Shown: one piece after another, positions 1 to 64,000 of the stretch | How positions within the stretch are numbered: position 1 is the first letter of the stretch | How the letters are laid out: every line of letters starts with the position of its first letter | DNA from: an uncultured Gammaproteobacteria bacterium | GTDB taxonomy: Bacteria > Patescibacteriota > Microgenomatia > JALYQM01 | Length of the DNA stretch: 64,000 nt | Direction: 5' to 3' | Assembly (NCBI GenBank): GCA_964403585.1 | Contig: CAYOFQ010000001.1 | Location: forward strand, 1,216,826-1,280,825 | Program-made: the position numbers and the translations under genes | Notes under the pieces: model-generated | The model's input: the letters and a program-made list of their open reading frames with translations, nothing else | Told to the model about the DNA's origin: nothing | Database searches by the model: none

Positions 1-455
1 CGTTTTCGTTCGTCCATAGTCGGATCAATAACGTCCGACACATCCTGTTTTTTATTACCATCCTGACGAATTACCTCAAAATCCGATTCTCCCGGCTCCC
101 AGTAGCCATCCTCAGTAACCAGTACCGAATAAGAAACATCCGTATGGAAACCCTTATAATAAGCCCCCACATCGATTCCCATACGGTCACCGACCACTAA
201 CGGCTCCGTTTGAGGGATACCGTGTACAACAATATCATTTAAACAGGAGCAGATCGTATATTTATAACCTGGAACCCGTTTAAATGAGGCTTCTCCGCCC
301 ATTTCCCTGATTTTAGCCTCAGCGATACGATCAAGCTCCATTGGGGTTATTCCGGGCCTTACAGCGGCTTTAACGGCACGTAACGCCGCTGTGGTGATCT
401 TACCACCCTCCCGCATATTATCGACATCTTCTTTTGACTTCATAGGTATTTTCAT
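1..455 (-). CDS. map: methionine aminopeptidase type I, partial (C-terminus beyond window start)
   Basis: Reverse-strand translation from the ATG at 455: MKIPMKSKEDVDNMREGGKITTAALRAVKAAVRPGITPMELDRIAEAKIREMGGEASF...HGIP; M24A-like N-terminus; canonical position after adk in the spc operon. No stop before position 1. Confidence 0.8.
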   Translation of the reverse strand, partial: MKIPMKSKEDVDNMREGGKITTAALRAVKAAVRPGITPMELDRIAEAKIREMGGEASFKRVPGYKYTICSCLNDIVVHGIPQTEPLVVGDRMGIDVGAYYKGFHTDVSYSVLVTEDGYWEPGESDFEVIRQDGNKKQDVSDVIDPTMDERK

Positions 456-597
456 AAATTTATCTTCAAAGACTGCTGCAGACTTGTTTCCATGCGACCT
501 TCTTCGCCATACTTCTATTGGCGAAGCAGAGCTCCTAAACGCGAAGCGTTGAGCGTGTCGCCTGAAAACAAGTCAATGAGGGTTTTGATATATAAAA

Positions 598-1161
598 CTA
601 GCTCATTAACTCCGCATCCCCTATTTGTAACATTCGCTTTATTCTACCATACAAATCCTGAAAAATCGCATCAGGATCACGCTCACCATCAATTTTCTCC
701 AATATCGCCAAAGACTCAAACCAGTGGAGAACCGGTACAGTACGCTCATAATACAACCGTAAACGCTCTTTGATAACCTCAGGAGTATCATCAGCCCGAC
801 CGCGATTGGCCAGCCGCCGGATACATTCATCCTGACCAACATCCAAATAAAATACCCGGTCAATTCTCCCCTTATGCTCCTGAGCCTGCTTCAAATCCCG
901 GGGAAAGCCGTCGACAATAACATGACTGTGGTATTTGGCCTTCTCAAACATGATTTCTAATACCATATCGGCAGTTTCTTTATCAACCAGATGACCTGCC
1001 TCCAGTGCCGAACGAACCTTTTGACCAAGCTCGGTATTTTCCTTAGCTATCTCACGAAAAACCTCACCTGATTCGAGGTGAGGTATATCAAACACAGCAG
1101 CCAGCCGTTCAGCCTGGGTAGTTTTTCCGCTACCTTGTGGACCCATGATGATAATTACCAT
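598..1161 (-). CDS. adk: adenylate kinase (short form, no Zn lid)
   Basis: P-loop IIMGPQGSGKTTQ; VDGFPR motif; follows secY region in the spc operon. Confidence 0.9.
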   Translation of the reverse strand: MVIIIMGPQGSGKTTQAERLAAVFDIPHLESGEVFREIAKENTELGQKVRSALEAGHLVDKETADMVLEIMFEKAKYHSHVIVDGFPRDLKQAQEHKGRIDRVFYLDVGQDECIRRLANRGRADDTPEVIKERLRLYYERTVPVLHWFESLAILEKIDGERDPDAIFQDLYGRIKRMLQIGDAELMS

Positions 1162-1214
1162 ATAAAATGCTAAACGATTATATATAACTTTACTAAGGAA
1201 TACAAAGGTATAAA

Positions 1215-2486
1215 TTATGTATTTGGTGTCGTCCGATTTTTATACGCAGCAACAAGCCTGGGTATTGGCCACATCTGAGTTATGTCCCATGCTTTTTGCC
1301 CAGAAACTGCTAAAGCGGCAGATACCTGATCTTCAGACATCCGATGAGTAACAGCGTTTGTAGTGGCCATCTGTAATCCGGACAGATCATTTTGAACCTC
1401 GGTAATCAGGCACGCCCAAGTTCCAACCAACATATCATATACCGGCGTCTCTCTAAACGGATCGATAGCCACGTTAATTTCGGTGATCGCGTTGAGTAAA
1501 GGATCCGCCCACCCCGATCCCCCTTCTTTTATCAGACTCGGCATATCCCGATCCAGACGTTTATACGCTCGATACATGGTATAGAGCAGATTGTAATACG
1601 TATCAATTGTATCCGAGTCGACTGCGGTAAGATCAACGTTCACAACAGCATCGCGGATATTCGGATGCTCAGTGTCAATCAGTGCCTTAACAACAATACG
1701 CCGTTCTTCCGGCAACGCATCCGTAAATAAAGGGATATCGGTTCGGTTATAATCATCTTTTGATTGAAACGAGTTATAGCCACCGGTATCAGGCAGAATA
1801 AAATCAGAGAGTTTTCCTACTTGTGAGTTAAGACCAAGTAAACGGAGGCCATCAATTCGCCGGATGTCCCGCATATCGATACGCACAGCAATCAGCAGCT
1901 GGCGATCATTATAGATATTTCCCCCACTTGTAAAGGCACTTCCCCCACTCGCCTCAACGTAGCGCAACCCAAGACCTTTGGATACATCACCTTTCGTACG
2001 ATAGTCAGGAGTAAATATCGCACCTGGCATATGCTCAAGAAGCTGCCAGGGAAAATCTTCTCTTCGTTCATTAGTCCATTGTTCAACTACCCCGGGTCGG
2101 AAACTGCTTACGGTTCTACGCAACTGATTCATTGTTTCAGTCTTCGCCTGAATCTGTCTCACGGCAACACGGGTGGTATCAGTATCAAATTGCTTGCTTG
2201 ATTCAAGTAGGGCTATCCCGTCAGCAATTAAGGCATTGTTCGCAGCAGAAAGATCCCGCAAATGTCTGGCAACATCACCACGCCATTGCTCAAGCTGAGG
2301 AAATCCATGGATACCGACACTAATTGGCAAACTGTGGTCCTCAAGATTACGACCAACTCGCCGGACAGCTAATCCTGCCTGCAATACTGATAGCGCATTT
2401 TCACCGGACTTAGCATCAGGAAGAGAATATAATAAACTATCTAAATACGAAGTGGCGTACTTGCCTTCTATTTTTTTCATAGTCAA
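1215..2486 (-). CDS. hypothetical protein, 423 aa, inserted between secY and adk
   Basis: Long uninterrupted ORF, co-directional and tightly spaced (13-16 nt gaps) inside the spc operon; no motif I recognise. Confidence 0.6.
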   Translation of the reverse strand: MTMKKIEGKYATSYLDSLLYSLPDAKSGENALSVLQAGLAVRRVGRNLEDHSLPISVGIHGFPQLEQWRGDVARHLRDLSAANNALIADGIALLESSKQFDTDTTRVAVRQIQAKTETMNQLRRTVSSFRPGVVEQWTNERREDFPWQLLEHMPGAIFTPDYRTKGDVSKGLGLRYVEASGGSAFTSGGNIYNDRQLLIAVRIDMRDIRRIDGLRLLGLNSQVGKLSDFILPDTGGYNSFQSKDDYNRTDIPLFTDALPEERRIVVKALIDTEHPNIRDAVVNVDLTAVDSDTIDTYYNLLYTMYRAYKRLDRDMPSLIKEGGSGWADPLLNAITEINVAIDPFRETPVYDMLVGTWACLITEVQNDLSGLQMATTNAVTHRMSEDQVSAALAVSGQKAWDITQMWPIPRLVAAYKNRTTPNT

Positions 2487-2501
2487 GGCAGAGAATGAGT
2501 A

Positions 2502-3788
2502 TTATTCCAGGAAACGGTCGTAATTGTGAGTTACCAGGAGAGATTCAAGTTGTTTACTGGTTTCAAGAATAACGGAAACGACAATCAATAAACCTGTTCC
2601 ACCTAAAAGAACGGTCGTAACTCCGGTAATTGAACTAGCAATCGCCGGTAAAATAGCAACTGAAGCTAAAAAGATACCGCCAACTAACGTAATACGATTG
2701 AGTACATAGTTCAGATAACTCTGCGTTGGCTTACCGGGCCTAATACCGGGAATAAATCCACCGTTTTTCATTAATTGCTCAGATATATCTTTGGTATTGA
2801 AGGCAATAGCCGTGTATAGATAGGTAAACCCGAACACTAAAAGAAAATATACCGCATTATAAACAAAGGAATTAGGATTAAATGCCTGAGAGAGCCAGAT
2901 CGCTGCATCAGCGAGCTGTTTATTGCGGGAGGTGCTGAAAAACTGCCCCAACATACTTGGAATAAGTACCATCGAAACAGCAAAGATAATCGGGACGACA
3001 CCAGCCTGATTGACACGAAGCGGCAAATGACTATCCTGTCCACCAATAACCTGGGTACCCCGAACCCGACGGGCATATTGTACCGGTATCTTTCGCGCAC
3101 CTTCACTGATATACACAATTCCGGCGATCAAAGCGATACCCATTACCGCAAATACACCGTAGTTAAACCAGTTAATCGTCGCTGTCGAAGCGTACGCCTG
3201 AGCAACAACTTCAGGCAAACTGCCAACTATACCGGCAAATATCAACATTGAAACACCGTTACCAATGCCATACTGAGTGATCAGTTCTCCTAACCACATC
3301 AAAATCATTGTTCCGGCGGCGAGCGTCAGAACAATGGCAATAATGGTTAAAGGATTAACATCACCGACTACTTTAGACGATCTGAGTAAAGCAAAGACAC
3401 CAAATGCTTGTAACGCAGCTAATGGAATAGTTAACCAACGGGTGTACTGATTAATCTTTTCTCTCCCCTGCTCGCCTTCTTTAGATAATTTCTCTAAGGC
3501 CGGGAACATAATCGTCATCAACTGAAGGATAATCGAGGCGTTAATATACGGATTCAAACCAAGTGCAATAATTGAGAATCTGCTCAAAGTACCACCGGAG
3601 AAGACGTCTAATAATCCAAGGAATTGGCTACGGTCAAATAATTGCTTTAATGCAGCAGTATTAACACCGCTAACAGGGATAAAAGCTAAAATACGAAATA
3701 CTACTAAAATAGCGACTGTAAAAAGAATCTTCTTTCGTACTTCAGGAATTTGAAACGCCTGAAAAATAGGAGCAAATATTTTTTGCAT
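2502..3788 (-). CDS. secY: preprotein translocase subunit SecY
   Basis: 428 aa, 10 TM polytopic protein, operon position after rplO. Confidence 0.95.
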
Positions 3789-3791
3789 ACT

Positions 3792-4226
3792 CTATTGTAC
3801 GTTTCCACCGGCACGTTCAATAGCTTCTTTTGCGGAAGCAGAAACAGGAAGTTCAACGGTTAATTTTTTAGTTAAATTGCCCTGTCCTAAAACCTTCACT
3901 CCAGACTGTGACGGAGAAACAACACCCTTCTCGTATAATGATTGTAACGTTACTGTCTCACCCGCATTAAATGAAGACTCCAGAACTGCCAGAGTCACCA
4001 CTATCGGTTTTTCATTTTTATTCAAATTTCCAATACCACGAACTTGTGGTAAATGCTTAAGCAAACGGCTTCGGCGGCTTCCGCCAACCCGATACCAGGG
4101 TGATTTACCGCGGGCCTTGTCACCTTTATGACCACGCCCTGAAGTTTTACCACGACCGGATGATGTACCACGTCCTACTCGTTTTCGGCTTCGCTCTACT
4201 AATGATGGCATTTCATGTAATTTCAT
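3792..4226 (-). CDS. rplO: 50S ribosomal protein L15
   Basis: GRGTSSGRGKTSGRGHKG motif; directly follows rpsE with no L30 gene between. Confidence 0.9.
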   Translation of the reverse strand: MKLHEMPSLVERSRKRVGRGTSSGRGKTSGRGHKGDKARGKSPWYRVGGSRRSRLLKHLPQVRGIGNLNKNEKPIVVTLAVLESSFNAGETVTLQSLYEKGVVSPSQSGVKVLGQGNLTKKLTVELPVSASAKEAIERAGGNVQ

Positions 4227-4230
4227 AACT

Positions 4231-4818
4231 TTACTTCACTTTCTTCAAAATATCTTTAACCGCATCATCGTCGGCAACTACCGGTAATTCATCAAGTGCA
4301 ATCTTCTCTTCTTTCTTCAAAATAACCTTCCGTCCCCCGTCGTCTTTACCAAGCCGGGTAGCACGCAACTGACCTAAAGCATGCAACGTTGCATAAACGT
4401 TTGAAGCCTGGTTTGTTGTTCCCATAATTTTAGAAACAACATCCCGAACTCCGGCTGCTTCAAGTACGGCACGGGCTGGTCCACCGGCAATAACACCGGT
4501 ACCTTTGGGAGCCGGCTTAAGCAAAATCTTAGCAGCACCAAGCTTTACAAATATATCGTGTGGAATAGTCGTTCCCTTCATTGGAACAGTTAGCAAATGC
4601 TTCTTGGCATAGTTAGCACCTTTACGAATAGCACTAGAAACATCCGGAGCTTTACCTAAACCAACACCAACTCGTCCTTTTTTATCGCCTACTACAATAA
4701 CTACTGAGAAACCCATACGGTTACCACCCTTTGTCTTTTTAGAGACTCGGTTAACCTGAACAACTTTCTCTTCGAATTCTTTTGGTTCCTGTGAATGATA
4801 TGAATTATTGTATGCCAT
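4231..4818 (-). CDS. rpsE: 30S ribosomal protein S5
   Basis: S5 dsRBD-like N-terminus and S5 C-terminal domain; operon position. Confidence 0.9.
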
Positions 4819-4838
4819 GCTATAAATCCTTTACTCCT

Positions 4839-5183
4839 TTAAAAGTTTAATCCTGCCTCTCGTGCTCCATCTGCAAACGCTTTAATTCTTCCATGATACT
4901 GATATCCACCGCGATCAAAAACAACGGTATCAATCTTTGCATCTTTAGCTTTCTTAGCCATCATTTCACCAAGTAACTTTGACATCTCTGTTTTAGTAAC
5001 TTTCTGGTCTTTCAATTCTTTCGGCGAAACACCGGCAATAGTTTTGCGGGCAATATCGTCAATTAATTGAGCATAAATACCAACGTTTGATCGGTATACA
5101 GCCAAACGAGGTCGCTCAGCAGTTCCTGAAACCTTAGCGCGTACGCGACGATGTCTTTTATTTCTTGCTTCATTATTTGCCAT
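4839..5183 (-). CDS. rplR: 50S ribosomal protein L18
   Basis: Basic N-terminus RHRRVRAKVSGT, 114 aa, operon position. Confidence 0.9.
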   Translation of the reverse strand: MANNEARNKRHRRVRAKVSGTAERPRLAVYRSNVGIYAQLIDDIARKTIAGVSPKELKDQKVTKTEMSKLLGEMMAKKAKDAKIDTVVFDRGGYQYHGRIKAFADGAREAGLNF

Positions 5184-5243
5184 ACGATTTTTCCTAACTT
5201 TATTATCAATCTAAAATCGCTCCGAGCATAAATTGCTTGGAGT

Positions 5244-5789
5244 TTATTTTGCTCCTGCTTTCTTTGCTTTACCTGCTTTGCGTCGTACAACTTCACCGGC
5301 ATAACGAACACCTTTACCTTTATACGGCTCCGGCTTTCGTTTCTGGCGAATCATTGCTGCCATCTCACCGACAACCTGCTTATCTGCTCCACTTACCGTA
5401 ACTTTATTACCATTTACCGCAAAACTTACTCCCGGAAGTGGCTTAACCAAAACCTGATGAGAATAACCGAGTGACAGGTTTAAATTAGCACCCTGAAGAG
5501 CAGCACGATATCCGGTTCCAACAATTTCCAAATCTTTAGTCCAACCTTTTGAGACGCCAACAATCATATTATAAAGCAGCGTTCTAGTCAAACCGTGCAG
5601 GGCACGGGCGTTGGCACTTTCATTAGCTCGGGCAACTACAATTTTATCTTCAACAACATTAACAGTTACATCGGGCATTATTGGTTGAGTAAGCTCACCC
5701 TTAGGACCTTTAGCCTTAACAACTCCGTTATCCACAGTGAAGGTAACATCCTTAGGCAATGTGATAGGTAATTTTCCAATTCTTGACAT
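5244..5789 (-). CDS. rplF: 50S ribosomal protein L6
   Basis: MSRIGKLPITLPKDV N-terminus, 181 aa. Confidence 0.9.
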   Translation of the reverse strand: MSRIGKLPITLPKDVTFTVDNGVVKAKGPKGELTQPIMPDVTVNVVEDKIVVARANESANARALHGLTRTLLYNMIVGVSKGWTKDLEIVGTGYRAALQGANLNLSLGYSHQVLVKPLPGVSFAVNGNKVTVSGADKQVVGEMAAMIRQKRKPEPYKGKGVRYAGEVVRRKAGKAKKAGAK

Positions 5790-5805
5790 ACGATTTTACT
5801 TTCCT

Positions 5806-6204
5806 TTACCAAACTTTACAAATAAGCTCTCCACCAATATTCTGTTTCTTGGCATCCTGCCCTGTCATCAAACCCTTGCTCGTCGAAACAATAATTGTGC
5901 CAAGTCCACCCATAACACGAGGTATCTTAGTTGAATCCTTATAAACTCGTAAACTTGGTCGTGACAGTCTTTGTATACCGGACAAAGCAGGAACCTTAGC
6001 AAGTGAACCGGGAGCAGTTACATAACGCAATTTAACTGTTAAATAACGCTCTTCAGTTGAAAAATCAGCAATATATTCTTGACTCTTCAAAACTTCAGCC
6101 AAAGCTACTTTAAGCTTACTTGTAGGAATACGAACCTGCTTTAATCGGGCAAGATAACCATTTCGTACTATTGTTAACATGTCTGCGATTGGATCTGTGA
6201 TCAT
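5806..6204 (-). CDS. rpsH: 30S ribosomal protein S8
   Basis: MITDPIADMLTIVRNG N-terminus, 132 aa. Confidence 0.9.
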   Translation of the reverse strand: MITDPIADMLTIVRNGYLARLKQVRIPTSKLKVALAEVLKSQEYIADFSTEERYLTVKLRYVTAPGSLAKVPALSGIQRLSRPSLRVYKDSTKIPRVMGGLGTIIVSTSKGLMTGQDAKKQNIGGELICKVW

Positions 6205-6220
6205 ATGAAATTTCCTTTTC

Positions 6221-6406
6221 CTATAACGAAGCTTTTACCACGCCTGGAAGTTCTCCTTTCTGAGCCAACTGTCGGAAACAAATACGGCAAAGTCCAAAAT
6301 CTCGAATATAGGCACGAGAACGGCCACACAACTGGCATCGGTTTCGATAACGAGTTGCATATTTAAGTTTTTTTGACTCACGTAATATGTTTGATTTCTT
6401 TGCCAT
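6221..6406 (-). CDS. rpsN: 30S ribosomal protein S14 type Z (Zn-ribbon, 61 aa)
   Basis: [22 protein letters not shown] Cys4 motif, 61 aa. Confidence 0.9.
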
Positions 6407-6418
6407 ATGAATTATCCC

Positions 6419-6985
6419 TTATTTATCTTCTTTCTTAAACGGCATACCGAACTTTTCAAGTAACTTATACGAATGTTCGGCACCTTTTGATCTGATAGTA
6501 AACGTAATTTGCATACCACGAACTTTATCTACTTTAGAGATATCAATCTCAGGGAATAATGTCTGCTCTGTTAAACCAAGAGAATAATTACCCTGGGCAT
6601 CGAATGCTTCACCATTTACACCCTGAAAGTCACGAACACGAGGTAAAACAACGTTGATTAAACGATCAAGAAATGAATACATTTTATCACCTCTGAGCGT
6701 AACTGCAACACCAATTACCTGTCCCTGACGCAATTTAAAAGTAGCAATAGCTTTTCGTGCCTTAGTTTGAACCGGTTTTTGACCGGCAATTTGACCAAGC
6801 TGCTCAGCAGCCTTTTCAATAACACCACTGTTTGCTACTGCTTCTCGGCCCAATCCCATATTCAAGACAATCTTATTAAGCACCGGAACTTCCATTGCTC
6901 CAAGATTGAGCTCTTTGGCTAATTCCTTCTTTATCTCTTCATTGTATTTTGTATGCATTCTGTTCATATTATATTTCCTTACCAC
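6419..6985 (-). CDS. rplE: 50S ribosomal protein L5
   Basis: 188 aa, operon position between rplX and rpsN. Confidence 0.9.
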   Translation of the reverse strand: MVRKYNMNRMHTKYNEEIKKELAKELNLGAMEVPVLNKIVLNMGLGREAVANSGVIEKAAEQLGQIAGQKPVQTKARKAIATFKLRQGQVIGVAVTLRGDKMYSFLDRLINVVLPRVRDFQGVNGEAFDAQGNYSLGLTEQTLFPEIDISKVDKVRGMQITFTIRSKGAEHSYKLLEKFGMPFKKEDK

Positions 6986-7274
6986 TCTTTACAGCGATGC
7001 GTACCTTTCGCTTATCTTTCATTTCATAACGCACGCGTGTAGCTTTATCATCTACAACCAAGGCAACTGCACTTGATCGTATCGGTTTATTCATCTCAAC
7101 AATAACACCTTTTTCACCGGTTCGACGTGGTTTCATATGCCGCTTCACTACATTCACATCTTTTACTTTAACCATTCCGGTCTTCGGATATACCCGCTCA
7201 ACACGACCCTTTTGCCCTTTATTTTTTCCGGACAATACCATAACATCATCACCTGTTTTAATCTTTAATTTCAT
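6969..7274 (-). CDS. rplX: 50S ribosomal protein L24
   Basis: KOW motif VKTGDDVMVLSGKNKGQKG. Confidence 0.9.
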   Translation of the reverse strand: MKLKIKTGDDVMVLSGKNKGQKGRVERVYPKTGMVKVKDVNVVKRHMKPRRTGEKGVIVEMNKPIRSSAVALVVDDKATRVRYEMKDKRKVRIAVKSGKEI

Positions 7275-7286
7275 ATAAATTCCTTT

Positions 7287-7655
7287 TTACCAAACCTCCG
7301 GAGCCAATGATAAGATCTTGTTATAGTTACGTGCGCGAAGCTCACGAGCTACCGGACCAAAAACACGGCTTCCTACTGGTTCACCATTAGCATTAACTAC
7401 CACTGCCGCATTATCGTCAAACTTAACGTACGAACCGTCTTCTCGGCGTGTTTCTTTGCGGGCACGCACCAAAACAGCTTTAACAATTGTCGCATCTTTA
7501 ACTTGACCATTCGGATCCGCACCTTTAACAACACAGGTTAATAAATCACCAATTCGTCCGTAGCGCTGCTTGGATTTACCAACAACCTGGATAACCATAA
7601 GTTGTTTTGCACCACTATTATCAGCCACATTTAAATAAGATCGATGTTGTACCAT
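7287..7655 (-). CDS. rplN: 50S ribosomal protein L14
   Basis: 122 aa; MVQHRSYLNVADNSGAK N-terminus. Confidence 0.9.
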   Translation of the reverse strand: MVQHRSYLNVADNSGAKQLMVIQVVGKSKQRYGRIGDLLTCVVKGADPNGQVKDATIVKAVLVRARKETRREDGSYVKFDDNAAVVVNANGEPVGSRVFGPVARELRARNYNKILSLAPEVW

Positions 7656-7658
7656 ATA

Positions 7659-7889
7659 TTAAGCCTTTACTACCTCAAGTGCTTTCCAGCGCTTATTCTT
7701 TGACATTGGACGCACTTCTGCGAATTTTATCATATCTCCCTCATGAAGTCCAAGTTCATCATGTACCAAAAATCGCTTCGTTCGAGCCATCCGCTTTTTA
7801 TATTTTGGATGAATCACAAATGTATGTACTTCAACAACAACTGTTTTGTCAGCCTTTTGTGAAACTACTTTTCCATGTAAAGTATTCAT
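7659..7889 (-). CDS. rpsQ: 30S ribosomal protein S17
   Basis: 76 aa; GKVVSQKADKTVVVEV. Confidence 0.9.
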   Translation of the reverse strand: MNTLHGKVVSQKADKTVVVEVHTFVIHPKYKKRMARTKRFLVHDELGLHEGDMIKFAEVRPMSKNKRWKALEVVKA

Positions 7890-7928
7890 AAAATTTCCTT
7901 TACCCTCTCTAACCCAATTTTATTCTGG

Positions 7929-8135
7929 CTAGGATTGTAATAACTCCTTTGCTCGCAAAACAGTAAGCACACGGGCAATGTCTTTTCGCAAAGAACTCAA
8001 GGTTCTACCATTAGTCAATTTACCCATAACATGATCTGAAGTAGCATTTTCAAGTTTATTGCGTAATTCTGAAAGCTGCTTATTCAATTCTTCTACTGAC
8101 GCAGTATGTAATTGCTTTACATCATTTGATCTCAT
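7929..8135 (-). CDS. rpmC: 50S ribosomal protein L29
   Basis: 68 aa helical protein at the canonical position. Confidence 0.85.
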   Translation of the reverse strand: MRSNDVKQLHTASVEELNKQLSELRNKLENATSDHVMGKLTNGRTLSSLRKDIARVLTVLRAKELLQS

Positions 8136-8140
8136 AAATA

Positions 8141-8554
8141 CTATTCCTTCACTACAAACTTAACTCCAATTGAAAACTTATGACCTGCCAGTCTCATTGC
8201 TTCCTGTGCCAATTCTTCAGATACACCACCAATTTCAAAGAGGATCGTACCTGGCTTTACCACAGCTACATAATGATCTACGTCACCTTTTCCACCACCC
8301 ATTTTAACTTCAGCCGGCTTTTTTCCAACCGGTTTATGAGGAAAAACGCGAATGTAGATTTTACCTCCACGCTTTGTCTCATGAGCAATAGCTTTACGGG
8401 CTGCTTCAATTTGACGACTGGTTACCCACCCTGCTTCCAGAGCCTGCAAACCAAACTGACCAAATGATACTTCATTGCCGCGTGTTGCAATTCCTCCGCG
8501 CTTACCACGGAATGCTTTTCGGTATTTAGTTCGTGACGGCATTAATAAAGCCAT
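8141..8554 (-). CDS. rplP: 50S ribosomal protein L16
   Basis: 137 aa; [19 protein letters not shown]. Confidence 0.9.
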
Positions 8555-8625
8555 ACGATTTTTCCTCTATCTAAAAAATTATAATCTAAAATCGGTCCGC
8601 GCTATGCGTGGACAAAATACTCCTA

Positions 8626-9267
8626 TTAAATCTTCTTCTCGCCTCGATTAATCCAAACTTTAACGCCAACATAACCTGATTTTGTTAAAGCAGGAACGTG
8701 TGCAAAATCGATATCGGCACGGAGAGTGTGCAAGGGAATAGTTCCTTTTTTCGCACTTTCCCGTCGGGCAATTTCCGCACCATTAATACGTCCGGAAAGC
8801 AAAACTTTAACACCCTTGCCACCAGCTTTGGTTACCCGTTCTACAACCTGATTCAAAACCCTCTTTGACGGCATTCTTTTTGCTAACTGCTCTGCAGCAG
8901 ATGAAGCAACGAGGAATGCAACCAAATCCGGGTTCTTAACCTCTTCAACTTTTATTTCAAGATTCTTAGCGTCAGTAATATTTAATTCGGACATTAACGC
9001 TTTTTTCAACTCATCAAGACCACTTCCACCACGTCCAATAACAACACCGGGTCGCGCTACATACAATGTTAAAGTCATTTTATTAACTGCTCTCTCAATC
9101 TCGACACGGGCAATTGAAGCACTGCGCAAACGTTTCATCAAAAACTCACGGAGCTTTACATCCTGCAACAAATAAGTCTTGTATTTCTTAGGATCGGCAT
9201 ACCATCGGGAAAGATGAGAATGAACGATGCCAAGACGAAATGATATTGGATGTATTTTCTGACCCAT
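8626..9267 (-). CDS. rpsC: 30S ribosomal protein S3
   Basis: 213 aa; MGQKIHPISFRLG, KH domain. Confidence 0.9.
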   Translation of the reverse strand: MGQKIHPISFRLGIVHSHLSRWYADPKKYKTYLLQDVKLREFLMKRLRSASIARVEIERAVNKMTLTLYVARPGVVIGRGGSGLDELKKALMSELNITDAKNLEIKVEEVKNPDLVAFLVASSAAEQLAKRMPSKRVLNQVVERVTKAGGKGVKVLLSGRINGAEIARRESAKKGTIPLHTLRADIDFAHVPALTKSGYVGVKVWINRGEKKI

Positions 9268-9272
9268 TGTAA

Positions 9273-9602
9273 TTATCCTTCTAAAACTACCGTTACATGG
9301 CTGTTGCGTCGCTTATACGAATGTGCAGCACCACGGGATGCCGGACGAAATCGCTTAAAAACAGCGCCACCATCGACAATAATATTCTTAATCTCTAAAT
9401 TGCTCGGCTCCAGCTTATGCGCTGACTGAGCATTTGCTACGGCACTTGCGATCAACTTGATGAGCGGCACTGATGCAGCCCGGTCAACATGTTGCAAACG
9501 AACTAATGTTTCAAGCGCTTTAGTTTTCTTGAAAACATTGGCAAGAACACGTAATTTACGTGGACTCATTCGAACATTTCGTGCTGTAGCTGTAATTTCC
9601 AT
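9273..9602 (-). CDS. rplV: 50S ribosomal protein L22
   Basis: 109 aa; operon position. Confidence 0.9.
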   Translation of the reverse strand: MEITATARNVRMSPRKLRVLANVFKKTKALETLVRLQHVDRAASVPLIKLIASAVANAQSAHKLEPSNLEIKNIIVDGGAVFKRFRPASRGAAHSYKRRNSHVTVVLEG

Positions 9603-9644
9603 ACAATAAACCCTTTAAACTTTCTCTATAATCAATTGCTATCT

Positions 9645-9929
9645 TTATGTCTTGGAAGTACTCTTCTCAGTCATCTTACCGTGTCCGCGGAAAGTGCGAG
9701 TCGGAGCGAATTCTCCCAAACGATGTCCTACCATAGATTCAGTAACAAAAACCGGAACGTGAATACGTCCGTTATGAACAGCAATGGTGTGACCAACAAA
9801 TTCAGGGGCAATCTGACAGTTTCGAGCCCAGGTTTTAATAACCTGTTTGGCACCTGTCTGGTTCATTCTGCTGACTTTTAACATTAACTTATCGTCAACA
9901 TATGGTCCTTTTTTTGTTGATCGTGACAT
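9645..9929 (-). CDS. rpsS: 30S ribosomal protein S19
   Basis: 94 aa; [12 protein letters not shown]..., GHTIAVHNG. Confidence 0.9.
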
Positions 9930-10071
9930 GAATACACCTCTATCTATTTTCTAATTTTTGTATTCATCCCGGACATTTATGTCTGGGATAGTTTTCCTAA
10001 TAATATTAACTCAATTTCACGTTTTCAGATTATACTAAAAATTACTATTTATTTCTATACCTAATCTCTGA

Positions 10072-10899
10072 TTAACGTTTCTTCTTTCTGCTCAAAATAT
10101 ACTTATTAGATGCTTTTTTCTTATCTCTGGTCTTACCGACAGCCTTCTTACCGTAAACAGTCTTAGGCGTCTTCATACCAATACCCGATCGGCCTTCACC
10201 ACCACCATGAGGATGAGAACCCGGATCCATGGACACACCACGAACCTGAGGTCGAATACCGCGATGGCGTGATCGACCGGCTTTACCAAGCTGAATGTTC
10301 GAATGATCCAGGTTACCAAGCTGTCCTATAGAAGCCATCGATAACTCATCAAACATACGAACTTCACCTGACGGCATCTTAATCACAACAGTACCTTCAC
10401 CACGGGACATGACAATAGCTGCAGTTCCGGCGCTTCGTACTAATTTACCACCCATTCCGCGTCGCATTTCAATATTATGAATCATTGTACCTACCGGAAT
10501 ATTCTTCAACTGCATTGCATTACCCGGTTTGGTATCGGTGATTTCACCGGATACCACCTTATCTCCCGGCTTTAAACCTTCAGGTGAGAGGATGTATCTC
10601 TTTTCACCATCTTTATAAACAACTAAAGCAATATTGGCGGTACGGTTAGGATCATATTCCACTGAAACAACCCGACCATCAATATTGAACTTATTCCGCT
10701 TAAAATCAATAACCCGGTAGAATCGCTTGTTTCGTCCACCCTGGTGACGAACGGTAACCCGACCCGAGTTATTGCGTCCTGAATTCTTGCGTAAAATAGT
10801 AACAAGTCTCTTTTCAGGATTATTTGCAATTACATCCAGGACCATGTCCAAACGATGTCTGCGCGATGGTGTTGTAGCAACATGCTTCTTTAAAGCCAT
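10072..10899 (-). CDS. rplB: 50S ribosomal protein L2
   Basis: 275 aa; conserved GGGEGRSGIGMKTPKT C-terminal region. Confidence 0.95.
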   Translation of the reverse strand: MALKKHVATTPSRRHRLDMVLDVIANNPEKRLVTILRKNSGRNNSGRVTVRHQGGRNKRFYRVIDFKRNKFNIDGRVVSVEYDPNRTANIALVVYKDGEKRYILSPEGLKPGDKVVSGEITDTKPGNAMQLKNIPVGTMIHNIEMRRGMGGKLVRSAGTAAIVMSRGEGTVVIKMPSGEVRMFDELSMASIGQLGNLDHSNIQLGKAGRSRHRGIRPQVRGVSMDPGSHPHGGGEGRSGIGMKTPKTVYGKKAVGKTRDKKKASNKYILSRKKKR

Positions 10900-10902
10900 A
10901 AA

Positions 10903-11190
10903 TTACCCCGTAACATTAAATAAACTAATTGATTCTCCCTTAACTAACGTAACAAATGCTTTTTTCCAGTCACTTCGTGGAACTTCTGTTCGTCGCTTAC
11001 CTACTCGATGTGCCTTACCATGCATAACAACAGTTCGAACATCAGTAACATGTACATTAAATAACCGCTCAATTTCCTTCTTAATCTCAATCTTGTCAGC
11101 TTTTTTAGCTACTGCGAAAGTATATACTCCGCGTGCTGAATTGCTGGTTGATTTTTCTGTTATCAATGGTCTTAATATCGTACTGTTCAT
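10903..11190 (-). CDS. rplW: 50S ribosomal protein L23 (start taken at internal Met MNSTILRPLITEKS; ORF track extends to 11268 and overlaps rplD)
   Basis: L23 motif ILRPLITEKS; with this start it abuts the rplD stop. Confidence 0.8.
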   Translation of the reverse strand: MNSTILRPLITEKSTSNSARGVYTFAVAKKADKIEIKKEIERLFNVHVTDVRTVVMHGKAHRVGKRRTEVPRSDWKKAFVTLVKGESISLFNVTG

Positions 11191-11191
11191 A

Positions 11192-11836
11192 TTATTTATC
11201 TTCCTTTTGAACTTTAGTCTTGCCAATCCAGGAATCAAGCACAGCCAACGCCTCTTTCGAAACTGCAATCATGTCATGATTTAATACTTCATACGTATTT
11301 AAATCCTGAGCTTGGATATAGTCGATACCATCAACATTTCTCAATGACTTAAGCGCATTACCCATTTCTGAAGTCAAAACAAGCAATGGTTTCTTTTTAT
11401 CAGCAACAACGTTCTTCAGACCTTTAGCGAGAGCATTAGTTTTAGCCTCAACCGAAACCAAACCATCAACAACAACTACATCCTCAACTTTAGCACTCAA
11501 AGCGCTGCGTAAAGCTGCCCGCTTCATTTTAACCGGCATACTCATAGTAAAACTATGAGCAACAGGACCATGGACTACACCACCACCGACAAAAACAGGA
11601 GCTTTAATATCACCATGTCGGGCATTACCGGTACCTTTTTGCTTAAAAATCTTGCGGGTCGAACCTGTTACATCTCCACGTCCCTTGGTATGGGCATTTC
11701 CCTGTCTCTGATTAGCCAGGTATACCCGTACTGCCTGAGCCATTAATGACTCATTAACTGGAGCCCCAAATACGGCCTGAGATAATTCAATGTCACCTTT
11801 ATTTTCACCGGTTATAGATACAACTCGAGTTTTCAT
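11192..11836 (-). CDS. rplD: 50S ribosomal protein L4
   Basis: 214 aa; operon position. Confidence 0.9.
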
Positions 11837-11839
11837 ACC

Positions 11840-12625
11840 TTATTTTGTCTCCTCTTCACTTTTTGCTTCAGGAGCTTCTGCCGGTTCTTCAACCGGTGCT
11901 GTCTCAGCTACAACTTCATCAGCAACAACTTCTTCTTTTACTTCTTCAGCCGGAACTTCAACCTGCTTAACCGCATCAAGTACAATTTCTTCCATCCCGG
12001 GAAAGTTCTTATTCTCACCAATTTTTGTAATAACTAACAAGCTATTTCGATGACCGGGAATAGGACCTGTCAGAAAAAGTTGATTTAATTCTTCATTGAT
12101 ATAAGCTACGGTCAAATTGCGTACGGTAGCGTTCTCACCACCGGCCCGACCGGCCATTCTTTTACCTTTAAACACACGACCCGGAGTTGTACCGGAACCG
12201 AGAGATCCGCGTGCTCTATGGCGATCACTCTGACCATGGGTTTTTGGTCCACCGCGGAAATTATAGCGTTTTACTACACCGGTAAATCCCTTACCTTTTG
12301 ATTCTCCAGTAACTTTAACTAAATCGCCAACAGCAAAAACGTCGGATAAATTCAATTTTGTGCCGGCTTCTACCGCTTCATCAGTTCGAACTTCCTTCAT
12401 ATACGCAGGAACAACACCCATTCCGGCAACTTTCTTCATGAAAGCCTTTGGAGCTCGCTTCTTTGTACCCAGTCCGAGAACGATACCATTGTATCCGGCT
12501 TTCTCGGTTTCCTTCTTTTCAACCACATAGTTAGTTCCGATAGTTACGGCTGTTAAAGTTAACTTTTTGCCGTTCTTGTCGAAACGGGTTGTCATATCTG
12601 ATTTTTTACCAAGTAAAGTATTCAT
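11840..12625 (-). CDS. rplC: 50S ribosomal protein L3 with acidic C-terminal extension
   Basis: L3 core (FTGVVKRYNFRGGPKTHGQS); about 45 extra acidic C-terminal residues (EEVKEEVVADEVVAETAPVEEPAEAPEAKSEEETK). Confidence 0.9.
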   Translation of the reverse strand: MNTLLGKKSDMTTRFDKNGKKLTLTAVTIGTNYVVEKKETEKAGYNGIVLGLGTKKRAPKAFMKKVAGMGVVPAYMKEVRTDEAVEAGTKLNLSDVFAVGDLVKVTGESKGKGFTGVVKRYNFRGGPKTHGQSDRHRARGSLGSGTTPGRVFKGKRMAGRAGGENATVRNLTVAYINEELNQLFLTGPIPGHRNSLLVITKIGENKNFPGMEEIVLDAVKQVEVPAEEVKEEVVADEVVAETAPVEEPAEAPEAKSEEETK

Positions 12626-12675
12626 ACAAAGTACAAAAAAGCCAGTTATTAACTGACCACTATTTTTAATTCATC

Positions 12676-12984
12676 CTACATTTTAATTGCGATATCCACA
12701 CCTGCTGGCAGTTCTAAGTGCATGAGGGAATCAATTGTCTTGCTCGTAGGCTCCATAATATCGATTAGCCGCTTGTGTGTTTTGAGTGTAAAATGTTCCT
12801 GGCTGTTTTTATCAATAAATGGGGAGCGGTTGACGGTATACATCGTGGTTTTAGTAGGTAAAGGTACAGGACCAACTACCTTAGCACCTGTTCGGAGTGC
12901 TGTATCTAAAATGAGTTGGCATGACTGATCGATCACTCGATTATCATAAGCCTTAAGTCGTACGCGAATTCTACCTTTTGCCAT
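12676..12984 (-). CDS. rpsJ: 30S ribosomal protein S10
   Basis: 102 aa; IRVRLKAYD...; first gene of the S10 operon. Confidence 0.9.
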
Positions 12985-13124
12985 ATTAATGAGCTTACCT
13001 TATTATTAATAAAATATCAAGTACAAGACAAACTAAGAACCACACCAAATAGCGGTAGTGGTTCAGGCAGTTGAATTATACCTATGATTTGAAACCTTTT
13101 AATTAGCTCAATTCACTTCTCAGG

Positions 13125-13153
13125 AGTGTACTACAACCTCAAATCTTTTGCAA
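13125..13153 (-). promoter_or_regulatory. putative S10-operon promoter
   Basis: Minus-strand TTGCAA-N17-TACACT about 135 nt upstream of the rpsJ start. Confidence 0.3.
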
Positions 13154-13203
13154 CAGGGAACTTACACAACTCTTATATAATTAGCAAAAAATATAGATTA
13201 TGG

Positions 13204-14124
13204 CTAATAAACGGCCACAACCCAGGAATTATACTCAGGAACATCACCTTTCACTACTTTGAAGTACGCATCCTGCAACTTTTGGCCAATCTCCCCGAGG
13301 CCGATTGTATAGCCATCAATCTCACGCACCGGAGAAACTTTAGCCCCGGTCCCCGATAAGAACACCTCATCAGCAAAGTAAAGCTCCGTACGGTCAATAG
13401 AGCGCTCTACAACGGTATACGCGAGGTCTTCGGCTAATTGGATCACGGTCTTCCGGGTAATACCTTCCAGGACATTATCGGTAACCGGTGGAGTAATAAT
13501 CTTTCCTTCACGCACAATAAACAGATTTTCAGCACTCCCCTCTACCGCATGACCAAGTGAATCAAGTACAATAGCCTCATCATACCCATTTCGTAAAGCC
13601 TCTTCTTTCGCAAAGGCCGTATTTACATATGCTCCGAAGATTTTGGCACGAGCAGGAATCGCAGTATCCTCTACTCGCCTCCATGAAGATACCATGCAAC
13701 GCATACCTGAGGTCGGCACATAATCACCTAAGGGATACAGAAAAATAGCCAGAGAATCAGTTCCATGGGCAAATTTAGGCCCGATATCCACTGCATCCGT
13801 GAACTGCGACACTCGAATATACGCATCCTGCCTGATCTCATTCCGCTTTAAAAGCTCAACCAGTACCGCCAAAAACTTCTCATACGTGTACTTTTTTTCA
13901 AAGTTATCGTAGTTACACAACCGACACGACCTCAAAAATCGTTGGTAATGGTCCTCAGGACGGAAAATATACAACTGCTGCTTTTCCTCATTCCAATGCG
14001 CCCGCATCCCCGTAAATACCCCTAAGCCATACAGAAACCCGGTCGTAGCAATACTGATATTGGCCTCGGCAAAGGGTACAAACTGATCACGAAAATATAC
14101 CTGTAGGGATTTATAATCAAACAT
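13204..14124 (-). CDS. class IV (fold-type IV) PLP aminotransferase, branched-chain/D-amino-acid aminotransferase family
   Basis: EGSAENLFIV and GITR motifs typical of BCAT/DAAT; 306 aa. BCAT vs DAAT cannot be resolved by eye. Confidence 0.75.
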   Translation of the reverse strand: MFDYKSLQVYFRDQFVPFAEANISIATTGFLYGLGVFTGMRAHWNEEKQQLYIFRPEDHYQRFLRSCRLCNYDNFEKKYTYEKFLAVLVELLKRNEIRQDAYIRVSQFTDAVDIGPKFAHGTDSLAIFLYPLGDYVPTSGMRCMVSSWRRVEDTAIPARAKIFGAYVNTAFAKEEALRNGYDEAIVLDSLGHAVEGSAENLFIVREGKIITPPVTDNVLEGITRKTVIQLAEDLAYTVVERSIDRTELYFADEVFLSGTGAKVSPVREIDGYTIGLGEIGQKLQDAYFKVVKGDVPEYNSWVVAVY

Positions 14125-14179
14125 ATGGTGAAATTATATCAATGGCACTGTCGTTACGACAGTACCAGAGAGGAACGCA

Positions 14180-15604
14180 ATGCAATGGTATAATTCCAAT
14201 CCATCTATGAATGAGCAACAAAAAAGGAAGTATTCCGATCACGCACTACTTGACCAACTGCCACTCCCCTTTGTCGGGAAAAAAACCAAGATTGGCAATG
14301 GCGCTAACTCGGTCGCGATTAGGATTGAGTCAGATAACCAGGCTCGCTTCATAGCAATTATTAAAGAAGATAACCCCGAGACTCGAAATGCACTCCGAAG
14401 AGGTATGGATTTGCGTCAACAATTTCCTGAATTCACACAAGACCAAATGGCTATAGTAACCGAAGGGCTAGACGGTGAACATATAACTGTTCGCATCGGA
14501 CCCGAAATTGACGGAGGCAATCTTAATGACTACGGATTGCTCTATAACCTTTCCAACCCAACCATTAGACGAAAACTAGTACAGCTAACCGCTGAGACAC
14601 TGCACCACTTTTCGCAAACCGGCACCTTACTGGATTGGGGAGGCCGTAAACCACGGAACAAAATTCACAAAGCGCTTATCGCCGCCAACCCCCTCAGTAC
14701 CAATAATATTGTTGCCTCTGACGACCAAAGGGAGTTCATTTTTGTAGACAATGAAGTCTACGATACCTTCAACTGGAGAACAGCCAGCCCTATGTACAAA
14801 GCTGTCATAGCCATACAGTTGGCAGCCCATGTCGGCTGGGCGACTGTCATGGGTACTATCGAAAAACTGAGTTTCACCGACAAGGGATTACCAGTAGAAC
14901 AAGACTCTGCTTTCAAATTCACCGACGGCCTTTCCAAAGTAATACGTCTCTTGAAGGAATCAGGAACTAACTATTTTATCGTGGGTTCAACTGCACATGC
15001 AGCCTGGTGCGAACAATACGGTGTATTTAAAGATCTGAGTTTACATCGAGCTAACGGAACCAAAAGAGATATCGATGTAATGATCTACTCGAGCGATCAT
15101 GAGCAACTTGCTCAACTACAAGCAAAAATAACTGCACTTGAAACTGATATAAATTGCCCTGAAGTATCTCTCCATATCTCCCAAGAACTCTCTCTTTATC
15201 AAGCTAAGCAAGAAAAACGTGTCGGGAAAAGAATAAAAACCATGTTCCAAGTTCCGGTAATAGACCAGGGTCAACCTGCGGCTGCGTATGATGACCTTGT
15301 ATTATATCTCGACCCTTCAATGCTCGAACCTCAACAAATTACCTACAAAAATATTTCTATAAGAACGTTACGTCCCGAAATATTAGCCGGAATGTATATT
15401 TATCGAGGTGGTGCAGTGAAGCCGAAGGATACTGAAAAGATTAAAGAATTAGTAACTTTAGCTGGACAATCTATACCATTTGAATTTATAGAGTTTGCTC
15501 GAGAAATTAGACGCACCCATCGAAACGACTATCGCAACTTCATAATTACAGAAATTACAAAGCCATTAAGAAGTAAGATTAGAAAATTACTGTCATTTAG
15601 CTAA
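14180..15604 (+). CDS. two-domain protein: N-terminal small-kinase-like domain (Gly-loop IGNGANSVAIRI...IAIIKE) fused to C-terminal pol-beta-type nucleotidyltransferase domain (GS...TKRDIDV, ANT(2'')/Lnu-like)
   Basis: Motifs read from the translation; 474 aa; stop is 4 nt before the TagA-like gene. Confidence 0.55.
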   Translation: MQWYNSNPSMNEQQKRKYSDHALLDQLPLPFVGKKTKIGNGANSVAIRIESDNQARFIAIIKEDNPETRNALRRGMDLRQQFPEFTQDQMAIVTEGLDGEHITVRIGPEIDGGNLNDYGLLYNLSNPTIRRKLVQLTAETLHHFSQTGTLLDWGGRKPRNKIHKALIAANPLSTNNIVASDDQREFIFVDNEVYDTFNWRTASPMYKAVIAIQLAAHVGWATVMGTIEKLSFTDKGLPVEQDSAFKFTDGLSKVIRLLKESGTNYFIVGSTAHAAWCEQYGVFKDLSLHRANGTKRDIDVMIYSSDHEQLAQLQAKITALETDINCPEVSLHISQELSLYQAKQEKRVGKRIKTMFQVPVIDQGQPAAAYDDLVLYLDPSMLEPQQITYKNISIRTLRPEILAGMYIYRGGAVKPKDTEKIKELVTLAGQSIPFEFIEFAREIRRTHRNDYRNFIITEITKPLRSKIRKLLSFS

Positions 15605-15607
15605 TAT

Positions 15608-16378
15608 ATGAAAAATAATTCGGAGCGAATATTTCATCATGGAGTACCAATAGATCAATTAACTGAACCAGAGGCGCTAGCATGCATTTCCCAGCAACTT
15701 CAGATACAAGACCGCCCCAGACAAATAGTCACGCTCAATAATGAAACGTACAGCCATGCTCGAAGATATCCCAGTTTTCGAAAGGTATTAGAAGAAACCT
15801 GGCTGGTTCTAAACGAGTCTCACGGACTGACCACATTTACCTGGGTAGTACGACCAGCACTACACAAGATCCCCGGTGGAGTATATCTAGCCGAAAAAGC
15901 AGTTAATTTATGCGCTCAAGATCAAAAGCGAGTTGTATTGGTAGGAAGCAATGAAAAGAACCGTTTAACGGCAAAGACAAAACTTAAAGAAAACTATCCT
16001 CAACTAGATATTCAGCAATTGCCAGGAGATTACTCATATAACAATAGAGATGCCAATTATATTGTTCAAGGATTACAGACACTAAAACCTGATTTTGTCT
16101 TACTGGCCGGAGACGAAATTCAAAGCCAGCAATGGATCCATCAGCATATTGTCCTTCCCAACACTATCAGATGTATCATTGGAAATTTCGGCGGAACAAT
16201 CGACTACCTCACTGGAAGCTCCACTCAATGGCGGCCCAAGGAAGAAGATAATAAATGGGGCATCTCTTCGTTAATAATCAATATGCGAAGAACTCCACAA
16301 CGACGCAAGCGAGCACTTCGGGCCATGGCAAATATGGCCGTTCTGGCTGTTGAAGATCTAACCCACCAAAGGCATTAA
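15608..16378 (+). CDS. WecB/TagA/CpsF-family glycosyltransferase (N-acetylmannosaminyltransferase-like)
   Basis: N-terminus IFHHGVPIDQLTEPEALACI resembles the TagA/WecG I(L/F)GV.VD..T..EA start; 256 aa. Confidence 0.6.
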   Translation: MKNNSERIFHHGVPIDQLTEPEALACISQQLQIQDRPRQIVTLNNETYSHARRYPSFRKVLEETWLVLNESHGLTTFTWVVRPALHKIPGGVYLAEKAVNLCAQDQKRVVLVGSNEKNRLTAKTKLKENYPQLDIQQLPGDYSYNNRDANYIVQGLQTLKPDFVLLAGDEIQSQQWIHQHIVLPNTIRCIIGNFGGTIDYLTGSSTQWRPKEEDNKWGISSLIINMRRTPQRRKRALRAMANMAVLAVEDLTHQRH

Positions 16379-17080
16379 AGTTGAAACAAACTGTTCACTG
16401 ACATCATGCGGGGAAACTCCAGTAGTATCGATATACGTTACTGCAGTCCCCTCTTCTTGAAGCACCTCTAAAACTCTAAAAAACTCTGCACGGATTTCGC
16501 GCAACCCGTTATTATTCTCGTGCTGATGCCTCCATTTTGGACGTACTAACCTCTCACCTGAGATAGCTTCTTGCGCAATGCGTTCGTCAATCCGAGCAAC
16601 AGCAACTTCCGGGTCTACGTCTAAAAAAATTGTATGATCCCGATATGGTGATCCATGTAATCGACGAAGGTATGCAAGGCGCTGAGGAATTGGCAATGCA
16701 CCAAGCGACTCAGGTGTATAGTAAGGTGCGTAAGCAGCTGGATCAGCATACCCATCTCGTAATGAAAATACCACGTCGGGGTTGTACCTCCTTATAAGAC
16801 GAGGTTCCTGATATCTCCATTGAAACATTATTATCAAAGCATTAACAGCTGAAGTAAGGTGCCTATTCCGAGATTCATCAGCCTTAGTATGAAGTCTATC
16901 TAATGCCGCGGAAACCTGTTGATCAACAAACTCTTCCCTACCTCCGAGTATGATTGAGGACGGTTTCCCTATTTTTACTATACGAAGATCAGAAGGAATA
17001 GCCTGTTTAGAAATACGCCATACCGTATCTTTCCCAACACCATCTGTTCCGGTAGCACTTATTCGAACTAAACTTTCCAT
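16358..17080 (-). CDS. P-loop nucleoside-monophosphate kinase, thymidylate-kinase-like
   Basis: ISATGTDGVGKDT matches the GxDGxGK[ST]T dNMP-kinase P-loop; 240 aa; 3' end overlaps the TagA-like gene convergently by 21 nt. Confidence 0.55.
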   Translation of the reverse strand: MESLVRISATGTDGVGKDTVWRISKQAIPSDLRIVKIGKPSSIILGGREEFVDQQVSAALDRLHTKADESRNRHLTSAVNALIIMFQWRYQEPRLIRRYNPDVVFSLRDGYADPAAYAPYYTPESLGALPIPQRLAYLRRLHGSPYRDHTIFLDVDPEVAVARIDERIAQEAISGERLVRPKWRHQHENNNGLREIRAEFFRVLEVLQEEGTAVTYIDTTGVSPHDVSEQFVSTLMPLVG

Positions 17081-17144
17081 AGCACTATAAATACAATTAA
17101 TTCACGGATTGTATCATATTTATGACAAATTAGTCACATTAAAC

Positions 17145-18275
17145 TCATGTTAACAATTCTTTTGATACCAGGTGTGGTATAGTTGGTACTAACTTTGGCA
17201 CTCTCAATTCGGCAGTATTTAGAACCGTAAAAGTACTCATGATCTCTTCTAGCGATCGACTCCGCAGCAGTTTCAATCCGATCAGACATCCCATCAAGTT
17301 AGCTCTGATATCAAACCGCCACTCATTATCAAAATATCCGTCCTGAACAGGCACACTTGAGATAACATTAGTCAGATTATGCAATTTTAAGGTTTGTTTC
17401 AATTCAAAACCATACCCCGCCATAAGAGACGCTAGAGACAGTGCAGACTCTTTATGTACCATTTGGAGATAGTCTGGGATGAAACTCAACAACCCCGCTG
17501 CTTCCAAGTGCAGATGCATGTTATATTTTTGGCTTAAGCCAAGTAAAACCACCAATGCCATATGATGACTCGCGTGTATCAAACGGTCTACTCCGTTGTA
17601 TTCGACCGGATTAGTCGCTTGCTCTTTACGCAGAATACCGGCGTTATTGAATACCCGTAAATACCCTGAATTACGATCCCAGGCGTTGGGATAGCGATAC
17701 CGGCTACTACCAATTTGATTATCAAAATCAGGAGTATACGAATTAAGCAAGGCCGCGGTCGAAATAACAAAATTCATCAATAACTCGTCACGGTAGTTCA
17801 CGCTTTGAAGTGCCTCCTCCAGCCGATCGGGATAGGCACCCTTAGGAAAATAACTGGCAGCGGAATCATCGAGCGCTTGATGCGTAGAAGCCAGCAACGC
17901 CGTATAAATATCTCCCATTCCCCAGTTTGAATGAATTTCGGCAGCGGAAAAAGCATTATATGCGGCTTGATGAACGAGCGGAAAAACTAATTCATTGGTA
18001 TACCAACCAATCGGATCAGCGGTTCCAAAATAAGGTTGCGGATTGGCAAAACAAGCAATTCCATACCCAGGAAAGACATCTGTCGCAGTTGCAAGTTTCT
18101 CCTGAAGGCTTTGTCTATGTTCAAAAATCCGGTCAAGGCGATATAACGGCTCTGCAGCAACCACACTGCCAAGTAATCCTATCCTACGCAACACTTGAGC
18201 AATAGTTATTGCTCTCACCGTCCTTTCACTTCGCTCCAGGAACTGCCGTCTGGGGATTCCTTCATATAAACTCAT
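17145..18275 (-). CDS. hypothetical protein, 376 aa
   Basis: Long ORF, no recognised motif. Confidence 0.5.
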   Translation of the reverse strand: MSLYEGIPRRQFLERSERTVRAITIAQVLRRIGLLGSVVAAEPLYRLDRIFEHRQSLQEKLATATDVFPGYGIACFANPQPYFGTADPIGWYTNELVFPLVHQAAYNAFSAAEIHSNWGMGDIYTALLASTHQALDDSAASYFPKGAYPDRLEEALQSVNYRDELLMNFVISTAALLNSYTPDFDNQIGSSRYRYPNAWDRNSGYLRVFNNAGILRKEQATNPVEYNGVDRLIHASHHMALVVLLGLSQKYNMHLHLEAAGLLSFIPDYLQMVHKESALSLASLMAGYGFELKQTLKLHNLTNVISSVPVQDGYFDNEWRFDIRANLMGCLIGLKLLRSRSLEEIMSTFTVLNTAELRVPKLVPTIPHLVSKELLT

Positions 18276-18332
18276 AATTCAGTTAAAGTAGCAGTTGACC
18301 ATTATGGCTTTACCAATAAAAAACCAGAGCGC

Positions 18333-19133
18333 CTATTCTGCTGCCGAAAGCAGGTACATCCCTTGATACGCAATTAGCCGGTCGGTGACTTGACGCCGCC
18401 TCGATCTATCCAGCGGATGGACCATTTTTGGAATAACATCCCAAACAGCTTTTTCAAACAATCGGGCATGGAGTCTCCTAAACCCCGGTCTCGTTTGAAA
18501 AACGTTATCCCAACTACCGGTAACTCCTTCAAACCAGTTCGTGGTCTCTTCCTGATCAACGATAAAACCGCTTTCCTCAAATAATCGTCTATGTCCTGCT
18601 TGATCCGTAAAAATCTTATGTGTTCGGTCAAGCAGACCTGTTTCAGGCATCCTCATCTGTCGTACCGCACGCAAAGCTTCGATCATCAAGGGAATCGACC
18701 AAATCGAATGAATAGGCATGGTCACAATCACATTCTTAATATTAGGCAAAGCCCGGATACCTCTTAACACCTCTAAGGCTTCTGGACGACGAAAGTGTTC
18801 GATGACATCCAGCGCTAAGACTGTGGTAATATCGGAACTTTCATAATCAAACGGCAAATGACGGGCATCAGCTTGAATAACCCGTGCATCAGCTGCATTT
18901 CCGTGAGCCCTCCGCAGCGCACTTCGATCCAAATCGGCGCCAACAACCCGATATCCTTCCTGCATTAGTATGCGGGAGGCAACCAGATCGCTACACCCCA
19001 AATCTAGTACTGTGCCGTTACCATGTACTTTGCGTACCAATTCACGGGCAGCATCATATAATGAAGACCGCTCGCGTTCGGCAATGTCCTTACGCACATA
19101 TACACTCACACCTTCTGTTTGATTGACCGACAT
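18333..19133 (-). CDS. class I SAM-dependent methyltransferase
   Basis: Motif I VLDLGCSDL, motif post-I VVGADLD. Confidence 0.7.
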   Translation of the reverse strand: MSVNQTEGVSVYVRKDIAERERSSLYDAARELVRKVHGNGTVLDLGCSDLVASRILMQEGYRVVGADLDRSALRRAHGNAADARVIQADARHLPFDYESSDITTVLALDVIEHFRRPEALEVLRGIRALPNIKNVIVTMPIHSIWSIPLMIEALRAVRQMRMPETGLLDRTHKIFTDQAGHRRLFEESGFIVDQEETTNWFEGVTGSWDNVFQTRPGFRRLHARLFEKAVWDVIPKMVHPLDRSRRRQVTDRLIAYQGMYLLSAAE

Positions 19134-19156
19134 ATGAAAGCTATTTTACCAGATAA

Positions 19157-19189
19157 ACAAAAAAAGAGCCCCATTGCTGGGACTCTCTA
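19157..19189 (-). terminator. rho-independent terminator after tuf
   Basis: Minus-strand agagtccc-agcaat-ggggctct followed by TTTTTTT. Confidence 0.6.
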
Positions 19190-19216
19190 AAACAATTGTT
19201 TTAATTGATTTCCTGA

Positions 19217-20395
19217 TTACTCAAGAATCTTGGTTACAACACCTGCTCCAACTGTGTGTCCACCTTCGCGGATAGCGAATTTAAGACCTTCTTCAAGAGC
19301 GATTGGGGTGATCAGAGTTACAGTAACTTTGGTGTTATCACCAGGCATTACCATTTCTACACCATCCGGAAGCTTAACTTCACCGGTCACGTCAGTTGTA
19401 CGTACGTAGAACTGAGGGCGATAACCAGAGAAGAATGGAGTATGACGTCCACCCTCTTCCTTGGAGAGGATGTATGCTTCACCTTCAAACTTGGTATGTG
19501 GCTTAACTGATCCTGGCTTAGCGAGAACCTGTCCGCGCTCAACCTGATCTTTTTCAATACCACGGAGTAAGATACCAACGTTGTCTCCGGCTTGTCCCTG
19601 TTCCAACTGTTTACGGAACATTTCAACACCGGTAACGGTTGTTGTCTGAGTATTGGTGATACCGAGGATTTCGATTGTGTCACCCACTTTAACAATACCG
19701 CGCTCAACACGACCGGTAACAACAGTTCCACGGCCTTTAATTGAGAATACGTCTTCAACAGCCATCAAGAATGGCTTATCGATGTCGCGGGTTGGTTCAG
19801 GAATGTACTCATCAACAGTGTCCATTAATTTCTTGACTGCTTCAACATTAGCTGCGTCACCTTCAAGAGCCTTCAAAGCTGAACCACGAATGATTGGAGT
19901 GGTATCGCCTGGGAACTGGTAGCGAGTAAGAAGTTCACGAACTTCCATTTCGACCAAGTCGAGAAGTTCAGGGTCATCAACCATGTCGCATTTGTTAAGG
20001 AAAACAACAATTGCTGGAACACCAACCTGACGAGCCAAAAGAATGTGCTCGCGAGTCTGAGGCATAGGACCATCTGGAGCTGAAACAACGAGGATTGCTC
20101 CGTCGGTCTGTGCAGCACCGGTGATCATGTTCTTGATGTAGTCAGCGTGACCTGGCATATCAATGTGTGCATAGTGACGCTTAGCTGTTTCATATTCCTG
20201 GTGGGAAATGTTAATTGTAATACCACGTGCCTTTTCTTCAGGCGCGCTGTCGATCTGGTCATATGCGCGGTATTCCGCCATACCCTGATCAGCAAGTACT
20301 TTGGTGATAGCCGAAGTAAGAGTTGTCTTACCGTGGTCTACGTGTCCCATCGTACCAATGTTAACGTGTGGCTTTGTTCTTTGATACGTTGCCAT
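19217..20395 (-). CDS. tuf: elongation factor Tu
   Basis: [23 protein letters not shown] motifs; 392 aa. Confidence 0.97.
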
Positions 20396-20478
20396 TTGTT
20401 TCTCCTTTTAAAATAATAATAACTACTAGTAATTACACGTTCAATAATTTTAATATTCTAATTCAATTTTTACAATAA

Positions 20479-22590
20479 TTACGCTGCTGCTGTTTTTACA
20501 TTTTTGTTGATTATCTGAGCTGCAATGTTTGGAGGCATTTCTTCATAATGTGAAGGCAGCATCACTGAAGTCGCACGTCCCTGCGTCATTGAACGCAAGT
20601 TTGTGGTATAACCAAACATTTCAGCCAATGGAACTAAGGCATTGATAATAACCGCATTAGCACGCTTCTCTGTACCTAAAATCTGAGCTCTCTTTGATGA
20701 CAAGTCACCAATGACATCTCCCATGAAATCATCAGGTGTCGTAACTTCAACCTTCATGATTGGCTCAAGCAGAACCATATCAGCGTTTTGTACAGTATTT
20801 TTTACACCCATTGAACCAGCGATTTTAAACGCCTGTTCATTAGAGTCAACCTCATGATAGGATCCATCAGTAACAACTACTCGAATGTCTACCATTGGAT
20901 ATCCCGCTAAGATACCACCATCAAGCGCTTCTCTAACACCTTTTTCGATAGCCGGGATATATTCACGAGGAATAGCACCGCCGAATATTTCTGATTTCCA
21001 CTCAAATCCCTGTCCACGTTCAAGCGGCTCAACGCGCATGACAGCATGACCATACTGTCCACGACCTCCGGACTGGCGGATAAATTTACCTTCACCAGTG
21101 GCGATCTTCTTGATTGTTTCACGATAGGCAACCTGTGGCTGACCGACATTCGCCTCAACTTTAAATTCACGCTTCATTCGATCAACTAAAATTTCCAGGT
21201 GAAGCTCACCCATACCAGAGATTAACGACTGACCTGTTTCCTGATTAGTACTGACGCGGAATGTTGGATCTTCTTCAGAGAGCTTAGATAAGGCTAGACC
21301 CATTTTCTCTTGGTCAGCTTTAGTCTTTGGTTCAATCGCCAATGAGATAACTGGCTCAGGAAACGTAATTGATTCTAATACAATTTGCTTAGATTCATCG
21401 CACAAAGTATCACCAGTAAATGTTTTAGCTAAACCGACAACACCGACAATCTCTCCAGCGTATGCTTCATCAATCTGTTCCTGTTTGTTAGCATGCATTA
21501 AATACAAACGACCAATACGTTCTTTATTTCCTTTAGTAGAGTTCAATACATATGATCCTGCTTTAAGAACACCAGAATATACACGTACATAGGTGAGCTT
21601 ACCAACAAATGGATCAACTTGAATTTTGAATGATAGTCCTGAAAAGGCTTCTTCGTTGACTGTCTTACGAATTTCTTCTTCCTCAGTTATTGGGTTAGTT
21701 CCTTTTACTTCACCAAGATCAACAGGTGAAGGAAGATAATCAATAACGGCATCGAGAAGTGGCTGTACACCTTTATTCCGGAGCGAAGAACCGGCAAGTA
21801 CCGGAACAATCTTATATCCGATAACTGCAGCACGCAAAGCTTTCTTTAACTCTTCAATACCAATCTCTTCACCATTGAGAAATTTTTCCATCAGCACGTC
21901 GTCTGTTTCAGCAATCTTCTCGACCAAAACGGCACGGTGTTGTTCAATTTCATCTTTCATTTCTTCGACAACTGAAGCATCTTCAACGAACTTAGCACCG
22001 GTTTCATCACCCTGCCATACCCATCCGGTTCGTGTTAACAAATCGACAACACCACGGAAGGAGTTTTCTGCACCGATAGGCAAATTGTACGCTACCGCGG
22101 GAGCACCGAGGCGCTCGTGTATAGACTTAATGGTTGCATGGAAATCTGCACCAAGCTTATCCATTTTATTAACGAAACAAATACGAGGAACTTTATATTT
22201 ATCTGCCTGTCGCCATACAGTTTCAGACTGAGACTGAACACCTTCTTCAGCATCAAGCACAGTCACGCCACCGTCAAGAACACGCAGTGAACGTTCTACT
22301 TCGGCTGTAAAGTCAACGTGCCCGGGAGTATCAATGATGTTAATACGATTATCTTTCCAGAATGCAGTAATGGCAGCCGAAACGATAGTAATACCTCGTT
22401 CCTTTTCCTGCTCCATCCAGTCGGTAGTAGTATTACCTTCATCAATATCACCAAGCTTGTAGTTCTTCCCTGTATAGAAAAGAATTCGCTCGGTGGTGGT
22501 GGTTTTACCAGCATCGATATGAGCGATAATTCCGATATTACGGATTTTGTCTAACGGATAAATACGGTTGGTTGTGGTCTGTTGTGCCAT
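20479..22590 (-). CDS. fusA: elongation factor G
   Basis: [24 protein letters not shown] motifs; 703 aa. Confidence 0.97.
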
Positions 22591-22644
22591 AAAAAATTTT
22601 GATAAATAAATAATAACAAATCAATAAAATAGCTCTTTAAATGC

Positions 22645-22691
22645 AATAAAAAACGCCAACTTTAAGCTCGTACACTGTAAAGTCTGGCGCC
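22645..22691 (-). terminator. terminator/attenuator-like hairpin between the 118-aa ORF and fusA
   Basis: Minus-strand ggcgccagacttta...taaagttggcg (11 bp, one bulge) followed by TTTTTTATT. Confidence 0.4.
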
Positions 22692-22790
22692 GAAATCATT
22701 TTCTCTCTTATACAGAGAACCTATCGATGTTCGATAAACCAGTTAGATGATATCAAATACACAAAATAAATACAATATTTAGTTCGACTA

Positions 22791-23147
22791 CTAATCATTG
22801 ACACGGCGAATACTATAAACAGTCATCGGAACACCCAACGTATTTGCTACAGCAACTTCCAAGTCTCCCCTAACGATATCTTCACGCTCATAGCCTTTTT
22901 TCAGTAACTTTTTCTTCAATTTCCGCCACTTTTTACCGGTAATCTCAGGGTCCACTAACGCGGCCGGTCTCCAGGCTTCAGCCGAAGTGCCCGTACTGAC
23001 AACTGAGTACTCTTTTTTAGTACGAACAACCACATCTACCGCATGCTTAGAACTATGTGGAGCAAGAACCAACTTAAGTTGACCACCTTGCGGAATTTCA
23101 CTAATAATTCCACCTGCCGGAGAAAAAATTTCGGTATGTGAAGACAT
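22791..23147 (-). CDS. hypothetical small protein (118 aa) between rpsG and fusA
   Basis: ORF begins 24 nt after the rpsG stop, same strand; Lys-rich C-terminal half; no recognised motif. Confidence 0.45.
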   Translation of the reverse strand: MSSHTEIFSPAGGIISEIPQGGQLKLVLAPHSSKHAVDVVVRTKKEYSVVSTGTSAEAWRPAALVDPEITGKKWRKLKKKLLKKGYEREDIVRGDLEVAVANTLGVPMTVYSIRRVND

Positions 23148-23170
23148 ACGTAGTTTGATTTAGGTTAAAT

Positions 23171-23647
23171 TTACCAGCGGAAGTGCGCAAAAGCCTTGTT
23201 AGCTTCAGCCATCTTCAAAGTATTATCTCGCTTCTGAATTGCTGCGCCCAAATTATTGGTTGCATCAAGTACTTCAGCTACGAGTTTATCTGAAAATGAA
23301 TGAAATTCCCGGCTTGAACGCGCAGTAGCTGCAGTGATAATCCAGCGGATTGCTAAAGCTTCACGTCGGTCACCTCGAACTTCCATAGGGACCTGGTATG
23401 CAGCACCACCGACACGTCGGGGACGAACTTCCATTCGCGGACCAACATTACGGATAGCTGCTTCAAGCACAACAATCGGATCTTTACCCATATCAGCGAT
23501 CTTCTTGAGTGCATCGTACATGAGTTTTTCTGCTACGGATTTTTTTCCATCCAACATGATTCTGTTAACCATGCGGGTAACCAGTCGTGAATTATAGACT
23601 GGATCATTAATTAATGTTCTTTTTCTAATTTTGCCACCACGTGCCAT
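23171..23647 (-). CDS. rpsG: 30S ribosomal protein S7
   Basis: 158 aa; MARGGKIRKRTLINDPVYNS. Confidence 0.95.
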   Translation of the reverse strand: MARGGKIRKRTLINDPVYNSRLVTRMVNRIMLDGKKSVAEKLMYDALKKIADMGKDPIVVLEAAIRNVGPRMEVRPRRVGGAAYQVPMEVRGDRREALAIRWIITAATARSSREFHSFSDKLVAEVLDATNNLGAAIQKRDNTLKMAEANKAFAHFRW

Positions 23648-23662
23648 AAATTTACTCCACTA

Positions 23663-23872
23663 TTAATTTAATTGTACTCTTCGCGATGCCCGAGAAGTAG
23701 TCCTCAAGTCAACTTGAGGCTTAGGCTCAAGCCCTTCCCGTAACATAGCTGTATTATTGTTGAAGAATACTGGACGAAGTTCACGTATCCCGAAAACAGC
23801 AGGTCTTGTATTCACAAGACCGTCTTTATCAAAATTGTCATCATATCCCGCAGCTTCAGCTACAAATGCCAT
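23663..23872 (-). CDS. hypothetical small protein (69 aa) exactly filling the rpsL-rpsG spacer
   Basis: 12-15 nt gaps to both neighbours; may instead be non-coding spacer. Confidence 0.3.
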   Translation of the reverse strand: MAFVAEAAGYDDNFDKDGLVNTRPAVFGIRELRPVFFNNNTAMLREGLEPKPQVDLRTTSRASRRVQLN

Positions 23873-23884
23873 CGTTTCTACCCC

Positions 23885-24325
23885 TTACTTCTTACCACCC
23901 TTAGCAGCAGCTGCTGCCTGGCCTTTTTTCGCACCATACTTGCTTCGTCCTTGCATTCGTTTGGCAACACCTGCAGCATCAAGCTTGCCGCGAACGATAT
24001 GATATTTCACACCTGGAAGATCTTTAACACGACCTCCACGGATCATAACAATTGAGTGTTCAGCCAAAGAATGACCAATTCCGCCGATATATGCGGTAAC
24101 TTCTTTCTTGTTGGAAAGACGGACACGAGCAACCTTTCGAAGAGCTGAGTTTGGTTTTTTCGGAGTCATTGTTTTAACTACCGTACAAACACCCCGCTTC
24201 TGAGGGTTAAAGGTAGTAACCAGTTTGCGGTTACGTGCATTAAATGATTGACGCAATGCAGTAGCCTTCAATTTCTTGCTTGGCATGCTGCGTCCTTTTC
24301 GAATAAGTTGATTTATAGTAGGCAT
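23885..24325 (-). CDS. rpsL: 30S ribosomal protein S12 with Ala/Gly/Lys-rich C-terminal tail
   Basis: [12 protein letters not shown]...; tail [12 protein letters not shown]. Confidence 0.95.
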
Positions 24326-24333
24326 AGTTAGTG

Positions 24334-24362
24334 ATTATACCCGCGCATAGGCGAAGCGTCAA
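24334..24362 (-). promoter_or_regulatory. putative str-operon promoter
   Basis: Minus-strand TTGACG-N17-TATAAT; SD aaaagga before the rpsL ATG. Confidence 0.5.
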
Positions 24363-24415
24363 GCAGGTAAGCCAAAGACATTAAAGGAGCGCAACTAATT
24401 CGCATTTGTGCCAGC

Positions 24416-24556
24416 CGAACTTCCGCCCTGGATAGCGATTATGGGTTTATTAAGTACGTGGTGCGGAACTCATTAAGTAAGGAAAACCGGAGCATGTGAG
24501 GCCAACAAATCGAATTGGTCAGCTAGACCTCGAGCATGTTCGACAAAGCAAAACGA
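24416..24556 (+). repeat. copy A of a repeated ~100-140 nt intergenic element
   Basis: Shares cgaacttccgccctgg (16/16), ggagcatgt and gttcgacaa(a/g)g(c/a)aa(a/g)acgag blocks with 27211..27310; carries a ~36-nt insertion relative to copy B. Confidence 0.5.
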
Positions 24557-24572
24557 GTTATCAAGCAAACCA

Positions 24573-25715
24573 CTACTTCTTCCGTTCATGCCTCAAAAGA
24601 AGCACCCCAAATACCACAATTGCAACCGCTTCAATCGCGCCCAAAATGAGAAAACCCCAGCGCGGCTGCTGTCCATCCTCCGCAGTTGTAAAAATACCGC
24701 CTGGAATAAGTGCTGATGGCCCTGATTCAGTCTTTTGAGCCTGTACAGAGACTATTTTCTCGACACTTACCGAAGGCTTCAACACAAAACCATTCTTATC
24801 CAAAAGCGTAAACGTTACCTTTTGATTCCCCCCTGAAAGTCGCGGCAAGCGGGATTGAGGCTCCGTTACATAATAATGTACTCCCTCGGCAAATACATCA
24901 ATGTAACCATCCTTCCCCGGAGTAAAACCTGACAGGACAACCTCAAACGGAACTTCCTTGTTCATTTCGGTATTCCGTGGCAAGGTTACATTCTCAATTA
25001 CCGGCTTATTTTGCGAATAGATAAATGGCACCTGAAAATCGACAGTCGGAACAACCGGACGATCGTTCGCATTATATAGTGCAACGCGCAGAGAGTGCTT
25101 ACCTTCTGTTAGCGGCGTATTTAAGGTGTATCTGGTCGGATCAGCCAGATCCTTCGAAGTGCCGTCAACCTCTCCATCCACAAATACCTGATAGTATCCG
25201 GAATTTTCCTCAAAAGATGCATACTCATAGAGTATTGGGAAGGTCGGCGTGGCTGTATAGACAGTCGAATCGGGGCGGAAGTCTAGCACCTGCAACAAGG
25301 GACTCTTTTTCTGGACATGTATAGTAAAGGAATCGGCTATTCGGGGTACAAACGGCGAACGGTCAACATGCGTAAGTTCAACTTCAACATAATGCGTACC
25401 AACTCTCGGTATAGTAAGCGTCGCGCTGGTGGAAGCAGTATTGGTAAAGAATTTACCATCGACATACACTGCAATAACACCTGCCTGATACTCCTCAACC
25501 GGTTTTGCAGTAAGCAAATAGTTTGAAACTTCCATTTCCAGCGTAAATTTTGAGCTAACAATACTATCTTTTTGAGGGGATACAACGGATATACTTGGTG
25601 TCTTCGCGGTATCATCTGGAACCGGTACCAATAATCCGTCTTGTGCAGATACAGAAGCCATACCGAAAAATAAGCCTCCCAACATCAGTATCATTCCCAA
25701 GAGCAGTTTTTTCAT
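24573..25715 (-). CDS. secreted protein with N-terminal signal peptide and C-terminal transmembrane anchor (380 aa)
   Basis: MKKLLLGMILMLGGLFFGMASVSA signal; C-terminal GFLILGAIEAVAIVVFGVLLLRHERKK. Confidence 0.6.
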   Translation of the reverse strand: MKKLLLGMILMLGGLFFGMASVSAQDGLLVPVPDDTAKTPSISVVSPQKDSIVSSKFTLEMEVSNYLLTAKPVEEYQAGVIAVYVDGKFFTNTASTSATLTIPRVGTHYVEVELTHVDRSPFVPRIADSFTIHVQKKSPLLQVLDFRPDSTVYTATPTFPILYEYASFEENSGYYQVFVDGEVDGTSKDLADPTRYTLNTPLTEGKHSLRVALYNANDRPVVPTVDFQVPFIYSQNKPVIENVTLPRNTEMNKEVPFEVVLSGFTPGKDGYIDVFAEGVHYYVTEPQSRLPRLSGGNQKVTFTLLDKNGFVLKPSVSVEKIVSVQAQKTESGPSALIPGGIFTTAEDGQQPRWGFLILGAIEAVAIVVFGVLLLRHERKK

Positions 25716-25756
25716 ACTATTTAGTATAGGAGATCTCTAATCGGGAATCCAGTATC

Positions 25757-25786
25757 ATAAAAAACCCCCTCCAATAAGGAGGGGGT
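25757..25786 (-). terminator. rho-independent terminator after the glsB-like gene
   Basis: Minus-strand ccccctcc-ttatt-ggaggggg followed by TTTTTTAT. Confidence 0.6.
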
Positions 25787-25814
25787 GGAAAATTGCAGAG
25801 AAATTGATTAGAGA

Positions 25815-26069
25815 TTAGACAGTTCGACTGATCGCTCTTCCGATCATCAGAGCAACTATCGCACCAATTACTGCAACAAACAAACTCCAAAGGTTAAGTC
25901 CGCTTGCACCTGGAGCATCAGTTAAGTTAAAAAGGAATCCTCCGAGGAAAGCACCGATAATACCTAAAATGATATCACCGAGCAAACCCTGAGAACCGTT
26001 TGTCCCCATAATTACACTTGCTACCCAACCTGCTACTGCACCAAGGATAAGCCATGCAACAATATTCAT
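25815..26069 (-). CDS. GlsB/YeaQ/YmgE-family stress-response membrane protein
   Basis: IVAWLILGAVAGWVASVIMG signature; 84 aa. Confidence 0.8.
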   Translation of the reverse strand: MNIVAWLILGAVAGWVASVIMGTNGSQGLLGDIILGIIGAFLGGFLFNLTDAPGASGLNLWSLFVAVIGAIVALMIGRAISRTV

Positions 26070-26156
26070 ATAACCTCCTATTAAATTAATAATAAATAAT
26101 TATAGTAATAGTATAACATTTTAAATTATAATTGCAATACTCAATTGCACATTCTT

Positions 26157-26190
26157 ATAAAAAAGGCGACACATCTCTGTGCCGCCTTTG
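26157..26190 (-). terminator. rho-independent terminator after the 26211..26522 gene
   Basis: Minus-strand aaaggcggcac-agagatg-tgtcgccttt followed by TTTTTAT. Confidence 0.5.
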
Positions 26191-26210
26191 CTACACAATA
26201 ACTACCGTCA

Positions 26211-26522
26211 TTAGAAAGTAGTTGAATCGAGAGTTGTATCGGCAACATCGTCAAATGTGGTCTCAACTTTATTTTTACTCTTTACACTCTTCCCTGCTTT
26301 CTCTAAAGCATCGCCGGTTTTGTCAGCTACATTGGTTACTACCTCTGAAGTCTTGGTTTTGAGTGTGTCAGCAGTACCTTTAGCTTTGTTCATCAGGCGA
26401 TCTCTCTTATTCTTATCGGATAAATACGCTGCAGCTGCACCAACCGCAGCCCCAACCATAACAGCTCCCAGGGCACTTGCCACGCCGCTTCCTTTTTTAG
26501 GTGTGCTTGAATCGTAAGTCAT
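26211..26522 (-). CDS. small Ala/Gly/Lys-rich protein with N-terminal hydrophobic segment (YtxH-like, tentative)
   Basis: 103 aa; GVASALGAVMVGAAVGAAAAYL then charged coiled region. Confidence 0.4.
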   Translation of the reverse strand: MTYDSSTPKKGSGVASALGAVMVGAAVGAAAAYLSDKNKRDRLMNKAKGTADTLKTKTSEVVTNVADKTGDALEKAGKSVKSKNKVETTFDDVADTTLDSTTF

Positions 26523-26635
26523 AAATCCTCCTTCTTCCGCAACTTTATTGCAGACATTACATTAATAATATAAATTATAGATATATTATAGCACTATAGT
26601 TTTCATTTGTCGATTGGCTATGATATAGTACTTTC

Positions 26636-27169
26636 ATGACAGAAACAGCAACATTAGCAGGCGGATGTTTTTGGTGTACGGAAGCTATTTTTAAAAGAAT
26701 CAAAGGAGTTCTCTCCGTTGAATCAGGTTTTTCCGGAGGAAAAAGAGAAAATCCCACCTACTCTCAGGTTATTACCGATGCCACCGGCCACGCCGAATCC
26801 ATTCAAATTACATTTGATTCTGACATAATTAGGTACAGTGAAATCCTGGATATTTTCTGGCACATGCATGATCCAACAACACAAAACCGCCAGGGAGCTG
26901 ACATAGGCACACATTACCGTTCAATAATTTTTTATCATAGTGAAGAACAACATCAGACAGCTCTGGAATCTAAGACAGCAATAGAATCTGCCAAAATATA
27001 TCCAAACCCCGTTGTTACAGAGATCATACCTTTCGAAGCATTCTATAAAGCCGAAGACTACCATCAAAATTACTACGAGAATAATAAAGACAAAAACATG
27101 TACTGTCAGATAGTAATCGATCCGAAGATTCAGAAATTAATGCGGGAATATAAAGACCAATTAAAATAG
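26636..27169 (+). CDS. msrA: peptide methionine-S-sulfoxide reductase MsrA
   Basis: LAGGCFWCTEAIF active-site motif. Confidence 0.9.
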   Translation: MTETATLAGGCFWCTEAIFKRIKGVLSVESGFSGGKRENPTYSQVITDATGHAESIQITFDSDIIRYSEILDIFWHMHDPTTQNRQGADIGTHYRSIIFYHSEEQHQTALESKTAIESAKIYPNPVVTEIIPFEAFYKAEDYHQNYYENNKDKNMYCQIVIDPKIQKLMREYKDQLK

Positions 27170-27210
27170 GTTTCAGAGTTACTTGCGTAGCTTACTCGGC
27201 TTTACGAAGT

Positions 27211-27310
27211 CGAACTTCCGCCCTGGGAGATGATTACAATTCGGCGACGTGTACTTTTAAAGTACATTAAGGGAGTAATAACTGGAGCATGTTCGACAAG
27301 GAAAGACGAG
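27211..27310 (+). repeat. copy B of the repeated intergenic element
   Basis: See copy A; contains internal hairpin tgtactt-tta-aagtaca and long-range complementarity gtcgaac...gttcgac. Confidence 0.5.
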
Positions 27311-27367
27311 AAGCAAGCAAGCGATGACAAAGTGAGCATCAGTAACAAAAAACCAAAAAAGCGACTT

Positions 27368-27940
27368 CTATCCTAACCCCAACATCACCTTCACCACACC
27401 CCACTCAACAACCGTCAAGTAAATTACCCACACCACCAGCAAACTTCGAACAATAAAAACCTCAGTCCAGCCTCCCGTTTTCATACGCATGAATTTCAAA
27501 GGTGGAATTCCAAATCGGAACTTAATTGGCCATAATAAGGGAATCCCATCCTTAGTAATAGCATCGGCAAACAAATGAGAAATGAGCGAAATAACATACG
27601 CTAGCCACAATGCCTGCAGATTGAAGCCGTTCGCTTCAGGGATCATAAAAATGAGCCAGTGAGACAAATACCACAGAATTGCAACACCTAAAATTGAGTG
27701 CGAAATACTACGGTGTCTTCCAAAAGCCCGCTCCCCCACTTCGGCAAATAAGCGCTGACCTATTGGCACTATTTGATATATCTTATTTTCCTGGCTATCC
27801 AAATCCGGGGTTAAGCTTCCCAAAGAAATTAATAATACAGCAGCTATTACTGTTTGAGGATTGAGATGCGGCGTCTGCATAATGACTGCATAAGTATAAA
27901 CAGACACAAAACCAACTAGTTGGTGTGATTTTCCCACCAT
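27368..27940 (-). CDS. membrane-bound metal-dependent hydrolase (YdjM/DUF457-like)
   Basis: Multi-TM protein with GRHRSISHSILG-type His motifs; 190 aa. Confidence 0.55.
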   Translation of the reverse strand: MVGKSHQLVGFVSVYTYAVIMQTPHLNPQTVIAAVLLISLGSLTPDLDSQENKIYQIVPIGQRLFAEVGERAFGRHRSISHSILGVAILWYLSHWLIFMIPEANGFNLQALWLAYVISLISHLFADAITKDGIPLLWPIKFRFGIPPLKFMRMKTGGWTEVFIVRSLLVVWVIYLTVVEWGVVKVMLGLG

Positions 27941-28078
27941 AAAAATCCAATCTAAAATCGCCCTGAGTAACCGTGGAGCGATTTTCCGACCATATGAGTG
28001 TCAGAGTATAAGTTTTGGAGTTGACCGTCAAGCACTTCGAACCTTTACGCCATTGTTTTTAGGATATATCATATCTTC

Positions 28079-30292
28079 ATGGCAAAAAGCGTCGAACAAC
28101 CTGCAGAACCTCAAAAACCACATCAGATAATTGAACTGAAACCAAACCGTTTTGGTCTGGAAACACCTGACACTGCTATCTCACTATTTGGAGCACTTTC
28201 CTCGCTACCTCGCGCACCTTTCTTTGAGCGGTTACGGGGACGACACCACTCTATTACCCTGGAAATTGCGACTATCAATCAGGCGATCCATTTTTTCGCC
28301 GAAATGCCTGATCAGTTTAAAACCTTTTTTGAGAGTCAGCTGATTTCCCACTATCCGACTATTCAAATGTACCAGGTCGATGACTATCTACCGGGGTTCC
28401 TCTCTCAACCATATTTATCGTATGGTCAAATAAAATTTTACTCACCCTTCTACTACCCCATCAAAACCTTAAAGGATTTTAAAGACATCGATCCGCTTTC
28501 TTCAATCCTGGGTGTCATGTCAAAAACAAAGCCCAATGAGGGAATGCTAATTCAAATGACGCTGACCGCCGCACCACCCACCTGGCAGCGTATGGGTAGA
28601 AATGTCATTGATAAGGGTATTCCCGGACCGGAAAAAGGTACACGTCAAGCGCATCCGCAGGCAGCACTTATTCAGAGTAAAATCGATAGCAACGGACTGC
28701 ATGTAGCGATTAAAGTTGCCGCCTTTGCGGCAGATCTGAATACGGCAAGATCCAATTTGTATAATTTGGGTGGAGCCTACGGAGGATTCGCAACTGGTGA
28801 AGGGAACGCTTTGATATTACGATTACCATCGGTATTTGCCCGCAAAAAATTCCTGGAAAGCATGCGACAAAGAACCATCGCCTTCTCACCTCGAAACCAT
28901 GTCTTCTCGGATGAAGAACTCGCTACCATTTGGCATCTACCGGGTGAAAAACTGGCCGGTATTAAAAACATTGCGTGGGGAAAAAGCCAGAAAGGTGAGC
29001 CGCCACAAAACTTACCAATCGCACGGAATTTAACAGCCGAACAGAAACAGGAAGTTGCTTGGCTGGGACGGACTGATTTTAAAAACACTGAGGAAATTTT
29101 TGGTATTAAAAAAGAGGACCGGTTTAAACACACGTATGTAATTGGAAAAACCGGTACGGGTAAATCCACGCTTTTACAAAATATGATTATCTCGGATATG
29201 CGCAATCGCGAAGGATTATGTATCATCGATCCGCATGGCGATTTCGCCGATGTTATCCTCGATTATGTACCATCCTACCGTATTAACGATGTTGTTTACC
29301 TTGATCCTTCCGACATGGAACATCCGTTCCGCTTAAATCCGTTCGAGTTAGGCACCATTAACGCCTCCGACCTTACCGGACAACGCGAACTGGTTGCTGC
29401 CGGTATTGTGGGAATTTTCAAAAAACTGTATGCCAAGAGCTGGGGACCCCGATTGGAATATATTCTACGCAATGTAATCCTGACACTGGTACAGTTTAAA
29501 GATGCTACCTTTTTATACGTACCGGAAATGCTCACCAACGACCGCGTTAGAGGCGCGATTGTCTCCCGCATCCAGGATCCGGTCTTACGCAGTTTCTGGG
29601 AACAGGAATTTGCCGGCATGACCGATAAACTCCGCACCGAAGCAATCTCACCAATTCTAAACAAAGTCGGACAATTTATCAGTTCGCAATATACCCGATC
29701 GGTTATCTCAAGCCCTCGTTCTTCTATAAGTTTGGAGCAAATAATGGACGAGAAAAAAATTCTTATTCTTAACCTGTCTCAGGGAAAAATCGGCGAAGAC
29801 AACTCTGCTCTCCTTGGTGCGATGTTTATTACCAAAATGCAGATCGCTGCGATGAACCGCGCCTGGCTCGCCAAAGACCAGCGCCAGGATTTTTTCCTTT
29901 ACGTCGATGAGTTCCAGAACTTTGCTACTGACGCGTTCATTAAAATTCTTTCTGAAGCTCGTAAGTATCGTTTGGCCTTGATCATGGCTAACCAGTACAC
30001 ATCTCAGCTTAACGACGATATCCGCAGTTCAATCTTCGGTAACGTCGGTACATTAGTTTCCTTTACGGTTGGAGCGGAAGACGCCCCGTATCTCTCAAGA
30101 GAATTTGGAGGAATTTATACTGAACAAGACCTAGTAGGTATCGACAACTACAATATTGTTTGTAAACTTAACATCGATAACCAGACAAGTTTACCTTTTA
30201 GTGCCAAGACATTACCACTGCCTTACCAGCTGAAAAATAAAAACAAAGAGAAAGTACTCAAAGTAAGCTGGGAAAAATACGGAAAAAAATAA
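28079..30292 (+). CDS. TraD/VirD4/TrwB-like coupling-protein-family P-loop NTPase (FtsK/HerA superfamily) with novel soluble ~330-aa N-terminal domain
   Basis: Walker A VIGKTGTGKSTLLQNMI, DPHGDF motif, Walker B LYVDEFQNF; no TM helix at the N-terminus; 737 aa. Confidence 0.6.
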   Translation: MAKSVEQPAEPQKPHQIIELKPNRFGLETPDTAISLFGALSSLPRAPFFERLRGRHHSITLEIATINQAIHFFAEMPDQFKTFFESQLISHYPTIQMYQVDDYLPGFLSQPYLSYGQIKFYSPFYYPIKTLKDFKDIDPLSSILGVMSKTKPNEGMLIQMTLTAAPPTWQRMGRNVIDKGIPGPEKGTRQAHPQAALIQSKIDSNGLHVAIKVAAFAADLNTARSNLYNLGGAYGGFATGEGNALILRLPSVFARKKFLESMRQRTIAFSPRNHVFSDEELATIWHLPGEKLAGIKNIAWGKSQKGEPPQNLPIARNLTAEQKQEVAWLGRTDFKNTEEIFGIKKEDRFKHTYVIGKTGTGKSTLLQNMIISDMRNREGLCIIDPHGDFADVILDYVPSYRINDVVYLDPSDMEHPFRLNPFELGTINASDLTGQRELVAAGIVGIFKKLYAKSWGPRLEYILRNVILTLVQFKDATFLYVPEMLTNDRVRGAIVSRIQDPVLRSFWEQEFAGMTDKLRTEAISPILNKVGQFISSQYTRSVISSPRSSISLEQIMDEKKILILNLSQGKIGEDNSALLGAMFITKMQIAAMNRAWLAKDQRQDFFLYVDEFQNFATDAFIKILSEARKYRLALIMANQYTSQLNDDIRSSIFGNVGTLVSFTVGAEDAPYLSREFGGIYTEQDLVGIDNYNIVCKLNIDNQTSLPFSAKTLPLPYQLKNKNKEKVLKVSWEKYGKK

Positions 30293-30298
30293 CCTAAA

Positions 30299-30979
30299 TC
30301 AGGCCGCGCATCGTCGACGATCGCTAACAGCCAAAGTCAACGTTCGATCAGGCAAATCAATACCCCGAGTAGATTCAATAGCATATCCATTGACATCATG
30401 AGACAGATGCAAATAGGAACTATTCTCTATTTTTGGGAATTCTCCGCGAGCAATTGCACCTAAACGGTGAAGTAACAACCTCATAATCCCATAATGGGTG
30501 GCCAAAAGAACAGTTCCGCCTTTGTACTCGTGGACTACTTGATCAAGAAACGGCAGGAGCCGATCATACACTTCTATATCTGACTCAAACTCAGGATGTG
30601 GCTTAAATCGTAAATACTCCTCATCATTTAAAGCAACATGCTCCTCCTCCACTCTGCGTAATTCCTGATGTGAACGACCCTCAAACCCACCAAAGTTTCT
30701 TTCTCGTAATGATGGAGTTAACTGGATTGCCAGAGGCCGGCGTCCACGAACAATATGCGCCGTTTGTATTGCGCGCGTGAGATCTGATGCATAAATTGCG
30801 TCAAAGCTAACTGCACTCAAATCTTCACCAGCCAAGAAGGCTTGCTCCATGCCTTGGTTTGTCAATTGCGCATCGTTAGACTGACCCGACAGCTTCCGAG
30901 CAACATTCCAATCTGTTTCACCGTGTCTGATTAAATAGAGATTTGTACCTTCTGAGGGGACAATTTGTTCAATAAACAT
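30299..30979 (-). CDS. histidine phosphatase family protein (phosphoglycerate-mutase-like)
   Basis: LYLIRHGETDWN RHG motif; 226 aa. Confidence 0.8.
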   Translation of the reverse strand: MFIEQIVPSEGTNLYLIRHGETDWNVARKLSGQSNDAQLTNQGMEQAFLAGEDLSAVSFDAIYASDLTRAIQTAHIVRGRRPLAIQLTPSLRERNFGGFEGRSHQELRRVEEEHVALNDEEYLRFKPHPEFESDIEVYDRLLPFLDQVVHEYKGGTVLLATHYGIMRLLLHRLGAIARGEFPKIENSSYLHLSHDVNGYAIESTRGIDLPDRTLTLAVSDRRRCAA

Positions 30980-31108
30980 AAAATTAAAGCGCGACAGTAA
31001 GTCATAATATTATATCATACACAAATAGTAATGTAACTAACTAAGACTAACTAAATATAACAGACCCTTCACATAGAAATTTAATACATAAAGCAGTATT
31101 ATATCGCC

Positions 31109-31735
31109 ATGAACATATTTTTCGTGAGACATGGTGAGTCAGAAGGAAACTCTCAGAGAGTACATCAAGGCGAGAATGCGGATTTGTCTGAAAAAGGCCG
31201 ACATCAAGCCCAACTTGTTGCCAAAAGACTCCAAGACCACAATATTCAGGTTATATATTGTAGCCCATTTCTGCGCGCAAAGCAAACAGCAGAAATAATA
31301 GCAGCGGGGTTGAAACTACCAATTACCTTCGCTGAGGATTTAAAAGAGTTAAGAAGACCATCAGAAATAGAAGGTCTCTCTTATGGTGATCCAAAAGCCG
31401 AAGAAATTAAATCAATAATAAAGCAAAACCAAACTATCCCTGACTGGCGATATTCTGACGACGAATCATTTAACGATATAGTAACCCGGGCCAAATCAAT
31501 AGAAAAAATCTTATTCGATAATCATCACGGCCAGAATGTACTCTGCGTGTCACATGTGCAGATCATTGTTATGATCACATTACACATCATTCTCCAAGAA
31601 AAGCTTACTCCGGAAGTCTTCTGGCAATTCTATTATCATGCGAGATACAACAACACTGGAATAACTCATTTACAGCATAATGAGACCTTCGGCTGGAACT
31701 TAATGACTTGGAATAATACGGTACACCTTAGCTAA
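31109..31735 (+). CDS. histidine phosphatase family protein (phosphoglycerate-mutase-like), second copy
   Basis: IFFVRHGESEGN RHG motif; 208 aa. Confidence 0.8.
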   Translation: MNIFFVRHGESEGNSQRVHQGENADLSEKGRHQAQLVAKRLQDHNIQVIYCSPFLRAKQTAEIIAAGLKLPITFAEDLKELRRPSEIEGLSYGDPKAEEIKSIIKQNQTIPDWRYSDDESFNDIVTRAKSIEKILFDNHHGQNVLCVSHVQIIVMITLHIILQEKLTPEVFWQFYYHARYNNTGITHLQHNETFGWNLMTWNNTVHLS

Positions 31736-32423
31736 GTGCCTCAAGTCGGCGGAGAGTCTGGAATGCGCCATCAACTCGTTTGGCTACCTGTTCTCGAGAA
31801 GCATGTCCGTTAATACGAATCATAGGAATATCATAGCGAGATAAGGCTTCAAGCGTACCCTCGAGTACCTGAGTGTATAAGTTGTACTTAGACTCAAATC
31901 TTTCTGGATGATCTTCTTTTCGAATAACCAGGGCACCATCGCAATCGGTACATCGACGAACTTCATGTTTATCGGCCAGCGTTGTTTGAGTTAAACAATC
32001 CGCGCATATTCGGCGCAGTTCAACTCGGCTAAGAAGTTCATCAAAGGGAACTTCTATAAGTACAATACCACCGAGTGCCAAATTACGCCGCTTAACAATA
32101 GACTGAAATGCAGAAACTTCACCTACATGTTTAGGAAAGCCATCAAAAAGTATTCCATGTCCTGAAACAAGCAACGCACCAACTTTTTCGTCGACTAATT
32201 CAACGACCTCTGGTTCCATTGGTTTAAATTCAGTCCGAGGTCCAGTTGAATATCCGGTAAAGTGCCGGACAACCTGAGTCCCTCTCTGAATTTGTTCACG
32301 CACCAACCCACCAAAGGAAAAATACTCAGAGTTAGTAATTTGACGAATTTGTTCGGCGACAGTAGTTTTCCCTGCACCTGGAGGGCCATACAGCAAATAC
32401 GATAACTCTGTTGTTTCCGACAT
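31728..32423 (-). CDS. adenylate-kinase-family NMP kinase with Zn-binding lid (second adk-like paralog)
   Basis: LLYGPPGAGKTT P-loop; lid cysteines CADC...CTDC; 231 aa. Confidence 0.65.
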   Translation of the reverse strand: MSETTELSYLLYGPPGAGKTTVAEQIRQITNSEYFSFGGLVREQIQRGTQVVRHFTGYSTGPRTEFKPMEPEVVELVDEKVGALLVSGHGILFDGFPKHVGEVSAFQSIVKRRNLALGGIVLIEVPFDELLSRVELRRICADCLTQTTLADKHEVRRCTDCDGALVIRKEDHPERFESKYNLYTQVLEGTLEALSRYDIPMIRINGHASREQVAKRVDGAFQTLRRLEALS

Positions 32424-32449
32424 AAAGCACAGCTTTCTTTATCGGGCAG

Positions 32450-33631
32450 TTATACTCTTGCACTTGCGTCTAATCCGACATAGCTCAAGATCATCCGCCG
32501 TTGGTCAGGAACATTTAGAAGGGGCGCAATGTATAAAGGCGCACGAGGCAAGTTAGTTTGTGTAATACCTTTACCTTTAGTAACCTCACCTTGTAATGAG
32601 TCGAGATCAGCCATATCCTTAATTAGACTTCGAATAACAGCTGTAGCTCCAGCAAAAGTAGCAACTGTACGATCATAAGGCTGAGGTGCCACTTCGGAAA
32701 AATCGACTGGCTTGCCTAAAATAATTTGTCGACCCAAGGCCACTACTTCGTAACGCAAAGCAGTCTGTAATAAAAAGTTGGATGCGACTTTCTCAGCATC
32801 ATCACCACCTATTGCTTTAATTTGCGCAGCGATTTCTTCAGCATCTCGTACACTATACTTAACCTCTTGACTGGAATGTTGATCTAAACGTCGATCAGCA
32901 TGTGCAGCCCGCATATGTCTCATACGAGCTTGAATATAATCAGTTAAATCGATACGAGGATAGTGCATAAACACCGCGTCCTGAACCAGTAGTCGATCAT
33001 CAGGTGAAATTAAACTGTTCATAACACTATCTGAGGTAATACCCTGCTGACCAAACATTACTGGTCCAAGCTCAGCGTCAATCAACAACAAACTCCCCTT
33101 CAGCCGTCGTTTATGCCTATTTTTAGTCGTAAATTCACGAGCTAAAGGATGCTTATCCGCTTCAAAAATTTCCATCAACATATACTCAGCGTCAGTTAAA
33201 CCAAGCTCAAGCATACGCATAACTTCAGGTGGGTACGTCGCGTAATTAGCTCCAACAATTGGTTTATCCCCTTGATCCCACATGTTCAAGAAAGCGCGAG
33301 GGAACGGCGAAACATCAGCATCAAGAAGGAAGGTGCGCCGAAGACCTGCAGAAACTGCATGGCGACAAATAGTTCTCTCGGCTGCTACCAAACCAGGAGG
33401 AGTCCGGATAAATTTTATGTCGGCATTAAAATCAGATTTATTTACACCCCACTCAAGCGGTTGTAATCCGCGATTAATACGCGGACCGTTAATACCAATC
33501 ACAATGCCTGCGTCTATTTGCATTTGGTTAAGACAAATATCCACATTTCGTAAAGCCGCGTCCAGAACGTCCGGGCCTTCACCATCGTAAAAAGGTATTC
33601 CAACAATAGTGCTACTCTCTGTGTTTACCAT
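32450..33631 (-). CDS. GT-A-fold glycosyltransferase-like protein
   Basis: N-terminal IVGIPFYDGEG and DxD-like TFLLDADVSP; 393 aa; weak assignment. Confidence 0.4.
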   Translation of the reverse strand: MVNTESSTIVGIPFYDGEGPDVLDAALRNVDICLNQMQIDAGIVIGINGPRINRGLQPLEWGVNKSDFNADIKFIRTPPGLVAAERTICRHAVSAGLRRTFLLDADVSPFPRAFLNMWDQGDKPIVGANYATYPPEVMRMLELGLTDAEYMLMEIFEADKHPLAREFTTKNRHKRRLKGSLLLIDAELGPVMFGQQGITSDSVMNSLISPDDRLLVQDAVFMHYPRIDLTDYIQARMRHMRAAHADRRLDQHSSQEVKYSVRDAEEIAAQIKAIGGDDAEKVASNFLLQTALRYEVVALGRQIILGKPVDFSEVAPQPYDRTVATFAGATAVIRSLIKDMADLDSLQGEVTKGKGITQTNLPRAPLYIAPLLNVPDQRRMILSYVGLDASARV

Positions 33632-33820
33632 AGCGAAAATAGTATCACAGCAGCTTTAATAAGTCAACTATAGGCTTCTTACTCCAATGGAAGTACATAA
33701 GTATAGTGTAAGAGTACAGTAAAAATGTTACAGCATTCCTACCAATCTACAACTCGATCAATACTTGCTACCACCGGTCAATTGCAGTATAATAGCAAAA
33801 ATTATAGGATATATAACTCT

Positions 33821-35005
33821 ATGTCAGAAAAAACAAAAGTCGGTATCAATATTGGCAAAGTCGGAAAATCAGACCGTGGTATCACTATTTATACCCAAGA
33901 CATGCTCCGCGAATTCGATAAACAAGGTCCCGATAATGTCGAATTTGTTCTCTTGCACTATCCCGGCAAATCTCCCGAAGACAGCATTGAACTCAAAAAT
34001 GCGACAATGGTAGAACTCCCCTATTCGGATAAGGCCGGCGCCATTGAGATGATCGAAAACGAACAGGTAATCGGCCCTCAACAACAACGACAACTCGGTC
34101 TTGATGTAGTCTGGCATCCTCACAACCGAGGGCAATTATGGACTCCCGTACCGTACGTCGAAACGTTGCATGATGTGCTACCTGTCGCAGCACCAGAACT
34201 GGCCGGAAATTATATCAATTCCGCTGAGAAAAGAGCGCTTAATGAAAGTCGTCTTTACACCGCCCGGTTCGCAACTCGAGTTATAACCGACTCGCAGTTT
34301 AGTAAAGATGAAATTATTAAACATTTAGGAGTAGCCCCAGAAAGAATCGATGTTGTCCACCTCGGAGTGAATCGAGACGTCTACCGCCCCATCATCGATG
34401 AAGAGCAGCGCGCCCAAGTGAGAGATCGATACCAATTACCAGAGGATTACATCCTCACCACAGGAAGCTATGCTCCACACAAGAACCAAATTACCATCCT
34501 TAAAGCCTATGCAGCTAGCCGGCTTCCTGACCAGGGAATCGGACTGGTGATGGTAGGTCCAAACGATGCAACTGGATATCGTATTGGCTATGAGCATATT
34601 AAGCAAACTGCCGAAGACATGGGATTACCTCCACTGCTGGTACGCTTACTCCCTTCAGTCCCAATTTCAGATTTAGTTACGTTGTACAGCGGCGCTAAGC
34701 TATTTACCTCAGCCTCACTTTACGAAGGATTTGGCTTAACACCGCTGGAAGCCATGGCTTGCGGAATTCCAGTTGTGGCCTCAAACGCAACCGCAGCTCC
34801 GGAAGTCTTGGGCACCGCTGCACTCTTTAGTGAACCAAAAGATGAACTGACCTATGCTCGACACTACGAGAATATTGTCGGCAGTAATGATACGCGAAGG
34901 AGATTAGTTGTTGCAGGCGCTGCTCAAGTGGATAAATATGATATACGCCGTACTGGTAAACAAACATTAGATATCCTTATTGAAGCAGCCAACTCTAAGA
35001 AGTAA
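33821..35005 (+). CDS. GT4-family (GT-B) glycosyltransferase; start taken at MSEKTKVGINIG, ORF track extends to 33725
   Basis: EGFGLTPLEAMACGIPVV motif (GT4 EX7E region). Confidence 0.8.
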   Translation: MSEKTKVGINIGKVGKSDRGITIYTQDMLREFDKQGPDNVEFVLLHYPGKSPEDSIELKNATMVELPYSDKAGAIEMIENEQVIGPQQQRQLGLDVVWHPHNRGQLWTPVPYVETLHDVLPVAAPELAGNYINSAEKRALNESRLYTARFATRVITDSQFSKDEIIKHLGVAPERIDVVHLGVNRDVYRPIIDEEQRAQVRDRYQLPEDYILTTGSYAPHKNQITILKAYAASRLPDQGIGLVMVGPNDATGYRIGYEHIKQTAEDMGLPPLLVRLLPSVPISDLVTLYSGAKLFTSASLYEGFGLTPLEAMACGIPVVASNATAAPEVLGTAALFSEPKDELTYARHYENIVGSNDTRRRLVVAGAAQVDKYDIRRTGKQTLDILIEAANSKK

Positions 35006-35015
35006 AGGGGATCGT

Positions 35016-35753
35016 ATGTCTGAAAGAACAACCATTGTTGAAGCAGATATTCATACTCAAGAGGCAGAAAGAGATGCCGACTTACGAGTATTATCTGGCT
35101 TACGGAGCTTGTCGGAATCAGTCCCTGGCTCATTCTTCTTGGTTACCGGTAGCTATGCGATCGAAGGACTAACCCACACCCCCCTCGAACACGATGACTT
35201 AGATGGTAATATCTTTACTCCTAATATGGGAATGAGTTTAGCCAGAACGGCTAATCTTATTGAAAATCTCGGTGTACGGGGTCGACGCTTTACCTTATAT
35301 AAAAGAACCGATGATCGTCTTGAATACGATGTGGTTACTCCAGCCTACAACCAAGGAGCCAAGCGACTGGAAATCCAATTTGTAGATTATCAAGCAATTA
35401 CAATGACACCCACTACTGTCGATTTTAGCGTACTCGGCAAAGATGGCCGAGTCTCACACGTACCTTCAGTACTTTTTCCTGCAACTGAAACCCAAGGAGC
35501 AGAAGTAACATTGCGAGCAAAGTCCTGTGCATATCTTATTGCGACCTGGGCTATCCGAATCAGTGGAGCTGCCGAAAGCCAAAAAAGAGCAGTACGACCA
35601 AGCGACATTGAACACCTCAGAATGCTTTTGAAGGGAGACTATAGCCCTCAAGAAGTCGTTACAGCTATTCAAACACACGTCCAAGCACCTTCCGATATAG
35701 ACGCTAACGGCGTATTTAGTGCAGCGATAGGAATTTGTCAGCAAACTTCTTAA
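35016..35753 (+). CDS. minimal nucleotidyltransferase (pol-beta superfamily, ANT(2'')/Lnu-like)
   Basis: LVTGSYAIEGLTHTPLEHDDLDG motif; SD-like aaagggg 6 nt upstream of the ATG at 35016; 11 nt after the GT4 stop. Confidence 0.5.
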   Translation: MSERTTIVEADIHTQEAERDADLRVLSGLRSLSESVPGSFFLVTGSYAIEGLTHTPLEHDDLDGNIFTPNMGMSLARTANLIENLGVRGRRFTLYKRTDDRLEYDVVTPAYNQGAKRLEIQFVDYQAITMTPTTVDFSVLGKDGRVSHVPSVLFPATETQGAEVTLRAKSCAYLIATWAIRISGAAESQKRAVRPSDIEHLRMLLKGDYSPQEVVTAIQTHVQAPSDIDANGVFSAAIGICQQTS

Positions 35754-35772
35754 AATACACGCAATTGCCTGC

Positions 35773-37038
35773 CTATAAGGATAGACCTTCTACCGCAAGT
35801 CGAACTAAATCGCTTGAAGGGATACTATCGATAACGGTAAAGTCGTCTTCTTGCAGCGCTTGGACAATCTCATCACTTGTATAGGGTGACGGCTCAACTG
35901 TAATCCCTTTGAAAGAACGAGCAGAAGACCACACGTTTTTTGATAAAACATCTCCAGGAATAAACGGGACGATTACCGGCCGACCCACGGCGCCAGCAAT
36001 ATGAGCTGGTCCCGTATCATTAGATAGAATTATATTGGAATGGCGAGCGACTATAGCCAAGTCTCTTAACGACGGCAGCTTAGTTACATTGCAATGAATA
36101 TTACCAGTACCCTCAAAGTCCCCGAACTGTGCCTCAATATCCTCAGTCGTATACCGGTCACGAGTGTTCCCACTTGGAGCACAAGCCATTATGCAGTCTA
36201 TTTGCCTGTTGGGGTCGACTTGAGCGACATACTTACTAACTTCTTGCAAGACCTCTTGCCAACGACCATAACATTTAGCAGGGACAAAAGATTGAAAGAA
36301 ACACATAATAGTAACAGCATCATCGCGTAATTCTAACTGCTGACGCAACTCACCATAGCGTGCAGTATCTTTCGCATCAAATAAGATGGTCGGTTGGGCC
36401 GCTGCCGAATCAATACTCCCCTCAGGCAGGGCAAACATGTGCTCAAAAAAACGGCTATAGCGTACTTCTGGACCAAGCCCGGCAAACCCACGAACAGCCG
36501 GCTTAAACAAATCTGATAGTACCGTTACATCACGAGAATCATTCCCCTGAGAATAGTGAATTCTGGAAATCGAAGGCCTGCGACCGTTGCCACCATGAAA
36601 ATCAAAAACCATCAAATTACCTGGCTCTGAAGTAAATAGTCCTTGTACCTGAAAATTGGATAATACCGGCATAACGGTCATAACTTCTACCGGTCGACCG
36701 AGTTCCTGAGAATATAAATCAGCTGGATACAATGAGGCTAATCCCTGGTCTATGACAAGCTTTATCGGAGTATCGGGCTTTCCTGCTTTAGTGAGAACTT
36801 CATGTATCGGGTGGATAAACGCGCTGGTCAGCACACCTTCCCCCAATCTACCGCCATTTCCACCAATCTGAAGCACAACTTTATCAACTGAATCTAAGTC
36901 GTGGAGGGTTAGCATGTGTTCTCGAGAAAAATTCTCAATTTTGAAGTCCGGCCTATAGTTGACAGGAAGATCCAGGTCATGAGTGGTTACATCACTCAGT
37001 ACCATTTTTCTAGACTCAAAAGCGACTTCAGTTGACAT
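35773..37038 (-). CDS. GT9-family glycosyltransferase (ADP-heptose:acceptor heptosyltransferase-like) with ~80-aa N-terminal extension
   Basis: SNDTGPAHIAGAVGRPVIVPF matches the GT9 NDTG.MHLAAA.G.P motif; 421 aa. Confidence 0.7.
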   Translation of the reverse strand: MSTEVAFESRKMVLSDVTTHDLDLPVNYRPDFKIENFSREHMLTLHDLDSVDKVVLQIGGNGGRLGEGVLTSAFIHPIHEVLTKAGKPDTPIKLVIDQGLASLYPADLYSQELGRPVEVMTVMPVLSNFQVQGLFTSEPGNLMVFDFHGGNGRRPSISRIHYSQGNDSRDVTVLSDLFKPAVRGFAGLGPEVRYSRFFEHMFALPEGSIDSAAAQPTILFDAKDTARYGELRQQLELRDDAVTIMCFFQSFVPAKCYGRWQEVLQEVSKYVAQVDPNRQIDCIMACAPSGNTRDRYTTEDIEAQFGDFEGTGNIHCNVTKLPSLRDLAIVARHSNIILSNDTGPAHIAGAVGRPVIVPFIPGDVLSKNVWSSARSFKGITVEPSPYTSDEIVQALQEDDFTVIDSIPSSDLVRLAVEGLSL

Positions 37039-37116
37039 TGTTTACCCCTCCTCTTCTATGGGTTAAATAATAGCATATTGACAATATAAGTGCAACTATA
37101 AGATAATACGCAAGCT

Positions 37117-37974
37117 ATGATTAATGAGCTAATTACGCTTGATAGGCTTAGTCCAAAAGACCTGGTAGAGATATCTCGGGGGCCATTGCGACCAAGACGA
37201 AGCACCGAAGAACTCCTTCGGGAACTTGACCGAACAGGCATTCCCGCTACTCGTCGACTGGCTGCGAGAATTCAGCTACAGGACAATAGCACTCCTGGAT
37301 ACGAAAAGCAATTGGCGAGCTCAGTTATGGACAGCAGTAATTTGCCATTAACGAATAATACCATTGAACTGTGCAACTTTGGAGGGGAAGCCGATGTATA
37401 TTTGTATGAAGGTAAAAACGGTGAAAAAGTCGCTATCAAAATTTTAAAAGGATCAGTTAACGCCTCACCAGACCGGCTTAAAGAAATAGCCCTCGAAACA
37501 CGAGCAGAATATGAATGGGTGAAACAAACGTATGCGGCTTTTCCTGAGTTAGTAATCAATGAAGAGTACCTTATTCTTCACGGACCAGTTATGGCTATGC
37601 CAGCGGTCGCGATAGTCCAACCGGTAATCAGTAAATATAAGGATTTATTCTTAGATTTTACGCCTAAACAATTACTAGAAATAGCAGCACAAGATCTAAA
37701 TTTTCGAGATCAGCTTCACTACTTTGCAGCGCAAACGGTAAAAACTTACAAGGAAGAACGAAAAGTAATTGATATTTCATTAGGTAAAAATAACGTCGTG
37801 GTATTCGGAGAAAATTCCGAATCACCACGGATTGCCATAGTAGACCCTCATTCTATTCACACTTCACACTTTATACATAATCTGTACCCTAGAGCAAAAA
37901 TCAAAGTAGTTCAAATTCTACAAGAACGACTCAACCTTCTGTCAGAATTAAGTAGGGATTTATCTCAACTTTAG
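37117..37974 (+). CDS. small protein-kinase-fold kinase (Kdo-kinase/WaaP/RIO/Bud32-like)
   Basis: Gly-loop plus Lys: LCNFGGEADVYLYEGKNGEKVAIKILK; possible catalytic region IAIVDPHS; 285 aa. Confidence 0.5.
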   Translation: MINELITLDRLSPKDLVEISRGPLRPRRSTEELLRELDRTGIPATRRLAARIQLQDNSTPGYEKQLASSVMDSSNLPLTNNTIELCNFGGEADVYLYEGKNGEKVAIKILKGSVNASPDRLKEIALETRAEYEWVKQTYAAFPELVINEEYLILHGPVMAMPAVAIVQPVISKYKDLFLDFTPKQLLEIAAQDLNFRDQLHYFAAQTVKTYKEERKVIDISLGKNNVVVFGENSESPRIAIVDPHSIHTSHFIHNLYPRAKIKVVQILQERLNLLSELSRDLSQL

Positions 37975-37980
37975 GATCAA

Positions 37981-38013
37981 AAAAACCTCCGTTTCCGGAG
38001 GTTTAATTTTTTC
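37981..38013. terminator. bidirectional rho-independent terminator between the kinase gene (+) and the 16S transcript (-)
   Basis: aaacctccg-tttc-cggaggttt stem-loop with a T-run 3' on the plus strand and an A-run 5' (T-run on the minus strand). Confidence 0.6.
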
Positions 38014-38029
38014 TTTAAGAACTGAATAG

Positions 38030-38050
38030 TGATAGGAAGTAGCATTTTTT
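38030..38050. repeat. 3' half of the rRNA processing stem; inverted repeat partner of 39739..39759
   Basis: aactgaatagtgataggaagt is the exact reverse complement of acttcctatcactattcagtt at 39739..39759; the two copies flank the 16S gene. Confidence 0.7.
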
Positions 38051-38165
38051 AAGACTTAGTCTTGTCTCAAGATCGCGACGTAATTTGCAATCTCTCGAGC
38101 TTGTTTTATAAGTAGCTCTAACTGAACTTATGTAAGAAGCATCGTGCGCTTCTGGAACTCCTTAG

Positions 38166-39640
<1,475 letters not shown>

Positions 39641-39738
39641 ATAAAAATTATCCATCAAATTTTGGGTATTCCGTTATCAATCCTACTAACTCTTACAAGC
39701 GTTCGGTCTGTCAAACGGAATGAAATTCATAGGAATTG

Positions 39739-39759
39739 ACTTCCTATCACTATTCAGTT
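39739..39759. repeat. 5' half of the rRNA processing stem
   Basis: See partner at 38030..38050; 21/21 complementary. Confidence 0.7.
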
Positions 39760-39901
39760 GTTAAAGGACATATATCCTCCGTGGTGGAGAACTTTCCTTG
39801 TAATAGCATCCTGATGGATTGTTTACTTAGAAAACGTTGATTTACAACGTTTTGTATACAAGAAGACTCTTATATCCAAAATCTGCGAATCAACTTTCCG
39901 G

Positions 39902-39930
39902 ATAATATCAGATAGCTAACTATCTGGCAA
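39902..39930 (-). promoter_or_regulatory. putative sigma70-type rRNA promoter
   Basis: Minus-strand reading TTGCCA-N17-TATTAT; the spacer contains the palindrome cagatag-ctaa-ctatctg. Confidence 0.4.
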
Positions 39931-40266
39931 CCGGTAATATTGAGCTGTTAATTTGAGCGATTTCTCCTTAATGCAATATCAATTTGAAATCGTCCCGCGC
40001 ATGAATTGCGTGGGGCACAAAAAAATCAACTCGATTTCGAACTCTACCTCAGACGTGAGATGTCAACGTTCGTTTATCGTGTTGAATGTAAAAGGATTCT
40101 AGCACACTTGTTCTAAATATGCAACCGGTAAAAATGTCACACAAATTAGCAAGAGGTGTATTTTTGAGCTTAAACCCCGGAGGGGTGTCGGGTGCATGAC
40201 TGCCGGGAGGCAACCATCCAAACGAGCCCGAAGGCAACGCTCTGCTTTCGCAGCCCGACATACTTG

Positions 40267-40659
40267 TTAATTGTCGCTGTCGCGCGGCTTGAGGGGACGG
40301 TTAATCCACCACAGCAGGAGCTTTCGCCCCACAAGCAGAACTATGATGAATATTAATATTCCCCACATGCCACGGTACCAGCCGAGACCATACAGGGCCT
40401 TCACCCATTCGGCAACCCCCCAGTATAGGAGGAAGGCGAAAGTCCAACCAATCACCTTCTTCCAGTTCCATGTTTTTAACCATGGAACAATAAGGTAGAA
40501 AAACTCGAAACCTCCGGCAAGTAGCAGCCCGATTCCTTTGAAGTCTCCATCGGGCTCCAGGTAGTAGCCGAAAACTTCGCCACCGATCAATAACCCTATT
40601 CCAATCACGACTGCCCAAAAAATACGGGCACGAGTCTCATCAGTCACTGCATTCTCCAT
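40267..40659 (-). CDS. small polytopic membrane protein (start at MENAVTDE; ORF track extends to 40734)
   Basis: About 4 predicted TM helices, Trp-rich; no recognised family. Confidence 0.5.
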   Translation of the reverse strand: MENAVTDETRARIFWAVVIGIGLLIGGEVFGYYLEPDGDFKGIGLLLAGGFEFFYLIVPWLKTWNWKKVIGWTFAFLLYWGVAEWVKALYGLGWYRGMWGILIFIIVLLVGRKLLLWWINRPLKPRDSDN

Positions 40660-40883
40660 TCTAAATTCAATCCTCCACGCCTGGCATCTCAATAAAGAGG
40701 TGCTTCCAATGGACCATAGCTCCACCCGAAGCACCTCTCTACACCTACACCTCTTGCTGTAAAAGAGCTACAAGAACTCAAAATCTGAGTTCAGGGCTTC
40801 TACTCCTGCAATTCTCTGAGAATAACATTCGTTTTAGCCATGCAAGAATACCTTATTTTGCTATTAATGTAAACACTATAGGA

Positions 40884-41963
40884 TTGAGAATAGGTCTACA
40901 ATATGATATAAAAAAGCGTCCCTACATATGCACATCGAACAACTGGATTTTCTTGCACCAACACCATGGAATACAACAATGGAACTCATCAGTAATAACC
41001 CGTACGACGCTGGATGATATGTGGTTCCCTGTTTACTGTGACATGAACCGGGAATGGGTTCACTTGGATCCGTATGTTTTCGGTACGAATGGTTCGGAGA
41101 CAATCGAAGGGCCATTACCTGAACTGATACACGTTCTGGCTAAAGCTATCGGAATTGAAATACCGGTTATCCTTACCACGGAGGAACAGATTTCTGCCGA
41201 TGTTTATGAAGAACAAACCCAACTGGTACCCGGTAACGTTTCTCGGGCTGTCGCACTACGCAAAATTTTGGCACAACACGCTGATCAAGGATACTCACCC
41301 GGACCTGACAATATGGGAGAAGTGCTCGCCGAAGCCGAAGAACAACGAAAAAAGCAGCGGTTCCTGCGCAGAAAAATCGGATTTGCAAAAAAAACGTATC
41401 AGGAAACCGTCTACCATAAACCGCAAATTAACGTAATTCATGTCCTCGATCACCCCTACCAAAGCACTCAATCTCAACTTAATGCATATATGTGGTGGGT
41501 CAATAATTTCTATTATTATGTCATGGCCCGTCCCAACAACGGAACTCAATCAATCACCTATATCACCCGCGACATTGACTCTCCACTTGGATTCCCCAAA
41601 AATGTTCGTTCTCAAGGCGCCTTGCATATAAACACTACCGGCGATACAAATACCTTGCTGGATCTGGCGATTGAACATACTGCATTGCTCAAACAAGGAC
41701 CAAATAGCAAAACACACATCTTCTATTACTCTACACCGGAGCAACATCCCCGCATGCTGGAACAAACCTTAAACCAGGTACAGGCACTGGATTTAGAAAA
41801 CGACTCAATAACACTCTTAGAAGGAGACAATGTGTATCGCCAAAGTCCACTTTACTATCACCTTCACTCTCAAGGTGGTACGCTTCAGGCGGAAAAATTC
41901 GACCCTAATAAGATAGGACAAACTCTCAGCCTTACCCTACGAAACCCCTTTAGATATGCATAG
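40884..41963 (+). CDS. hypothetical protein, 359 aa
   Basis: Long ORF; true start may be an internal Met. Confidence 0.45.
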   Translation: MRIGLQYDIKKRPYICTSNNWIFLHQHHGIQQWNSSVITRTTLDDMWFPVYCDMNREWVHLDPYVFGTNGSETIEGPLPELIHVLAKAIGIEIPVILTTEEQISADVYEEQTQLVPGNVSRAVALRKILAQHADQGYSPGPDNMGEVLAEAEEQRKKQRFLRRKIGFAKKTYQETVYHKPQINVIHVLDHPYQSTQSQLNAYMWWVNNFYYYVMARPNNGTQSITYITRDIDSPLGFPKNVRSQGALHINTTGDTNTLLDLAIEHTALLKQGPNSKTHIFYYSTPEQHPRMLEQTLNQVQALDLENDSITLLEGDNVYRQSPLYYHLHSQGGTLQAEKFDPNKIGQTLSLTLRNPFRYA

Positions 41964-42006
41964 TATTATATTGACAAGCATAATTCTTTACAAATATGCT
42001 TAAGAC

Positions 42007-44835
42007 ATGCTTTCAAAAACGCTGAGCAATTCTCTCCAACGCAATAAAATAGTATTTATCTATGCAATTTTCGCAGCAGTTCTTGGCTTGTCACTCTATT
42101 ACAGCCAGACATCAACAGTAAAAATCAATCAAAAGAAACCTGAGATCTCCGGAACACTTCGGCATATTACCCAACACGTACTCGATCAGGAAAATCCCAT
42201 TGAGCAGGCAGTGCTTGTAACAGAGGGGAAAACATACACTTTGGATTATGGAGATAACCTGGAAGAATATTACAATAAGTATATAACCGTCCAGGGAGAC
42301 ATTAATCAGAATACGCTCATTGCACAAAAAATAGAGCTCTCCACAAACGCTTCGTTGACCGATATTGACTCAAGTGAAGCGCAATCAACAACCGGCGATA
42401 TAAAACCATTAGTACTTCTCATTAATTTCAAGGACAATACGTCAACTCCTTTTAGCAAAGAATTACTTGCTCAGAACATTTTTACCGGAGAAAATTCAGT
42501 AAAAAATTATTTTACTGAAGCTTCATTTGGAAAAACAAAAATTATCGGCGACATAAACAGTGTCAAAGGATGGTATACCATCGACTTGGCAAGCGACAAA
42601 TGTGATACAAATTGGCTTTATGATATGGGTATCAAAGCCAGAGCAAAAGCAGAAGCTGACGGAATTAGCTACAGCAACTACAACTCCTTTATCATCATCC
42701 ATGCTCGAACAGCAGCCTGCAGTACCAAGCTAGACGGAAAAACATATCCAATTGAAGGACTGTCTGAGTTAGGAGGAAGATTGGTCTGGATGAACGGCAA
42801 TGCGAATATCCGACCTATTGCCCATGAAATTGTACATACGATGGGTATCGGACACTCGCATCTCTGTACAGACATTTCCTGCCAAACAATTAGGGAAACC
42901 GGCGACCGGACAGATTTAATGGGAATTTACCAAAACACAGCGCCTTCACATATTAACGCAGCGTTTAAAAATGCTCTTAAATGGATTCCTGAAACCGAAC
43001 CCCGCACAAAAAGACTACTTGGTCCGAAGAAATATGATAATCTAGCGATTTATCCTGTCGAAGAATCAAGTTCTAACACCCAGCTAATAAAAATTGGAAT
43101 TCTCCCCCCTTATTATTCGGCGGACTATACTATTACCTACCGAGTTAAAAAGGACAATAACTTCGACGCTCGGGCAAATATTGAAAACGGAATATATATC
43201 CACCGTTATTCCACACTTGAGTCAACATTCGGGAAACAATCACCCAGTTCAAAATTAGTCAGACATTTGACCCCTGGCAACCCAACATTTACCGATCCGG
43301 AATATAAAGTAACAATCAAATTAATTGGCATGGATTCAACAAAAGCAAACTTGTTTATAGATTACGGGCTTGATGGAACGTTCGTCAACGAACCTGCACC
43401 TAGTCCAAGCGGTACTGCCCCGTCCATCAGCTACTGTTCAGGGCTCGATGCTAAAAATATGCTCTCTAACGCTGTGACTTATTGTTACGGACATGCGAAG
43501 AGCACAACCTGCGCAACTATGGATACAGCTCTTCGAGCATCATATGGACCGGCCAATCTATGCGAACAAAATAAAACCCAGTGTACCAGCGGTGCTTCCA
43601 GCGGGATATGTACTGCCGCAGCCGAATTTCAAAAAGTTACCGATTGGTGTTATAACATCGTACGCAATGATCCGACCGAAGCCGGCAAAGCTGGCGTCAG
43701 CGCAAAATGGTGCAATGATTTCGCGACAGTAACAAGTGATGCCCATGAAGACTGCAACACCTGTTCCGGCGGCACCGGAAGTAATCCTGAAGCCACACCG
43801 AAGATAGTAGCAATCAATGGAGGTATTTGGGATACTAATGGAAATCCGGTGAGTGGAGTAAAAGTAAAAGTTGAAGGCAATGGAGCTAGCGGCGCCTGGA
43901 AACCATACTTCCCGACAACTCGACCAAACGGGACTTTTAGTCAAGGTGGATTTATAGTTAAAGGCGGAAGATATAACGTCTCGGTAGTTGATGTTGAAGC
44001 AAAAACTATTGTTGAGCCTGATACAAAAAATAGAGTTACCGGACAAGATACACCACTTGGATCAGTTGCGTATCTAAATCAACAAGCGGAAAGCGACGAT
44101 TGCACAGAAAGTTGGGGTGGAGCTGATTCTCGATGTATTTTTCTAGTACGAAAACCTTTGGACATCGGAACTGCCAATGACGTTACGACATTCTATTACC
44201 CTTCAAATGACCGAATAGTGGTGCATCGCTCCTATGTAATGAAAGACGGGCGAACTTTCAATTGGAGAAAATGTTCATTTCCTCCTGCAAAAGGATGGCC
44301 TGTTTACTGTGAAGGATATAACAAAACAATGCTGGATACACCTACTCCAATACTCGGGTACGGAGCACTCATGATCTCGAGCAAAGTTCGCCAGGATTTT
44401 ATCGCATCCAACGGACAGACCAGGTACAGTAGAGTCTGCGCATGGAACAAAGAAAAATCTCAGGTTACAACTTGTGGGGCGTATGTTACCGAAAAAATTA
44501 CTGCCCCAACCGCAGTCAGAGACATTAACACGATGATTTTGTTCGGAAAATATCGGGAATCGCTCATTAGCCTTGATGGCAAAAAAACGTATTCAAGGGA
44601 CTGCACACTAGACTTCAGCACCACTGCTTTTTCAAACTGTACAGCATATCAAACATACTCAACTCAAACAATACTTTCTGGCGGTGTTAGTGGTTATGGA
44701 GCACTCCCTTATCGAGATGGGTATGGCAGAACTGCAATTCAGCAAATATTCCTTGGCATGGATGGACGTACATTCCAGGTGGGAAGCTGTGTTGCTCAAT
44801 CCTCCAGCAATATTACCTGCAAGAATGTATTTTAG
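42007..44835 (+). CDS. large secreted/membrane-anchored metzincin-like zinc metalloprotease with Cys-rich C-terminal region
   Basis: N-terminal hydrophobic anchor IVFIYAIFAAVLGLSLYY; IAHEIVHTMGIGHSH fits HExxHxxGxxH; more than 25 Cys in the C-terminal half; 942 aa. Confidence 0.6.
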   Translation: MLSKTLSNSLQRNKIVFIYAIFAAVLGLSLYYSQTSTVKINQKKPEISGTLRHITQHVLDQENPIEQAVLVTEGKTYTLDYGDNLEEYYNKYITVQGDINQNTLIAQKIELSTNASLTDIDSSEAQSTTGDIKPLVLLINFKDNTSTPFSKELLAQNIFTGENSVKNYFTEASFGKTKIIGDINSVKGWYTIDLASDKCDTNWLYDMGIKARAKAEADGISYSNYNSFIIIHARTAACSTKLDGKTYPIEGLSELGGRLVWMNGNANIRPIAHEIVHTMGIGHSHLCTDISCQTIRETGDRTDLMGIYQNTAPSHINAAFKNALKWIPETEPRTKRLLGPKKYDNLAIYPVEESSSNTQLIKIGILPPYYSADYTITYRVKKDNNFDARANIENGIYIHRYSTLESTFGKQSPSSKLVRHLTPGNPTFTDPEYKVTIKLIGMDSTKANLFIDYGLDGTFVNEPAPSPSGTAPSISYCSGLDAKNMLSNAVTYCYGHAKSTTCATMDTALRASYGPANLCEQNKTQCTSGASSGICTAAAEFQKVTDWCYNIVRNDPTEAGKAGVSAKWCNDFATVTSDAHEDCNTCSGGTGSNPEATPKIVAINGGIWDTNGNPVSGVKVKVEGNGASGAWKPYFPTTRPNGTFSQGGFIVKGGRYNVSVVDVEAKTIVEPDTKNRVTGQDTPLGSVAYLNQQAESDDCTESWGGADSRCIFLVRKPLDIGTANDVTTFYYPSNDRIVVHRSYVMKDGRTFNWRKCSFPPAKGWPVYCEGYNKTMLDTPTPILGYGALMISSKVRQDFIASNGQTRYSRVCAWNKEKSQVTTCGAYVTEKITAPTAVRDINTMILFGKYRESLISLDGKKTYSRDCTLDFSTTAFSNCTAYQTYSTQTILSGGVSGYGALPYRDGYGRTAIQQIFLGMDGRTFQVGSCVAQSSSNITCKNVF

Positions 44836-44845
44836 GAAATTGGGA

Positions 44846-45880
44846 TTACCAACCACCGCTGGAACCACCACCGCCACTTGATCCACCGCCAAATCCACCA
44901 AACCCGCCCCCACTAGAACCACGTCCCCAACCTCCACCACCAAAACCGCCATAAGAATGGAACCAATCAGTTGGTCGACCATTTCTTGAAAGACGCTGAT
45001 AATTTCGGGACAGAATCCAATCCAAAATTAAGCCCAAAATTCCACCAGCGACGACAGCACTGAGAATAAATCCAGTACTACCGAGAATAAATCCGAGTAT
45101 TCCTCCACCAATTCCTCCTACCAAACCACCAAACATTACATCTTTTGTTCTCGCCATATAACTGGCCATATAAATTAAGGCCATCGGTATAAGAAAAATA
45201 AACTCACCAAAGTTTGAAAGAATCGAATCAAACGTTGATCCCGTTGCTTTACGAACAGGGTTATTTCCGATACCTTGTGAAACACCATCTTCAGGGGAGC
45301 CGATTTCCTCCATTATGGCATGCGTTCCGTCAACAATCCCCTGTTCAAATTTTGACTCCCGAAAACGGGGGGCCACAACTGATCGAATTATCTCACCCGC
45401 ATCTCCGTCAGTCATAACCCCTTCCAGACCATAACCGACTTCAATTCGAATTTTTCGCTCATTTTTACTTATTAAAAATATAATCCCGTTATCTTTATCT
45501 TTTTTTCCTACTTTCCAGGTATCCATAAGTCCGATCCCATACTCTTCAAGCGTTTGTTCTCCCAGCGTATCAATCGTTACCACTGCGATCTCATTAGTCG
45601 TTTTTTGTTCATATTGAGTTAATTCCTGCTCCAGTTGTTGCCTGCCACCGCTTGAAAGCATCTGGGCATAGTCATTGACATACCCCTGATACGCAGGATA
45701 TGCTGCTCCGAAACATAAAGCGGCAAAAAGGAAAAAGTCGAGAAAAAACAGGACCACTCCAACGCCGAGTTTGTATAAGTAGTAGAAAAATCCATGCACC
45801 TGTTTGGCTGTCGAAGCCACTGCTCTCCGACGCACATTGGAAATTCGTGAATGCAACCGCTTCAGATGTTTACGCGACAT
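44846..45880 (-). CDS. TPM-domain protein (YgcG-like) with Gly-rich C-terminal tail
   Basis: TPM core ...NEIAVVTIDTLGEQTLEEYG...GIIFLISKNERKIRIEVGYGLEG...; tail GGFGGGGWGRGSSGGGFGGFGGG. Confidence 0.75.
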   Translation of the reverse strand: MSRKHLKRLHSRISNVRRRAVASTAKQVHGFFYYLYKLGVGVVLFFLDFFLFAALCFGAAYPAYQGYVNDYAQMLSSGGRQQLEQELTQYEQKTTNEIAVVTIDTLGEQTLEEYGIGLMDTWKVGKKDKDNGIIFLISKNERKIRIEVGYGLEGVMTDGDAGEIIRSVVAPRFRESKFEQGIVDGTHAIMEEIGSPEDGVSQGIGNNPVRKATGSTFDSILSNFGEFIFLIPMALIYMASYMARTKDVMFGGLVGGIGGGILGFILGSTGFILSAVVAGGILGLILDWILSRNYQRLSRNGRPTDWFHSYGGFGGGGWGRGSSGGGFGGFGGGSSGGGGSSGGW

Positions 45881-45900
45881 ACCCCACCTCTCGCGATTAA

Positions 45901-46461
45901 TTAGAATTCAACCTTCGGTGCCTGATCAGCACCGCTCTGCGCTTCAAAATATTTCTTCTCATCAAACCCCATCATGCCTGCCACCAGGACTGTTGGAAAC
46001 TTCTTCAGCGACGTATTGTAATCCTGTACACTGTCATTGTAACGCTTACGTTCGACAGAGATACGGTTCTCAGTTCCTGCTAATTCATCCATCAGTCGGG
46101 CTACCGTTGCATCACTTTTGATATTCGGATATTGTTCAACGATCACCAGCAATCTGCTCAAAGTGCTTTCCAGATTATTTGCCGCTGCGACTTTATCCTC
46201 AGTCGATTGAGCTCCGGCATATCGTGTACGGGCGTCAGCTATGTCTTTATAAATAGTCTGCTCCTGCTGGAAAAATCCCTTAGTAGACTCTACGAGATTT
46301 GGAATTAAATCAAACCGACGTTGATATTGCGTTTGAACTTGCGCCCATTGCGCATCAACTGCCTGGCTTTTTGACACCAGCGAATTATAGGTTCCACCGA
46401 ATATGAGACCTAAGATTAATAAGATACCGACGATAACACCTACCGGCATGAGCCATTTCAT
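45901..46461 (-). CDS. lemA: LemA-family protein
   Basis: N-terminal TM then LemA-type region TYNSLVSKSQAVDAQWAQVQTQYQRRFDLIPNLVE; adjacent to the TPM protein (common pairing). Confidence 0.8.
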   Translation of the reverse strand: MKWLMPVGVIVGILLILGLIFGGTYNSLVSKSQAVDAQWAQVQTQYQRRFDLIPNLVESTKGFFQQEQTIYKDIADARTRYAGAQSTEDKVAAANNLESTLSRLLVIVEQYPNIKSDATVARLMDELAGTENRISVERKRYNDSVQDYNTSLKKFPTVLVAGMMGFDEKKYFEAQSGADQAPKVEF

Positions 46462-46501
46462 AGTTCCTCCTATTCCAAAGATGCTATGCTAAAATTACTA
46501 T

Positions 46502-47299
46502 ATGATTCCTTCACCACCACTCAACGCAGTGCATCTTGGACCAGTAACAATTCATTTATATGGCTTTATTATAGCACTCGCCATAACTATATGTTATATC
46601 CTTGCATTAAAAATTGCAAAAGAAAAAGGGTTCTCTTCTGATGACGTTGATTCATACTTCTTCACAACGATACCAGTCGCACTCATATTCGCCCGTGGAT
46701 ATCACGTCTTTACCAACTGGAGTATTTACGCGAAAAATCCACTGAGCATTTTTGCAGTTTGGAATGGGGGGCTCGGAATTTTAGGTGCAATTATCGGCGG
46801 AGCGCTCACACTATTCTACTTGAGCAAAAAAACTAAGCATAATTTCATAGCGATAGCCGACTTTATCTTCCCCCTACTTGCCCTAGGACAAGCTATCGGG
46901 CGCTGGGGGAATTATTTTAACCAGGAGTTATACGGTAGTCCAAGCACTCTTCCCTGGGCAGTTCATATTGACGAGATCAACCGGCTTCCGGCTGTCAAAC
47001 AATACCCAACGTTTCACCCTACTTTTCTCTATGAGTCTTTATTAAACTTTATCAATTTCGGGATTTTGTGGGTTATATACCGGAAATATTCGCCACGCGG
47101 AGGAATTGTGACGAGCTTATACTTACTGAACTACGGGATCATCCGTTTCCTCGTCGAATTGGTCAAACTTGATCCGGATACCGACAGCAAAATTGGATTA
47201 TTACGTGTACCTCAATATCTCGCACTACTTCTGGTTAGTATCGGTGTTGTTCTCGCAATAAGATCATTCCACCAGAAAAAGATCGAGCATCGCGTTTGA
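46502..47299 (+). CDS. lgt: prolipoprotein diacylglyceryl transferase
   Basis: GRWGNYFNQELYG signature, multi-TM; 265 aa. Confidence 0.85.
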   Translation: MIPSPPLNAVHLGPVTIHLYGFIIALAITICYILALKIAKEKGFSSDDVDSYFFTTIPVALIFARGYHVFTNWSIYAKNPLSIFAVWNGGLGILGAIIGGALTLFYLSKKTKHNFIAIADFIFPLLALGQAIGRWGNYFNQELYGSPSTLPWAVHIDEINRLPAVKQYPTFHPTFLYESLLNFINFGILWVIYRKYSPRGGIVTSLYLLNYGIIRFLVELVKLDPDTDSKIGLLRVPQYLALLLVSIGVVLAIRSFHQKKIEHRV

Positions 47300-47920
47300 G
47301 TTTGGTGTGTGATCAACAGGGGGATTGAGATCTTTCGTATGATACCCCGAAGTTCCATCTTTACCACAATATTTAACTAGTGGATCCTTGCCTCCCGGGT
47401 GTAAAGTCATATAGTCGCTGACATTATAGATTTTGTGATCAATAACCATCCAGCAGTCATTCTGCGTATTATGTGAAGCAACTCGAACTAATTGCGGATC
47501 CGGAGGCTGAGTCGGCACCGGGGTTGGCGTAGGTGTCGGTGTTGGTGTCGGAGCCTGAGTAGGGGCTGGCGTCGGTGTCGGCGTAGCTGTTGGCTGAGTA
47601 GTTGCAGTAGTCGTGGCCGTGGCTGCTACAGCCGAAGGCTTTGGTGTCGCGGTTGGCTTCCTGGTAGGCGTTGGAGAAGGAGTAGGCGTTGCAATATCAT
47701 CGGGAGTTTCCGCTACCTCAGGAGAGTTCGTCAGGAATTCATCGGTCGGGGCTGGTGATAGTACCGCGGCTACCTCGGTAGGATTCGGTGAGGCCGATTT
47801 TTTGCCATTTTTTGATGAATTGGCTACAACCGATCGTTGCGAAAAATACACTACTACCAGCAAAATACAAACAAAGTTAATTATGCTAATCCGAATCAAA
47901 ATTAATAAATACGATTTCAT
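47264..47920 (-). CDS. membrane-anchored secreted protein with Pro/Thr-rich linker and C-terminal cytochrome-b5-like heme-binding domain
   Basis: N-terminal TM; PT linker; HNTQNDCWMVIDHKIYNVSDYMTLHPGG...GKDGTSGYH matches the cyt-b5 pattern [FY]-x-x-x-H-P-G-G plus the distal His. Start at 47920 lies 1 nt from the NOX-like stop (47922). Confidence 0.65.
   Translation of the reverse strand: MKSYLLILIRISIINFVCILLVVVYFSQRSVVANSSKNGKKSASPNPTEVAAVLSPAPTDEFLTNSPEVAETPDDIATPTPSPTPTRKPTATPKPSAVAATATTTATTQPTATPTPTPAPTQAPTPTPTPTPTPVPTQPPDPQLVRVASHNTQNDCWMVIDHKIYNVSDYMTLHPGGKDPLVKYCGKDGTSGYHTKDLNPPVDHTPNSNAMLDLFLVE
47483..47700. repeat. low-complexity ACN/CCN codon repeat encoding the Pro/Thr linker
   Basis: Repeated ggtgtcgg/ggtgttgg units on the plus strand (= TPTPTPTP on the minus). 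Confidence 0.6.
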
Positions 47921-47921
47921 A

Positions 47922-49229
47922 CTATAAAATATTAAAGTCCTCAAAAATAATGTCTTTCTCGTCAACCCCTCGAGATATAAACTGATTTTGTAAGCTCTTC
48001 ATCATTGGTTGTGGTCCACACATTAGTATCGTATACCCCGCGAGCGAACCGACAGTTCTCCAAATAGCGTCCCCATTCAGCCTCCCCTGGTCATGCGACG
48101 CCCACGGAATAAAACGTACCGATGGAGTATATGAAGTAAGGGTGTTTATTTCATCAACAAAAACCGCTTCTTGGGAATTTTTAAACGAATAAAATAATAC
48201 AATATTTCGAGATTTGGGATATACTGATTCAAAACGTAACATACTCAAAAATGGAGTAATTCCAATTCCGCCCCCAATAAACAACAAATTTTTATCTCCT
48301 TTCATATACGCACTACCAAACCGGCCATACGGACCGAAAATATGGGCGAAATCTCCCGGAGCCAGTTCTGTTAACCGCTTCGTGTAGTCACCCAAAATCT
48401 TAGCGCTTACTCTAATACCCTCTTCCCATGGAGCCGATGAAAATGAAAAAGGATGTAATTCATTCCCCAACTTTTGATTATCAAAACGTATATAAATAAA
48501 CTGTCCTGGGACAAATTTGATGGCTTTTTCTTCAGGTTTCAAATATATACTAAACACGTCACCCGTCCTGGTGATGTTCTCTATAACATATTTATAACGT
48601 GGACCAAACTTACGATATAAAAAAAGAATATATAAGGAAGAAAATATCCCAATAGCAATAAAAATATAGGTCCACCCACGAAGCAGTGCATTTCTGGTTA
48701 CATCGCTGGGGATATATACCGTATGAAGGCTACCCAAAATAAAAGATACAACTAACAGTCGGTGAGACCACAACCACGCACTATACGAAACCTTTATAAA
48801 CCCAATAAAAATAAAAGACAGGATCATTGAATATATCGCTGCAATTCCAAGATTATAGGCTAAATCACTACTCGGAAAAATATAAAACAAAGCCAACTTA
48901 AAATGAGGTAAATAATGGATTACTAGGAATAACGGGTGATTAATTAGGAAAATAAAGGAAATTCCACCAATAATATGATGCAGCACATAGTCTGAATCAA
49001 GCCCACCGAATATGTCTTCAAGAATCGCCAAACGCGTTGAGAATAACAAAGCAACAGAACAAAGCACTAACCCTAACAATGACAGAATTTGACTAACAGC
49101 TAGGAAGGGTTGTGTAGAAATTATCGCAAGATCGTCCTTCGAGAGTAACCAAAACGCAATTGTATTGACACAACAAAGTATGAGTATCGTGTACCCCAAT
49201 GCTTTATACATAGCACCATGATAATGCAT
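47922..49229 (-). CDS. ferric-reductase / NADPH-oxidase (NOX/FRE) family flavocytochrome: TM bis-heme domain + FAD-binding + NAD(P)H-binding domains
   Basis: Two His-x13-His pairs in TM helices (HHIIGGISFIFLINH; HRLLVVSFILGSLH); FAD motif HPFSFSS; NAD(P)H motif GGGIGITPF; 435 aa. Confidence 0.8.
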   Translation of the reverse strand: MHYHGAMYKALGYTILILCCVNTIAFWLLSKDDLAIISTQPFLAVSQILSLLGLVLCSVALLFSTRLAILEDIFGGLDSDYVLHHIIGGISFIFLINHPLFLVIHYLPHFKLALFYIFPSSDLAYNLGIAAIYSMILSFIFIGFIKVSYSAWLWSHRLLVVSFILGSLHTVYIPSDVTRNALLRGWTYIFIAIGIFSSLYILFLYRKFGPRYKYVIENITRTGDVFSIYLKPEEKAIKFVPGQFIYIRFDNQKLGNELHPFSFSSAPWEEGIRVSAKILGDYTKRLTELAPGDFAHIFGPYGRFGSAYMKGDKNLLFIGGGIGITPFLSMLRFESVYPKSRNIVLFYSFKNSQEAVFVDEINTLTSYTPSVRFIPWASHDQGRLNGDAIWRTVGSLAGYTILMCGPQPMMKSLQNQFISRGVDEKDIIFEDFNIL

Positions 49230-49353
49230 TACGTTGCAGACAACAACCGAGTTACCGCAAACAAGATGATGCTAATTGTAATAGCAAACAAAAGCAGAGC
49301 CAGCAGCACAGTCAGCGAAGTAGTTATAAGTTTAGAGACTTTCATAAAATCAA

Positions 49354-49383
49354 TTGACAACCCTTAAAAAACTGACGTATAGT
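49354..49383 (+). promoter_or_regulatory. putative promoter for the 49404 gene
   Basis: TTGACA-N18-TATAGT about 20 nt upstream of the ATG. Confidence 0.35.
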
Positions 49384-49403
49384 CTTAGTAGCTATAGTAT
49401 TGT

Positions 49404-50417
49404 ATGAAAAATAGAAAACTAAATCAAAACCTGACAGTGGTAATTGCCGCGTTTATTTTTGCAGTTATACTTTATTCTGGATCACGAATTCTACGAAGTA
49501 ATCCTGAAAGTATTAATACCGCCGAGTTGCTCAATGCCCAAACAAGCTGTAATACATCCTTCTTTTCAATAATTAGTCCGGCCGGTTGGAACTTTACCAA
49601 GAGCTGTCTCCAAAATAACCTTCAAATCTACTCTACAGACAGCCGTTTTTTGTTTTTTCAACCGTCTACTGAACTTAACAATGCTGTAACTATAAAAACA
49701 CCAAACAGTGAAATAAAAGATAACACTAATTTAAATTGGTCGATCAATGTTACAAGCAGCGCCAAACTGATTGTAATGCCACGACATATTCCGGGATTAA
49801 CCGCACCGGCTTGGATTAGGAACGGGTATACACGACAAACAACGGATGATCTGTCACAGATAGCCCAATTTAGTAAGCGAAAAAATGACCAGGGCCTGAT
49901 TGGTCTTTATGATATTTATACCCGAAACATCGGGCCGGGCACAGTTATATTACAAGGGGCTTCTGATGCTACAACTCCTGCATATTCAATGTACCTCGTA
50001 GCGTTGATTCCAGGCACCATCACAACACCGACAGCAACCCCGACTCCGTCACCTACGCCATCACGATCTCCTTCGCCAACACCAACGGCTAACCCCAGTC
50101 TGCCTCCCGCCAATCTTTTGGCTATTGCGTCCCAACATGTGAATCCGCCGGCAGATTGTTGGACTGTATACCGTGCTTCCGATGGCTGGCACCTCTATAA
50201 CATCTCTCCGTATTTCTCGGTCGTAGTAAACGGGAAAACGATTAAGCAGCACCCGGGAAGCGACGCAGATTTGGCCTGGGCCTGCGGCAAAGACATGACC
50301 GATGTATTTAACAAGGGTGCCAAAACTGCTGGGGTTTCTGGACACGGCGATAAAGCACATCTCAGCCATTCTTCGGCTACTAACAAATTAAAGGAATTAC
50401 GCGTACCCGGGTATTAA
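49404..50417 (+). CDS. secreted protein with Pro/Thr/Ser-rich linker and C-terminal cytochrome-b5-like domain (second copy, divergent)
   Basis: N-terminal anchor VVIAAFIFAVILY; linker TPTATPTPSPTPSRSPSPTP; C-terminal ADCWTVYRASDGWHLYNISPY...QHPGS...GKDMTDVFNKG...HG resembles HPGG...GxDATxxF...H of cyt b5. Confidence 0.55.
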   Translation: MKNRKLNQNLTVVIAAFIFAVILYSGSRILRSNPESINTAELLNAQTSCNTSFFSIISPAGWNFTKSCLQNNLQIYSTDSRFLFFQPSTELNNAVTIKTPNSEIKDNTNLNWSINVTSSAKLIVMPRHIPGLTAPAWIRNGYTRQTTDDLSQIAQFSKRKNDQGLIGLYDIYTRNIGPGTVILQGASDATTPAYSMYLVALIPGTITTPTATPTPSPTPSRSPSPTPTANPSLPPANLLAIASQHVNPPADCWTVYRASDGWHLYNISPYFSVVVNGKTIKQHPGSDADLAWACGKDMTDVFNKGAKTAGVSGHGDKAHLSHSSATNKLKELRVPGY

Positions 50418-50419
50418 AT

Positions 50420-50977
50420 ATGACAACGATTTTTGGATACATTTTGCTCGGAATATATCACGCGGTAATAGTAATTCCAATGTTTTATATAATTCCGCAG
50501 GCGCTAATTATAGCAGGATATTTATTCAACCTGAAAAAATGGAATAAGAAGTACATTCAGCATTTCGTTATTAATTCAGGTACTACATTTATCACCGCCA
50601 CGATAATTACTCATTTATACTTTTTACTGCGTCCTTTCGTAAACGTCTTCGAGTCAATTTCAATAATCTACACCCCGCTAACTATCGTGCTAATGCTGCT
50701 TTTTGTACTCATACCATTCCTTCCAATTCCAATATCCTATTACGTCAACAAGCGATTAACTAAGAAGAAAGAGCGAAAACTGTTCTACTTCTCCGCTGCC
50801 TACTTTTTTTATGCGCTCCTGCTATGTATCTTTTTCATCAAAAACTCACACTCGGTATATTTTCCGGAAGAACTACTTTTAAAACCGCTGCTCGTTCCTA
50901 ATCTCGTTAACTTTACCGAGATATTCGACATCCTCCAAAGCCGACTTTTTCTCGATCTATTCACCATTTTCGCTTAA
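50420..50977 (+). CDS. hydrophobic polytopic membrane protein, unknown function
   Basis: 185 aa, AT-rich, starts 3 nt after the 49404..50417 stop. Confidence 0.5.
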   Translation: MTTIFGYILLGIYHAVIVIPMFYIIPQALIIAGYLFNLKKWNKKYIQHFVINSGTTFITATIITHLYFLLRPFVNVFESISIIYTPLTIVLMLLFVLIPFLPIPISYYVNKRLTKKKERKLFYFSAAYFFYALLLCIFFIKNSHSVYFPEELLLKPLLVPNLVNFTEIFDILQSRLFLDLFTIFA

Positions 50978-51003
50978 ACCGCCTATAAAATAATTATTGC
51001 TCT

Positions 51004-51032
51004 TGTTCATATACCATTTATGTGCTATCATA
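51004..51032 (+). promoter_or_regulatory. putative promoter for the 51078 gene
   Basis: TTGTTC-N17-TATCAT; SD gaaaggag 7 nt before the ATG. Confidence 0.35.
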
Positions 51033-51077
51033 TTATTACATTAATAATATAATATATGTTTATGAAAGGAGTATCAC

Positions 51078-51611
51078 ATGCATACAATCATAGGCGTGTT
51101 TAATGAACGTGATGAGGCGGAAAAAGCAGTGCAGGAATTACAGGATATGGGCATTGGTAATACCGATATTTCGTATGTCCGCGGAGGACATGACGGTGAT
51201 ATGGAAGTAACCGACGCTGCCGGAGATGTAGCCAAAGACACCACTGCCGGAGCCGCCTCAGGCGCAGTAACCGGTGGTATTCTTGGTACCGTTGCCGGCC
51301 TTGCAGTAGCTAATGGAATACTTCCGGGACTTGGCACCCTCTTTGTGGCAGGTCCGTTAGCCACTGCACTCGGCTTTACCGGAGCTGCTGCTACAACAGC
51401 CGCAGGAGCTTTAACCGGAGCTGCAGCCGGAGGATTAGTTGGAGCCCTCGGGGGACTCGGTGTATCGGCTTCTGAAGCAAAAAATTACGAAGATAGAGTT
51501 CGCAGCGGCGGAACACTAGTCACTGCCAAAATTGACGATTACGATGAGTCAGAAGTCCGCAGCGTCTTTAAACAATATGATGCAGATGACATCCAGGTGT
51601 ATTCTACGTAA
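51078..51611 (+). CDS. general-stress-protein-like (YflT-type N- and C-terminal modules with Gly/Ala-rich hydrophobic centre)
   Basis: IIGVFNERDEAEKAVQELQDMGI at the N-terminus, YEDRVRSGGTLVTAKIDDYDES at the C-terminus; 177 aa. Confidence 0.45.
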   Translation: MHTIIGVFNERDEAEKAVQELQDMGIGNTDISYVRGGHDGDMEVTDAAGDVAKDTTAGAASGAVTGGILGTVAGLAVANGILPGLGTLFVAGPLATALGFTGAAATTAAGALTGAAAGGLVGALGGLGVSASEAKNYEDRVRSGGTLVTAKIDDYDESEVRSVFKQYDADDIQVYST

Positions 51612-51653
51612 TAATAGAAATTGTAAGAAACTAACACTTATTAATTCACCAGC

Positions 51654-51690
51654 AATAAGGGCCGTTTAACCACGGCTCTTATTGTGTTTA
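51654..51690. terminator. bidirectional hairpin terminator between the convergent 51078 gene and nfo
   Basis: aataagggccg-tttaacca-cggctcttatt stem-loop. Confidence 0.45.
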
Positions 51691-52542
51691 TCGGCTTAGT
51701 TCACGCAGATGATCAATGTTCTCTTTATCCGGACCGCTCTTCTCATCCATTCCCGGAACTTCCAGCATAAATGGCAGGTTCCGGAGCCGCTCCTCATGCA
51801 GAAGTTCTTTAAATACTGCATCACCAATCTGGCCTCTGCCAATGTTTTCATGCCGGTCTTTATGTGAGTTGAATTCGGTTTTTGAGTCGTTACAGTGGAT
51901 AACTTTTAAAGTATCGATTCCAACCAGTTCATCATATTTCTTCAAGACACCATCGAGATCCTTGGTAATATCATATCCGGAGGCAAAAGTATGCTGTGTA
52001 TCCCAACATGTTTTAACACGATGAACATCATTAATTCCCTGCCGTATATCCCGCAAATGCTCATATTGCGAACCGATAGTATTACCTGCTCCGGCAGTAA
52101 CTTCCAAAATAAGCGTAGTTTCGGCAGGGGTTTTACTCAAAACCCAGTTAATACTTTTCTGTATTGTTTCAATTGCCTGCTCATACGTTGTCCCAGTCGA
52201 CGAGCCGATATGGGTAACCACACCATCTGCATGAATCAAGGCTGCTGTATTGAGGTAATCAACTAACGATTGTTTGGCAAGATGATTTTTCGCACCTTCC
52301 TGAGAAGCAAGGTTCATCAAATAGATCGAATGGAAAAAAAGTCCCCGTAATCCTGAAGCAGCATATTTTTCATTAAATTTTTTGACTGTCGATTCCTCAA
52401 GCTGAGTAAATCGATACGATTGCGGTGCCGAGACGAAAATTTGCATGGCATCAGCACCAATTTCCAGCGCCCGATCAATGCCTTTATCAATACCACCGGC
52501 AGTCGAAACATGCGCACCAATAATGGGATAAGAATCACTCAT
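51688..52542 (-). CDS. nfo: endonuclease IV (AP endonuclease family 2)
   Basis: IGAHVS..GG, FFHSIYLMNL, HIGS, LEVTAG, HCNDSK, HENIGRGQIG motifs. Confidence 0.9.
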   Translation of the reverse strand: MSDSYPIIGAHVSTAGGIDKGIDRALEIGADAMQIFVSAPQSYRFTQLEESTVKKFNEKYAASGLRGLFFHSIYLMNLASQEGAKNHLAKQSLVDYLNTAALIHADGVVTHIGSSTGTTYEQAIETIQKSINWVLSKTPAETTLILEVTAGAGNTIGSQYEHLRDIRQGINDVHRVKTCWDTQHTFASGYDITKDLDGVLKKYDELVGIDTLKVIHCNDSKTEFNSHKDRHENIGRGQIGDAVFKELLHEERLRNLPFMLEVPGMDEKSGPDKENIDHLRELSR

Positions 52543-52543
52543 A

Positions 52544-53023
52544 TTAAATAACCCGGCTAACTAAATTAATAATAGCGTACATAAAAACAACTACAATTAC
52601 GGCGGGAATCAAATGTGGAATATTTTTTTGTAAATCCTCGGCAGTAACTTTGTAGCGTGACTGAAAAAGCATAATTAAGATACCATGGACAACAAATAAA
52701 GCCACAAACCCGGCCAGATAAACATTGCGCAGCGAAATATAACTCGATAAGAATAACGGTGAATGACGAAGGGTAAACAGATAGATACCCATCCCCCACA
52801 CTAACCCCCATACCGCATAGCGTAAAGCAGCAGCTTGACCTTTAAGTAAGGCATAGAGCATGATCGCAAATGAGGTTAAACTATACACTGCTATCCGAAA
52901 ACTATCCGGTGCTGCACCCGGCAAACTGCCAAAGTAAGCACTTCCCGCTAAATAAGCGAATACACCAATCAGCACAGCATAAGCAATTTCCAGCAGGGTA
53001 GGTAAACGATGATTAAATTCCAT
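52544..53023 (-). CDS. membrane protein, unknown function
   Basis: 159 aa, 4-5 TM helices. Confidence 0.45.
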   Translation of the reverse strand: MEFNHRLPTLLEIAYAVLIGVFAYLAGSAYFGSLPGAAPDSFRIAVYSLTSFAIMLYALLKGQAAALRYAVWGLVWGMGIYLFTLRHSPLFLSSYISLRNVYLAGFVALFVVHGILIMLFQSRYKVTAEDLQKNIPHLIPAVIVVVFMYAIINLVSRVI

Positions 53024-53026
53024 ACA

Positions 53027-53599
53027 TTACGTCGTAGCCATACGGCCATCAAGCTCCAATACATCTGCTTTCGACTGTAAGGCTTCGATCACATCTCCGA
53101 TCAGAACATCAAGTTCGAAACCCAACTCTTGAGCGCCGTTTATAATATCATCCCGCGATACCTTGGCAGCAAACTCTTTTTGCTTCAGTTTTTTCTTAAC
53201 CGAAGAAATCTCAACATCATTAATATTTTTACTTGGTTTAACCAGAGCAACCGCAGTAACAAATCCGGATAATTCATCCACAGCAAAGAGCGACTTCTCC
53301 ATATTAGTATGTCGTTCAACACCGGATCGTTCAGCATGCGAAAGTATCGCACGACAAATAACTTCATCAATACCTAATTCGCGTAAATGTTTAACACCCA
53401 CAAACGGATGTTCTTCAAGGGACGGGTGTTTCTCATAGTCAAAGTCGTGTAAGAGACCAACAGCCTCCCACAAGTCTGCATTTTCGCCAAATTTAAGAGC
53501 TAAGTGACGCATCGAAGCAGCGACTGCTTCACAGTGTTTCCGCAGGCTTGGCGCCTGCACCCATTCATAAAGTAGTTTGCGTGCATTTTCTGCTGTCAT
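53027..53599 (-). CDS. HD-domain phosphohydrolase
   Basis: H...LLHDFDY...H...D pattern; 190 aa. Confidence 0.7.
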   Translation of the reverse strand: MTAENARKLLYEWVQAPSLRKHCEAVAASMRHLALKFGENADLWEAVGLLHDFDYEKHPSLEEHPFVGVKHLRELGIDEVICRAILSHAERSGVERHTNMEKSLFAVDELSGFVTAVALVKPSKNINDVEISSVKKKLKQKEFAAKVSRDDIINGAQELGFELDVLIGDVIEALQSKADVLELDGRMATT

Positions 53600-53600
53600 A

Positions 53601-54056
53601 TTACTTAACCACTATCGTTCCTTTCATTCCCTGAGCAGCATGGTTTCCGATGGAACAGATAAATTCAAACGTACCGGCTTTATCAGGAGTAAACTCAATA
53701 GTTGTCGGCCCGCTGGTCGAAAGATCTTCACTTATACCCAAATCTTTCGCCACGAAATCATGCATTCCACCGGTATTTGTAACAACAAGCTTTACCTTCT
53801 CACCTTTAGAAACCTCTATTTTATTCGGATTAAAACCATAACTGAAAGCTTCCACCTTGATTTCCCGTGCTTGGCCACCCTGATCGGAAGTTATTTTATC
53901 ATCTGTCTGATCAAGCTGATTTGGATCAATACTTGCTACCGGAGATTGGCTCGAAGTCACTGGAGAATCAGTTTCCGCAGGAGTGTTTTGAGAAGAACAT
54001 GCACTAAGTGTAATAACGAGGGTAAGTAATGACACAGCCAGTACTGATCTTTTCAT
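53601..54056 (-). CDS. lipoprotein with cupredoxin-like (type-1 copper) domain
   Basis: Lipobox LTLVITLSAC; ligand-like GGMHDF ... FICSIGNHAAQGM (H...C-x4-H-x4-M). Confidence 0.55.
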   Translation of the reverse strand: MKRSVLAVSLLTLVITLSACSSQNTPAETDSPVTSSQSPVASIDPNQLDQTDDKITSDQGGQAREIKVEAFSYGFNPNKIEVSKGEKVKLVVTNTGGMHDFVAKDLGISEDLSTSGPTTIEFTPDKAGTFEFICSIGNHAAQGMKGTIVVK

Positions 54057-54105
54057 AGTAAAACTCCTTGAAGAACTATAATACTACCTACTATACCAAA
54101 ATATG

Positions 54106-54990
54106 TTAGTCGCGTGAAGACCATTTGCCGTAAATCCCAGTTGAAAGAACTCTTTCTGAACCTGTTTGATTTAGAATCAACTCTCCACAGGAAATATCAC
54201 CGGAGTAACCTGCCATAGTCTCTTCAAGCATGGTATCCAGCAATAAAGACGACACGCTTACCGCATAGGCATTCACTATCATAAACAACGGATCATCGGC
54301 CAATATACTCTGACACGCTTGCAATAGAGTTCCAAAATGAGTGTGAAATTTCCATACTTCTCCTTTTGCACCATGTCCAAAAGCAGGTGGATCCATAATA
54401 ATACCATGGTACTTTTTCCCACGCCGGGCTTCCCGATGCACAAACGATAATACATCTTCAAGAATCCAACGGATCGAGTCATCAGGTAGACCGCTAGCCT
54501 GCTGATTCTCTTTCGCCCAACTAATTGCCGGGCGCGACCCATCGACATGGGTAACAAAAGCGCCTGCCAAAGCACACGCGACACTGGCACCGCCGGTATA
54601 ACCGAACAAGTTAAGAATCTGTTGTTTCTCTTTTCGTAAAGAAATCTTTTCGCGCATCCAATCCCAGTGTGCTGCCTGCTCAGGAAACACCCCCAAGTGC
54701 TTGAATGGAGTAGGCTCAACCCAAAACTTCATGTCCTTATAACTGATTTGCCAACGTTGTGGAACAGAAGCAGACAATTTCCACTCCCCTTTATCTTCCT
54801 GTTTGCGTACAAACGTTGCATCTACCGAACGCCATAACGCTTCATCACTTCTATTCCACAGCACTTGTGGGTCCGGCCTCCTGAAAATATACTTCCCCCA
54901 ACGTTCAAGCCGTTCACCAGAGCCTGAATCAAGTAACGTATAATCTTTCCACTGATCCGCTGAGAGCAAAGAAATTGTTTTCATACCCAC
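54106..54990 (-). CDS. class I SAM-dependent rRNA methyltransferase (RlmI/RlmK-like)
   Basis: FGYTGGASVACALAGA motif I; IIMDPPAF motif IV. Confidence 0.65.
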   Translation of the reverse strand: MGMKTISLLSADQWKDYTLLDSGSGERLERWGKYIFRRPDPQVLWNRSDEALWRSVDATFVRKQEDKGEWKLSASVPQRWQISYKDMKFWVEPTPFKHLGVFPEQAAHWDWMREKISLRKEKQQILNLFGYTGGASVACALAGAFVTHVDGSRPAISWAKENQQASGLPDDSIRWILEDVLSFVHREARRGKKYHGIIMDPPAFGHGAKGEVWKFHTHFGTLLQACQSILADDPLFMIVNAYAVSVSSLLLDTMLEETMAGYSGDISCGELILNQTGSERVLSTGIYGKWSSRD

Positions 54991-55955
54991 TATTGTAACC
55001 TAAACTCCCCGTAGATACCAAAATGATCACTTATGGTACCGCCAAACCGGGTGTAACGAACAAAGGTATTAGTTTTATTAGTGAACTGATAATCAATTCG
55101 AATAGCCGGGAAACTGGTATGATAGGTTTTTGGAAAAATTAGTACCCCGTTAGGCTGGTTCATAGTATATTGCTGTTCTAAGAACCGGATAAACGAATAA
55201 TTTCTGGTTGAGTTGAAATCCCCCCCCATAAAAACCGGACCGGGTGTAGTATACAAATCCCTCGTCAAATCATGAAACTGTGTACTTCTCATCGCAAAAT
55301 CATAACCATTATCACGCCTGACTCTGTCACCGAATATCGGTACACGCCAGTGGATATTATAAAAAGTCACCATCTTATCCTGAATTTGGATCTCATGTCT
55401 GGAATAACCCTGCGATAACGGATACTCACTGTGGCTGATCGGAAAACGGGAAAGAACCATAAATTCTCCATGGTGTTCCACCGAATACTCCGGAAATGCA
55501 CGCTGCATCCGTTCAGCAACACCGGGAGATCGTGTATTCAAAACTTCCTGTAAAAGGTACACATCTGCGGTATGCAATTTCATTTCACGAATGAACATCG
55601 GCTCCCGATGTACATCCCAAACTTCAGTGTTCCAGTTAACTACACGAACCGTTTCCCCGGTAAATTCGTGCACGTGCTCCGGAATCCGGATCCACACAAT
55701 ATCCAGAAGCCAGATTACCGACATTAAAAGACCCGATACCGGCAATAATAGTAAAAAAGGAGCACGCTGACCAAACAAAGAATATCCACTTACAAGTAAC
55801 ACTAGAAAAATAAGTACATAGCTACTTTGCGGAATAAGGGAGAAATATTCGAACAGTGCCGCAGTTCCACCAAAGTAGAAACTGACAAAAATACAAAATA
55901 TGGCAAACAAATACGCAAGCAACCAGAAAAAGATCAATAATTTCCGCATGGACAC
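54990..55955 (-). CDS. endonuclease/exonuclease/phosphatase (EEP) family protein with N-terminal TM helices
   Basis: VYLLQEV, GGDFNS, SDHFGI motifs. Confidence 0.7.
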   Translation of the reverse strand: MSMRKLLIFFWLLAYLFAIFCIFVSFYFGGTAALFEYFSLIPQSSYVLIFLVLLVSGYSLFGQRAPFLLLLPVSGLLMSVIWLLDIVWIRIPEHVHEFTGETVRVVNWNTEVWDVHREPMFIREMKLHTADVYLLQEVLNTRSPGVAERMQRAFPEYSVEHHGEFMVLSRFPISHSEYPLSQGYSRHEIQIQDKMVTFYNIHWRVPIFGDRVRRDNGYDFAMRSTQFHDLTRDLYTTPGPVFMGGDFNSTRNYSFIRFLEQQYTMNQPNGVLIFPKTYHTSFPAIRIDYQFTNKTNTFVRYTRFGGTISDHFGIYGEFRLQ

Positions 55956-55961
55956 TATCTA

Positions 55962-56417
55962 CTATACCCCGGAAGCTTCATACTTTTCTACCATTTTTCC
56001 GAGTTCATCTATTCTATGAGCTAGAACTTGAAGCAACGAAATACTTATTTCCGGAAAAGCATAGAGCGTTTGCAAAAAATCAGCGGCCGACAAACCTAAA
56101 ACCTGTGTATCCATTAACGCCTCTGCCGATGCAGCACGGCGATACTGGTTAAATAACGAGAGCTCGCCAATAATTTCGCCCGGCCCGCGCTTGGTAAGAA
56201 GAATCTTTTCTCCCGAATCAGCCATCCGATAAATTTGTACAGCTCCAGAATTAATAAAATAAATAATTGTATCAAGGGAATCCTGCTCTATCAGCACTTC
56301 GCCCTGATGATAATCCTTCTCAGTAGTTTTAAGTGCAATCTGAACCAGATTGTCTTCAGCTAGAGTAGAAAATAGATAATTATTTTTTATGAGCTGGACC
56401 TTATCTTCAAGCGTCAT
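55962..56417 (-). CDS. stand-alone cyclic-nucleotide-binding domain protein
   Basis: GEIIGELSLF...RRAASAEA cNMP-binding signature; 151 aa; no DNA-binding domain. Confidence 0.7.
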   Translation of the reverse strand: MTLEDKVQLIKNNYLFSTLAEDNLVQIALKTTEKDYHQGEVLIEQDSLDTIIYFINSGAVQIYRMADSGEKILLTKRGPGEIIGELSLFNQYRRAASAEALMDTQVLGLSAADFLQTLYAFPEISISLLQVLAHRIDELGKMVEKYEASGV

Positions 56418-56438
56418 TAACTCACTCCTTGCACAAAG

Positions 56439-56735
56439 CTACTTTTCTTTTCTCTTCTGCATCTGATCGACGATCTTGTCTAATGCACCATCAACCGCTT
56501 CATACAAATCATCGTGTGTATTCTTGGCGACCACATCCGGACCGGGAATTTCCACCTTCACTTTAACATCGGCATTAGGTTGTCCGCCTTTTCGGTGATT
56601 CATATAATCTAATACAACTGTTGCTTTGGTGATATGCTCTTCATACACTTTCAACTGGGACAGAATCATTTTCTCTACTCGTGAACGAATAGCTTCGGTA
56701 AGCTCAAAATTGCGAGCTTCAATTGAGGTAAGCAT
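56439..56735 (-). CDS. hpf: ribosome hibernation promoting factor / RaiA (start at MLTSIEARNF; ORF track extends to 56843)
   Basis: HPF/YfiA fold: FELTEAIRSRVEKMILSQLKVYEEHITKATVVL. Confidence 0.8.
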   Translation of the reverse strand: MLTSIEARNFELTEAIRSRVEKMILSQLKVYEEHITKATVVLDYMNHRKGGQPNADVKVKVEIPGPDVVAKNTHDDLYEAVDGALDKIVDQMQKRKEK

Positions 56736-56817
56736 ACAGCTCCTTTGTACATTACAAATAATAATGCTAGGCAAAATATAACAGTATTGATAGTAGAAAT
56801 AAAGCCTGAAAAATACC

Positions 56818-57780
56818 TTAGAAACTAAAAAGCTTAAAGGCATTTGCTGTTGTGGCGTTTATTACTTCATCGAGTGAAAGGCCTTTTATCTCTGCAATTT
56901 TCTTAGCCGTTTCAACCATAAAGGCACTCTCATTGCGCTTTCCCCTATACGGCACCGGAGACAAAAATGGACCATCGGTTTCTAAAACTATCCGCGCAAG
57001 GGGAACTTCTCGTGCAATCTCTTGAATTTGTACGGCATTCTTATAGGTGACATTGCCGGCAAACGAAACCATGAATCCCATATCAATGCATTTTTTTACA
57101 TATTCCAGCGGACCACTCACGCAGTGCAATACACCAACTATCTTTGTCTCTTCGGCGGTTCCCGGGGTAGTAGAAACTTCTTCCTGGCCGCCCTCAAAGT
57201 AATTTTTTTCCAACTGCGCTATTGAGAAGGCAAAATCTTGTTCCGAATAGTCCTTACCTTCGCCAAAATATTCACCAAGGATATCCAGGACATCCCGGTA
57301 CGCCTGATCCCCGGACTCATCCCGTACATGCAGCGATAACGGAAGGCCATGCTGCAGCGCAAACAATATTTGACGTTCAAACAAATCGTGTTGCCATTCT
57401 TTTAATTGATCTATCTCAGACTCAGTGCGGGGACTCTCGTTCTCAGGACGGACAAAGCAGTAATAGTCCAGACCACACTCACCAACACCAACTGTTTTCT
57501 GAATAATAAGCTCATCATCGAGCTTCTTCATTAACCGGTTAATCTCATCCTGGCTAAAGTTCGCCCCGGTTACTATTTCCGGATGGTATCCGATACAACG
57601 ATAAACCTCCGCATTTTTGGCAACAATTGCGCGTGTTTTTTCGTTAGTGGATTCATCTACACCGATAGTGACAATCCGCTCTACTCCTGCTTCACGGTTG
57701 CGCTGTAATACAGAATCAAAATCTTCCTGGTAACTTTCCCAATCTAAATGACAATGGGTATCAATAAGCATATCTACCAT
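56818..57780 (-). CDS. tatD: TatD-family metal-dependent DNase with ~50-aa insertion
   Basis: MLIDTHCHL, GECGLDYY, SLHVRD, LETDGPFL motifs; 320 aa. Confidence 0.8.
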   Translation of the reverse strand: MVDMLIDTHCHLDWESYQEDFDSVLQRNREAGVERIVTIGVDESTNEKTRAIVAKNAEVYRCIGYHPEIVTGANFSQDEINRLMKKLDDELIIQKTVGVGECGLDYYCFVRPENESPRTESEIDQLKEWQHDLFERQILFALQHGLPLSLHVRDESGDQAYRDVLDILGEYFGEGKDYSEQDFAFSIAQLEKNYFEGGQEEVSTTPGTAEETKIVGVLHCVSGPLEYVKKCIDMGFMVSFAGNVTYKNAVQIQEIAREVPLARIVLETDGPFLSPVPYRGKRNESAFMVETAKKIAEIKGLSLDEVINATTANAFKLFSF

Positions 57781-57797
57781 TTTACCATAATGAAAGT

Positions 57798-58535
57798 CTA
57801 AAGCCGAAGCCCTACGCCATTCTCACGTAACCACTTCACCTGCTTTTTATACTCTGGATAATATCTCCACACTACTGCCCAAAACCGGTCTGAATGATTC
57901 ATTTCAACCAAATGAGCCAGTTCGTGCACTACCACATAATCCAGAACTTCTTTCGGAGCTAAAATCAGCCGCCAGCTGAAGTTTAAATTACCCTGAGAGG
58001 AACAACTACCCCACCGTGTTTTCTGATCTTTAATAGTCAGCTCGTTATAATCGAGATTCATTTGGGCACGATAGTATTCTAGCGATCCGGTTATAACCGC
58101 TTTAGCCTGCTGCCGGTACCATCGCTCCAGAATTTTCTCAGCCAGTTCGGCTTTAACACATTGCACTACAATCACGTCATCTTCAACAATAACCGGCGGT
58201 AGTACCCGCTTCCCGACATCAATAACCAGCTGGTATTTCTTACCCAAGTAGACAATCGAGTTCTTTTCCAGAAAAGGCTCAAACAAATGACTTTGCTTTT
58301 CCCTCGTTTTAGCAATTCGCAGCCACTCTTTAAATACCCATTCCCGGTTACTTTCTAAAAATCTTTCCCCATCCTGAATCGAGGCGCGTTTTGGTAGAAG
58401 TAATCTAATTCCCGCAATAGTCTCGGCAATAATCCGCATCCGGGTAGAACGGGAGCTTCGCTCAATCCGGTACGGGATCTCCTCATCATAGGCGATTAAA
58501 ACCTTTTCAATATAATCATCTGCCATAAGTGCCAT
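57798..58535 (-). CDS. YgjP-like (DUF45/WLM-type) metal-dependent hydrolase
   Basis: VVHELAHLVEMNHSDRFW HExxH motif. Confidence 0.7.
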   Translation of the reverse strand: MALMADDYIEKVLIAYDEEIPYRIERSSRSTRMRIIAETIAGIRLLLPKRASIQDGERFLESNREWVFKEWLRIAKTREKQSHLFEPFLEKNSIVYLGKKYQLVIDVGKRVLPPVIVEDDVIVVQCVKAELAEKILERWYRQQAKAVITGSLEYYRAQMNLDYNELTIKDQKTRWGSCSSQGNLNFSWRLILAPKEVLDYVVVHELAHLVEMNHSDRFWAVVWRYYPEYKKQVKWLRENGVGLRL

Positions 58536-58567
58536 ACTAGCTGAATAAAAAAAATGGTCAAGAGGTC

Positions 58568-59287
58568 TCAGGAGTCTTTATGGAGGTGTATAGGCATAAA
58601 GGTATTACGCAACAGCTTGACTGTGCTCTGTCGTTCTTCCAGTGAATTATATTGCTTATTCACTATAGTATGCCGGCGTTCCTGTATCGCTTTTAAAATC
58701 TCCCGCCAGTCACCGGTCTTGGGAAGATCAACCGAGACACACGTATTCCCGATATTATTCAACGTATGCGCATCACTGCCGCCAATACCAGGCAAATCCA
58801 ACACTAAAGCCAATGCCTGTGCACGCATATTATCGAGGGGTAATTCGTCACTGTTAAATACTTCTACCGCATCAAAGGCATAATCACCTACCTGGTGACC
58901 AATATAGAGTACTTTCCCGTATCTGCTGCAAAAAGGATGGGCCACAACTGCAATACCTCCGGCAGCATGTATAGCCGCAATAGTTTCCTTAACTGACCGG
59001 CGGGAAGGAATTCGCTCCTCGACGCCATATGCAAGGATATGAGTTCTGCGACGTGATAATCTGTTCGATCGAGTAGTAATTTCTACTCCGGGGATAAGTA
59101 CGATTCCTTTTTCCTGAGCATATTCTTTTACTACACCATATGCTTCCTGGGAATCATGATCGGTAATTGCGATAAAATCCAGTCCAATAGAAACCGCATG
59201 ATCAATAAGCTCAAAAGGAGTTGGCAAGTCACGATGAACCCATTTAACACGGGATAAACGCGTATGGCAATGCATCTCACCAATCAT
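58568..59287 (-). CDS. PHP-domain phosphoesterase
   Basis: MHCHTRLS...ITDHD PHP motifs; 239 aa. Confidence 0.75.
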   Translation of the reverse strand: MIGEMHCHTRLSRVKWVHRDLPTPFELIDHAVSIGLDFIAITDHDSQEAYGVVKEYAQEKGIVLIPGVEITTRSNRLSRRRTHILAYGVEERIPSRRSVKETIAAIHAAGGIAVVAHPFCSRYGKVLYIGHQVGDYAFDAVEVFNSDELPLDNMRAQALALVLDLPGIGGSDAHTLNNIGNTCVSVDLPKTGDWREILKAIQERRHTIVNKQYNSLEERQSTVKLLRNTFMPIHLHKDS

Positions 59288-59896
59288 AGAACGATTGTAT
59301 CACACCCCGCGAAAAATCTTGCAAATAATTTTCTCTTGCAGGACAATAATAGTATGAATAGTAACTTCGGCTTTGCCATGATTGTTGATCCGATCATTCC
59401 GATCGTTAATCTCTGTTATTTTTTTATCGTAATCATCGCCATAATCACGACCATCACAGTGTTAATTGGTAAACGAAAAACGCCGGGATACAACCTCAGG
59501 TTCCTGGTAACAGGGGCCTTATCAACAGCGTTCTCAGTTATAACATCGTTTATACTAATTGAAATATTCGCCTATTTCACTGCCGACACGGCACAAAGTT
59601 CCTATTACCGCTCAGTTGTGTACCATTCCAGCAGTTGGAATATCTTATATTTCCATCTCTTAACTGTTTTATTTACTACCGCTTCGGTATTTTATTTATA
59701 TAAGAGAGATAACAAATCATTCGCAACCACTACAACCATTGTTCTCTGTGTCTTGTTCAGTTTATTACTAAGTTTCATCCCGGCAATGTATGTCCGTCAA
59801 TTCATTTACGAACCAACCCCGGCTATTCAGTTACGAACTCCCGGACCCGAATTCTACTCACAACAACAGCTCCAACCACCTCAAGTACCGTACTAA
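59264..59896 (+). CDS. membrane protein, unknown function
   Basis: 210 aa, about 4 TM helices. Confidence 0.45.
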   Translation: MAMHLTNHRTIVSHPAKNLANNFLLQDNNSMNSNFGFAMIVDPIIPIVNLCYFFIVIIAIITTITVLIGKRKTPGYNLRFLVTGALSTAFSVITSFILIEIFAYFTADTAQSSYYRSVVYHSSSWNILYFHLLTVLFTTASVFYLYKRDNKSFATTTTIVLCVLFSLLLSFIPAMYVRQFIYEPTPAIQLRTPGPEFYSQQQLQPPQVPY

Positions 59897-59941
59897 TTGA
59901 CCCCTTTACGAGGCCAAACCTGAGGGATAAAATTAGGGGAT

Positions 59942-60991
59942 ATGAATATAGGTATTTTAACATCCGGTGGTGACTGTCCCGGCTTGAATGCAGTTATACG
60001 ATCTGTCGTATTAACAACCAAAAACAGAGACGAAAACAATAAAATTTACGGATTCCTCGACGGGTTCTGGGGTCTCTATGCTCCCGACGCCTTCGTTGAA
60101 TTAAAACGTCGCGATGTCGAAAACATCGAACGGACCGGAGGAACAATTCTTGGAACATCGAATAAAGGCGACTTTGGAGAGGTCGGACTATTAAAGGCAC
60201 CATCGCCTAAAGCGCTCGAAACCATCGACAAAATTAAAAAACGAAAAGAAGAATTGAATCTCGACGGATTAATCGTAACCGGCGGCGACGGCTCACTCAG
60301 AATTGCATACTGGATTGGACAACAGACCGGTATTAATATTATCGGCATTCCTAAGACTATCGATAATGACTTGGCCAATACTGAAGTAACCCTGGGCTTT
60401 AATACCGCCGTCACCACAGCCACCGATGCCATCGGCCGGATCCGTGATTCCGGAAGATCATTGCACCGGGTTATGATTGTCGAAGTAATGGGCTGGTCTG
60501 CCGGATGGATTGCTCTTGAATCGGGTATTGCCGGCGGTGCCGATGTCATTCTTCTACCCGAGATGCCATATAACTTTGATAATTTAGTTGCTCACATTAA
60601 TCAAAAAACTGAAAAAGACTTCAAATCGCTGGTTATTGTTATCGCCGAGGGAGCACCACAAAAGAACTTGGGCGAGAACCAGATGAGCGCAGGCACTGCG
60701 TTAGCGTACACGCTCCACCAGAAAACCGACATTGAAGCCCGGCTTACTATTCTCGGATATATTCAGCGCGGCGGCGAACCAACCACTTTTGATAAAATTC
60801 TGGGTACACGACTTGGCGAAGAAGCCGCTTCCGCACTACTCGACGGCAAGCATTCTCTCTATATGTCAGTTCAGAATAATTCGGTCGTACCGCTTCCGCT
60901 TGAAAAAGCCTCGTCGGAAACCCGTTTTGTACCAAATAATCATGAACTCATCAACACAGCCAAGGCTATTGGTGTGTACTTTGGTGAATAA
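59942..60991 (+). CDS. pfkA: 6-phosphofructokinase
   Basis: MNIGILTSGGDCPGLNAVIRSVV; GGDGS; PKTIDND motifs. Confidence 0.9.
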   Translation: MNIGILTSGGDCPGLNAVIRSVVLTTKNRDENNKIYGFLDGFWGLYAPDAFVELKRRDVENIERTGGTILGTSNKGDFGEVGLLKAPSPKALETIDKIKKRKEELNLDGLIVTGGDGSLRIAYWIGQQTGINIIGIPKTIDNDLANTEVTLGFNTAVTTATDAIGRIRDSGRSLHRVMIVEVMGWSAGWIALESGIAGGADVILLPEMPYNFDNLVAHINQKTEKDFKSLVIVIAEGAPQKNLGENQMSAGTALAYTLHQKTDIEARLTILGYIQRGGEPTTFDKILGTRLGEEAASALLDGKHSLYMSVQNNSVVPLPLEKASSETRFVPNNHELINTAKAIGVYFGE

Positions 60992-61012
60992 GAAAATTTA
61001 AGAAAACAAAAT

Positions 61013-61044
61013 AAAGGCAAAAGAGAAAATCTTTTGCCTTTATT
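61013..61044. terminator. bidirectional terminator between pfkA and the yggT-like gene
   Basis: aaaggcaaaag-agaaaat-cttttgccttt, perfect 11-bp stem. Confidence 0.5.
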
Positions 61045-61060
61045 AGTATCTATAGCAATT

Positions 61061-61606
61061 TTATCTGAAGATATCGATAATCCGGACGACAATATACGCA
61101 ATAAGTGCATATATTCCCATTGCGACAAGTGTTGTAAACTCCAGGTCGTACTGCGAAACTCGAATTGAATTCTGCAATGACGAACCAAACAACCCTTCAA
61201 ACGGAATCGTAAATACTTTCGTCATGTTATAGAGAAACTGAATAAATATATTATCAGGATCGGCACCAAGCAATTTAAATAAGAATCTTAAGGCTAATAT
61301 TGACTCTAAAATTACCAGCAACAAATAAACAAGTTCAATCATCTTTGTCGCTACACTCTTCCGATCCGGTATTTTATCTGAAACACCCGGCTTGGAAGCC
61401 ACAGAGTGTACCGGCGCTATCGGCGGATTCTGGTACCCTGGCTGAGGGGCAACATAACCGGGATGAACCGGAGGTTGCTGCGGCACTTGTTGAGGTACCG
61501 GTTGCGGCGGGTAATATTGTTGAGGCTGTTGTGGAGGAATATAGCCGGTTGGTGCAGGAACACCACCACCATTACCACCACTTGAATTTTGATCATTATA
61601 AAGCAT
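61061..61606 (-). CDS. YggT-family membrane protein with Pro/Gln-rich N-terminal region
   Basis: YggT core LRFLFKLLGADP...TIPFEGLFG...LVAMGIYALIAYIV. Confidence 0.7.
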   Translation of the reverse strand: MLYNDQNSSGGNGGGVPAPTGYIPPQQPQQYYPPQPVPQQVPQQPPVHPGYVAPQPGYQNPPIAPVHSVASKPGVSDKIPDRKSVATKMIELVYLLLVILESILALRFLFKLLGADPDNIFIQFLYNMTKVFTIPFEGLFGSSLQNSIRVSQYDLEFTTLVAMGIYALIAYIVVRIIDIFR

Positions 61607-61706
61607 AAGTACACTGATTATAAAAGTAACGGATTCGCCACGTCAATAGCGCGATCTTTCTTCTCTTGCATAATCCGGGCAAAAAAAATAGAATAGCATC
61701 AGATCT

Positions 61707-62606
61707 ATGAATAAGAAATTGCTACTTGTCACCGGAATTGCGATTGTTTTAGCAGGATGCACCTCAAATAATGCCTCTGCCGGATTGGAAATTAAGTCAT
61801 CTCCCGGCGCACGTGTCTTCGTAAATGACCAGTCAGTTGGGAACACACCCTATCAGAATACTAAAATGAAGGCCGGAGAGTACAGCATTAAACTTGAATC
61901 GGACGCCGGCACATGGAGTTCAGGTAAAATCAGAATCAATGAAAACACCGTCTACCATGTCAATCGTGAACTCGCTGCTAATCCGGAAGAACAGGCTGGC
62001 GAAAGCGTGAGTCTCGAAAAAGGTAAAGGTATAACGATAGTAACCACTCCGCTTCAGGTGGAAATCAGTATGGATGGCCAAAAACAGGGAAATTCTCCAT
62101 ACCTCATTCCGACAGTGAGTACCGGTATCCATGAAATCGAACTAAGCAAAGAAGGCTATCAATCCAGAAAAATAAAAGTTAAAGCTTTTGACGGCTATAA
62201 AATAGTTGTTGAAGCACAATTAAAGAGTGAGAACATTGCCTCACCCGAGCCGTCACCCACCGCCTCCGCTTCCGCATCACCATCAGTCAGTGGCAAAGCA
62301 ACGGCAACACCTAAAGCTACCCCAACACCAAAAGCTACCGCTACCCCCAAGGCTTCTGCCAGCGCCTCACCTACCGCTTCGGGAAGCGCTACTCTAGGTG
62401 AAAAAACAGTCACCGTACTTTCTACACCTACCGGTTGGTTGCGTGTGCGGGACAAAGCCGGCTCAGATGGTCAGGAAATTGCCAAAGTTAACACCGGTGA
62501 AAAATACGAATATATTGAGCAGTTGGATTCAGGTTGGACGCAGATAGTACTTAGCGATGGCACCAAAGGCTATGTCGCCAGCCGATACGTCAGGGTTAAC
62601 AAATAG
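61707..62606 (+). CDS. lipoprotein with PEGA domain(s), Pro/Thr/Lys linker and C-terminal SH3b domain
   Basis: Lipobox LAGCTSN; PEGA-like SSPGARVFVNDQSVGNTPY; SH3b-like GWLRVRDKAGSDGQEIAKVNTGEKYEYIEQLDSGWTQIVLSDGTKGYVASRYV. Confidence 0.6.
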   Translation: MNKKLLLVTGIAIVLAGCTSNNASAGLEIKSSPGARVFVNDQSVGNTPYQNTKMKAGEYSIKLESDAGTWSSGKIRINENTVYHVNRELAANPEEQAGESVSLEKGKGITIVTTPLQVEISMDGQKQGNSPYLIPTVSTGIHEIELSKEGYQSRKIKVKAFDGYKIVVEAQLKSENIASPEPSPTASASASPSVSGKATATPKATPTPKATATPKASASASPTASGSATLGEKTVTVLSTPTGWLRVRDKAGSDGQEIAKVNTGEKYEYIEQLDSGWTQIVLSDGTKGYVASRYVRVNK

Positions 62607-62644
62607 ACAAAAGACACCCGATCATAGATAATAAGAAGTGTCTT

Positions 62645-63055
62645 ATGGCCGACAAAAAAATCAATTATTTTATTCAACATTATCAGCCTATTACTGCGAA
62701 TCCGCATACAACTCAACCACCGATTAAAGGTGCCGGACTGGAAAATGAAGCGTTCAGTAGCGCTCCTTCCGAATATGCACCAATAGAAGAATATGTCGAA
62801 CCTGAACTAAACATTGAAATGCAGCAGCACATGCAGGCAACCAATGTTAAGTTCACTCCTCCTCCCCAGATACCGGTCACTCCGGTTGCCCCGCCGCAAA
62901 TGAATATTCCGGCAGTTAAAACACCACAACTACCACTCCAGGAGCTTGAAATAGAAAAAGAAATGAAAACAGATGTGTATACGGCAATTCGCTGGCTGGC
63001 CGAATGGTGCTTACGACAGCTCAAGGAAGTCCAGCTGAAAGAGAAAGAAGTGTAA
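62645..63055 (+). CDS. hypothetical Pro-rich protein, 136 aa
   Basis: ORF only. Confidence 0.35.
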   Translation: MADKKINYFIQHYQPITANPHTTQPPIKGAGLENEAFSSAPSEYAPIEEYVEPELNIEMQQHMQATNVKFTPPPQIPVTPVAPPQMNIPAVKTPQLPLQELEIEKEMKTDVYTAIRWLAEWCLRQLKEVQLKEKEV

Positions 63056-63108
63056 ATTGAGTTGAATAAGGTATATTTTTTTATTCCCCAGTTTGCTAAA
63101 GTAATAGT

Positions 63109-64000
63109 ATGTTCCTAACCGGAGATATCTTCCAAGCCTTGCCATTTTTAGGACTAATGCTCCTGACTATCGTCCTCACCCTCCTCATTGTTGGCGGAAT
63201 GCTCCTTATCGTCGGCATACTCGTTATCCGCTTCTCCGTATACAAAGAACGCGAGCAGGAATCCTTAAAGTCTAAGCTCTTACAAATAACCATACCCAGA
63301 GATAACGAAGTTAAGATTGATGCTGCTGAACAAATGTTCTCCGCCTTCACCGGCATATATAAGTCGGCATTAATCCCGATGCTAAAACACCAGCCATCAA
63401 TTAGTTTTGAAATAGTCGGACAGCCGGAGTCAATCAAATTTTATATTAACGCTCCTGAAGATCTGCAGGATCTCATTGAAAAACAAATTCATGCCGCCTA
63501 TTCCGGAGCAGAAATTAAAATAGTTGATGAATACAACATCTTTACAACTACAGGCAAGGTCCAATTTGCCTCATTACGCCTGAAATCGGCTAATTATCAA
63601 CCTATTAAAACATACAAGGAGCTGGCAACTGACCCGCTTTCAGCACTTACCTCGGCGTTAGCCAAAATGCGCGAAGGTGAAGGCGCAGTTATTCAGATGA
63701 TCATTGCGCCGGCCGGCGGGAAATGGTCGAAACGCGGGTACAGTTTCATTAAAGCCCAACGTTCACAGGAAACTTCCGGCGAAAAACCCAAACCAGCCGA
63801 TGCCAAACAGCTCGAAGCAATCGAACAGAAAACAGCCAAGCCGGGGTATGAAACAGCAATCCGCATTGTGGTTTGTGCTCAAACCAAGGACATGGCCAAA
63901 ACACATCTCAACAATATTCGGGCCAGCTTTGAGCAGTTCAACGGTCCGTACAACGGATTTAAAACAAAAAAAATCTGGTCGAAAAAAGTATTTCTTACTA
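63109..64000 (+). CDS. membrane-anchored paralog of the 28079..30292 TraD/VirD4-like protein (N-terminal domain only; continues beyond window end)
   Basis: My translation from the ATG at 63109 starts MFLTGDIFQALPFLGLMLLTIVLTLLIVGGMLLIVGILVI (TM) and has no stop to 64000. Segments align to the 28079 protein, e.g. PLSALTSALAKMREGEGAVIQMIIAPAGGKWSKRG vs PLSSILGVMSKTKPNEGMLIQMTLTAAPPTWQRMG. Confidence 0.6.
   Translation, partial: MFLTGDIFQALPFLGLMLLTIVLTLLIVGGMLLIVGILVIRFSVYKEREQESLKSKLLQITIPRDNEVKIDAAEQMFSAFTGIYKSALIPMLKHQPSISFEIVGQPESIKFYINAPEDLQDLIEKQIHAAYSGAEIKIVDEYNIFTTTGKVQFASLRLKSANYQPIKTYKELATDPLSALTSALAKMREGEGAVIQMIIAPAGGKWSKRGYSFIKAQRSQETSGEKPKPADAKQLEAIEQKTAKPGYETAIRIVVCAQTKDMAKTHLNNIRASFEQFNGPYNGFKTKKIWSKKVFLT

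Follow-up and report, generated by a model that had tools for sequence, protein, structure and literature searches.

Gene arrangement and coding evidence

An additional gene, here called ORFX, was found between secY and adk in the window, which is the whole 64,000-nucleotide stretch of DNA that was analyzed. The earlier note had described an extra gene at this place, in the same direction as its neighbors and within the secY-adk-map tail of the spc cluster, and both the open reading frame listing and the Pfam assignments of the flanking genes confirm this arrangement (Table 1). The genes rplO (3792-4226) and map are located upstream of secY and downstream of adk, respectively, and secY, ORFX and adk are co-directional. 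In the identity, order and orientation of the flanking genes, the window agrees with the canonical spc tail (rplO-secY-adk-map-infA, Bacillus subtilis type), to which it adds a 421-codon gene. Neither neighbor was disturbed, as the C-terminus of SecY (ending in THNYDRFLE and the stop) is the same as in relatives and the N-terminus of Adk (MVIIIMGPQGSGKT) is intact.

Table 1. Features annotated in and around the secY-adk interval, in window coordinates.
Feature	Position	Strand	Description	Evidence or remark
secY	2502-3788	-	upstream flank of the insertion	Pfam SecY, E=6.5e-109
secY-ORFX spacer	2481-2501	-	21 nt, secY stop to ORFX ATG	holds an in-frame TTG (2486-2484)
Start hairpin	2462-2490	-	10 bp, A-rich 7-nt loop	encloses the TTG and AUG of ORFX
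ORFX coding sequence	1215-2480	-	421 codons, ATG 2480-2478, stop 1217-1215	ORF listing and public gene call
ORFX-adk spacer	1162-1214	-	53 nt, AT-rich, ORFX stop to adk ATG
Candidate -10 box	1177-1182	-	TATAAT within TATATAAT	15 nt upstream of the adk ATG
adk	598-1161	-	downstream flank of the insertion	Pfam ADK, E=1.4e-31

Two starts are available for ORFX. The open reading frame listing begins at the TTG (1215-2486, 423 aa), whereas the public gene call begins at the ATG (421 aa), and the latter was considered the more plausible start. The gaps of 13-16 nt on both sides of the gene that had been described earlier hold only in part: the upstream gap is 15 nt when it is counted to the TTG and 21 nt when it is counted to the ATG, while the downstream gap is 53 nt.

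The region contains a stop-free run of 428 codons. When the 1340-nt region was shuffled 2000 times, such runs averaged 95 codons and none was longer than 247. In frame, the codon log-odds score is 0.205, which falls in the 40th percentile of host genes (0.232 +/- 0.094); the other two frames score -0.52 and -1.02, and the antisense -0.36. The synonymous-codon score lies in the 45th percentile, and the codon usage of ORFX is thus typical of the host. Two Logan contigs from the run SRR16481187 match the window exactly, one over positions 2343-4332 (L022) and the other over positions 1-1963 (L001), the latter extending past the window edge. Because both junctions recur in this independent assembly, the insert is not a one-off assembly chimera. 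An assembly or gene-calling artefact might be suspected because the protein cluster of ORFX consists of one sequence from one genome, but with both junctions reproduced exactly and with coding statistics and composition that are host-like, the probability of this explanation is practically negligible. We conclude that ORFX is a true gene with an intact protein-coding sequence.

Homology searches

No family was found for ORFX at E<=1 in Pfam or among the PADLOC defence models (PADLOC-DB v2), and no match was found in PHROGs or, with phmmer, among the PDB sequences. The sole NCBIfam match was noise (E=0.064; 12.6 bits against a cutoff of 274). These results agree with the earlier description of the gene as one having no recognisable motif. 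A word-indexed search of 5.8e9 clustered proteins and an exhaustive phmmer search of 1.84e9 representatives both returned ORFX itself only, and no relatives are detectable among about 15 billion public proteins. Peptide-pattern scans and tblastn of metagenome and viral contigs gave nothing, and tblastn found no match in phages and only noise in plasmids (E=0.5). Homology to a common mobile-element cargo gene, which the earlier note had raised as a possible objection, was not encountered, as no similarity to any mobile-element, phage or defence family was observed. ORFX is also not a member of the families usually encoded in the spc/alpha cluster, namely the ribosomal proteins, SecY, Adk, Map, IF1 and RpoA. 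It is therefore a strict orphan, that is, a taxonomically restricted gene.

This status is not special in the source genome. Another gene of the window (14180-15604) likewise lacks a Pfam match and is a strict singleton, which indicates that orphans are common in this genome, and six of the 20 other window proteins scanned lack a Pfam match. Orphan genes are abundant in CPR/Patescibacteria genomes in general, and ORFX resembles them in having no homologue and no domain, an intact reading frame and host-like codons. It differs from orphans of variable regions in its location, a gene cluster that ranks among the most conserved in bacteria.

The secY-adk junction in related lineages

The junction was compared in 11 lineages, window included, in which SecY is at least 69% identical. 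ORFX is absent from the three closest relatives (L002, L013 and L003; SecY 89-91% identical) as well as from every other relative examined, and its description as lineage-specific is thereby upheld. The window forms a clade with L002, L013 and L003 (bootstrap 1.0), with L014 positioned outside. Four of the lineages (L010, L002, L013 and L014) have a secY-adk spacer of only 2 or 8 nt, the 8-nt form being found in L002 and L013 (SecY about 90%) and in the outgroup L014/L015 (80%). The cluster of L013 is complete and uninterrupted from rpsS to rpsI.

The remaining spacers are of very different lengths. They measure 60 nt in L018, 82 nt in L007 and 192 nt in L003, followed by a filler of about 850 nt with a 125-aa ORF in the P0009 contig, 1340 nt in the window, and 1764 nt in L016, where only ORFs of at most 101 aa occur, including a small Zn-ribbon ORF. 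The largest intervals, of more than 10 kb, were found in L017/L021, and the one in L017 encodes surface or secreted proteins. Five of the 11 lineages thus carry fillers of at least 190 nt and four carry fillers of at least 850 nt, and these fillers are unrelated to one another. By comparison, the other junctions of the cluster reach about 280 nt at most in the gene tables of those relatives. Conserved flanks therefore enclose variable and unrelated content, as in an insertion hotspot, and in this clade of Patescibacteria the secY-adk junction has served repeatedly as a point of insertion or breakage. The gene order had previously been called almost invariant and insertions in it rare, a view that does not hold for these lineages given the number that carry at least 190 nt of unrelated filler. 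A full-text search of the literature for insertions between secY and adk in CPR found nothing relevant.

Integration hotspots between core genes are known, for example the defence and prophage hotspots of enterobacterial genomes. The secY-adk site is similar to these in having conserved flanks and a content that varies by lineage, but it has no integrase, tRNA, att-like repeats or known defence gene, it lies inside a ribosomal-protein super-operon, and its cargo is a single gene. No recombinase, att site or tRNA that would point to site-specific integration was found at secY-adk. Likewise, the insert carries no transposase, terminal repeats or target-site duplication of the kind left by an IS or transposon. 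The only repeats that do occur are chance matches, 10-19 nt long and scattered, and none is at the insert ends.

Selfish genes settle between conserved genes, as in the intronless homing of the phage T4 seg and mob genes, and the repeated use of the secY-adk junction in several lineages might suggest a mobile element or a free-standing homing-endonuclease-type gene that targets this junction. ORFX resembles the homing endonuclease genes in being a single, selfish-looking gene inserted precisely and co-directionally with its neighbors left undisturbed. Unlike them, it shows no nuclease motif or domain. Its product is predicted to be mostly helical, and its complete lack of homologues contrasts with the wide distribution of homing endonuclease families. 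We consider this explanation extremely unlikely, since the insert is not bounded by terminal repeats, either inverted or direct, or by a target-site duplication, no transposase, integrase, LAGLIDADG, GIY-YIG or HNH domain was found with Pfam, and no other copy of the gene was observed in the window or in the compared loci. Furthermore, the fillers are all different, which argues for a permissive site and not for one element with a target preference.

Spacers and expression signals

Where relatives have an 8-nt junction, a distance that would permit translational coupling, the window has 21 nt, ORFX and a further 53 nt. No Shine-Dalgarno sequence was found for ORFX (anti-Shine-Dalgarno duplex +0.7 kcal/mol), compared with duplex energies of -4 to -6.4 kcal/mol for the neighboring ribosomal protein genes. 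Its start region can instead be folded into a hairpin that begins 12 nt past the secY stop codon. This hairpin, which like the -10 element described below was selected after the fact, has a predicted energy of -9.0 kcal/mol and a z-score of -3.7 over 33 nt (one in 200 shuffles as good), although the z-score is only -1.8 in a 55-nt context. Judged from its sequence and position, the hairpin may serve in translational coupling or attenuation.

In the 53-nt spacer ahead of adk, no Shine-Dalgarno sequence, terminator or stable fold was found (MFE -3.8 kcal/mol, z +0.9), and adk has no alternative start further upstream. The spacer does contain a TATAAT that is a candidate -10 element of an adk-map promoter, with transcription predicted to start roughly 7 nt downstream of it, and a second TANNNT (TAGCAT) is positioned 5 nt upstream of the adk ATG. 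In L003 the same TATATAATC occurs 7 nt ahead of its adk ATG, and a TANNNT was found 6-7 nt ahead of the adk ATG in six of 11 expanded spacers of relatives. Scans for promoters and terminators gave matches that were no more numerous than in shuffled sequence. Rfam gave no match at E<=1 in the insert or the spacers, and there is no RNA gene at the site.

As no terminator-like site was found at either ORFX junction, co-transcription with secY and adk is plausible, and ORFX would be transcribed by read-through from the S10-spc cluster. Its translation would probably be of modest efficiency and occur by re-initiation coupled to the termination of secY, because the Shine-Dalgarno sequence is missing and the AUG lies within the hairpin. 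Expression of adk and map would probably be kept up by the -10-like element that the insert carries just upstream of adk.

The earlier note had also proposed that ORFX is expressed at ribosomal-operon levels. The codon adaptation index of ORFX, calculated against the ribosomal protein genes, is 0.571, compared with 0.559 +/- 0.034 for ordinary genes, 0.61 for secY and adk and 0.71 for the ribosomal proteins, and is therefore below both of the latter groups. Together with the missing Shine-Dalgarno sequence and the start codon within a hairpin, these values do not support high expression and call for caution.

The position of the gene allows a reading in which ORFX encodes a lineage-specific partner of the translocon or ribosome whose stoichiometry is set by its location and by coupling to secY. 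It follows secY directly in the same direction with no terminator between them, and the placement of the hairpin fits such coupling. We nevertheless regard this role as highly improbable. ORFX is absent where SecY is 89-91% identical, which implies that SecY needs no such partner; its product has no membrane segment; and no likeness to known ribosome or Sec factors was found. In addition, unrelated cargo occupies the same site elsewhere, such as the surface or secreted proteins of L017 and the Zn-ribbon ORF of L016, so that the position alone is functionally meaningless.

Properties of the predicted product

The product of ORFX is a protein of 47 kDa with a pI of 5.5 and one cysteine. It has no predicted transmembrane segment or signal peptide and is presumably a soluble cytoplasmic protein. 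The full-length model obtained with single-sequence AF2 was poor (pLDDT 39), while the C-terminal 170 residues modelled alone reached a pLDDT of 65.8 and a pTM of 0.63. Comparison of the models with PDB and BFVD using Foldseek gave generic helical matches only (E>=0.027, TM<=0.34), the best BFVD match having an E-value of 0.027 and a TM-score of 0.10. The probable layout comprises long helices in residues 1-125, a central part with no predicted structure in residues 126-255 and a helical bundle in residues 256-370.

Several short motifs in the protein were considered and dropped. The string RNLEDH resembles a HEPN Rx4-6H motif, for which about 1.3 matches are expected by chance at the composition of ORFX. 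This string, the PD..K-like strings and an R/S/E pattern resembling ADP-ribosyltransferases all occur in the wrong structural context and have no profile support.

By analogy with typical hotspot cargo, the product might be an accessory protein of the cytoplasm, either of a conflict type or specific to the niche of the organism. This is a guess that we hold with low confidence, and a role as a component of translation or secretion appears less likely still.

Origin and age of the insertion

At the position where the nearest relatives have a spacer of 8 nt, the window has gained an insertion of approximately 1.33 kb. The presence of this 8-nt spacer in two close relatives and in the 80% outgroup indicates that ORFX was gained late in the lineage of the window, and its absence from all sampled relatives indicates in turn that it is dispensable for the core function of the operon. 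The composition of the insert was not found to be foreign. Its GC content is 45.0% (against 43.1 +/- 2.2%), its dinucleotide and tetranucleotide signatures fall in the 49th and 73rd percentiles, and a foreign composition was rejected, as its codon and oligonucleotide usage matches the host. This suggests a donor of similar composition that has not been sampled, which could be a relative, a phage or plasmid of the lineage, or a different locus of this genome. No second copy of ORFX was found in the 64-kb window (the genome is 1.57 Mb) or in the compared loci.

The fillers of the relatives were also considered as degraded forms of ORFX. No remnant was detected by tblastn (E<=20), blastn (word size 7) or Smith-Waterman alignment against shuffles, the sole signal being a marginal similarity of 34 nt just ahead of adk in L003 (z about 2.7), and the degraded homologue in relatives that the earlier note had allowed for was thus not found.

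The window and L003 have in common a rare 140-nt element between adk and map (456-597 in the window) as well as the TATATAATC before adk, and the expansion of the secY-adk junction may therefore predate the split between the two. As an alternative to gain in the window lineage only, ORFX may have been lost from L003. A more extensive form of this alternative, in which ORFX is ancestral to the clade and was deleted separately in L002, L013, L003 and others, is distinctly unlikely. The elements common to the window and L003 do indicate that part of the unusual architecture of this region is older than the window lineage, and the host-like composition fits a long residence. However, the 8-nt spacer in L002, L013 and L014/L015 would demand several precise deletions that each restore one tight junction, no filler holds a remnant of the gene, and no homologue was found anywhere, including the assemblies of those relatives within the searched databases.

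Overall interpretation

In our view, the best explanation is that ORFX is an intact orphan that was gained late at a recurrent insertion point and is presumably expressed by read-through as an accessory cargo gene, to which we assign a probability of about 70%.

ORFX could also be a neutral or selfish passenger, a recent arrival that brings no benefit to the host and is heading for decay or deletion. Its strict singleton status and absence from all relatives would fit such a passenger, as would the missing Shine-Dalgarno sequence, the start codon placed inside a hairpin and a codon adaptation index that is not raised despite the position in the operon. The same decay may already have happened in the ORF-poor fillers of L016 and L003, and the 1764-nt filler of L016 in particular looks like degraded cargo. 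This explanation is unlikely given that ORFX retains all 421 codons and gives a strong coding signal in frame, and that its codon and oligonucleotide usage is fully host-like, which points to a long residence under selection or to a very similar donor. CPR genomes are moreover small, and DNA without a use would be expected to disappear rapidly from an essential operon.

A more far-reaching proposal is that ORFX founds a new family with an undescribed fold and was recruited to secY-adk as coupling sets its dosage there, acting either as a lineage-specific modulator of the translocon or ribosome or as a new single-gene conflict module. We hold this to be very unlikely. If ORFX were a conflict module for defence or addiction, the placement of an adk-map promoter together with it in an essential operon would make it hard to lose, and, taken with the other fillers, secY-adk would then represent a previously undescribed cargo hotspot in the ribosomal super-operon of Patescibacteria.

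On the preferred reading of a late-gained accessory gene, ORFX itself is one more orphan in an orphan-rich genome, and the more useful result lies in its context. The boundary between secY and adk in this Patescibacteria clade is not fixed but permissive. Unrelated DNA has been acquired there on repeated occasions, from pieces of approximately 200 nt up to an island with genes for surface proteins that exceeds 10 kb. Expression of adk and map appears to be kept through a putative -10 box at a distance that suits a transcript with a short leader or none. Should these observations be borne out by a broad survey, they would reveal the place at which the otherwise rigid S10-spc-alpha super-operon tolerates gene gain, and secY-adk would provide a defined and easily found site for harvesting lineage-specific cargo genes of the CPR.

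Position and assembly support of ORFX

An orphan open reading frame (ORFX) is located between secY and adk, with all of the genes on the minus strand. Apart from the downstream gap, the observation made in the earlier note is real, and its interpretation is supported in part. The gaps of 13-16 nt described there agree with the upstream side, where 15 nt separate the secY stop codon from the TTG start of ORFX (21 nt for the ATG start), but not with the downstream side, where 53 nt lie between the ORFX stop codon and the adk ATG and no alternative upstream start was found for adk. Both insert junctions are reproduced exactly by two contigs of the independent Logan assembly of run SRR16481187. 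One of them (L022) is identical to window 2343-4332, and the other (L001) is identical to window 1-1963 and extends past the window edge.

Table. Features annotated in the window
Feature	Position	Strand	Remarks
map		minus	downstream of adk, off left window edge; S10-spc cluster tail
MKIP codons, ATGAAAATACCT	443-455	minus	in frame, directly upstream of called map start
adk-map element	456-597	minus	142 nt, non-coding; homologue L003:8044-8179
adk	598-1161	minus	Pfam ADK E=1.4e-31
TATAAT within TATATAAT	1177-1182	minus	15 nt before adk ATG, in 53-nt spacer
ORFX, TTG start	1215-2486	minus	423 aa
ORFX, ATG start	1215-2480	minus	421 aa; public gene call P0001; typical MKK... N-terminus
Hairpin, 10 bp	2462-2490	minus	encloses ORFX AUG and upstream UUG; -9.0 kcal/mol
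secY	2502-3788	minus	Pfam SecY E=6.5e-109; S10-spc cluster tail
rplO	3792-4226	minus	S10-spc cluster tail, left end of window
Second orphan ORF	14180-15604	plus	474 aa; no Pfam domain
Pfam-less ORF	17145-18275	minus
VirD4/TraG-like gene	28079-30292	plus	737 aa; T4SS-DNA_transf, TrwB_AAD_bind, TraG-D_C, DUF87
16S rRNA gene	38166-39645	minus	complete, bacterial; 1442 bits
Pfam-less ORF	40884-41963	plus
Pfam-less ORF	42007-44835	plus	among lowest codon-model scores in window
Pfam-less ORF	50420-50977	plus	among lowest codon-model scores in window
Pfam-less ORF	59264-59896	plus	among lowest codon-model scores in window

Coding evidence and homology

The stop-free run of ORFX covers 428 codons; when the 1340-nt segment was shuffled 2000 times, the corresponding run averaged 95 codons and never exceeded 247. 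A codon model built from 67 other window ORFs scored ORFX in frame at 0.205 bits per codon (40th percentile; host genes 0.232 +/- 0.094), the off-frame scores being -0.52 and -1.02 and those of the antisense frames about -0.36. With its synonymous-codon score at the 45th percentile, ORFX lies within the host range in the codon-usage comparison that the earlier note had proposed. Its GC1, GC2 and GC3 each differ from the host-gene values by less than one standard deviation, the insert GC is 45.0% versus 43.1 +/- 2.2%, and the dinucleotide signature and tetranucleotide distance of the insert fall at the 49th and 73rd percentiles of equal-sized windows. ORFX is thus a coding sequence by every available intrinsic test and is not compositionally foreign.

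The product (47 kDa, pI 5.5, GRAVY -0.33, one cysteine) contains no hydrophobic segment, the maximum Kyte-Doolittle value over 19-residue windows being 0.91, which indicates a soluble cytoplasmic-type protein. A single-sequence AlphaFold2 model of full-length ORFX was poor (pLDDT 39); it places long helices in residues 1-125 and further helices in 258-414, and leaves 126-255 without secondary structure. When the C-terminal 170 residues were modelled by themselves, the result was a moderately confident helical bundle (pTM 0.63; pLDDT 70-91 across the first 116 residues).

No Pfam family matched ORFX at E<=1, only noise was found in NCBIfam, and PHROGs, PADLOC and PDB sequences gave no match. 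The sole match among 5.8 billion clustered proteins was ORFX itself, as was that of phmmer run exhaustively on 1.84 billion sequences that represent about 15 billion proteins; the proteomes of the relatives were included in both. JGI metagenome contigs, IMG/VR contigs, GenBank phages and PLSDB plasmids were without a match, and no paralogue or DNA repeat of the insert occurs within the 64-kb window. Foldseek searches of the models against PDB and BFVD returned generic helical hairpins only (E>=0.027, TM<=0.34). ORFX is related to nothing detectable, and its description as an unknown gene without recognisable motif holds across profile, protein, DNA-collection and fold searches.

The secY-adk junction in related genomes

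By its SecY, the genome belongs to Patescibacteria (CPR), the named matches at ~60% identity being 'Patescibacteria group' and 'Candidatus Levybacteria'. The contig that contains the window is 1,573,555 bp long. A graded series of relatives (SecY identity 69-91%) was compared at this junction, together with more distant genomes (SecY identity 42-61%).

Table. Length of the secY-adk spacer in the window and its relatives
Lineage	SecY identity	Spacer	Content
L010	69%	2 nt
L002	91%	8 nt
L013	90%	8 nt
L014/L015	80%	8 nt
L018	75%	60 nt
L007	74%	82 nt
L003	89%	192 nt
P0009 contig	78%	about 850 nt	co-directional 125-aa ORF, no Pfam match
Window		1340 nt	ORFX
L016	75%	1764 nt	short ORFs only, including a 101-aa Zn-ribbon ORF on opposite strand
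L017/L021	76%	>10 kb	359, 370, 227, 191, 333, 586 and >1241 aa

The earlier note held that the gene order is almost invariant and insertions rare, which fails for this clade: at least 190 nt are present at the junction in five of eleven lineages and at least 850 nt in four. L008 and L005/L012 are also among the lineages with a filled junction, and more distant Saccharibacteria-like genomes have spacers of 37, 105, 251 and 948 nt. In L017/L021, adk is absent within 10 kb after secY and at least seven genes there lack a Pfam match; the four complete translated proteins (359, 370, 227 and 191 aa) were judged by eye to carry hydrophobic signal-peptide-like or membrane-anchor-like segments. The fillers are related neither to ORFX nor among themselves. 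None of the other cluster junctions in the same gene tables exceeds about 280 nt, the longest being due to uncalled small rpsN and rpmJ genes. Insertion or breakage has recurred at this junction in Patescibacteria, the fillers ranging from 60 nt to >10 kb. Neither an integrase or transposase nor a terminal repeat, a target-site duplication or an RNA gene was found at the site, which looks like a permissive boundary rather than the target of one particular element.

The earlier note called such insertions usually lineage-specific, and ORFX is one of that kind: no ORFX-like sequence was detected by tblastn (E<=20) at the junction or elsewhere in the fetched DNA of any relative examined (SecY identity 42-91%). 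Neighbour joining on SecY plus Adk unites the window with L002, L013 and L003 in one group (bootstrap 1.0) and leaves L014 outside; inside the group the tree is star-like, with pairwise identities of 86-87%. The 8-nt spacer common to L002, L013 and L014/L015 (TTCACCGT, TTCATATT, TCACAATT) indicates that the tight junction is ancestral and that ORFX was gained late. This timing has one caveat: the window and L003 have in common the rare 140-nt adk-map element and TATATAATC ahead of adk, and the two may be sisters that descend from an ancestor in which the spacer was already expanded. Their pairing has a bootstrap of only 0.27. In that case L003 could have lost ORFX, of which it has no detectable remnant, or the gene came in later and solely in the lineage of the window. 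Since the composition is host-like, a recent transfer from a donor of distant composition is disfavoured; an unsampled relative, a lineage-adapted phage or plasmid, and relocation within the genome are possible sources.

Probable expression of ORFX, adk and map

No terminator-like site was found at either ORFX junction, which makes read-through transcription from the cluster the default expectation, and ORFX would be transcribed in this way. Promoter-like and terminator-like sites show no excess over shuffled sequence. The translation signals are weak: against the 16S tail (...CACCUCCUUUC), both ORFX and adk have a Shine-Dalgarno score of +0.7, compared with -4 to -6.4 kcal/mol for the upstream r-protein genes, where pairing is clear. 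The hairpin enclosing the ORFX start begins 12 nt past the secY stop codon and has a z-score of -3.7 in a 33-nt stretch but just -1.8 in a 55-nt context. Melting of a hairpin by a terminating upstream ribosome is a classic translational-coupling arrangement, and a ribosome terminating on secY would melt this one and might couple ORFX translation to it, a weak suggestion made after the fact. With the r-protein genes of the cluster as reference, the codon adaptation index of ORFX is 0.571, compared with 0.559 +/- 0.034 for thirty ordinary genes, 0.61 for secY and adk, 0.65-0.68 for tuf and fusA and 0.71 for r-proteins. Nothing in the sequence suggests adaptation to the ribosomal-operon expression levels that had been proposed; ORFX is probably co-transcribed, but the data give no support for high expression.

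Where relatives have the tight junction, 8 nt separate the secY stop codon from the start of adk, a link that the insertion severs. The 53-nt ORFX-adk spacer contains no stable fold. In the 45 nt that precede the adk start, a -10-like TANNNT hexamer occurs 6-7 nt before the ATG in six of eleven expanded spacers of relatives (TATAAT in L003 and L009, TATAGT in L004 and L016, TAAAAT in L019, TACTCT in L005/L012) and in none of the tight spacers. This geometry suggests leaderless adk-map transcripts. Lineages with an interrupted junction would then have a separate promoter for adk-map, and this would account for the tolerance of insertions at the site.

The adk-map element has a very stable predicted fold of -49.1 kcal/mol (z=-4.85), equalled by none of 200 shuffles, and the copy in L003, the only other lineage that has it (77% identity over 114 nt), folds at -43.2 kcal/mol (z=-3.6). 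Twelve of the 17 predicted pairs that differ between the copies stay paired, six of them through changes on both sides, compared with about 45-52% in slid controls; the antisense strand folds about equally (-47.2 kcal/mol). The element is single-copy, without an Rfam match, and absent from L002, L013, L014, L016 and L018, in which adk and map overlap or have <=20 nt between them. It is possibly either a palindromic DNA element or a cis-regulatory RNA that acts on map-infA. The MKIP codons next to it are kept in L003, L007 and L014, so that map probably starts 12 nt earlier than in the Logan gene call, at window 455.

Other features of the window

Being an orphan is nothing exceptional in this genome: a scan of 20 other proteins from the window left six without a Pfam match. 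The one of them compared with the 5.8 billion proteins, the second orphan only 12 kb from ORFX, likewise matches only itself. Five further ORFs, one of 942 aa, lack a Pfam match at E<=0.001. No 23S or 5S rRNA gene was detected in the 64-kb window beside the 16S rRNA gene, and the rRNA genes thus appear to be unlinked. The 737-aa protein has matches to type IV secretion coupling-protein and HerA/FtsK-type ATPase domains, and its gene could belong to DNA uptake or conjugation machinery.

ORFX as a probable accessory gene

That ORFX works with SecY or the ribosome is very improbable, because relatives with near-identical SecY are without ORFX. A conflict-type or niche-specific cytoplasmic protein is a tentative guess at its function, itself rather unlikely. 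The best description of ORFX is that of an orphan accessory gene, carried as cargo at a place in the spc cluster where insertions recur, and this hotspot pattern is of greater interest than the gene itself.

Follow-up and report, generated by a model that had tools for sequence, protein, structure and literature searches.

The 474-aa protein KN, encoded at 14180..15604 on the plus strand of the window (the whole stretch of 64,000 nucleotides analysed here), is a genuine fusion of a kinase fold and a pol-beta-type nucleotidyltransferase-like (NTase-like) module, and it is the founding member here of a rare, undescribed and fast-evolving family. KN is a good candidate for a new enzyme that modifies the cell envelope, with a substrate predicted from context. 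A functional tie to the adjacent TagA-like glycosyltransferase (GT) is supported by the recurrence of the pair in a close relative, where it is tightly coupled although divergent and rearranged, and by a WecG-family GT three genes away from another family member.

KN lies between two conserved flanking genes, ilvE, coding for a branched-chain aminotransferase (13204..14124, minus strand; NCBIfam PRK06606, E 9e-96, above threshold), and tuf, coding for EF-Tu (19217..20395, minus strand). All five ORFs that a sequence-only reading had placed between these flanks were found at the positions given. The ilvE and KN genes are divergent, with a 55-nt spacer between them. The gene of the 256-aa GT, a divergent member of GT26 (WecG/TagA/CpsF), starts 3 nt past the KN stop codon on the same strand (15608..16378) and is thus closely coupled to KN in translation. 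Three minus-strand genes follow, encoding a 240-aa P-loop protein (16358..17080, overlapping the 3' end of the GT gene by 21 nt), a 376-aa protein (17145..18275) and a 266-aa class I SAM-dependent methyltransferase (18333..19133). A terminator-like hairpin on the minus strand, with an 11 bp stem and a T-run (19163..19188), is located immediately past tuf and sets it apart from the minus-strand island genes. The host looks reduced and CPR-like, the L30 gene being absent and orphan ORFs many, and the KN homologs come from 0.1-um groundwater filtrates; a CPR affiliation of the host is only consistent with these data.

Sequence searches of KN against Pfam, NCBIfam, PADLOC and PDB gave no match. 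Among 1.84 billion proteins, 41 cluster representatives resembled KN, the majority of them full-length, and the kinase-like plus NTase-like architecture is kept across about 25 full-length homologs. The family is limited to uncultivated environmental lineages and was not found in viral contigs. KN identity is 33-37% between genomes whose IlvE identity is 83-85%. The AF2 model, built from a 25-sequence alignment, was confident (pLDDT 87, pTM 0.85) and showed a compact protein of two domains; KN has neither a TM segment nor any recognisable element for membrane binding. G41, N176, D190, G269, D297, D299 and R409 are invariant in the family, and S44, D417 and K420 are nearly so.

Foldseek on this model indicated that the N half (residues ~30-235; 14267..14884, plus strand) adopts a protein-kinase-like (PKL) fold. 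The matches included ePKs, APH(2'')-Ia and macrolide 2'-phosphotransferase (E 7e-5 to 6e-4) as well as viral kinases, and the best were Hanks-type protein kinases. The C-lobe is minimal and closes with a single long hydrophobic helix (204-234), which is below TM grade in most members. The Gly-rich loop I38-G-N-G41-A-N-S44-V-A-I-R48 (14291..14323, plus strand), part of IGNGANSVAIRI at I38-I49, is well kept in alignment A1, with G41 in 25/25, S44 in 24/25, G39 in 20/25 and R48 in 19/25. The same alignment defines a putative catalytic or metal-binding segment, D152..G155, P171, N176 and D190-x-E192 (14633..14755, plus strand), where G155, N176 and D190 are conserved in 25/25, P171 in 23/25, D152 in 21/25 (plus two Glu) and E/D192 in 20/25. 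The sequence-only reading needs correction on the catalytic residues: at K62 in IAIIKE (I58-E63), the presumed catalytic Lys of beta3, no more than 18 of the 25 members have K/R, and the HRD aspartate is not conserved, Pro171 occupying its canonical site 5 residues before N176. D152, a candidate, sits 24 residues upstream of N176, a non-canonical spacing.

The C half (residues 236-474; 14885..15601, plus strand) is, judging by its signature and profile similarity, a pol-beta nucleotidyltransferase-like module, and the same module is also found elsewhere as stand-alone proteins of 230-300 aa. Its profile similarity to ANT(2'')-Ia exceeded that of all 300 shuffles and 10 unrelated proteins, and the two cores align in register. 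NTase families were its sole recurrent weak Pfam matches, and weak PDB matches included the TM1012 and AbiEii NTases. Motif I, Y265-F-I-V-G269-S270-T-A272 (hG[GS]; 14972..14995, plus strand), aligns to GGG of ANT(2'')-Ia and is conserved at G269 and S/G270 in 22/22 and at A272 and Y265 in 20/22. Motif II, R296-D297-I-D299 ([DE]x[DE], beta2; 15065..15076, plus strand), lies within TKRDIDV (T294-V300) and aligns to D44-I-D46; D297 and D299 are present in 22/22 and R296 in 20/22. The third carboxylate, on beta3, is not conserved and is Ser in 14/22. A family-specific motif, R409-x-G411-x2-K414-x-K416-D417-x2-K420 (15404..15439, plus strand), was used as a DNA search pattern and had exactly one match in the window. 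Its residues (R409 22/22, D417 21/22, G411 and K420 20/22, K414 and K416 16/22) are candidates for NTP-phosphate binding or catalysis. The two-domain call was confirmed in both halves. Membership of the C half in the ANT(2'')/Lnu family was not supported, its Pfam score (12.9 bits) missing the threshold of 21.

The GT passed the Pfam PF03808 (WecG/TagA) threshold, as had been proposed (E 3.6e-12, 46.9 bits vs 27.4), and matched PDB TagA 7MPK over residues 6-242 (E 5.6e-7). TagA is reported to work at the membrane on lipid-linked GlcNAc (PMC6493773). TagA T37, N39, Y137 and R221 are retained in the GT as T42, N44, Y142 and R232; however, TagA D65 corresponds to E70, and R83, Q167 and E168 are lost. 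These departures at the catalytic base and donor-pocket residues would fit another sugar specificity.

The P-loop protein, thymidylate-kinase/dNK-like, has a Walker A motif (G10-T-D-G-V-G-K-D-T), and its proposed likeness to thymidylate kinase was found in three libraries, each time below threshold (Pfam 8.9e-4, NCBIfam 3.9e-3, PHROGs 1.1e-3) and with the dTMP kinase matches all on residues ~145-205. The 376-aa protein is indeed uncharacterised: nothing was found in Pfam, NCBIfam, PHROGs or PDB, a word-indexed search of 5.8 billion returned itself alone, and it has no TM-grade segment. The methyltransferase call was confirmed (Methyltransf_25 E 1.1e-10, Methyltransf_11 E 5.3e-10, both above threshold). 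All three genes are missing from the tuf-ilvE island of the relative L014, where a GT2-like gene occurs instead. They are lineage-specific accessory genes and not conserved partners.

L014 is a close relative (tuf 98.7%, rpsJ 99% and IlvE 83% identical), and its tuf-ilvE gap also holds the TagA-like GT and KN pair, in swapped order and with an 8-nt overlap between the GT and the start of KN. Identity is 83-99% in the flanks and 33-36% in KN and GT. The L014 copy of KN may be dispensable because of an in-frame TAA. A third relative, L004, whose ilvE is likewise 83% identical, has yet another arrangement beside this gene. The description of the locus as an accessory island was supported, and the observations show this island to be variable.

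In other family members, KN was found next to genes of wall synthesis. The products of murT and gatD carry out lipid II amidation, and three distinct family members (P0004, P0005 and P0016) have the order murT-KN-gatD, with junctions of 4-nt overlaps or 2-nt gaps. In L064, a PBP transpeptidase gene precedes KN on the same strand, 26 nt away, and L116 has a YkuD L,D-transpeptidase upstream of KN and, three genes downstream, a WecG-family GT. Adjacent envelope genes are absent in L092 (HhH-GPD glycosylase), L075 (PIN) and L121 (GIY-YIG, adenylosuccinate synthase). The neighbours of the stand-alone NTase module are of mixed kinds.

The genomic context points to the cell envelope rather than to antibiotic resistance. 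Our preferred explanation, put forward tentatively, is that KN is a two-active-site, dual NTP-using transferase for cell-envelope precursors, which partners the GT26 enzyme on an undecaprenyl-diphosphate-linked saccharide. The non-uniform neighbourhoods, the incomplete canonical catalytic residues, the lack of a TM segment or membrane-binding element and the in-frame TAA of the L014 copy speak against it. Enzymes of an invariant precursor such as lipid II do not usually diverge so very fast, and this speed could indicate a conflict or regulatory role instead.

In a regulatory role, KN would combine an atypical protein kinase or a pseudokinase with a protein nucleotidyltransferase, an AMPylase or UMPylase like GlnE/GlnD or MNT, and would control the neighbouring wall enzymes GT26, MurT/GatD and PBP by phosphorylating or nucleotidylating them. 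This variety of partners is easier to explain so than with one chemical substrate, and the placement of KN between the genes of the two MurT/GatD subunits suggests physical association. The Hanks-type best matches agree with it; however, the prevalence of ePKs among them stems from their abundance in PDB, and two parts of protein kinases, the activation segment and the GHI substrate-binding subdomain, are missing from KN, where D190 is followed by a single helix. Regulators of conserved enzymes seldom fall to 33% between near relatives, and most bacteria with these wall enzymes lack a KN gene. We consider this explanation rather unlikely.

The sequence-only reading had suggested sugar activation. 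In this salvage route the kinase-like domain would form a sugar-1-phosphate, and the NTase with NTP would convert it to an NDP-sugar for GT26 or peptidoglycan synthesis. The PKL kinases AmgK and NahK make sugar-1-phosphates. KN would be a non-orthologous, single-polypeptide analogue of LicA-LicC or of AmgK-MurU, the established kinase and uridylyltransferase salvage pair for MurNAc (PMC5371407, PMC7670621). The kinase-then-NTase order in one chain, the minimal kinase C-lobe and a confident, compact model compatible with hand-over of an intermediate agree with this, as do the tight coupling to a GT with an altered donor pocket, their co-divergence (33-36%), which suits a changed sugar specificity, the peptidoglycan operon contexts and the reduced, CPR-like look of the organism. 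However, the known sugar-1-phosphate nucleotidyltransferases (MurU, GlmU, RmlA, LicC) have another fold, and a Pfam APH/choline-kinase signal is absent from all 25 members. To our knowledge, all characterised pol-beta-fold NTases use hydroxyl acceptors and none sugar-1-phosphates, so this possible route would be unprecedented for the fold. The murT-gatD interval is not an obvious site for such a gene, and such fast divergence would be strange in a central step of salvage. We regard the route as unlikely.

The other suggestion was an antibiotic substrate: a bifunctional APH-like and ANT-like enzyme would shield wall synthesis from a natural product of a host or competitor. ANT(2'')-Ia is the nearest testable relative of the C-domain, APH(2'') and macrolide phosphotransferase are on the Foldseek list, the fast divergence of KN and its place within a variable island fit, and bifunctional resistance enzymes such as AAC(6')-Ie/APH(2'')-Ia are known (PDB entries). 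However, no member reached the Pfam APH or ANT threshold, the locus has no resistance-gene or mobile-element hallmarks (transposon, integron or plasmid) and lacks convincing repeats, the murT-gatD embedding and GT coupling are atypical for resistance genes, and the family occurs only in uncultivated environmental lineages. With murT-KN-gatD in three cases and PBP-KN in one, the sugar or cell wall branch fits far better, and this role is quite improbable.

A conflict-system toxin or defence effector, with a MenT/AbiEii-like NTase that nucleotidylates tRNA or some other target and a kinase-like sensor or regulator, is highly improbable: it can draw on a weak AbiEii/AbiGii PDB profile match (E 1.8), a C-terminal R-x7-D motif that we take to resemble AbiEii motif IV, the PIN-domain neighbour in L075, the AAA_14/DUF4143 ATPase neighbour in L064 and the hypervariability of KN, but PADLOC gave no match, a small antitoxin-like cognate gene is absent, viral contigs lack the family and the strongest contexts are biosynthetic operons.

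Under the preferred envelope-transferase explanation, KN would be cytoplasmic and possibly membrane-peripheral, with both domains catalytically active. The kinase-like domain would bind ATP with its Gly-loop and the residues N176 and D190, and would phosphorylate a sugar hydroxyl on a lipid-linked intermediate. The NTase module would hold a metal at D297/D299 and the nucleotide-diphosphate donor at R409/K414/K416/K420, and may move an NMP or a phospho-substituent onto a hydroxyl acceptor. The tuf-ilvE gap would hold a hypervariable cassette for a surface glycopolymer, with the KN and GT pair as its core and the genes of the P-loop kinase-like protein, the 376-aa protein and the methyltransferase as lineage-specific additions.

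Both proposed reactions resemble known ones. WaaP and KdkA are PKL kinases that phosphorylate sugar hydroxyls of the LPS core, and the same action is proposed for the N domain of KN. The hydroxyl-acceptor transfer proposed for the C half is similar to that of ANT enzymes on antibiotics and of FKRP/LicD-type NTase-fold enzymes on glycans. FKRP, an NTase-fold enzyme, has been reported to transfer ribitol phosphate onto a glycan, with CDP-ribitol as the donor (PMC6965139).

All five genes that the sequence-only reading had placed between the aminotransferase gene and tuf were recovered at the claimed positions by an ORF listing. Two of them lie on the plus strand: the gene of a 474-aa protein with a kinase-like part (residues ~30–235) and a nucleotidyltransferase (NTase)-like part (residues 236–474), here called KN (14180–15604), and that of a 256-aa TagA-like glycosyltransferase, here called GT (15608–16378), which starts 3 nt past the KN stop codon. 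The other three are on the minus strand and encode a 240-aa P-loop protein (16358–17080; the gene overlaps the 3' end of the GT gene by 21 nt), a 376-aa protein (17145–18275), and a 266-aa methyltransferase (18333–19133). The block is flanked by ilvE (13204–14124, minus strand; NCBIfam PRK06606, E 9e-96) and by tuf (19217–20395, minus strand), which is followed by a terminator-like hairpin (19188–19163). Since rpsJ lies directly past ilvE and tuf is on the other flank, the block sits at the junction of the str and S10 operons.

The 266-aa protein, which had been called a SAM methyltransferase, is a class I member with above-threshold matches to Methyltransf_25 (42.5 vs. 27 bits) and Methyltransf_11 (40.2 vs. 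21.2 bits). The 376-aa protein is as uncharacterised as had been thought: no match came from Pfam, NCBIfam, PHROGs, or the PDB, and a word-indexed search of 5.8 billion proteins returned the query alone. The 240-aa protein carries the P-loop GTDGVGKDT, and its matches to thymidylate kinase agree across three libraries, though they are below threshold (Pfam, 19.4 vs. 27 bits; TIGR00041, 16.9 vs. 83 bits; PHROG thymidylate kinase, E 1.1e-3). In PADLOC, there was no match for KN, GT, or the P-loop protein, and the block had only a generic MTase-domain match (mad2, 1.4e-8), which belonged to the methyltransferase. A defence-system assignment was left without PADLOC support and was set aside.

No signature of mobility was found in the block: there was no tRNA and no integrase or transposase ORF, the repeats were of chance grade, and the GC content (0.39–0.47) was inside the range of the window. 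An imperfect 25-nt inverted repeat (14115–14139 and 19100–19124, 76% complementary) brackets the five genes almost exactly; it is probably a product of chance because twelve other pairs of like quality occur within the same 6.8 kb. A degenerate-motif scan of metagenomes, which yielded three further KN loci (L064, L075, and L092), found no family member on a viral contig. A mobile-element or prophage origin was rejected on the lack of tRNA, integrase, and viral-contig members and on the chance-grade repeats.

With the adjacent IlvE as query, the species-representative genomes yielded a close relative that has the same gap between tuf and ilvE (L014). The flanks of the two loci are highly identical (rpsJ 99%, tuf 98.7%, fusA 94%, rplC 86%, and IlvE 83%). 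The gap of L014 holds three genes, which encode a GT2-like protein, a KN homolog (33% identical), and a TagA-like GT (36% identical). The GT gene comes first there and overlaps the start of KN by 8 nt, whereas in the window KN precedes GT, and the genes for the P-loop protein, the 376-aa protein, and the methyltransferase are absent from L014. In a further relative (L004; IlvE 83–85% identical), KN is 34–37% identical and lies tail-to-tail with ilvE. The pair of KN and GT26 genes is thus kept between conserved flanks where the gene set, order, and sequence have changed, and it indicates that the locus is a hot spot, in which the pair persists while the flanks evolve far more slowly than its sequence, its order, and the accessory genes. 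The differing gene content at the same locus agreed with the earlier description of the block as an accessory island. The genes for the P-loop protein, the 376-aa protein, and the methyltransferase were rejected as obligate partners of KN, being absent from the L014 island and from every other context of the family. The KN gene of L014 has one in-frame TAA (8176–8178, minus strand) in a poorly conserved, low-confidence loop; it reflects a pseudogene, a split gene, or an error in the MAG consensus.

KN itself is rare. It was its own sole match in a word-indexed homolog search, in which the family profile returned 2 matches, and a search of species-representative genomes with KN as the single query came back empty. 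When 1.84 billion cluster representatives were searched exhaustively with phmmer, 41 proteins were returned at E<=1e-3, one of which was a spurious repeat protein. Most of the relatives are 470–540 aa long and match from end to end at 22–33% identity, which shows that the family has kept the two-part architecture. The C half also exists as stand-alone proteins of 230–300 aa, and therefore it is an independent module. The routine family libraries (Pfam, NCBIfam, PADLOC, and PHROGs) gave no match to KN, a Pfam scan of the 25 aligned family members was empty at E<=0.01, and a search of the PDB sequences with the family profile gave nothing. In the alignment of the 25 members, the (near-)invariant columns were G41, S44, G112, G155, P171, N176, and D190 in the N half and R266, G269, A272, R296, D297, D299, R409, G411, and D417 in the C half.

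The AlphaFold model of KN from the single sequence was unusable (pLDDT 33), and the model built with the 25-member alignment reached a pLDDT of 87 and a pTM of 0.85. Foldseek searching of the latter against the PDB gave 100 matches at E<=1e-3, and among the matches listed, 50 of 50 were protein-kinase-like folds, including PAK, MK2, MEK1, MARK, APH(2'')-Ia, and the macrolide 2'-phosphotransferase MPH(2')-I. A viral structure library gave kinases only. The kinase-like character that had been proposed for the N half was thereby borne out. The Gly-rich loop [IVL]-G39-x-G41-x-x-S44 is well kept (G41 in 25/25 and S44 in 24/25 members). N176 and D190 occur in all 25 members, an acidic residue (E/D) at position 192 in 20, and D190 comes after the strand at 186–188; from the alignment, N176 may be read as the metal-binding Asn and D190 as the DFG-type Asp. 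The beta3 column, which is K62 in KN, contains R in 13, K in 5, and other residues in 7 members (K/R in 18/25), and the catalytic-loop spacing D-x4-N is lacking: the canonical HRD Asp position, five residues before N176, is occupied by Pro171 (23/25), and the conserved Asp closest to N176 is D152 (21/25), 24 residues upstream of it.

Past D190, the model has just one long helix (204–234), which means that the GHI subdomain, the substrate-binding part of protein kinases, is absent. This helix is the sole hydrophobic segment of KN. A transmembrane span, which would separate the N and C halves by the membrane, was considered and rejected, as the hydropathy is <1.6 in most members and charges are common; a core (alphaF-like) or peripheral helix is our reading of the segment. 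PF01636 (APH/choline kinase) and PF06293 (Kdo/WaaP) matched none of the 25 members at E<=0.1.

The C half agrees with the core pattern of pol-beta NTases as defined previously (PMC6965139). Its model elements (pLDDT >90) are a helix at 241–261, a strand at 265–268, helix 269–279, strand 297–302, helix 307–320, and strand 328–333. The hG[GS] signature stands at the beta1–alpha2 turn (G269 and S/G270, each 22/22), and D297-x-D299 ([DE]h[DE]h) is on beta2, with both residues in 22/22. No third carboxylate is kept on beta3 (column 330: S14/D3/N2/K2/G1), and the only other conserved acids of this half are D417 (21/22) and D438 (15/22), both in the helical part. The helical part also contains a family-specific motif, R409-x-G-x2-K-x-K-D417-x2-K420, which might bind the donor phosphates.

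The weak Pfam matches that recur among the C domains are to NTase families only (MdcG in 4 members and ANT(2'') in 3/22), and DUF6036 and Polbeta each appeared in one member. The ANT(2'') match (PF10706) was below threshold, with E 0.13 and 12.9 bits vs. a cut-off of 21. Against the PDB, the C-domain profile found designed helical repeats and sub-significant NTases only, among them the TM1012 NTase and the AbiEii toxin. We made one pre-specified profile comparison, between the C half and ANT(2'')-Ia, the sequence of which is identical to PDB 4WQK. The hhalign alignment (P = 0.005) is in register at helix alpha1, at the G-G/S turn, and at the DxD, where D297/D299 stand opposite D44/D46 of ANT(2'')-Ia. 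The score was 24.1, vs. 12.8 ± 2.4 (maximum 23.1) for 300 shuffles and 11–19 for ten unrelated real proteins. Judged from sequence, the similarity is real but distant. It suggests that the ANT(2'')/Lnu-like label given to this half is right as to the NTase signature and a profile similarity above the controls; the C half missed the Pfam threshold, and the third carboxylate is not conserved.

The assignment of GT to the WecG/TagA type was confirmed by Pfam PF03808 (WecG/TagA/CpsF), at 46.9 bits vs. a gathering score of 27.4. GT also aligned over its full length with TagA of Thermoanaerobacter italicus (PDB 7MPK, E 5.6e-7). The catalytic and pocket residues of TagA are T37, N39, D65, R83, Y137, Q167, E168, and R221 (PMC6493773), and we read their counterparts by hand from the HMMER alignment. 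Thr37, Asn39, Tyr137, and Arg221, the last in the C-terminal appendage, are kept as T42, N44, Y142, and R232. Asp65, the proposed base, is changed to E70 (by eye, it is Asn in the GT of L014), and Arg83 and Gln167/Glu168 are not kept, being I88 (with K87 adjacent) and S173/Q174. The score against the TarA equivalog NF041710 was far under the cut-off (59.2 vs. 350 bits). The missed cut-off and the changed pocket residues indicate, at the level of sequence, that GT is a divergent GT26 member and not a TarA orthologue, and its donor, its acceptor, and its sugar specificity may differ from those of TagA.

The neighbours of KN in other genomes also point to the cell envelope. murT and gatD are normally adjacent genes. 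In three loci, L005 (1–2422, member P0004), L009 (1–2114, P0005), and L119 (1–1807, P0016), the KN gene lies between murT and a GatD-type amidotransferase gene, with 4-nt overlaps or gaps of 0–8 nt. The MurT protein of these loci matched MurT_C at E 4e-31; across the three, MurT is 62–72% and GatD 85–89% identical, but KN only ~34–37%. In L064, a PBP transpeptidase gene is followed after 26 nt by KN on the same strand. L116 (P0008) has a WecG-family GT three genes downstream and a YkuD L,D-transpeptidase upstream, and in L120 (P0012), an MraY/WecA-type GT4 is ~4 kb off. The neighbours in L121 (P0020), L092, and L075 are GIY-YIG, HhH-GPD, and PIN genes, with no adjacent envelope gene. In total, about 7 of the 12 informative contexts of the full-length fusion contained enzymes of peptidoglycan or undecaprenyl-linked glycan synthesis, and five KN versions were tightly coupled, mostly operonically, to a TagA-like GT, MurT/GatD, or PBP. 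GT26 genes are rare in a genome, and we judge by estimate, not by computation, that chance is unlikely to have placed one at most a few genes from KN in each of two independent lineages.

The stand-alone NTase module has mixed neighbours, including NAGPA phosphodiester glycosidase (three loci), PAP2, NUDIX, and type IV pilus genes. The three modules convergent with a NAGPA-type gene are on the plus strand of the metagenomic loci L070 (3043–3909), L087 (3–875), and L101 (2146–3114). PAP2 lipid phosphatases and NUDIX hydrolases recur beside these stand-alone modules.

The spc operon of the window (3792–4818, minus strand) is without an L30 gene: S5 (4231–4818) and L15 (3792–4226) are separated by 4 nt, and SecY follows. 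Loss of L30 is a reported hallmark of CPR bacteria, and other lineages are also without it. A complete 16S rRNA gene (38166–39645, minus strand) stands alone, with no 23S rRNA, 5S rRNA, or tRNA found in the 64 kb, and thus the rRNA operon is unlinked. Several members of the KN family came from 0.1-µm groundwater filtrates. A CPR/Patescibacteria-like lineage fits the window, which is not a proof, and the NCBI labels of related MAGs ("Gammaproteobacteria" and "Bdellovibrionales") are doubtful. The window is rich in orphan proteins, with five large ORFs (359–942 aa) without a Pfam domain at E<=1e-5 (1215–2486, 24573–25715, 32450–33631, 40884–41963, and 42007–44835). Near the 16S rRNA gene there is a glycan-related pair, a GT4-family glycosyltransferase (33725–35005, plus strand) and a weakly GT9/heptosyltransferase-like protein (35773–37038, minus strand). 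A 737-aa VirD4/TraG/HerA-like ATPase (28079–30292, plus strand) with domains of type IV secretion coupling proteins hints at conjugative or DNA-transfer machinery in a small genome. TGA is a rare stop codon, as the 24 confidently placed genes end in TAA 14 times, TAG 9 times, and TGA once. Ribosomal protein L3 (11840–12625, minus strand) has an acidic C-terminal tail of ~45 residues, rich in Glu, Ala, Val, and Pro, outside the part conserved with the relative, where tblastn spanned residues 1–217 only.

Little is understood of how ultra-small uncultivated bacteria build their cell envelope, and orphans are frequent among their genes; the KN family gives a compact set of enzymes, open to testing, in which two known catalytic folds are joined. 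Neither fold is new in itself, nor is the notion that one enzyme can carry out two NTP-dependent modifications. Our literature search found no description of a single-chain fusion of a kinase-like domain with a pol-beta NTase and no published link of MurT/GatD to a kinase–NTase protein, and a 2026 preprint that catalogued new PKL families in oral bacteria does not mention an NTase fusion. New are the fusion as such, its rarity, the failure of current family libraries to detect it, the fact that it is time and again tightly coupled to GT26, MurT/GatD, and PBP genes, and the extreme degree to which it diverges while lying at a conserved junction of ribosomal operons. The divergence of KN between near-identical genomes would mark the tuf–ilvE gap as a hot spot of surface variation, with relevance to host and phage interactions of episymbionts.

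Taken together, the evidence supports KN as a dual nucleotide-using transferase with a tie to the metabolism of envelope precursors, and the interpretation made in the sequence-only reading is supported in part. We tentatively suggest that it could act on an undecaprenyl-diphosphate-linked saccharide together with its GT26 partner; we infer the substrate, both activities, and the location of KN. By analogy with WaaP/KdkA, the kinase-like domain would phosphorylate a sugar hydroxyl, and by the logic of ANT or FKRP/LicD, the NTase module would move an NMP or a phospho-substituent onto a hydroxyl. If KN modifies undecaprenyl-linked precursors, the assembly of peptidoglycan or glycopolymers would gain a new reaction, and the pol-beta NTase fold a new use. 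It is doubtful that KN goes further and is an unrecognised wall enzyme of CPR-like bacteria whose pol-beta NTase performs chemistry new to the fold, either making an NDP-sugar from the sugar-phosphate of its own kinase, or, as a third subunit of MurT/GatD and a partner of GT26, equipping undecaprenyl-linked precursors (lipid II or linkage-unit lipids) with a new phospho- or nucleotidyl group. In either form, rapid turnover of the cassette would diversify the cell surface.

A regulator that phosphorylates or nucleotidylates wall enzymes would account for the variety of the partners of KN, but it sits poorly with the lack of a protein-substrate subdomain and with how fast KN diverges, and we consider it unlikely. 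The sugar activation by kinase and then NTase that was proposed in the sequence-only reading is attractive for a salvage-dependent cell and has an analogue in AmgK–MurU; however, it needs chemistry that is not known for the pol-beta fold, and we regard it as about equally unlikely. Inactivation of an antibiotic, for which ANT(2'')-Ia as the nearest testable relative would speak, is improbable in a locus with no resistance or mobile-element features. A conflict-system toxin, which the weak AbiEii match and the hypervariability might suggest, is very improbable with no PADLOC support.

KN can be compared with several known systems. ANT(2'')-Ia/Lnu (PF10706; 4WQK) has, like the C half of KN, an alpha1-beta1-G[GS]-alpha2-beta2-DxD core followed by a helical C-terminal part. 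On the other hand, the C half of KN has a beta-rich insert at ~360–396 and the R-x-G-x2-K-x-K-D-x2-K motif, and KN is fused to a kinase-like domain and found in chromosomal wall-biosynthesis contexts, not on mobile resistance elements. In AAC(6')-Ie/APH(2'')-Ia, too, a PKL-fold domain shares its chain with a second domain, and both modify small molecules, but the second is a GNAT acetyltransferase and the enzyme is transposon-borne in pathogens, with no wall-operon context. The LPS-core kinases WaaP and KdkA are of the PKL fold and act on lipid-anchored glycans. Their likeness to KN would lie in the small PKL domain without a GHI subdomain and in action on a lipid-linked saccharide at the membrane's inner face, which is proposed for KN; KN differs in having no Pfam Kdo/WaaP match, a catalytic-loop Asp off the canonical spacing, and a fused NTase module.

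In AmgK–MurU, LicA–LicC, and systems of the HldE/GlmU type, a kinase and a nucleotidyltransferase activate cell-wall sugars or choline (PMC5371407, PMC4364537). These systems share with KN a PKL-fold kinase followed by nucleotidyl transfer and a cell-wall genomic context. However, their NTases have a GlmU/RmlA-type fold and phosphate acceptors, whereas the second module of KN is pol-beta-type, and KN shows no APH/choline-kinase Pfam signal. FKRP, which has an NTase fold, transfers a phospho-substituent from a CDP-activated donor onto a sugar hydroxyl (PMC6965139). It keeps three acidic residues, but the KN family keeps two on the core sheet, and no sequence-profile link was found between the C half of KN and LicD. 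The glycan decoration carried out by FKRP, fukutin, and LicD, with its teichoic-acid-type chemistry, may nevertheless serve as the working analogy for the C domain of KN beside a TagA-like GT.

What the first reader, a model, noticed from the sequence alone, without database searches (positions are those of the whole stretch)
28079..30292. Soluble TraD/VirD4-like ATPase with a novel ~330-aa N-terminal domain; membrane-anchored paralog at 63109..64000
The C-terminal half carries coupling-protein-type motifs (GKTGTGKST, DPHGDF, DEFQNF) but the N-terminus lacks the usual TM anchor and has an unrecognised domain. The partial ORF at the window end (63109 onward, not in the supplied ORF track because it has no stop) shares this N-terminal domain: three alignable blocks, roughly 35-45% identity by eye. 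It adds an N-terminal TM helix instead. Two paralogs of one ATPase family, one soluble and one anchored, suggest a two-component translocation or DNA/protein export apparatus, possibly related to the T4SS/T4P-like machinery proposed for host interaction in episymbiotic CPR.
Basis: seen in the sequence. Interest (0 to 1): 0.55.

Follow-up and report, generated by a model that had tools for sequence, protein, structure and literature searches.

The report
Paired orphan conjugation-type motor ATPases
The window encodes two old paralogues, one soluble and one membrane-anchored, of a coupling-protein-like ATPase family found in almost every CPR/Patescibacteria genome; the family is already catalogued (Pfam DUF8128, "T4CP homologues") but its function is unknown, and its N-terminal domain is predicted to fold like the N-terminal domain of the type IV secretion ATPase VirB4.

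Summary
ORF A (28079..30292, 737 aa, no hydrophobic segment) and the truncated ORF B (63109..64000) share an N-terminal domain (26% identity over 220 aa, BLASTP E=6e-20; z=33 against shuffles). A 100%-identical public contig completes ORF B: 781 aa, with one N-terminal TM segment and its own Walker A/B ATPase half. The two proteins are 33% identical over 698 aa.

The N-domain is not unrecognised. It is Pfam PF26449 (DUF8128). Each protein has more than 4,800 homologues across all CPR classes. A 2025 survey counted about two "VirD4-like T4CP homologues" per Patescibacteria genome, mostly unlinked to virB4; equating these with the present family is my inference.

New here:
- The AlphaFold N-domain matches only the VirB4 (TrwK) N-domain in the PDB (Foldseek E=7.5e-7), while the motor half matches TrwB.
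- The duplication predates the divergence of CPR classes.
- Parcubacteria encode the protein as two genes, split at an invariant PPxNLP motif.
- In Bacillus plasmids the same architecture sits in the coupling-protein slot next to a relaxase.

No T4SS or pilus gene lies in the window. Hetero-oligomer formation was not testable. Verdict: a new member of a known but uncharacterised family, of moderate interest.

The parts
28079..30292 (+). ORF A: soluble DUF8128 + VirD4-like ATPase, 737 aa (A-lineage paralogue)
   Evidence: ORF call. Pfam DUF87, TrwB_AAD_bind, T4SS-DNA_transf and TraG-D_C in aa 330-690. PF26449 is precomputed for the identical protein P0001. AlphaFold model pLDDT 92.3.
28118..28978 (+). 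DUF8128 N-terminal domain of ORF A (about aa 14-300), predicted VirB4-NTD-like alpha/beta fold
   Evidence: Domain-only model: pLDDT 88.4, pTM 0.86. In Foldseek against the PDB the top 12 hits are all TrwK/VirB4, best E=7.5e-7, TMq 0.45-0.50. The domain is shared with ORF B.
28994..29017 (+). Invariant linker motif GEPPQNLP (aa 306-313) between the N-domain and the motor; site of the gene fission in Parcubacteria
   Evidence: P309 and P313 are invariant in 111 sequences. Fourteen Parcubacteria-type loci place a stop codon right after this motif and restart with ATG.
29144..29170 (+). Walker A (P-loop) GKTGTGKST
   Evidence: Position. G356, G359, G361 and K362 are invariant in both paralogue lineages.
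29336..29749 (+). All-alpha insertion (about aa 420-557) within the nucleotide-binding domain, equivalent to the TrwB all-alpha domain
   Evidence: Eight helices lie between strands 405-408 and 561-565 in the model. The motor half superposes on TrwB-deltaN70 over 400-446 columns, TMt 0.64-0.68.
29906..29923 (+). Walker B DEFQNF
   Evidence: Position. V609, D610, E611, F612 and Q613 are invariant.
63109..64000 (+). ORF B (first 297 of 781 aa): membrane-anchored DUF8128 + ATPase paralogue (B-lineage), running off the window end
   Evidence: Translation. Completed by the identical contig L001. PF26449 and TrwB_AAD_bind. Found on the same 1.57-Mb contig as ORF A.
63136..63234 (+). N-terminal hydrophobic anchor of ORF B (about aa 10-42), followed by the basic stretch KEREQESLKSK
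   Evidence: KD19 maximum 3.03. A comparable segment is present in 120/120 B-type orthologues. The topology (motor in the cytoplasm) is inferred from the positive-inside rule.
62645..63055 (+). Small ORF (136 aa) directly upstream of ORF B; candidate conserved partner
   Evidence: A small ORF occupies the same position upstream of B-type genes in two other Microgenomates loci and shares a C-terminal motif LPL..EI...V..I(R/K)WLA.WC.R.LK. It has no Pfam hit.

Best explanation
ORF A and ORF B are the two ancient paralogues of the Patescibacteria-wide DUF8128 / VirD4-like ATPase family, the 'orphan T4CP homologues' of CPR genomes.

Anatomy. Each protein has two parts. The C-terminal part is a motor of the FtsK/HerA/VirD4 superfamily: a RecA-like nucleotide-binding domain with intact Walker A and B motifs, plus an inserted all-alpha domain as in TrwB. 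The N-terminal ~300-residue DUF8128 domain is predicted to fold like the N-terminal domain of VirB4, which in solved T4SS structures docks that ATPase onto membrane components.

How it likely works. ORF B is held at the membrane by one N-terminal helix with its motor in the cytoplasm. ORF A has lost that helix and must reach its site through protein contacts. Like their relatives, they most likely assemble into ATP-driven rings that recruit and push a polymer through or to a membrane channel. The polymer is most plausibly DNA, and less likely an unfolded protein.

Origin. The family descends from the coupling proteins of monoderm (Tcp-type) conjugation systems, where the same architecture still sits next to the relaxase. 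In CPR it has become a chromosomal, near-universal, duplicated core gene.

Shown versus inferred. Shown here: homology, domain layout, paralogy, conservation and genomic context. Inferred: ring assembly, the substrate, and the partner. I lean toward these proteins serving the chromosomal Patescibacteria T4SS, which lacks its own coupling protein (about 0.4), over a T4SS-independent role (about 0.3).
For: Family and spread:
- There are more than 4,864 (A) and more than 5,686 (B) homologues at E<1e-5. All listed full-length ones carry PF26449. Named members come from Gottesman-, Shapiro-, Beckwith-, Davies- and Curtissbacteria and Saccharimonadia.
- The 80 genome loci span Microgenomates, Saccharibacteria, Dojka-, Peregrini- and Parcubacteria.

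Motor:
- Pfam T4CP families score above their gathering cut-offs.
- The profile search against the PDB finds DotL and TrwB at E=1.1e-5.
- Foldseek gives TrwB TMt 0.64-0.68, rmsd ~4.4 A over ~405 columns.
- Walker A/B residues and further motor residues are invariant across 111 A- and B-type sequences.

N-domain:
- Foldseek hits only TrwK/VirB4 chains with confidence (E=7.5e-7 to 1.5e-4, prob 1.0) and no other RecA-type ATPase.
- The full-length model's best hit is full-length VirB4, aligned over 863 columns.

Origin:
- Two unrelated B. subtilis plasmids encode a soluble DUF8128+ATPase protein (N-domain HMM E=4e-33 and 3e-36) as the first gene of the operon DUF8128-ATPase / Replic_Relax / TcpC / TcpE / TcpF(VirB4).

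Paralogy:
- A versus B is 33% identical, while A orthologues are 50-55% and B orthologues 62-66% identical across orders.
- The NJ tree places a Saccharibacteria paralogue inside the B clade.
- One Beckwithbacteria MAG carries both types.

Modularity:
- Parcubacteria encode TM+DUF8128 and the ATPase as adjacent separate genes.

Core-genome status:
- GC content is uniform and the neighbours are housekeeping genes.
- In the literature, 5,713 VirD4-type T4CP homologues occur in 2,918 of 3,035 Patescibacteria genomes, and only 148 lie near virB4 (PMC12102498).
- The Southlakia T4SS cluster lacks a recognisable coupling protein (PMC10633639).
Against: - No T4SS, relaxase or pilus gene is in the window or among the conserved neighbours in 80 loci.
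- T4CP homologues are present in more genomes (2,918) than VirB4 (2,417). The survey reports that the Southlakia homologue was dispensable for epibiotic growth while T4SS genes were essential. Both points argue against an obligatory T4SS role.
- The canonical T4CP two-helix membrane domain is absent from A and replaced by a single segment in B.
- The VirB4-NTD similarity is structural only, and one side is a prediction. hmmsearch of the N-domain against the PDB finds no VirB4. Profile-profile alignment to a diverse TcpF/VirB4 NTD profile is not significant (prob 6%, P=0.006, against controls of 0.036 and 0.28).
- NCBIfam T4CP equivalog cut-offs are missed by a wide margin.
- Equating this family with the paper's 'T4CP homologues' is my inference, based on annotation names and copy number.
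Confidence: 0.65

Rival explanations
1. T4SS-independent housekeeping DNA translocase. The pair acts on the cell's own or incoming DNA (FtsK/SftA-like chromosome clearing at division, or a ComFA-like pulling motor for transforming DNA). It has only the ancestry of a coupling protein, not the job.
For: - The family is near-universal and more widespread than VirB4 (2,918 against 2,417 of 3,035 genomes), and it was reported as not needed for epibiotic growth in Southlakia, where T4SS genes are essential.
- B-type conservation is very high (62-66% identity across orders).
- There is recurrent synteny with topA (20 of 80 loci) and dprA (14 loci). In Saccharibacteria the division/cell-wall cluster ftsQ-murG-ftsW-mraY-ftsI lies immediately downstream. 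This holds in both Saccharibacteria and Microgenomates A-lineage loci.
- There are weak FtsK_SpoIIIE hits.
Against: - The synteny involves housekeeping genes in very compact genomes, is largely within one class, and is absent from this window.
- Neither topA nor dprA lies near ORF A or B here.
- The FtsK hit is below the Pfam cut-off and covers only Walker A (22.3 against 24 bits). There is no gamma/KOPS domain.
- TM7x is annotated with a separate ftsK (PMC10768705), although I could not inspect that gene.
- A XerD-like neighbour seen in one locus is not conserved.
Confidence: 0.25
2. One reading: the soluble and the anchored paralogue work together as one two-component (hetero-oligomeric) translocation motor. 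The anchored B provides the membrane site and the soluble A is recruited to it, comparable to the inner and outer VirB4 protomers of the R388 machine.
For: - Both lineages co-occur (about two copies per genome; one Beckwithbacteria MAG has both).
- Both keep every catalytic residue.
- In three loci two full-length paralogues lie adjacent or within about 3 kb of each other (L028, L031, L044).
- In Parcubacteria the TM+DUF8128 module and the motor are separate polypeptides that must associate.
- VirB4, whose NTD fold the domain resembles, forms dimers arranged in inner and outer rings (review PMC12857230).
Against: - There is no direct evidence.
- The genes are unlinked in this genome (33 kb apart) and in most loci.
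- In other classes the A-lineage paralogue keeps its own TM segment. The soluble state is therefore a derived Microgenomates feature, not a conserved division of labour.
- The two lineages evolve at different rates, which would be unusual for obligate ring partners.
Confidence: 0.2
3. Remnant of an integrated conjugative element or plasmid (a decaying mobile-element coupling protein with no host function), or a HerA-type anti-phage defence ATPase.
For: - Outside CPR the family is carried by mobile elements: 321 plasmid records and 48 Bacillus phage records, plus PHROG 5156 at E=2e-65 and 2.5e-93.
- PADLOC gives mad8 at E=3e-17 and HerA at 3e-9 on the ATPase half.
- PDB sequence hits include defence-system HerA proteins at E=0.006-0.03.
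Against: - The ORFs are full length with all catalytic residues intact and are conserved across all CPR classes at 50-66% identity.
- Base composition is uniform.
- No integrase, relaxase, Sir2/NurA, DUF4297 or other mad genes lie nearby; the flanks are msrA, ydjM, histidine phosphatases, a ribosomal operon and 16S rRNA.
- The defence hits cover only the shared P-loop core.
Confidence: 0.04

Closest known systems
Type IV coupling proteins of the VirD4 family (TrwB of R388, TraD, DotL, Cag-beta)
   Same: The motor half is the same kind. It has Walker A/B, a RecA-like NBD and an inserted all-alpha domain. Pfam TrwB_AAD_bind, T4SS-DNA_transf and TraG-D_C score above their cut-offs. TrwB and DotL are the best PDB sequence hits. 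Foldseek TMt to TrwB is 0.64-0.68.
   Different: There is no two-helix N-terminal membrane domain. Instead there is a ~300-aa DUF8128 domain (A: soluble; B: one hydrophobic segment). No relaxase or T4SS genes are nearby. The genes are chromosomal, near-universal and duplicated. NCBIfam equivalog cut-offs are missed by about tenfold.
VirB4 (TrwK of R388; TcpF/AAA_10 in monoderms)
   Same: The overall two-domain layout (N-terminal alpha/beta domain plus C-terminal motor) is shared, and so is the predicted fold of the N-domain. VirB4 is the top Foldseek hit both for the full-length model (E=1.6e-17, 863 columns) and for the N-domain alone (E=7.5e-7). ORF B's TM segment followed by the NTD resembles natural VirB3-VirB4 fusions (my own knowledge, not tested here).
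   Different: There is no sequence-level membership: no PF03135 or AAA_10 hit, and VirB4_CagE scores 23 bits against a cut-off of 643. NTD profile-profile alignment is not significant. The motor is closer to VirD4 than to VirB4. No VirB3, VirB6 or VirB8 neighbours are present.
DUF8128-ATPase proteins of Bacillus Tcp-type plasmids (e.g. WP_121549396.1 on NZ_CP032854.1; WP_213380696.1 on NZ_OX419568.1), annotated 'DUF87 domain-containing protein'
   Same: The architecture is the same end to end: a soluble N-domain plus the motor. tblastn covers ORF A residues 37-707 (E=2e-29). The CPR-derived N-domain HMM scores E=4e-33 and 3e-36.
   Different: These proteins are plasmid-borne. They are the first gene of a conjugation operon, directly upstream of a Replic_Relax protein and of TcpC/TcpE/TcpF. 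They carry an acidic C-terminal tail of 170-200 aa and share only 23-25% identity with ORF A. They are uncharacterised experimentally as far as I could find.
FtsK/SpoIIIE and TcpA-type FtsK-like coupling proteins
   Same: They belong to the same ATPase superfamily and are membrane-tethered ring translocases. Some CPR members lie next to division genes.
   Different: FtsK_SpoIIIE scores below its cut-off and only over Walker A. There is no four-helix membrane domain and no gamma domain.
PHROG 5156 / Bacillus phage G gp156 and relatives in SPO1-like and CP-51-like phages
   Same: They are homologous over most of the length: PHROG E=2e-65 (A) and 2.5e-93 (B); phage G gp156 covers ORF B residues 93-733 at E=1e-33.
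   Different: They are phage-encoded, of unknown function, and 20-23% identical.

Membership tests
DUF8128 (Pfam PF26449) ATPase family | Match to the PF26449 model in the N-terminal ~300 residues | tested here: met
   PF26449 is precomputed for the identical protein P0001 and for all full-length homologues. It is listed as DUF8128 for ORF A and for the full ORF B. The local Pfam copy lacks this model, so it did not appear.
VirD4-type coupling protein (T4CP) | P-loop NBD of the FtsK/HerA/VirD4 superfamily with Walker A and B | tested here: met
   GKTGTGKST and DEFQNF are present and invariant in 111 sequences. Pfam T4SS-DNA_transf scores 33.1 bits (cut-off 20.1), TrwB_AAD_bind 33.4 (20.5) and TraG-D_C 25.1 (22).
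VirD4-type coupling protein (T4CP) | All-alpha domain inserted in the NBD | tested here: met
   This rests on a predicted structure only. A helical block at aa ~420-557 lies between NBD strands. Superposition on TrwB-deltaN70 covers 400-446 columns, TMt 0.64-0.68.
VirD4-type coupling protein (T4CP) | N-terminal transmembrane domain (typically two helices with a periplasmic loop) | tested here: not met
   ORF A has no hydrophobic segment (KD19 max 1.04). ORF B has one ~33-residue segment, not a two-helix domain.
VirD4-type coupling protein (T4CP) | Genetic association with a relaxase and/or a T4SS channel | tested here: not met
   None is present in the 64-kb window or among conserved neighbours of 80 loci. 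The feature is met for the Bacillus plasmid homologues. The rest of this genome could not be scanned.
VirD4-type coupling protein (T4CP) | Score above curated NCBIfam cut-offs for TraD / VirD4 families | tested here: not met
   SXT_TraD scores 41.9 bits against a cut-off of 366, conju_CD1115 41.6 against 250, and conj_TOL_TraD 29.8 against 648.
VirB4 | VirB4-type N-terminal domain | tested here: inconclusive
   At fold level the answer is yes: the top 12 Foldseek hits for the N-domain model are all TrwK chains, E=7.5e-7, TMq 0.45-0.50. At sequence level it is no: hmmsearch against the PDB finds nothing, and hhalign against a 106-sequence TcpF NTD profile gives prob 6%, P=0.006.
VirB4 | Sequence membership (PF03135 CagE_TrbE_VirB or PF12846 AAA_10; TIGR00929) | tested here: not met
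   There is no PF03135 or PF12846 hit. TIGR00929 scores 23.4 bits against a cut-off of 643. The motor-to-VirB4-CTD relation is only superfamily level (hhalign prob 97%, 17% identity).
FtsK/SpoIIIE | FtsK_SpoIIIE motor above cut-off, multi-helix membrane domain, gamma (KOPS-binding) domain | tested here: not met
   PF01580 scores 22.3 bits against 24, over Walker A only (aa 332-372) in A, and 15 bits in B. There is no Ftsk_gamma hit.
HerA (repair or defence) | HAS-barrel N-domain plus HerA ATPase, with a NurA, Sir2 or DUF4297 partner | tested here: not met
   DUF87 is above its cut-off (38.1 against 23.2), but NF040819 HerA scores 13.4 against 970. PADLOC HerA hits cover only ~50 residues around Walker A. 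No partner genes are present.

The most novel reading that the evidence does not exclude
DUF8128 ATPases form a distinct, so far undescribed branch of the type IV secretion ATPases that combines a VirB4-type N-terminal docking domain with a VirD4-type motor, making them a living intermediate between the two sister families. In CPR bacteria this branch has been domesticated as a near-universal anchored/soluble pair that works apart from conjugation, for example as the motor that brings host-derived nucleic acid into cells that cannot make nucleotides.
Probability: 0.15. Interest if true: 0.8.

Novelty: new member of a known kind. Interest (0 to 1): 0.4.

Why it matters
CPR/Patescibacteria make up a large share of bacterial diversity, and recent reviews call the role of their type IV secretion genes 'completely unknown' (PMC11665869). 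[quoted passage not shown] By my identification with the surveyed T4CP homologues, it occurs at about two copies in 96% of genomes.

Three findings give concrete handles for experiments in the few tractable Saccharibacteria:
- The N-domain is predicted to fold like the VirB4 docking domain.
- Parcubacteria encode the two halves as separate genes.
- Plasmid relatives sit in the coupling-protein slot.

These also bear on how the VirB4 and VirD4 ATPase families diverged. For this particular window, however, the genes are ordinary members of that family.

Tried and rejected
1. Sequence-level homology of DUF8128 to the VirB4 NTD. None of the following was significant, so the claim stays at fold level:
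- hmmsearch of the N-domain profile against the PDB.
- hhalign against a single TcpF NTD (prob 0.4%).
- hhalign against a 106-sequence diverse TcpF NTD profile built (prob 6%, P=0.006, with control noise at 0.036-0.28).

2. A XerD/FtsK-style link. A tyrosine recombinase and DivIC follow the B-type gene in one Beckwithbacteria locus. This is not so in another locus or in this genome, where the downstream gene is a beta-helix protein.

3. YdjM as a conserved divergent partner of ORF A. It is present here but is not a recurrent neighbour in the 80 loci.

4. Finding VirB4 near family members. A phmmer search with a TcpF query over 1,067 neighbour proteins gave one marginal hit (E=0.002).

5. Extending the window on its own 1.57-Mb contig. 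The index returned only short Logan contigs, so the rest of the genome (virB4, ftsK, comFA) could not be inspected.

6. R388 (BR000038) is not in the plasmid collection, so TrwK itself could not be aligned.

7. The ~350-aa proteins that clustered with the family turned out to be a separate sigma-70-region-4 / HARE-HTH-like protein, joined to the family only by one read-through ORF call.

8. Hetero-hexamer modelling was not possible with the tools available.
Full report
**Observation**

ORF A occupies 28079..30292 (+) and encodes 737 aa. The protein has no hydrophobic segment (best 19-residue Kyte-Doolittle mean 1.04), and no in-frame upstream start is available.

The frame opening at 63109 runs to the window end and starts with a ~33-residue hydrophobic stretch. 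Its first 297 residues align with ORF A residues 31-239 at 26% identity, BLASTP E=6e-20. The Smith-Waterman score is 195, against 33.7 +/- 4.9 for 300 shuffles (z=33). The shared domain is therefore real, although the identity is lower than the '35-45%' judged by eye.

**Completing ORF B**

The last complete ORF of the window (62645..63055) was looked up in public assemblies. Contig L001 (Logan, 4,095 bp) is identical to the window over all 1,396 overlapping bases. It carries ORF B to its stop: 781 aa with GKTGTGKS, DPHG and DEFQNF.

That exact protein and ORF A are both recorded on one 1,573,555-bp NCBI contig. Full-length A and B are 33% identical over 698 residues (E=5e-132).

**What family this is**

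The N-domain is not unrecognised. The precomputed Pfam annotation of the identical protein and of all its full-length relatives lists PF26449, named DUF8128. The local Pfam copy lacks this model, which explains the empty N-terminus.

Named members come from Gottesman-, Shapiro-, Beckwith-, Davies- and Curtissbacteria and Saccharimonadia, usually annotated 'type IV secretion system DNA-binding domain-containing protein'. A scan of species-representative genomes returned 80 loci from every major Patescibacteria class.

A 2025 survey reports 5,713 VirD4-type coupling-protein homologues in 2,918 of 3,035 Patescibacteria genomes. Only 148 lie near virB4. The authors state that exaptation to other functions cannot be excluded, because the Southlakia homologue was not essential for epibiotic growth (PMC12102498). 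I infer, from annotation names and copy number, that these are the family seen here.

**Anatomy**

The C-terminal half (aa ~330-720) scores above the Pfam gathering cut-offs for DUF87/HerA, TrwB_AAD_bind, T4SS-DNA_transf and TraG-D_C. Its best PDB relatives by sequence are TrwB and DotL. It falls far below NCBIfam's equivalog cut-offs for TraD and VirD4.

An AlphaFold model built on 111 family sequences is confident (pLDDT 92.3). It shows a RecA-like core with an inserted block of eight helices. This half superposes on TrwB-deltaN70 with TMt 0.64-0.68 over ~405 columns. Walker A, Walker B and further motor residues are invariant in both paralogue lineages, so both are expected to be active.

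The best Foldseek hit of the whole model, however, is full-length TrwK/VirB4 of R388, aligned over 863 columns (E=1.6e-17). A separate model of residues 1-318 (pLDDT 88.4, pTM 0.86) hits twelve TrwK chains and nothing else with confidence (E=7.5e-7 to 1.5e-4, prob 1.0, TMq 0.45-0.50).

Two points indicate that the match is to the VirB4-specific N-terminal domain. No other RecA-type ATPase appears in that list. A 457-residue TrwK chain ranks third for the N-domain but is absent from the top 50 for the full-length query.

Sequence methods do not confirm this relation. The positive control, motor against VirB4 CTD, gives 97% probability. The N-domain/VirB4 relation therefore stands at fold level only.

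**Relatives outside CPR**

tblastn against plasmids finds 321 records. In two unrelated B. subtilis plasmids a soluble protein with the same N-domain (HMM E=4e-33 and 3e-36) and motor is the first gene of a conjugation operon. It is followed by a Replic_Relax protein, TcpC, TcpE and the VirB4 homologue TcpF. This is the coupling-protein position.

A haloarchaeal plasmid protein also has both domains. Bacillus phages (phage G gp156, SPO1-like and CP-51-like phages; PHROG 5156) carry homologues of unknown function.

**Paralogy, anchoring and fission**

A-type orthologues are 50-55% identical across Microgenomates orders, and B-type orthologues are 62-66% identical. A hydrophobic N-terminus occurs in 1/119 A-type and 120/120 B-type proteins.

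A rough NJ tree places a Saccharibacteria paralogue within the B clade. It groups the Microgenomates soluble A-type with TM-bearing paralogues of Saccharibacteria, Dojkabacteria and Peregrinibacteria. The duplication therefore predates class divergence, and the soluble state is derived.

In 14 loci, most of those with informative titles labelled Parcubacteria, the gene is split. A TM+DUF8128 ORF ends right after the invariant PPxNLP motif, and a new ATG starts the motor ORF. The stop codons and reading frames vary between loci. This is a true fission at the domain boundary.

**Context**

The window is core chromosome. It contains the S10-spc ribosomal operon with secY and adk, EF-G and EF-Tu, 16S rRNA, glycosyltransferases and pfkA. 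GC content is uniform. There is no T4SS, relaxase or pilus gene.

ORF A lies between a divergent ydjM and a convergent histidine phosphatase gene. ORF B follows a PEGA/SH3 lipoprotein gene and a 136-aa ORF. Counterparts of the 136-aa ORF upstream of B-type genes elsewhere share a C-terminal motif.

Across the 80 loci the recurrent neighbours are topA (20 loci), dprA (14), the ftsQ-murG-ftsW-mraY-ftsI cluster, secDF, and a sigma-70-region-4 / HARE-HTH-like protein directly upstream (28 loci). VirB4 is never among them.

**Mechanism and rivals**

The best-supported reading is a membrane-associated, ATP-driven ring translocase descended from monoderm conjugative coupling proteins. Its DUF8128 domain serves as a VirB4-NTD-like docking module. 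B is self-anchored, and A is recruited by protein contacts.

Whether the pair feeds the chromosomal Patescibacteria T4SS or works alone on DNA is unresolved. That T4SS lacks a recognisable coupling protein (PMC10633639). I put the odds at about 0.4 for a T4SS role and 0.3 for a stand-alone role.

The hetero-oligomer idea is compatible with co-occurrence and with the fission, but it is untested. The mobile-element-remnant and defence-ATPase readings are essentially excluded by conservation, context and the lack of partner genes.

**Novelty**

The two genes are ordinary members of a very large, already annotated and recently surveyed family, so the locus itself is not new. I did not find the following described in the held literature; a search for DUF8128 returned no paper:
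- the VirB4-like fold of DUF8128;
- the two ancient lineages;
- the Parcubacteria fission;
- the placement of the same architecture in the coupling-protein slot of Bacillus plasmids.

These are leads rather than proofs. Interest is moderate (0.4).

Noticed in passing
L037, L040, L041, L056, L057, L059, L065, L068, L071, L073, L074, L075, L080, L084 (junction coordinates): In these 14 loci (those with informative titles are mostly Parcubacteria lineages) the family is encoded as two adjacent genes. TM+DUF8128 (434-494 aa) ends just after the invariant PPxNLP motif, and a separate ATPase ORF (511-732 aa) restarts 2-140 nt later. The stops are TAA or TAG and the reading frames vary.
   Followed up: partly
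window 62645-63055 (+); L087 8459-9001; L088 8511-9020: A small ORF with no Pfam hit sits immediately upstream of B-type genes, abutting or overlapping their starts in two loci. It has a low-complexity N-terminus and a shared C-terminal motif LPL..EI...V..I(R/K)WLA.WC.R.LK. It is a possible accessory subunit.
   Followed up: partly
28 loci, e.g. L038 6617-7720, L041 3062-4222, L073 6301-7611: A ~350-aa protein lies directly upstream of the family member in Saccharibacteria and Parcubacteria. By eye it has a sigma-70 region-4-like helix-turn-helix near the N-terminus and a HARE-HTH-like C-terminal domain. No counterpart was found in the window.
   Followed up: partly
L009, L019, L022, L024, L025 (Microgenomates) and about 16 Saccharibacteria-type loci such as L038, L049, L058, L066, L083: There is recurrent synteny of the A-lineage gene with dprA and topA. 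In Saccharibacteria a divergent ftsQ-murG-ftsW-mraY-ftsI-ftsL cluster lies immediately downstream. In Parcubacteria secD/secF lie upstream instead.
   Followed up: partly
Bacillus phage G gp156 (JN638751.1 90994-93093) and 47 other Bacillus phage records; PHROG 5156: Large Bacillus phages (G, SPO1-like, CP-51-like, PBC5-like) carry homologues covering most of the protein. They are of unknown function, and some are mis-annotated as 'lipid A export ATP-binding/permease'.
   Followed up: no
L017, L021, L027 (Collierbacteria-type A-lineage, 1081-1110 aa); Saccharibacteria members of 900-1030 aa; Natrinema L089 11761-15537 (1258 aa): Several lineages add C-terminal extensions of 120-500 aa beyond the motor. 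The Bacillus plasmid proteins have a strongly acidic tail. The content of these extensions was not examined.
   Followed up: no
window 38166-39645 (-): A complete 16S rRNA gene stands alone. There is no 23S, 5S or tRNA gene anywhere in the 64-kb window, so the rRNA genes appear to be unlinked.
   Followed up: no
window 1215-2486 (-): A 423-aa ORF of unknown function is inserted between secY and adk at the end of the ribosomal protein operon, a junction that is normally tight.
   Followed up: no
window 42007-44835 (+) and 40884-41963 (+): There is a 942-aa Cys-rich protein with an N-terminal hydrophobic segment and essentially no Pfam match, preceded by a 359-aa ORF with no match. They are candidate surface or host-interaction proteins.
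   Followed up: no
L007, L016, L017, L019-L022, L025, L026, L029, L057, L068, L078 (record titles): Many 'binchicken' MAGs titled 'uncultured Gammaproteobacteria' or 'Pseudomonadales' carry typical Microgenomates-type family members at 43-51% identity. Single loci titled Nevskiaceae (L008), Chlamydiae (L055) and Planctomycetota (L072) also carry family members. The record taxonomy looks wrong.
   Followed up: no
window 27368-27940 (-): A YdjM-family inner-membrane protein gene lies divergent from ORF A, 138 bp away. ydjM belongs to the SOS regulon in E. coli (my own knowledge). The pairing is not conserved in other loci.
   Followed up: partly
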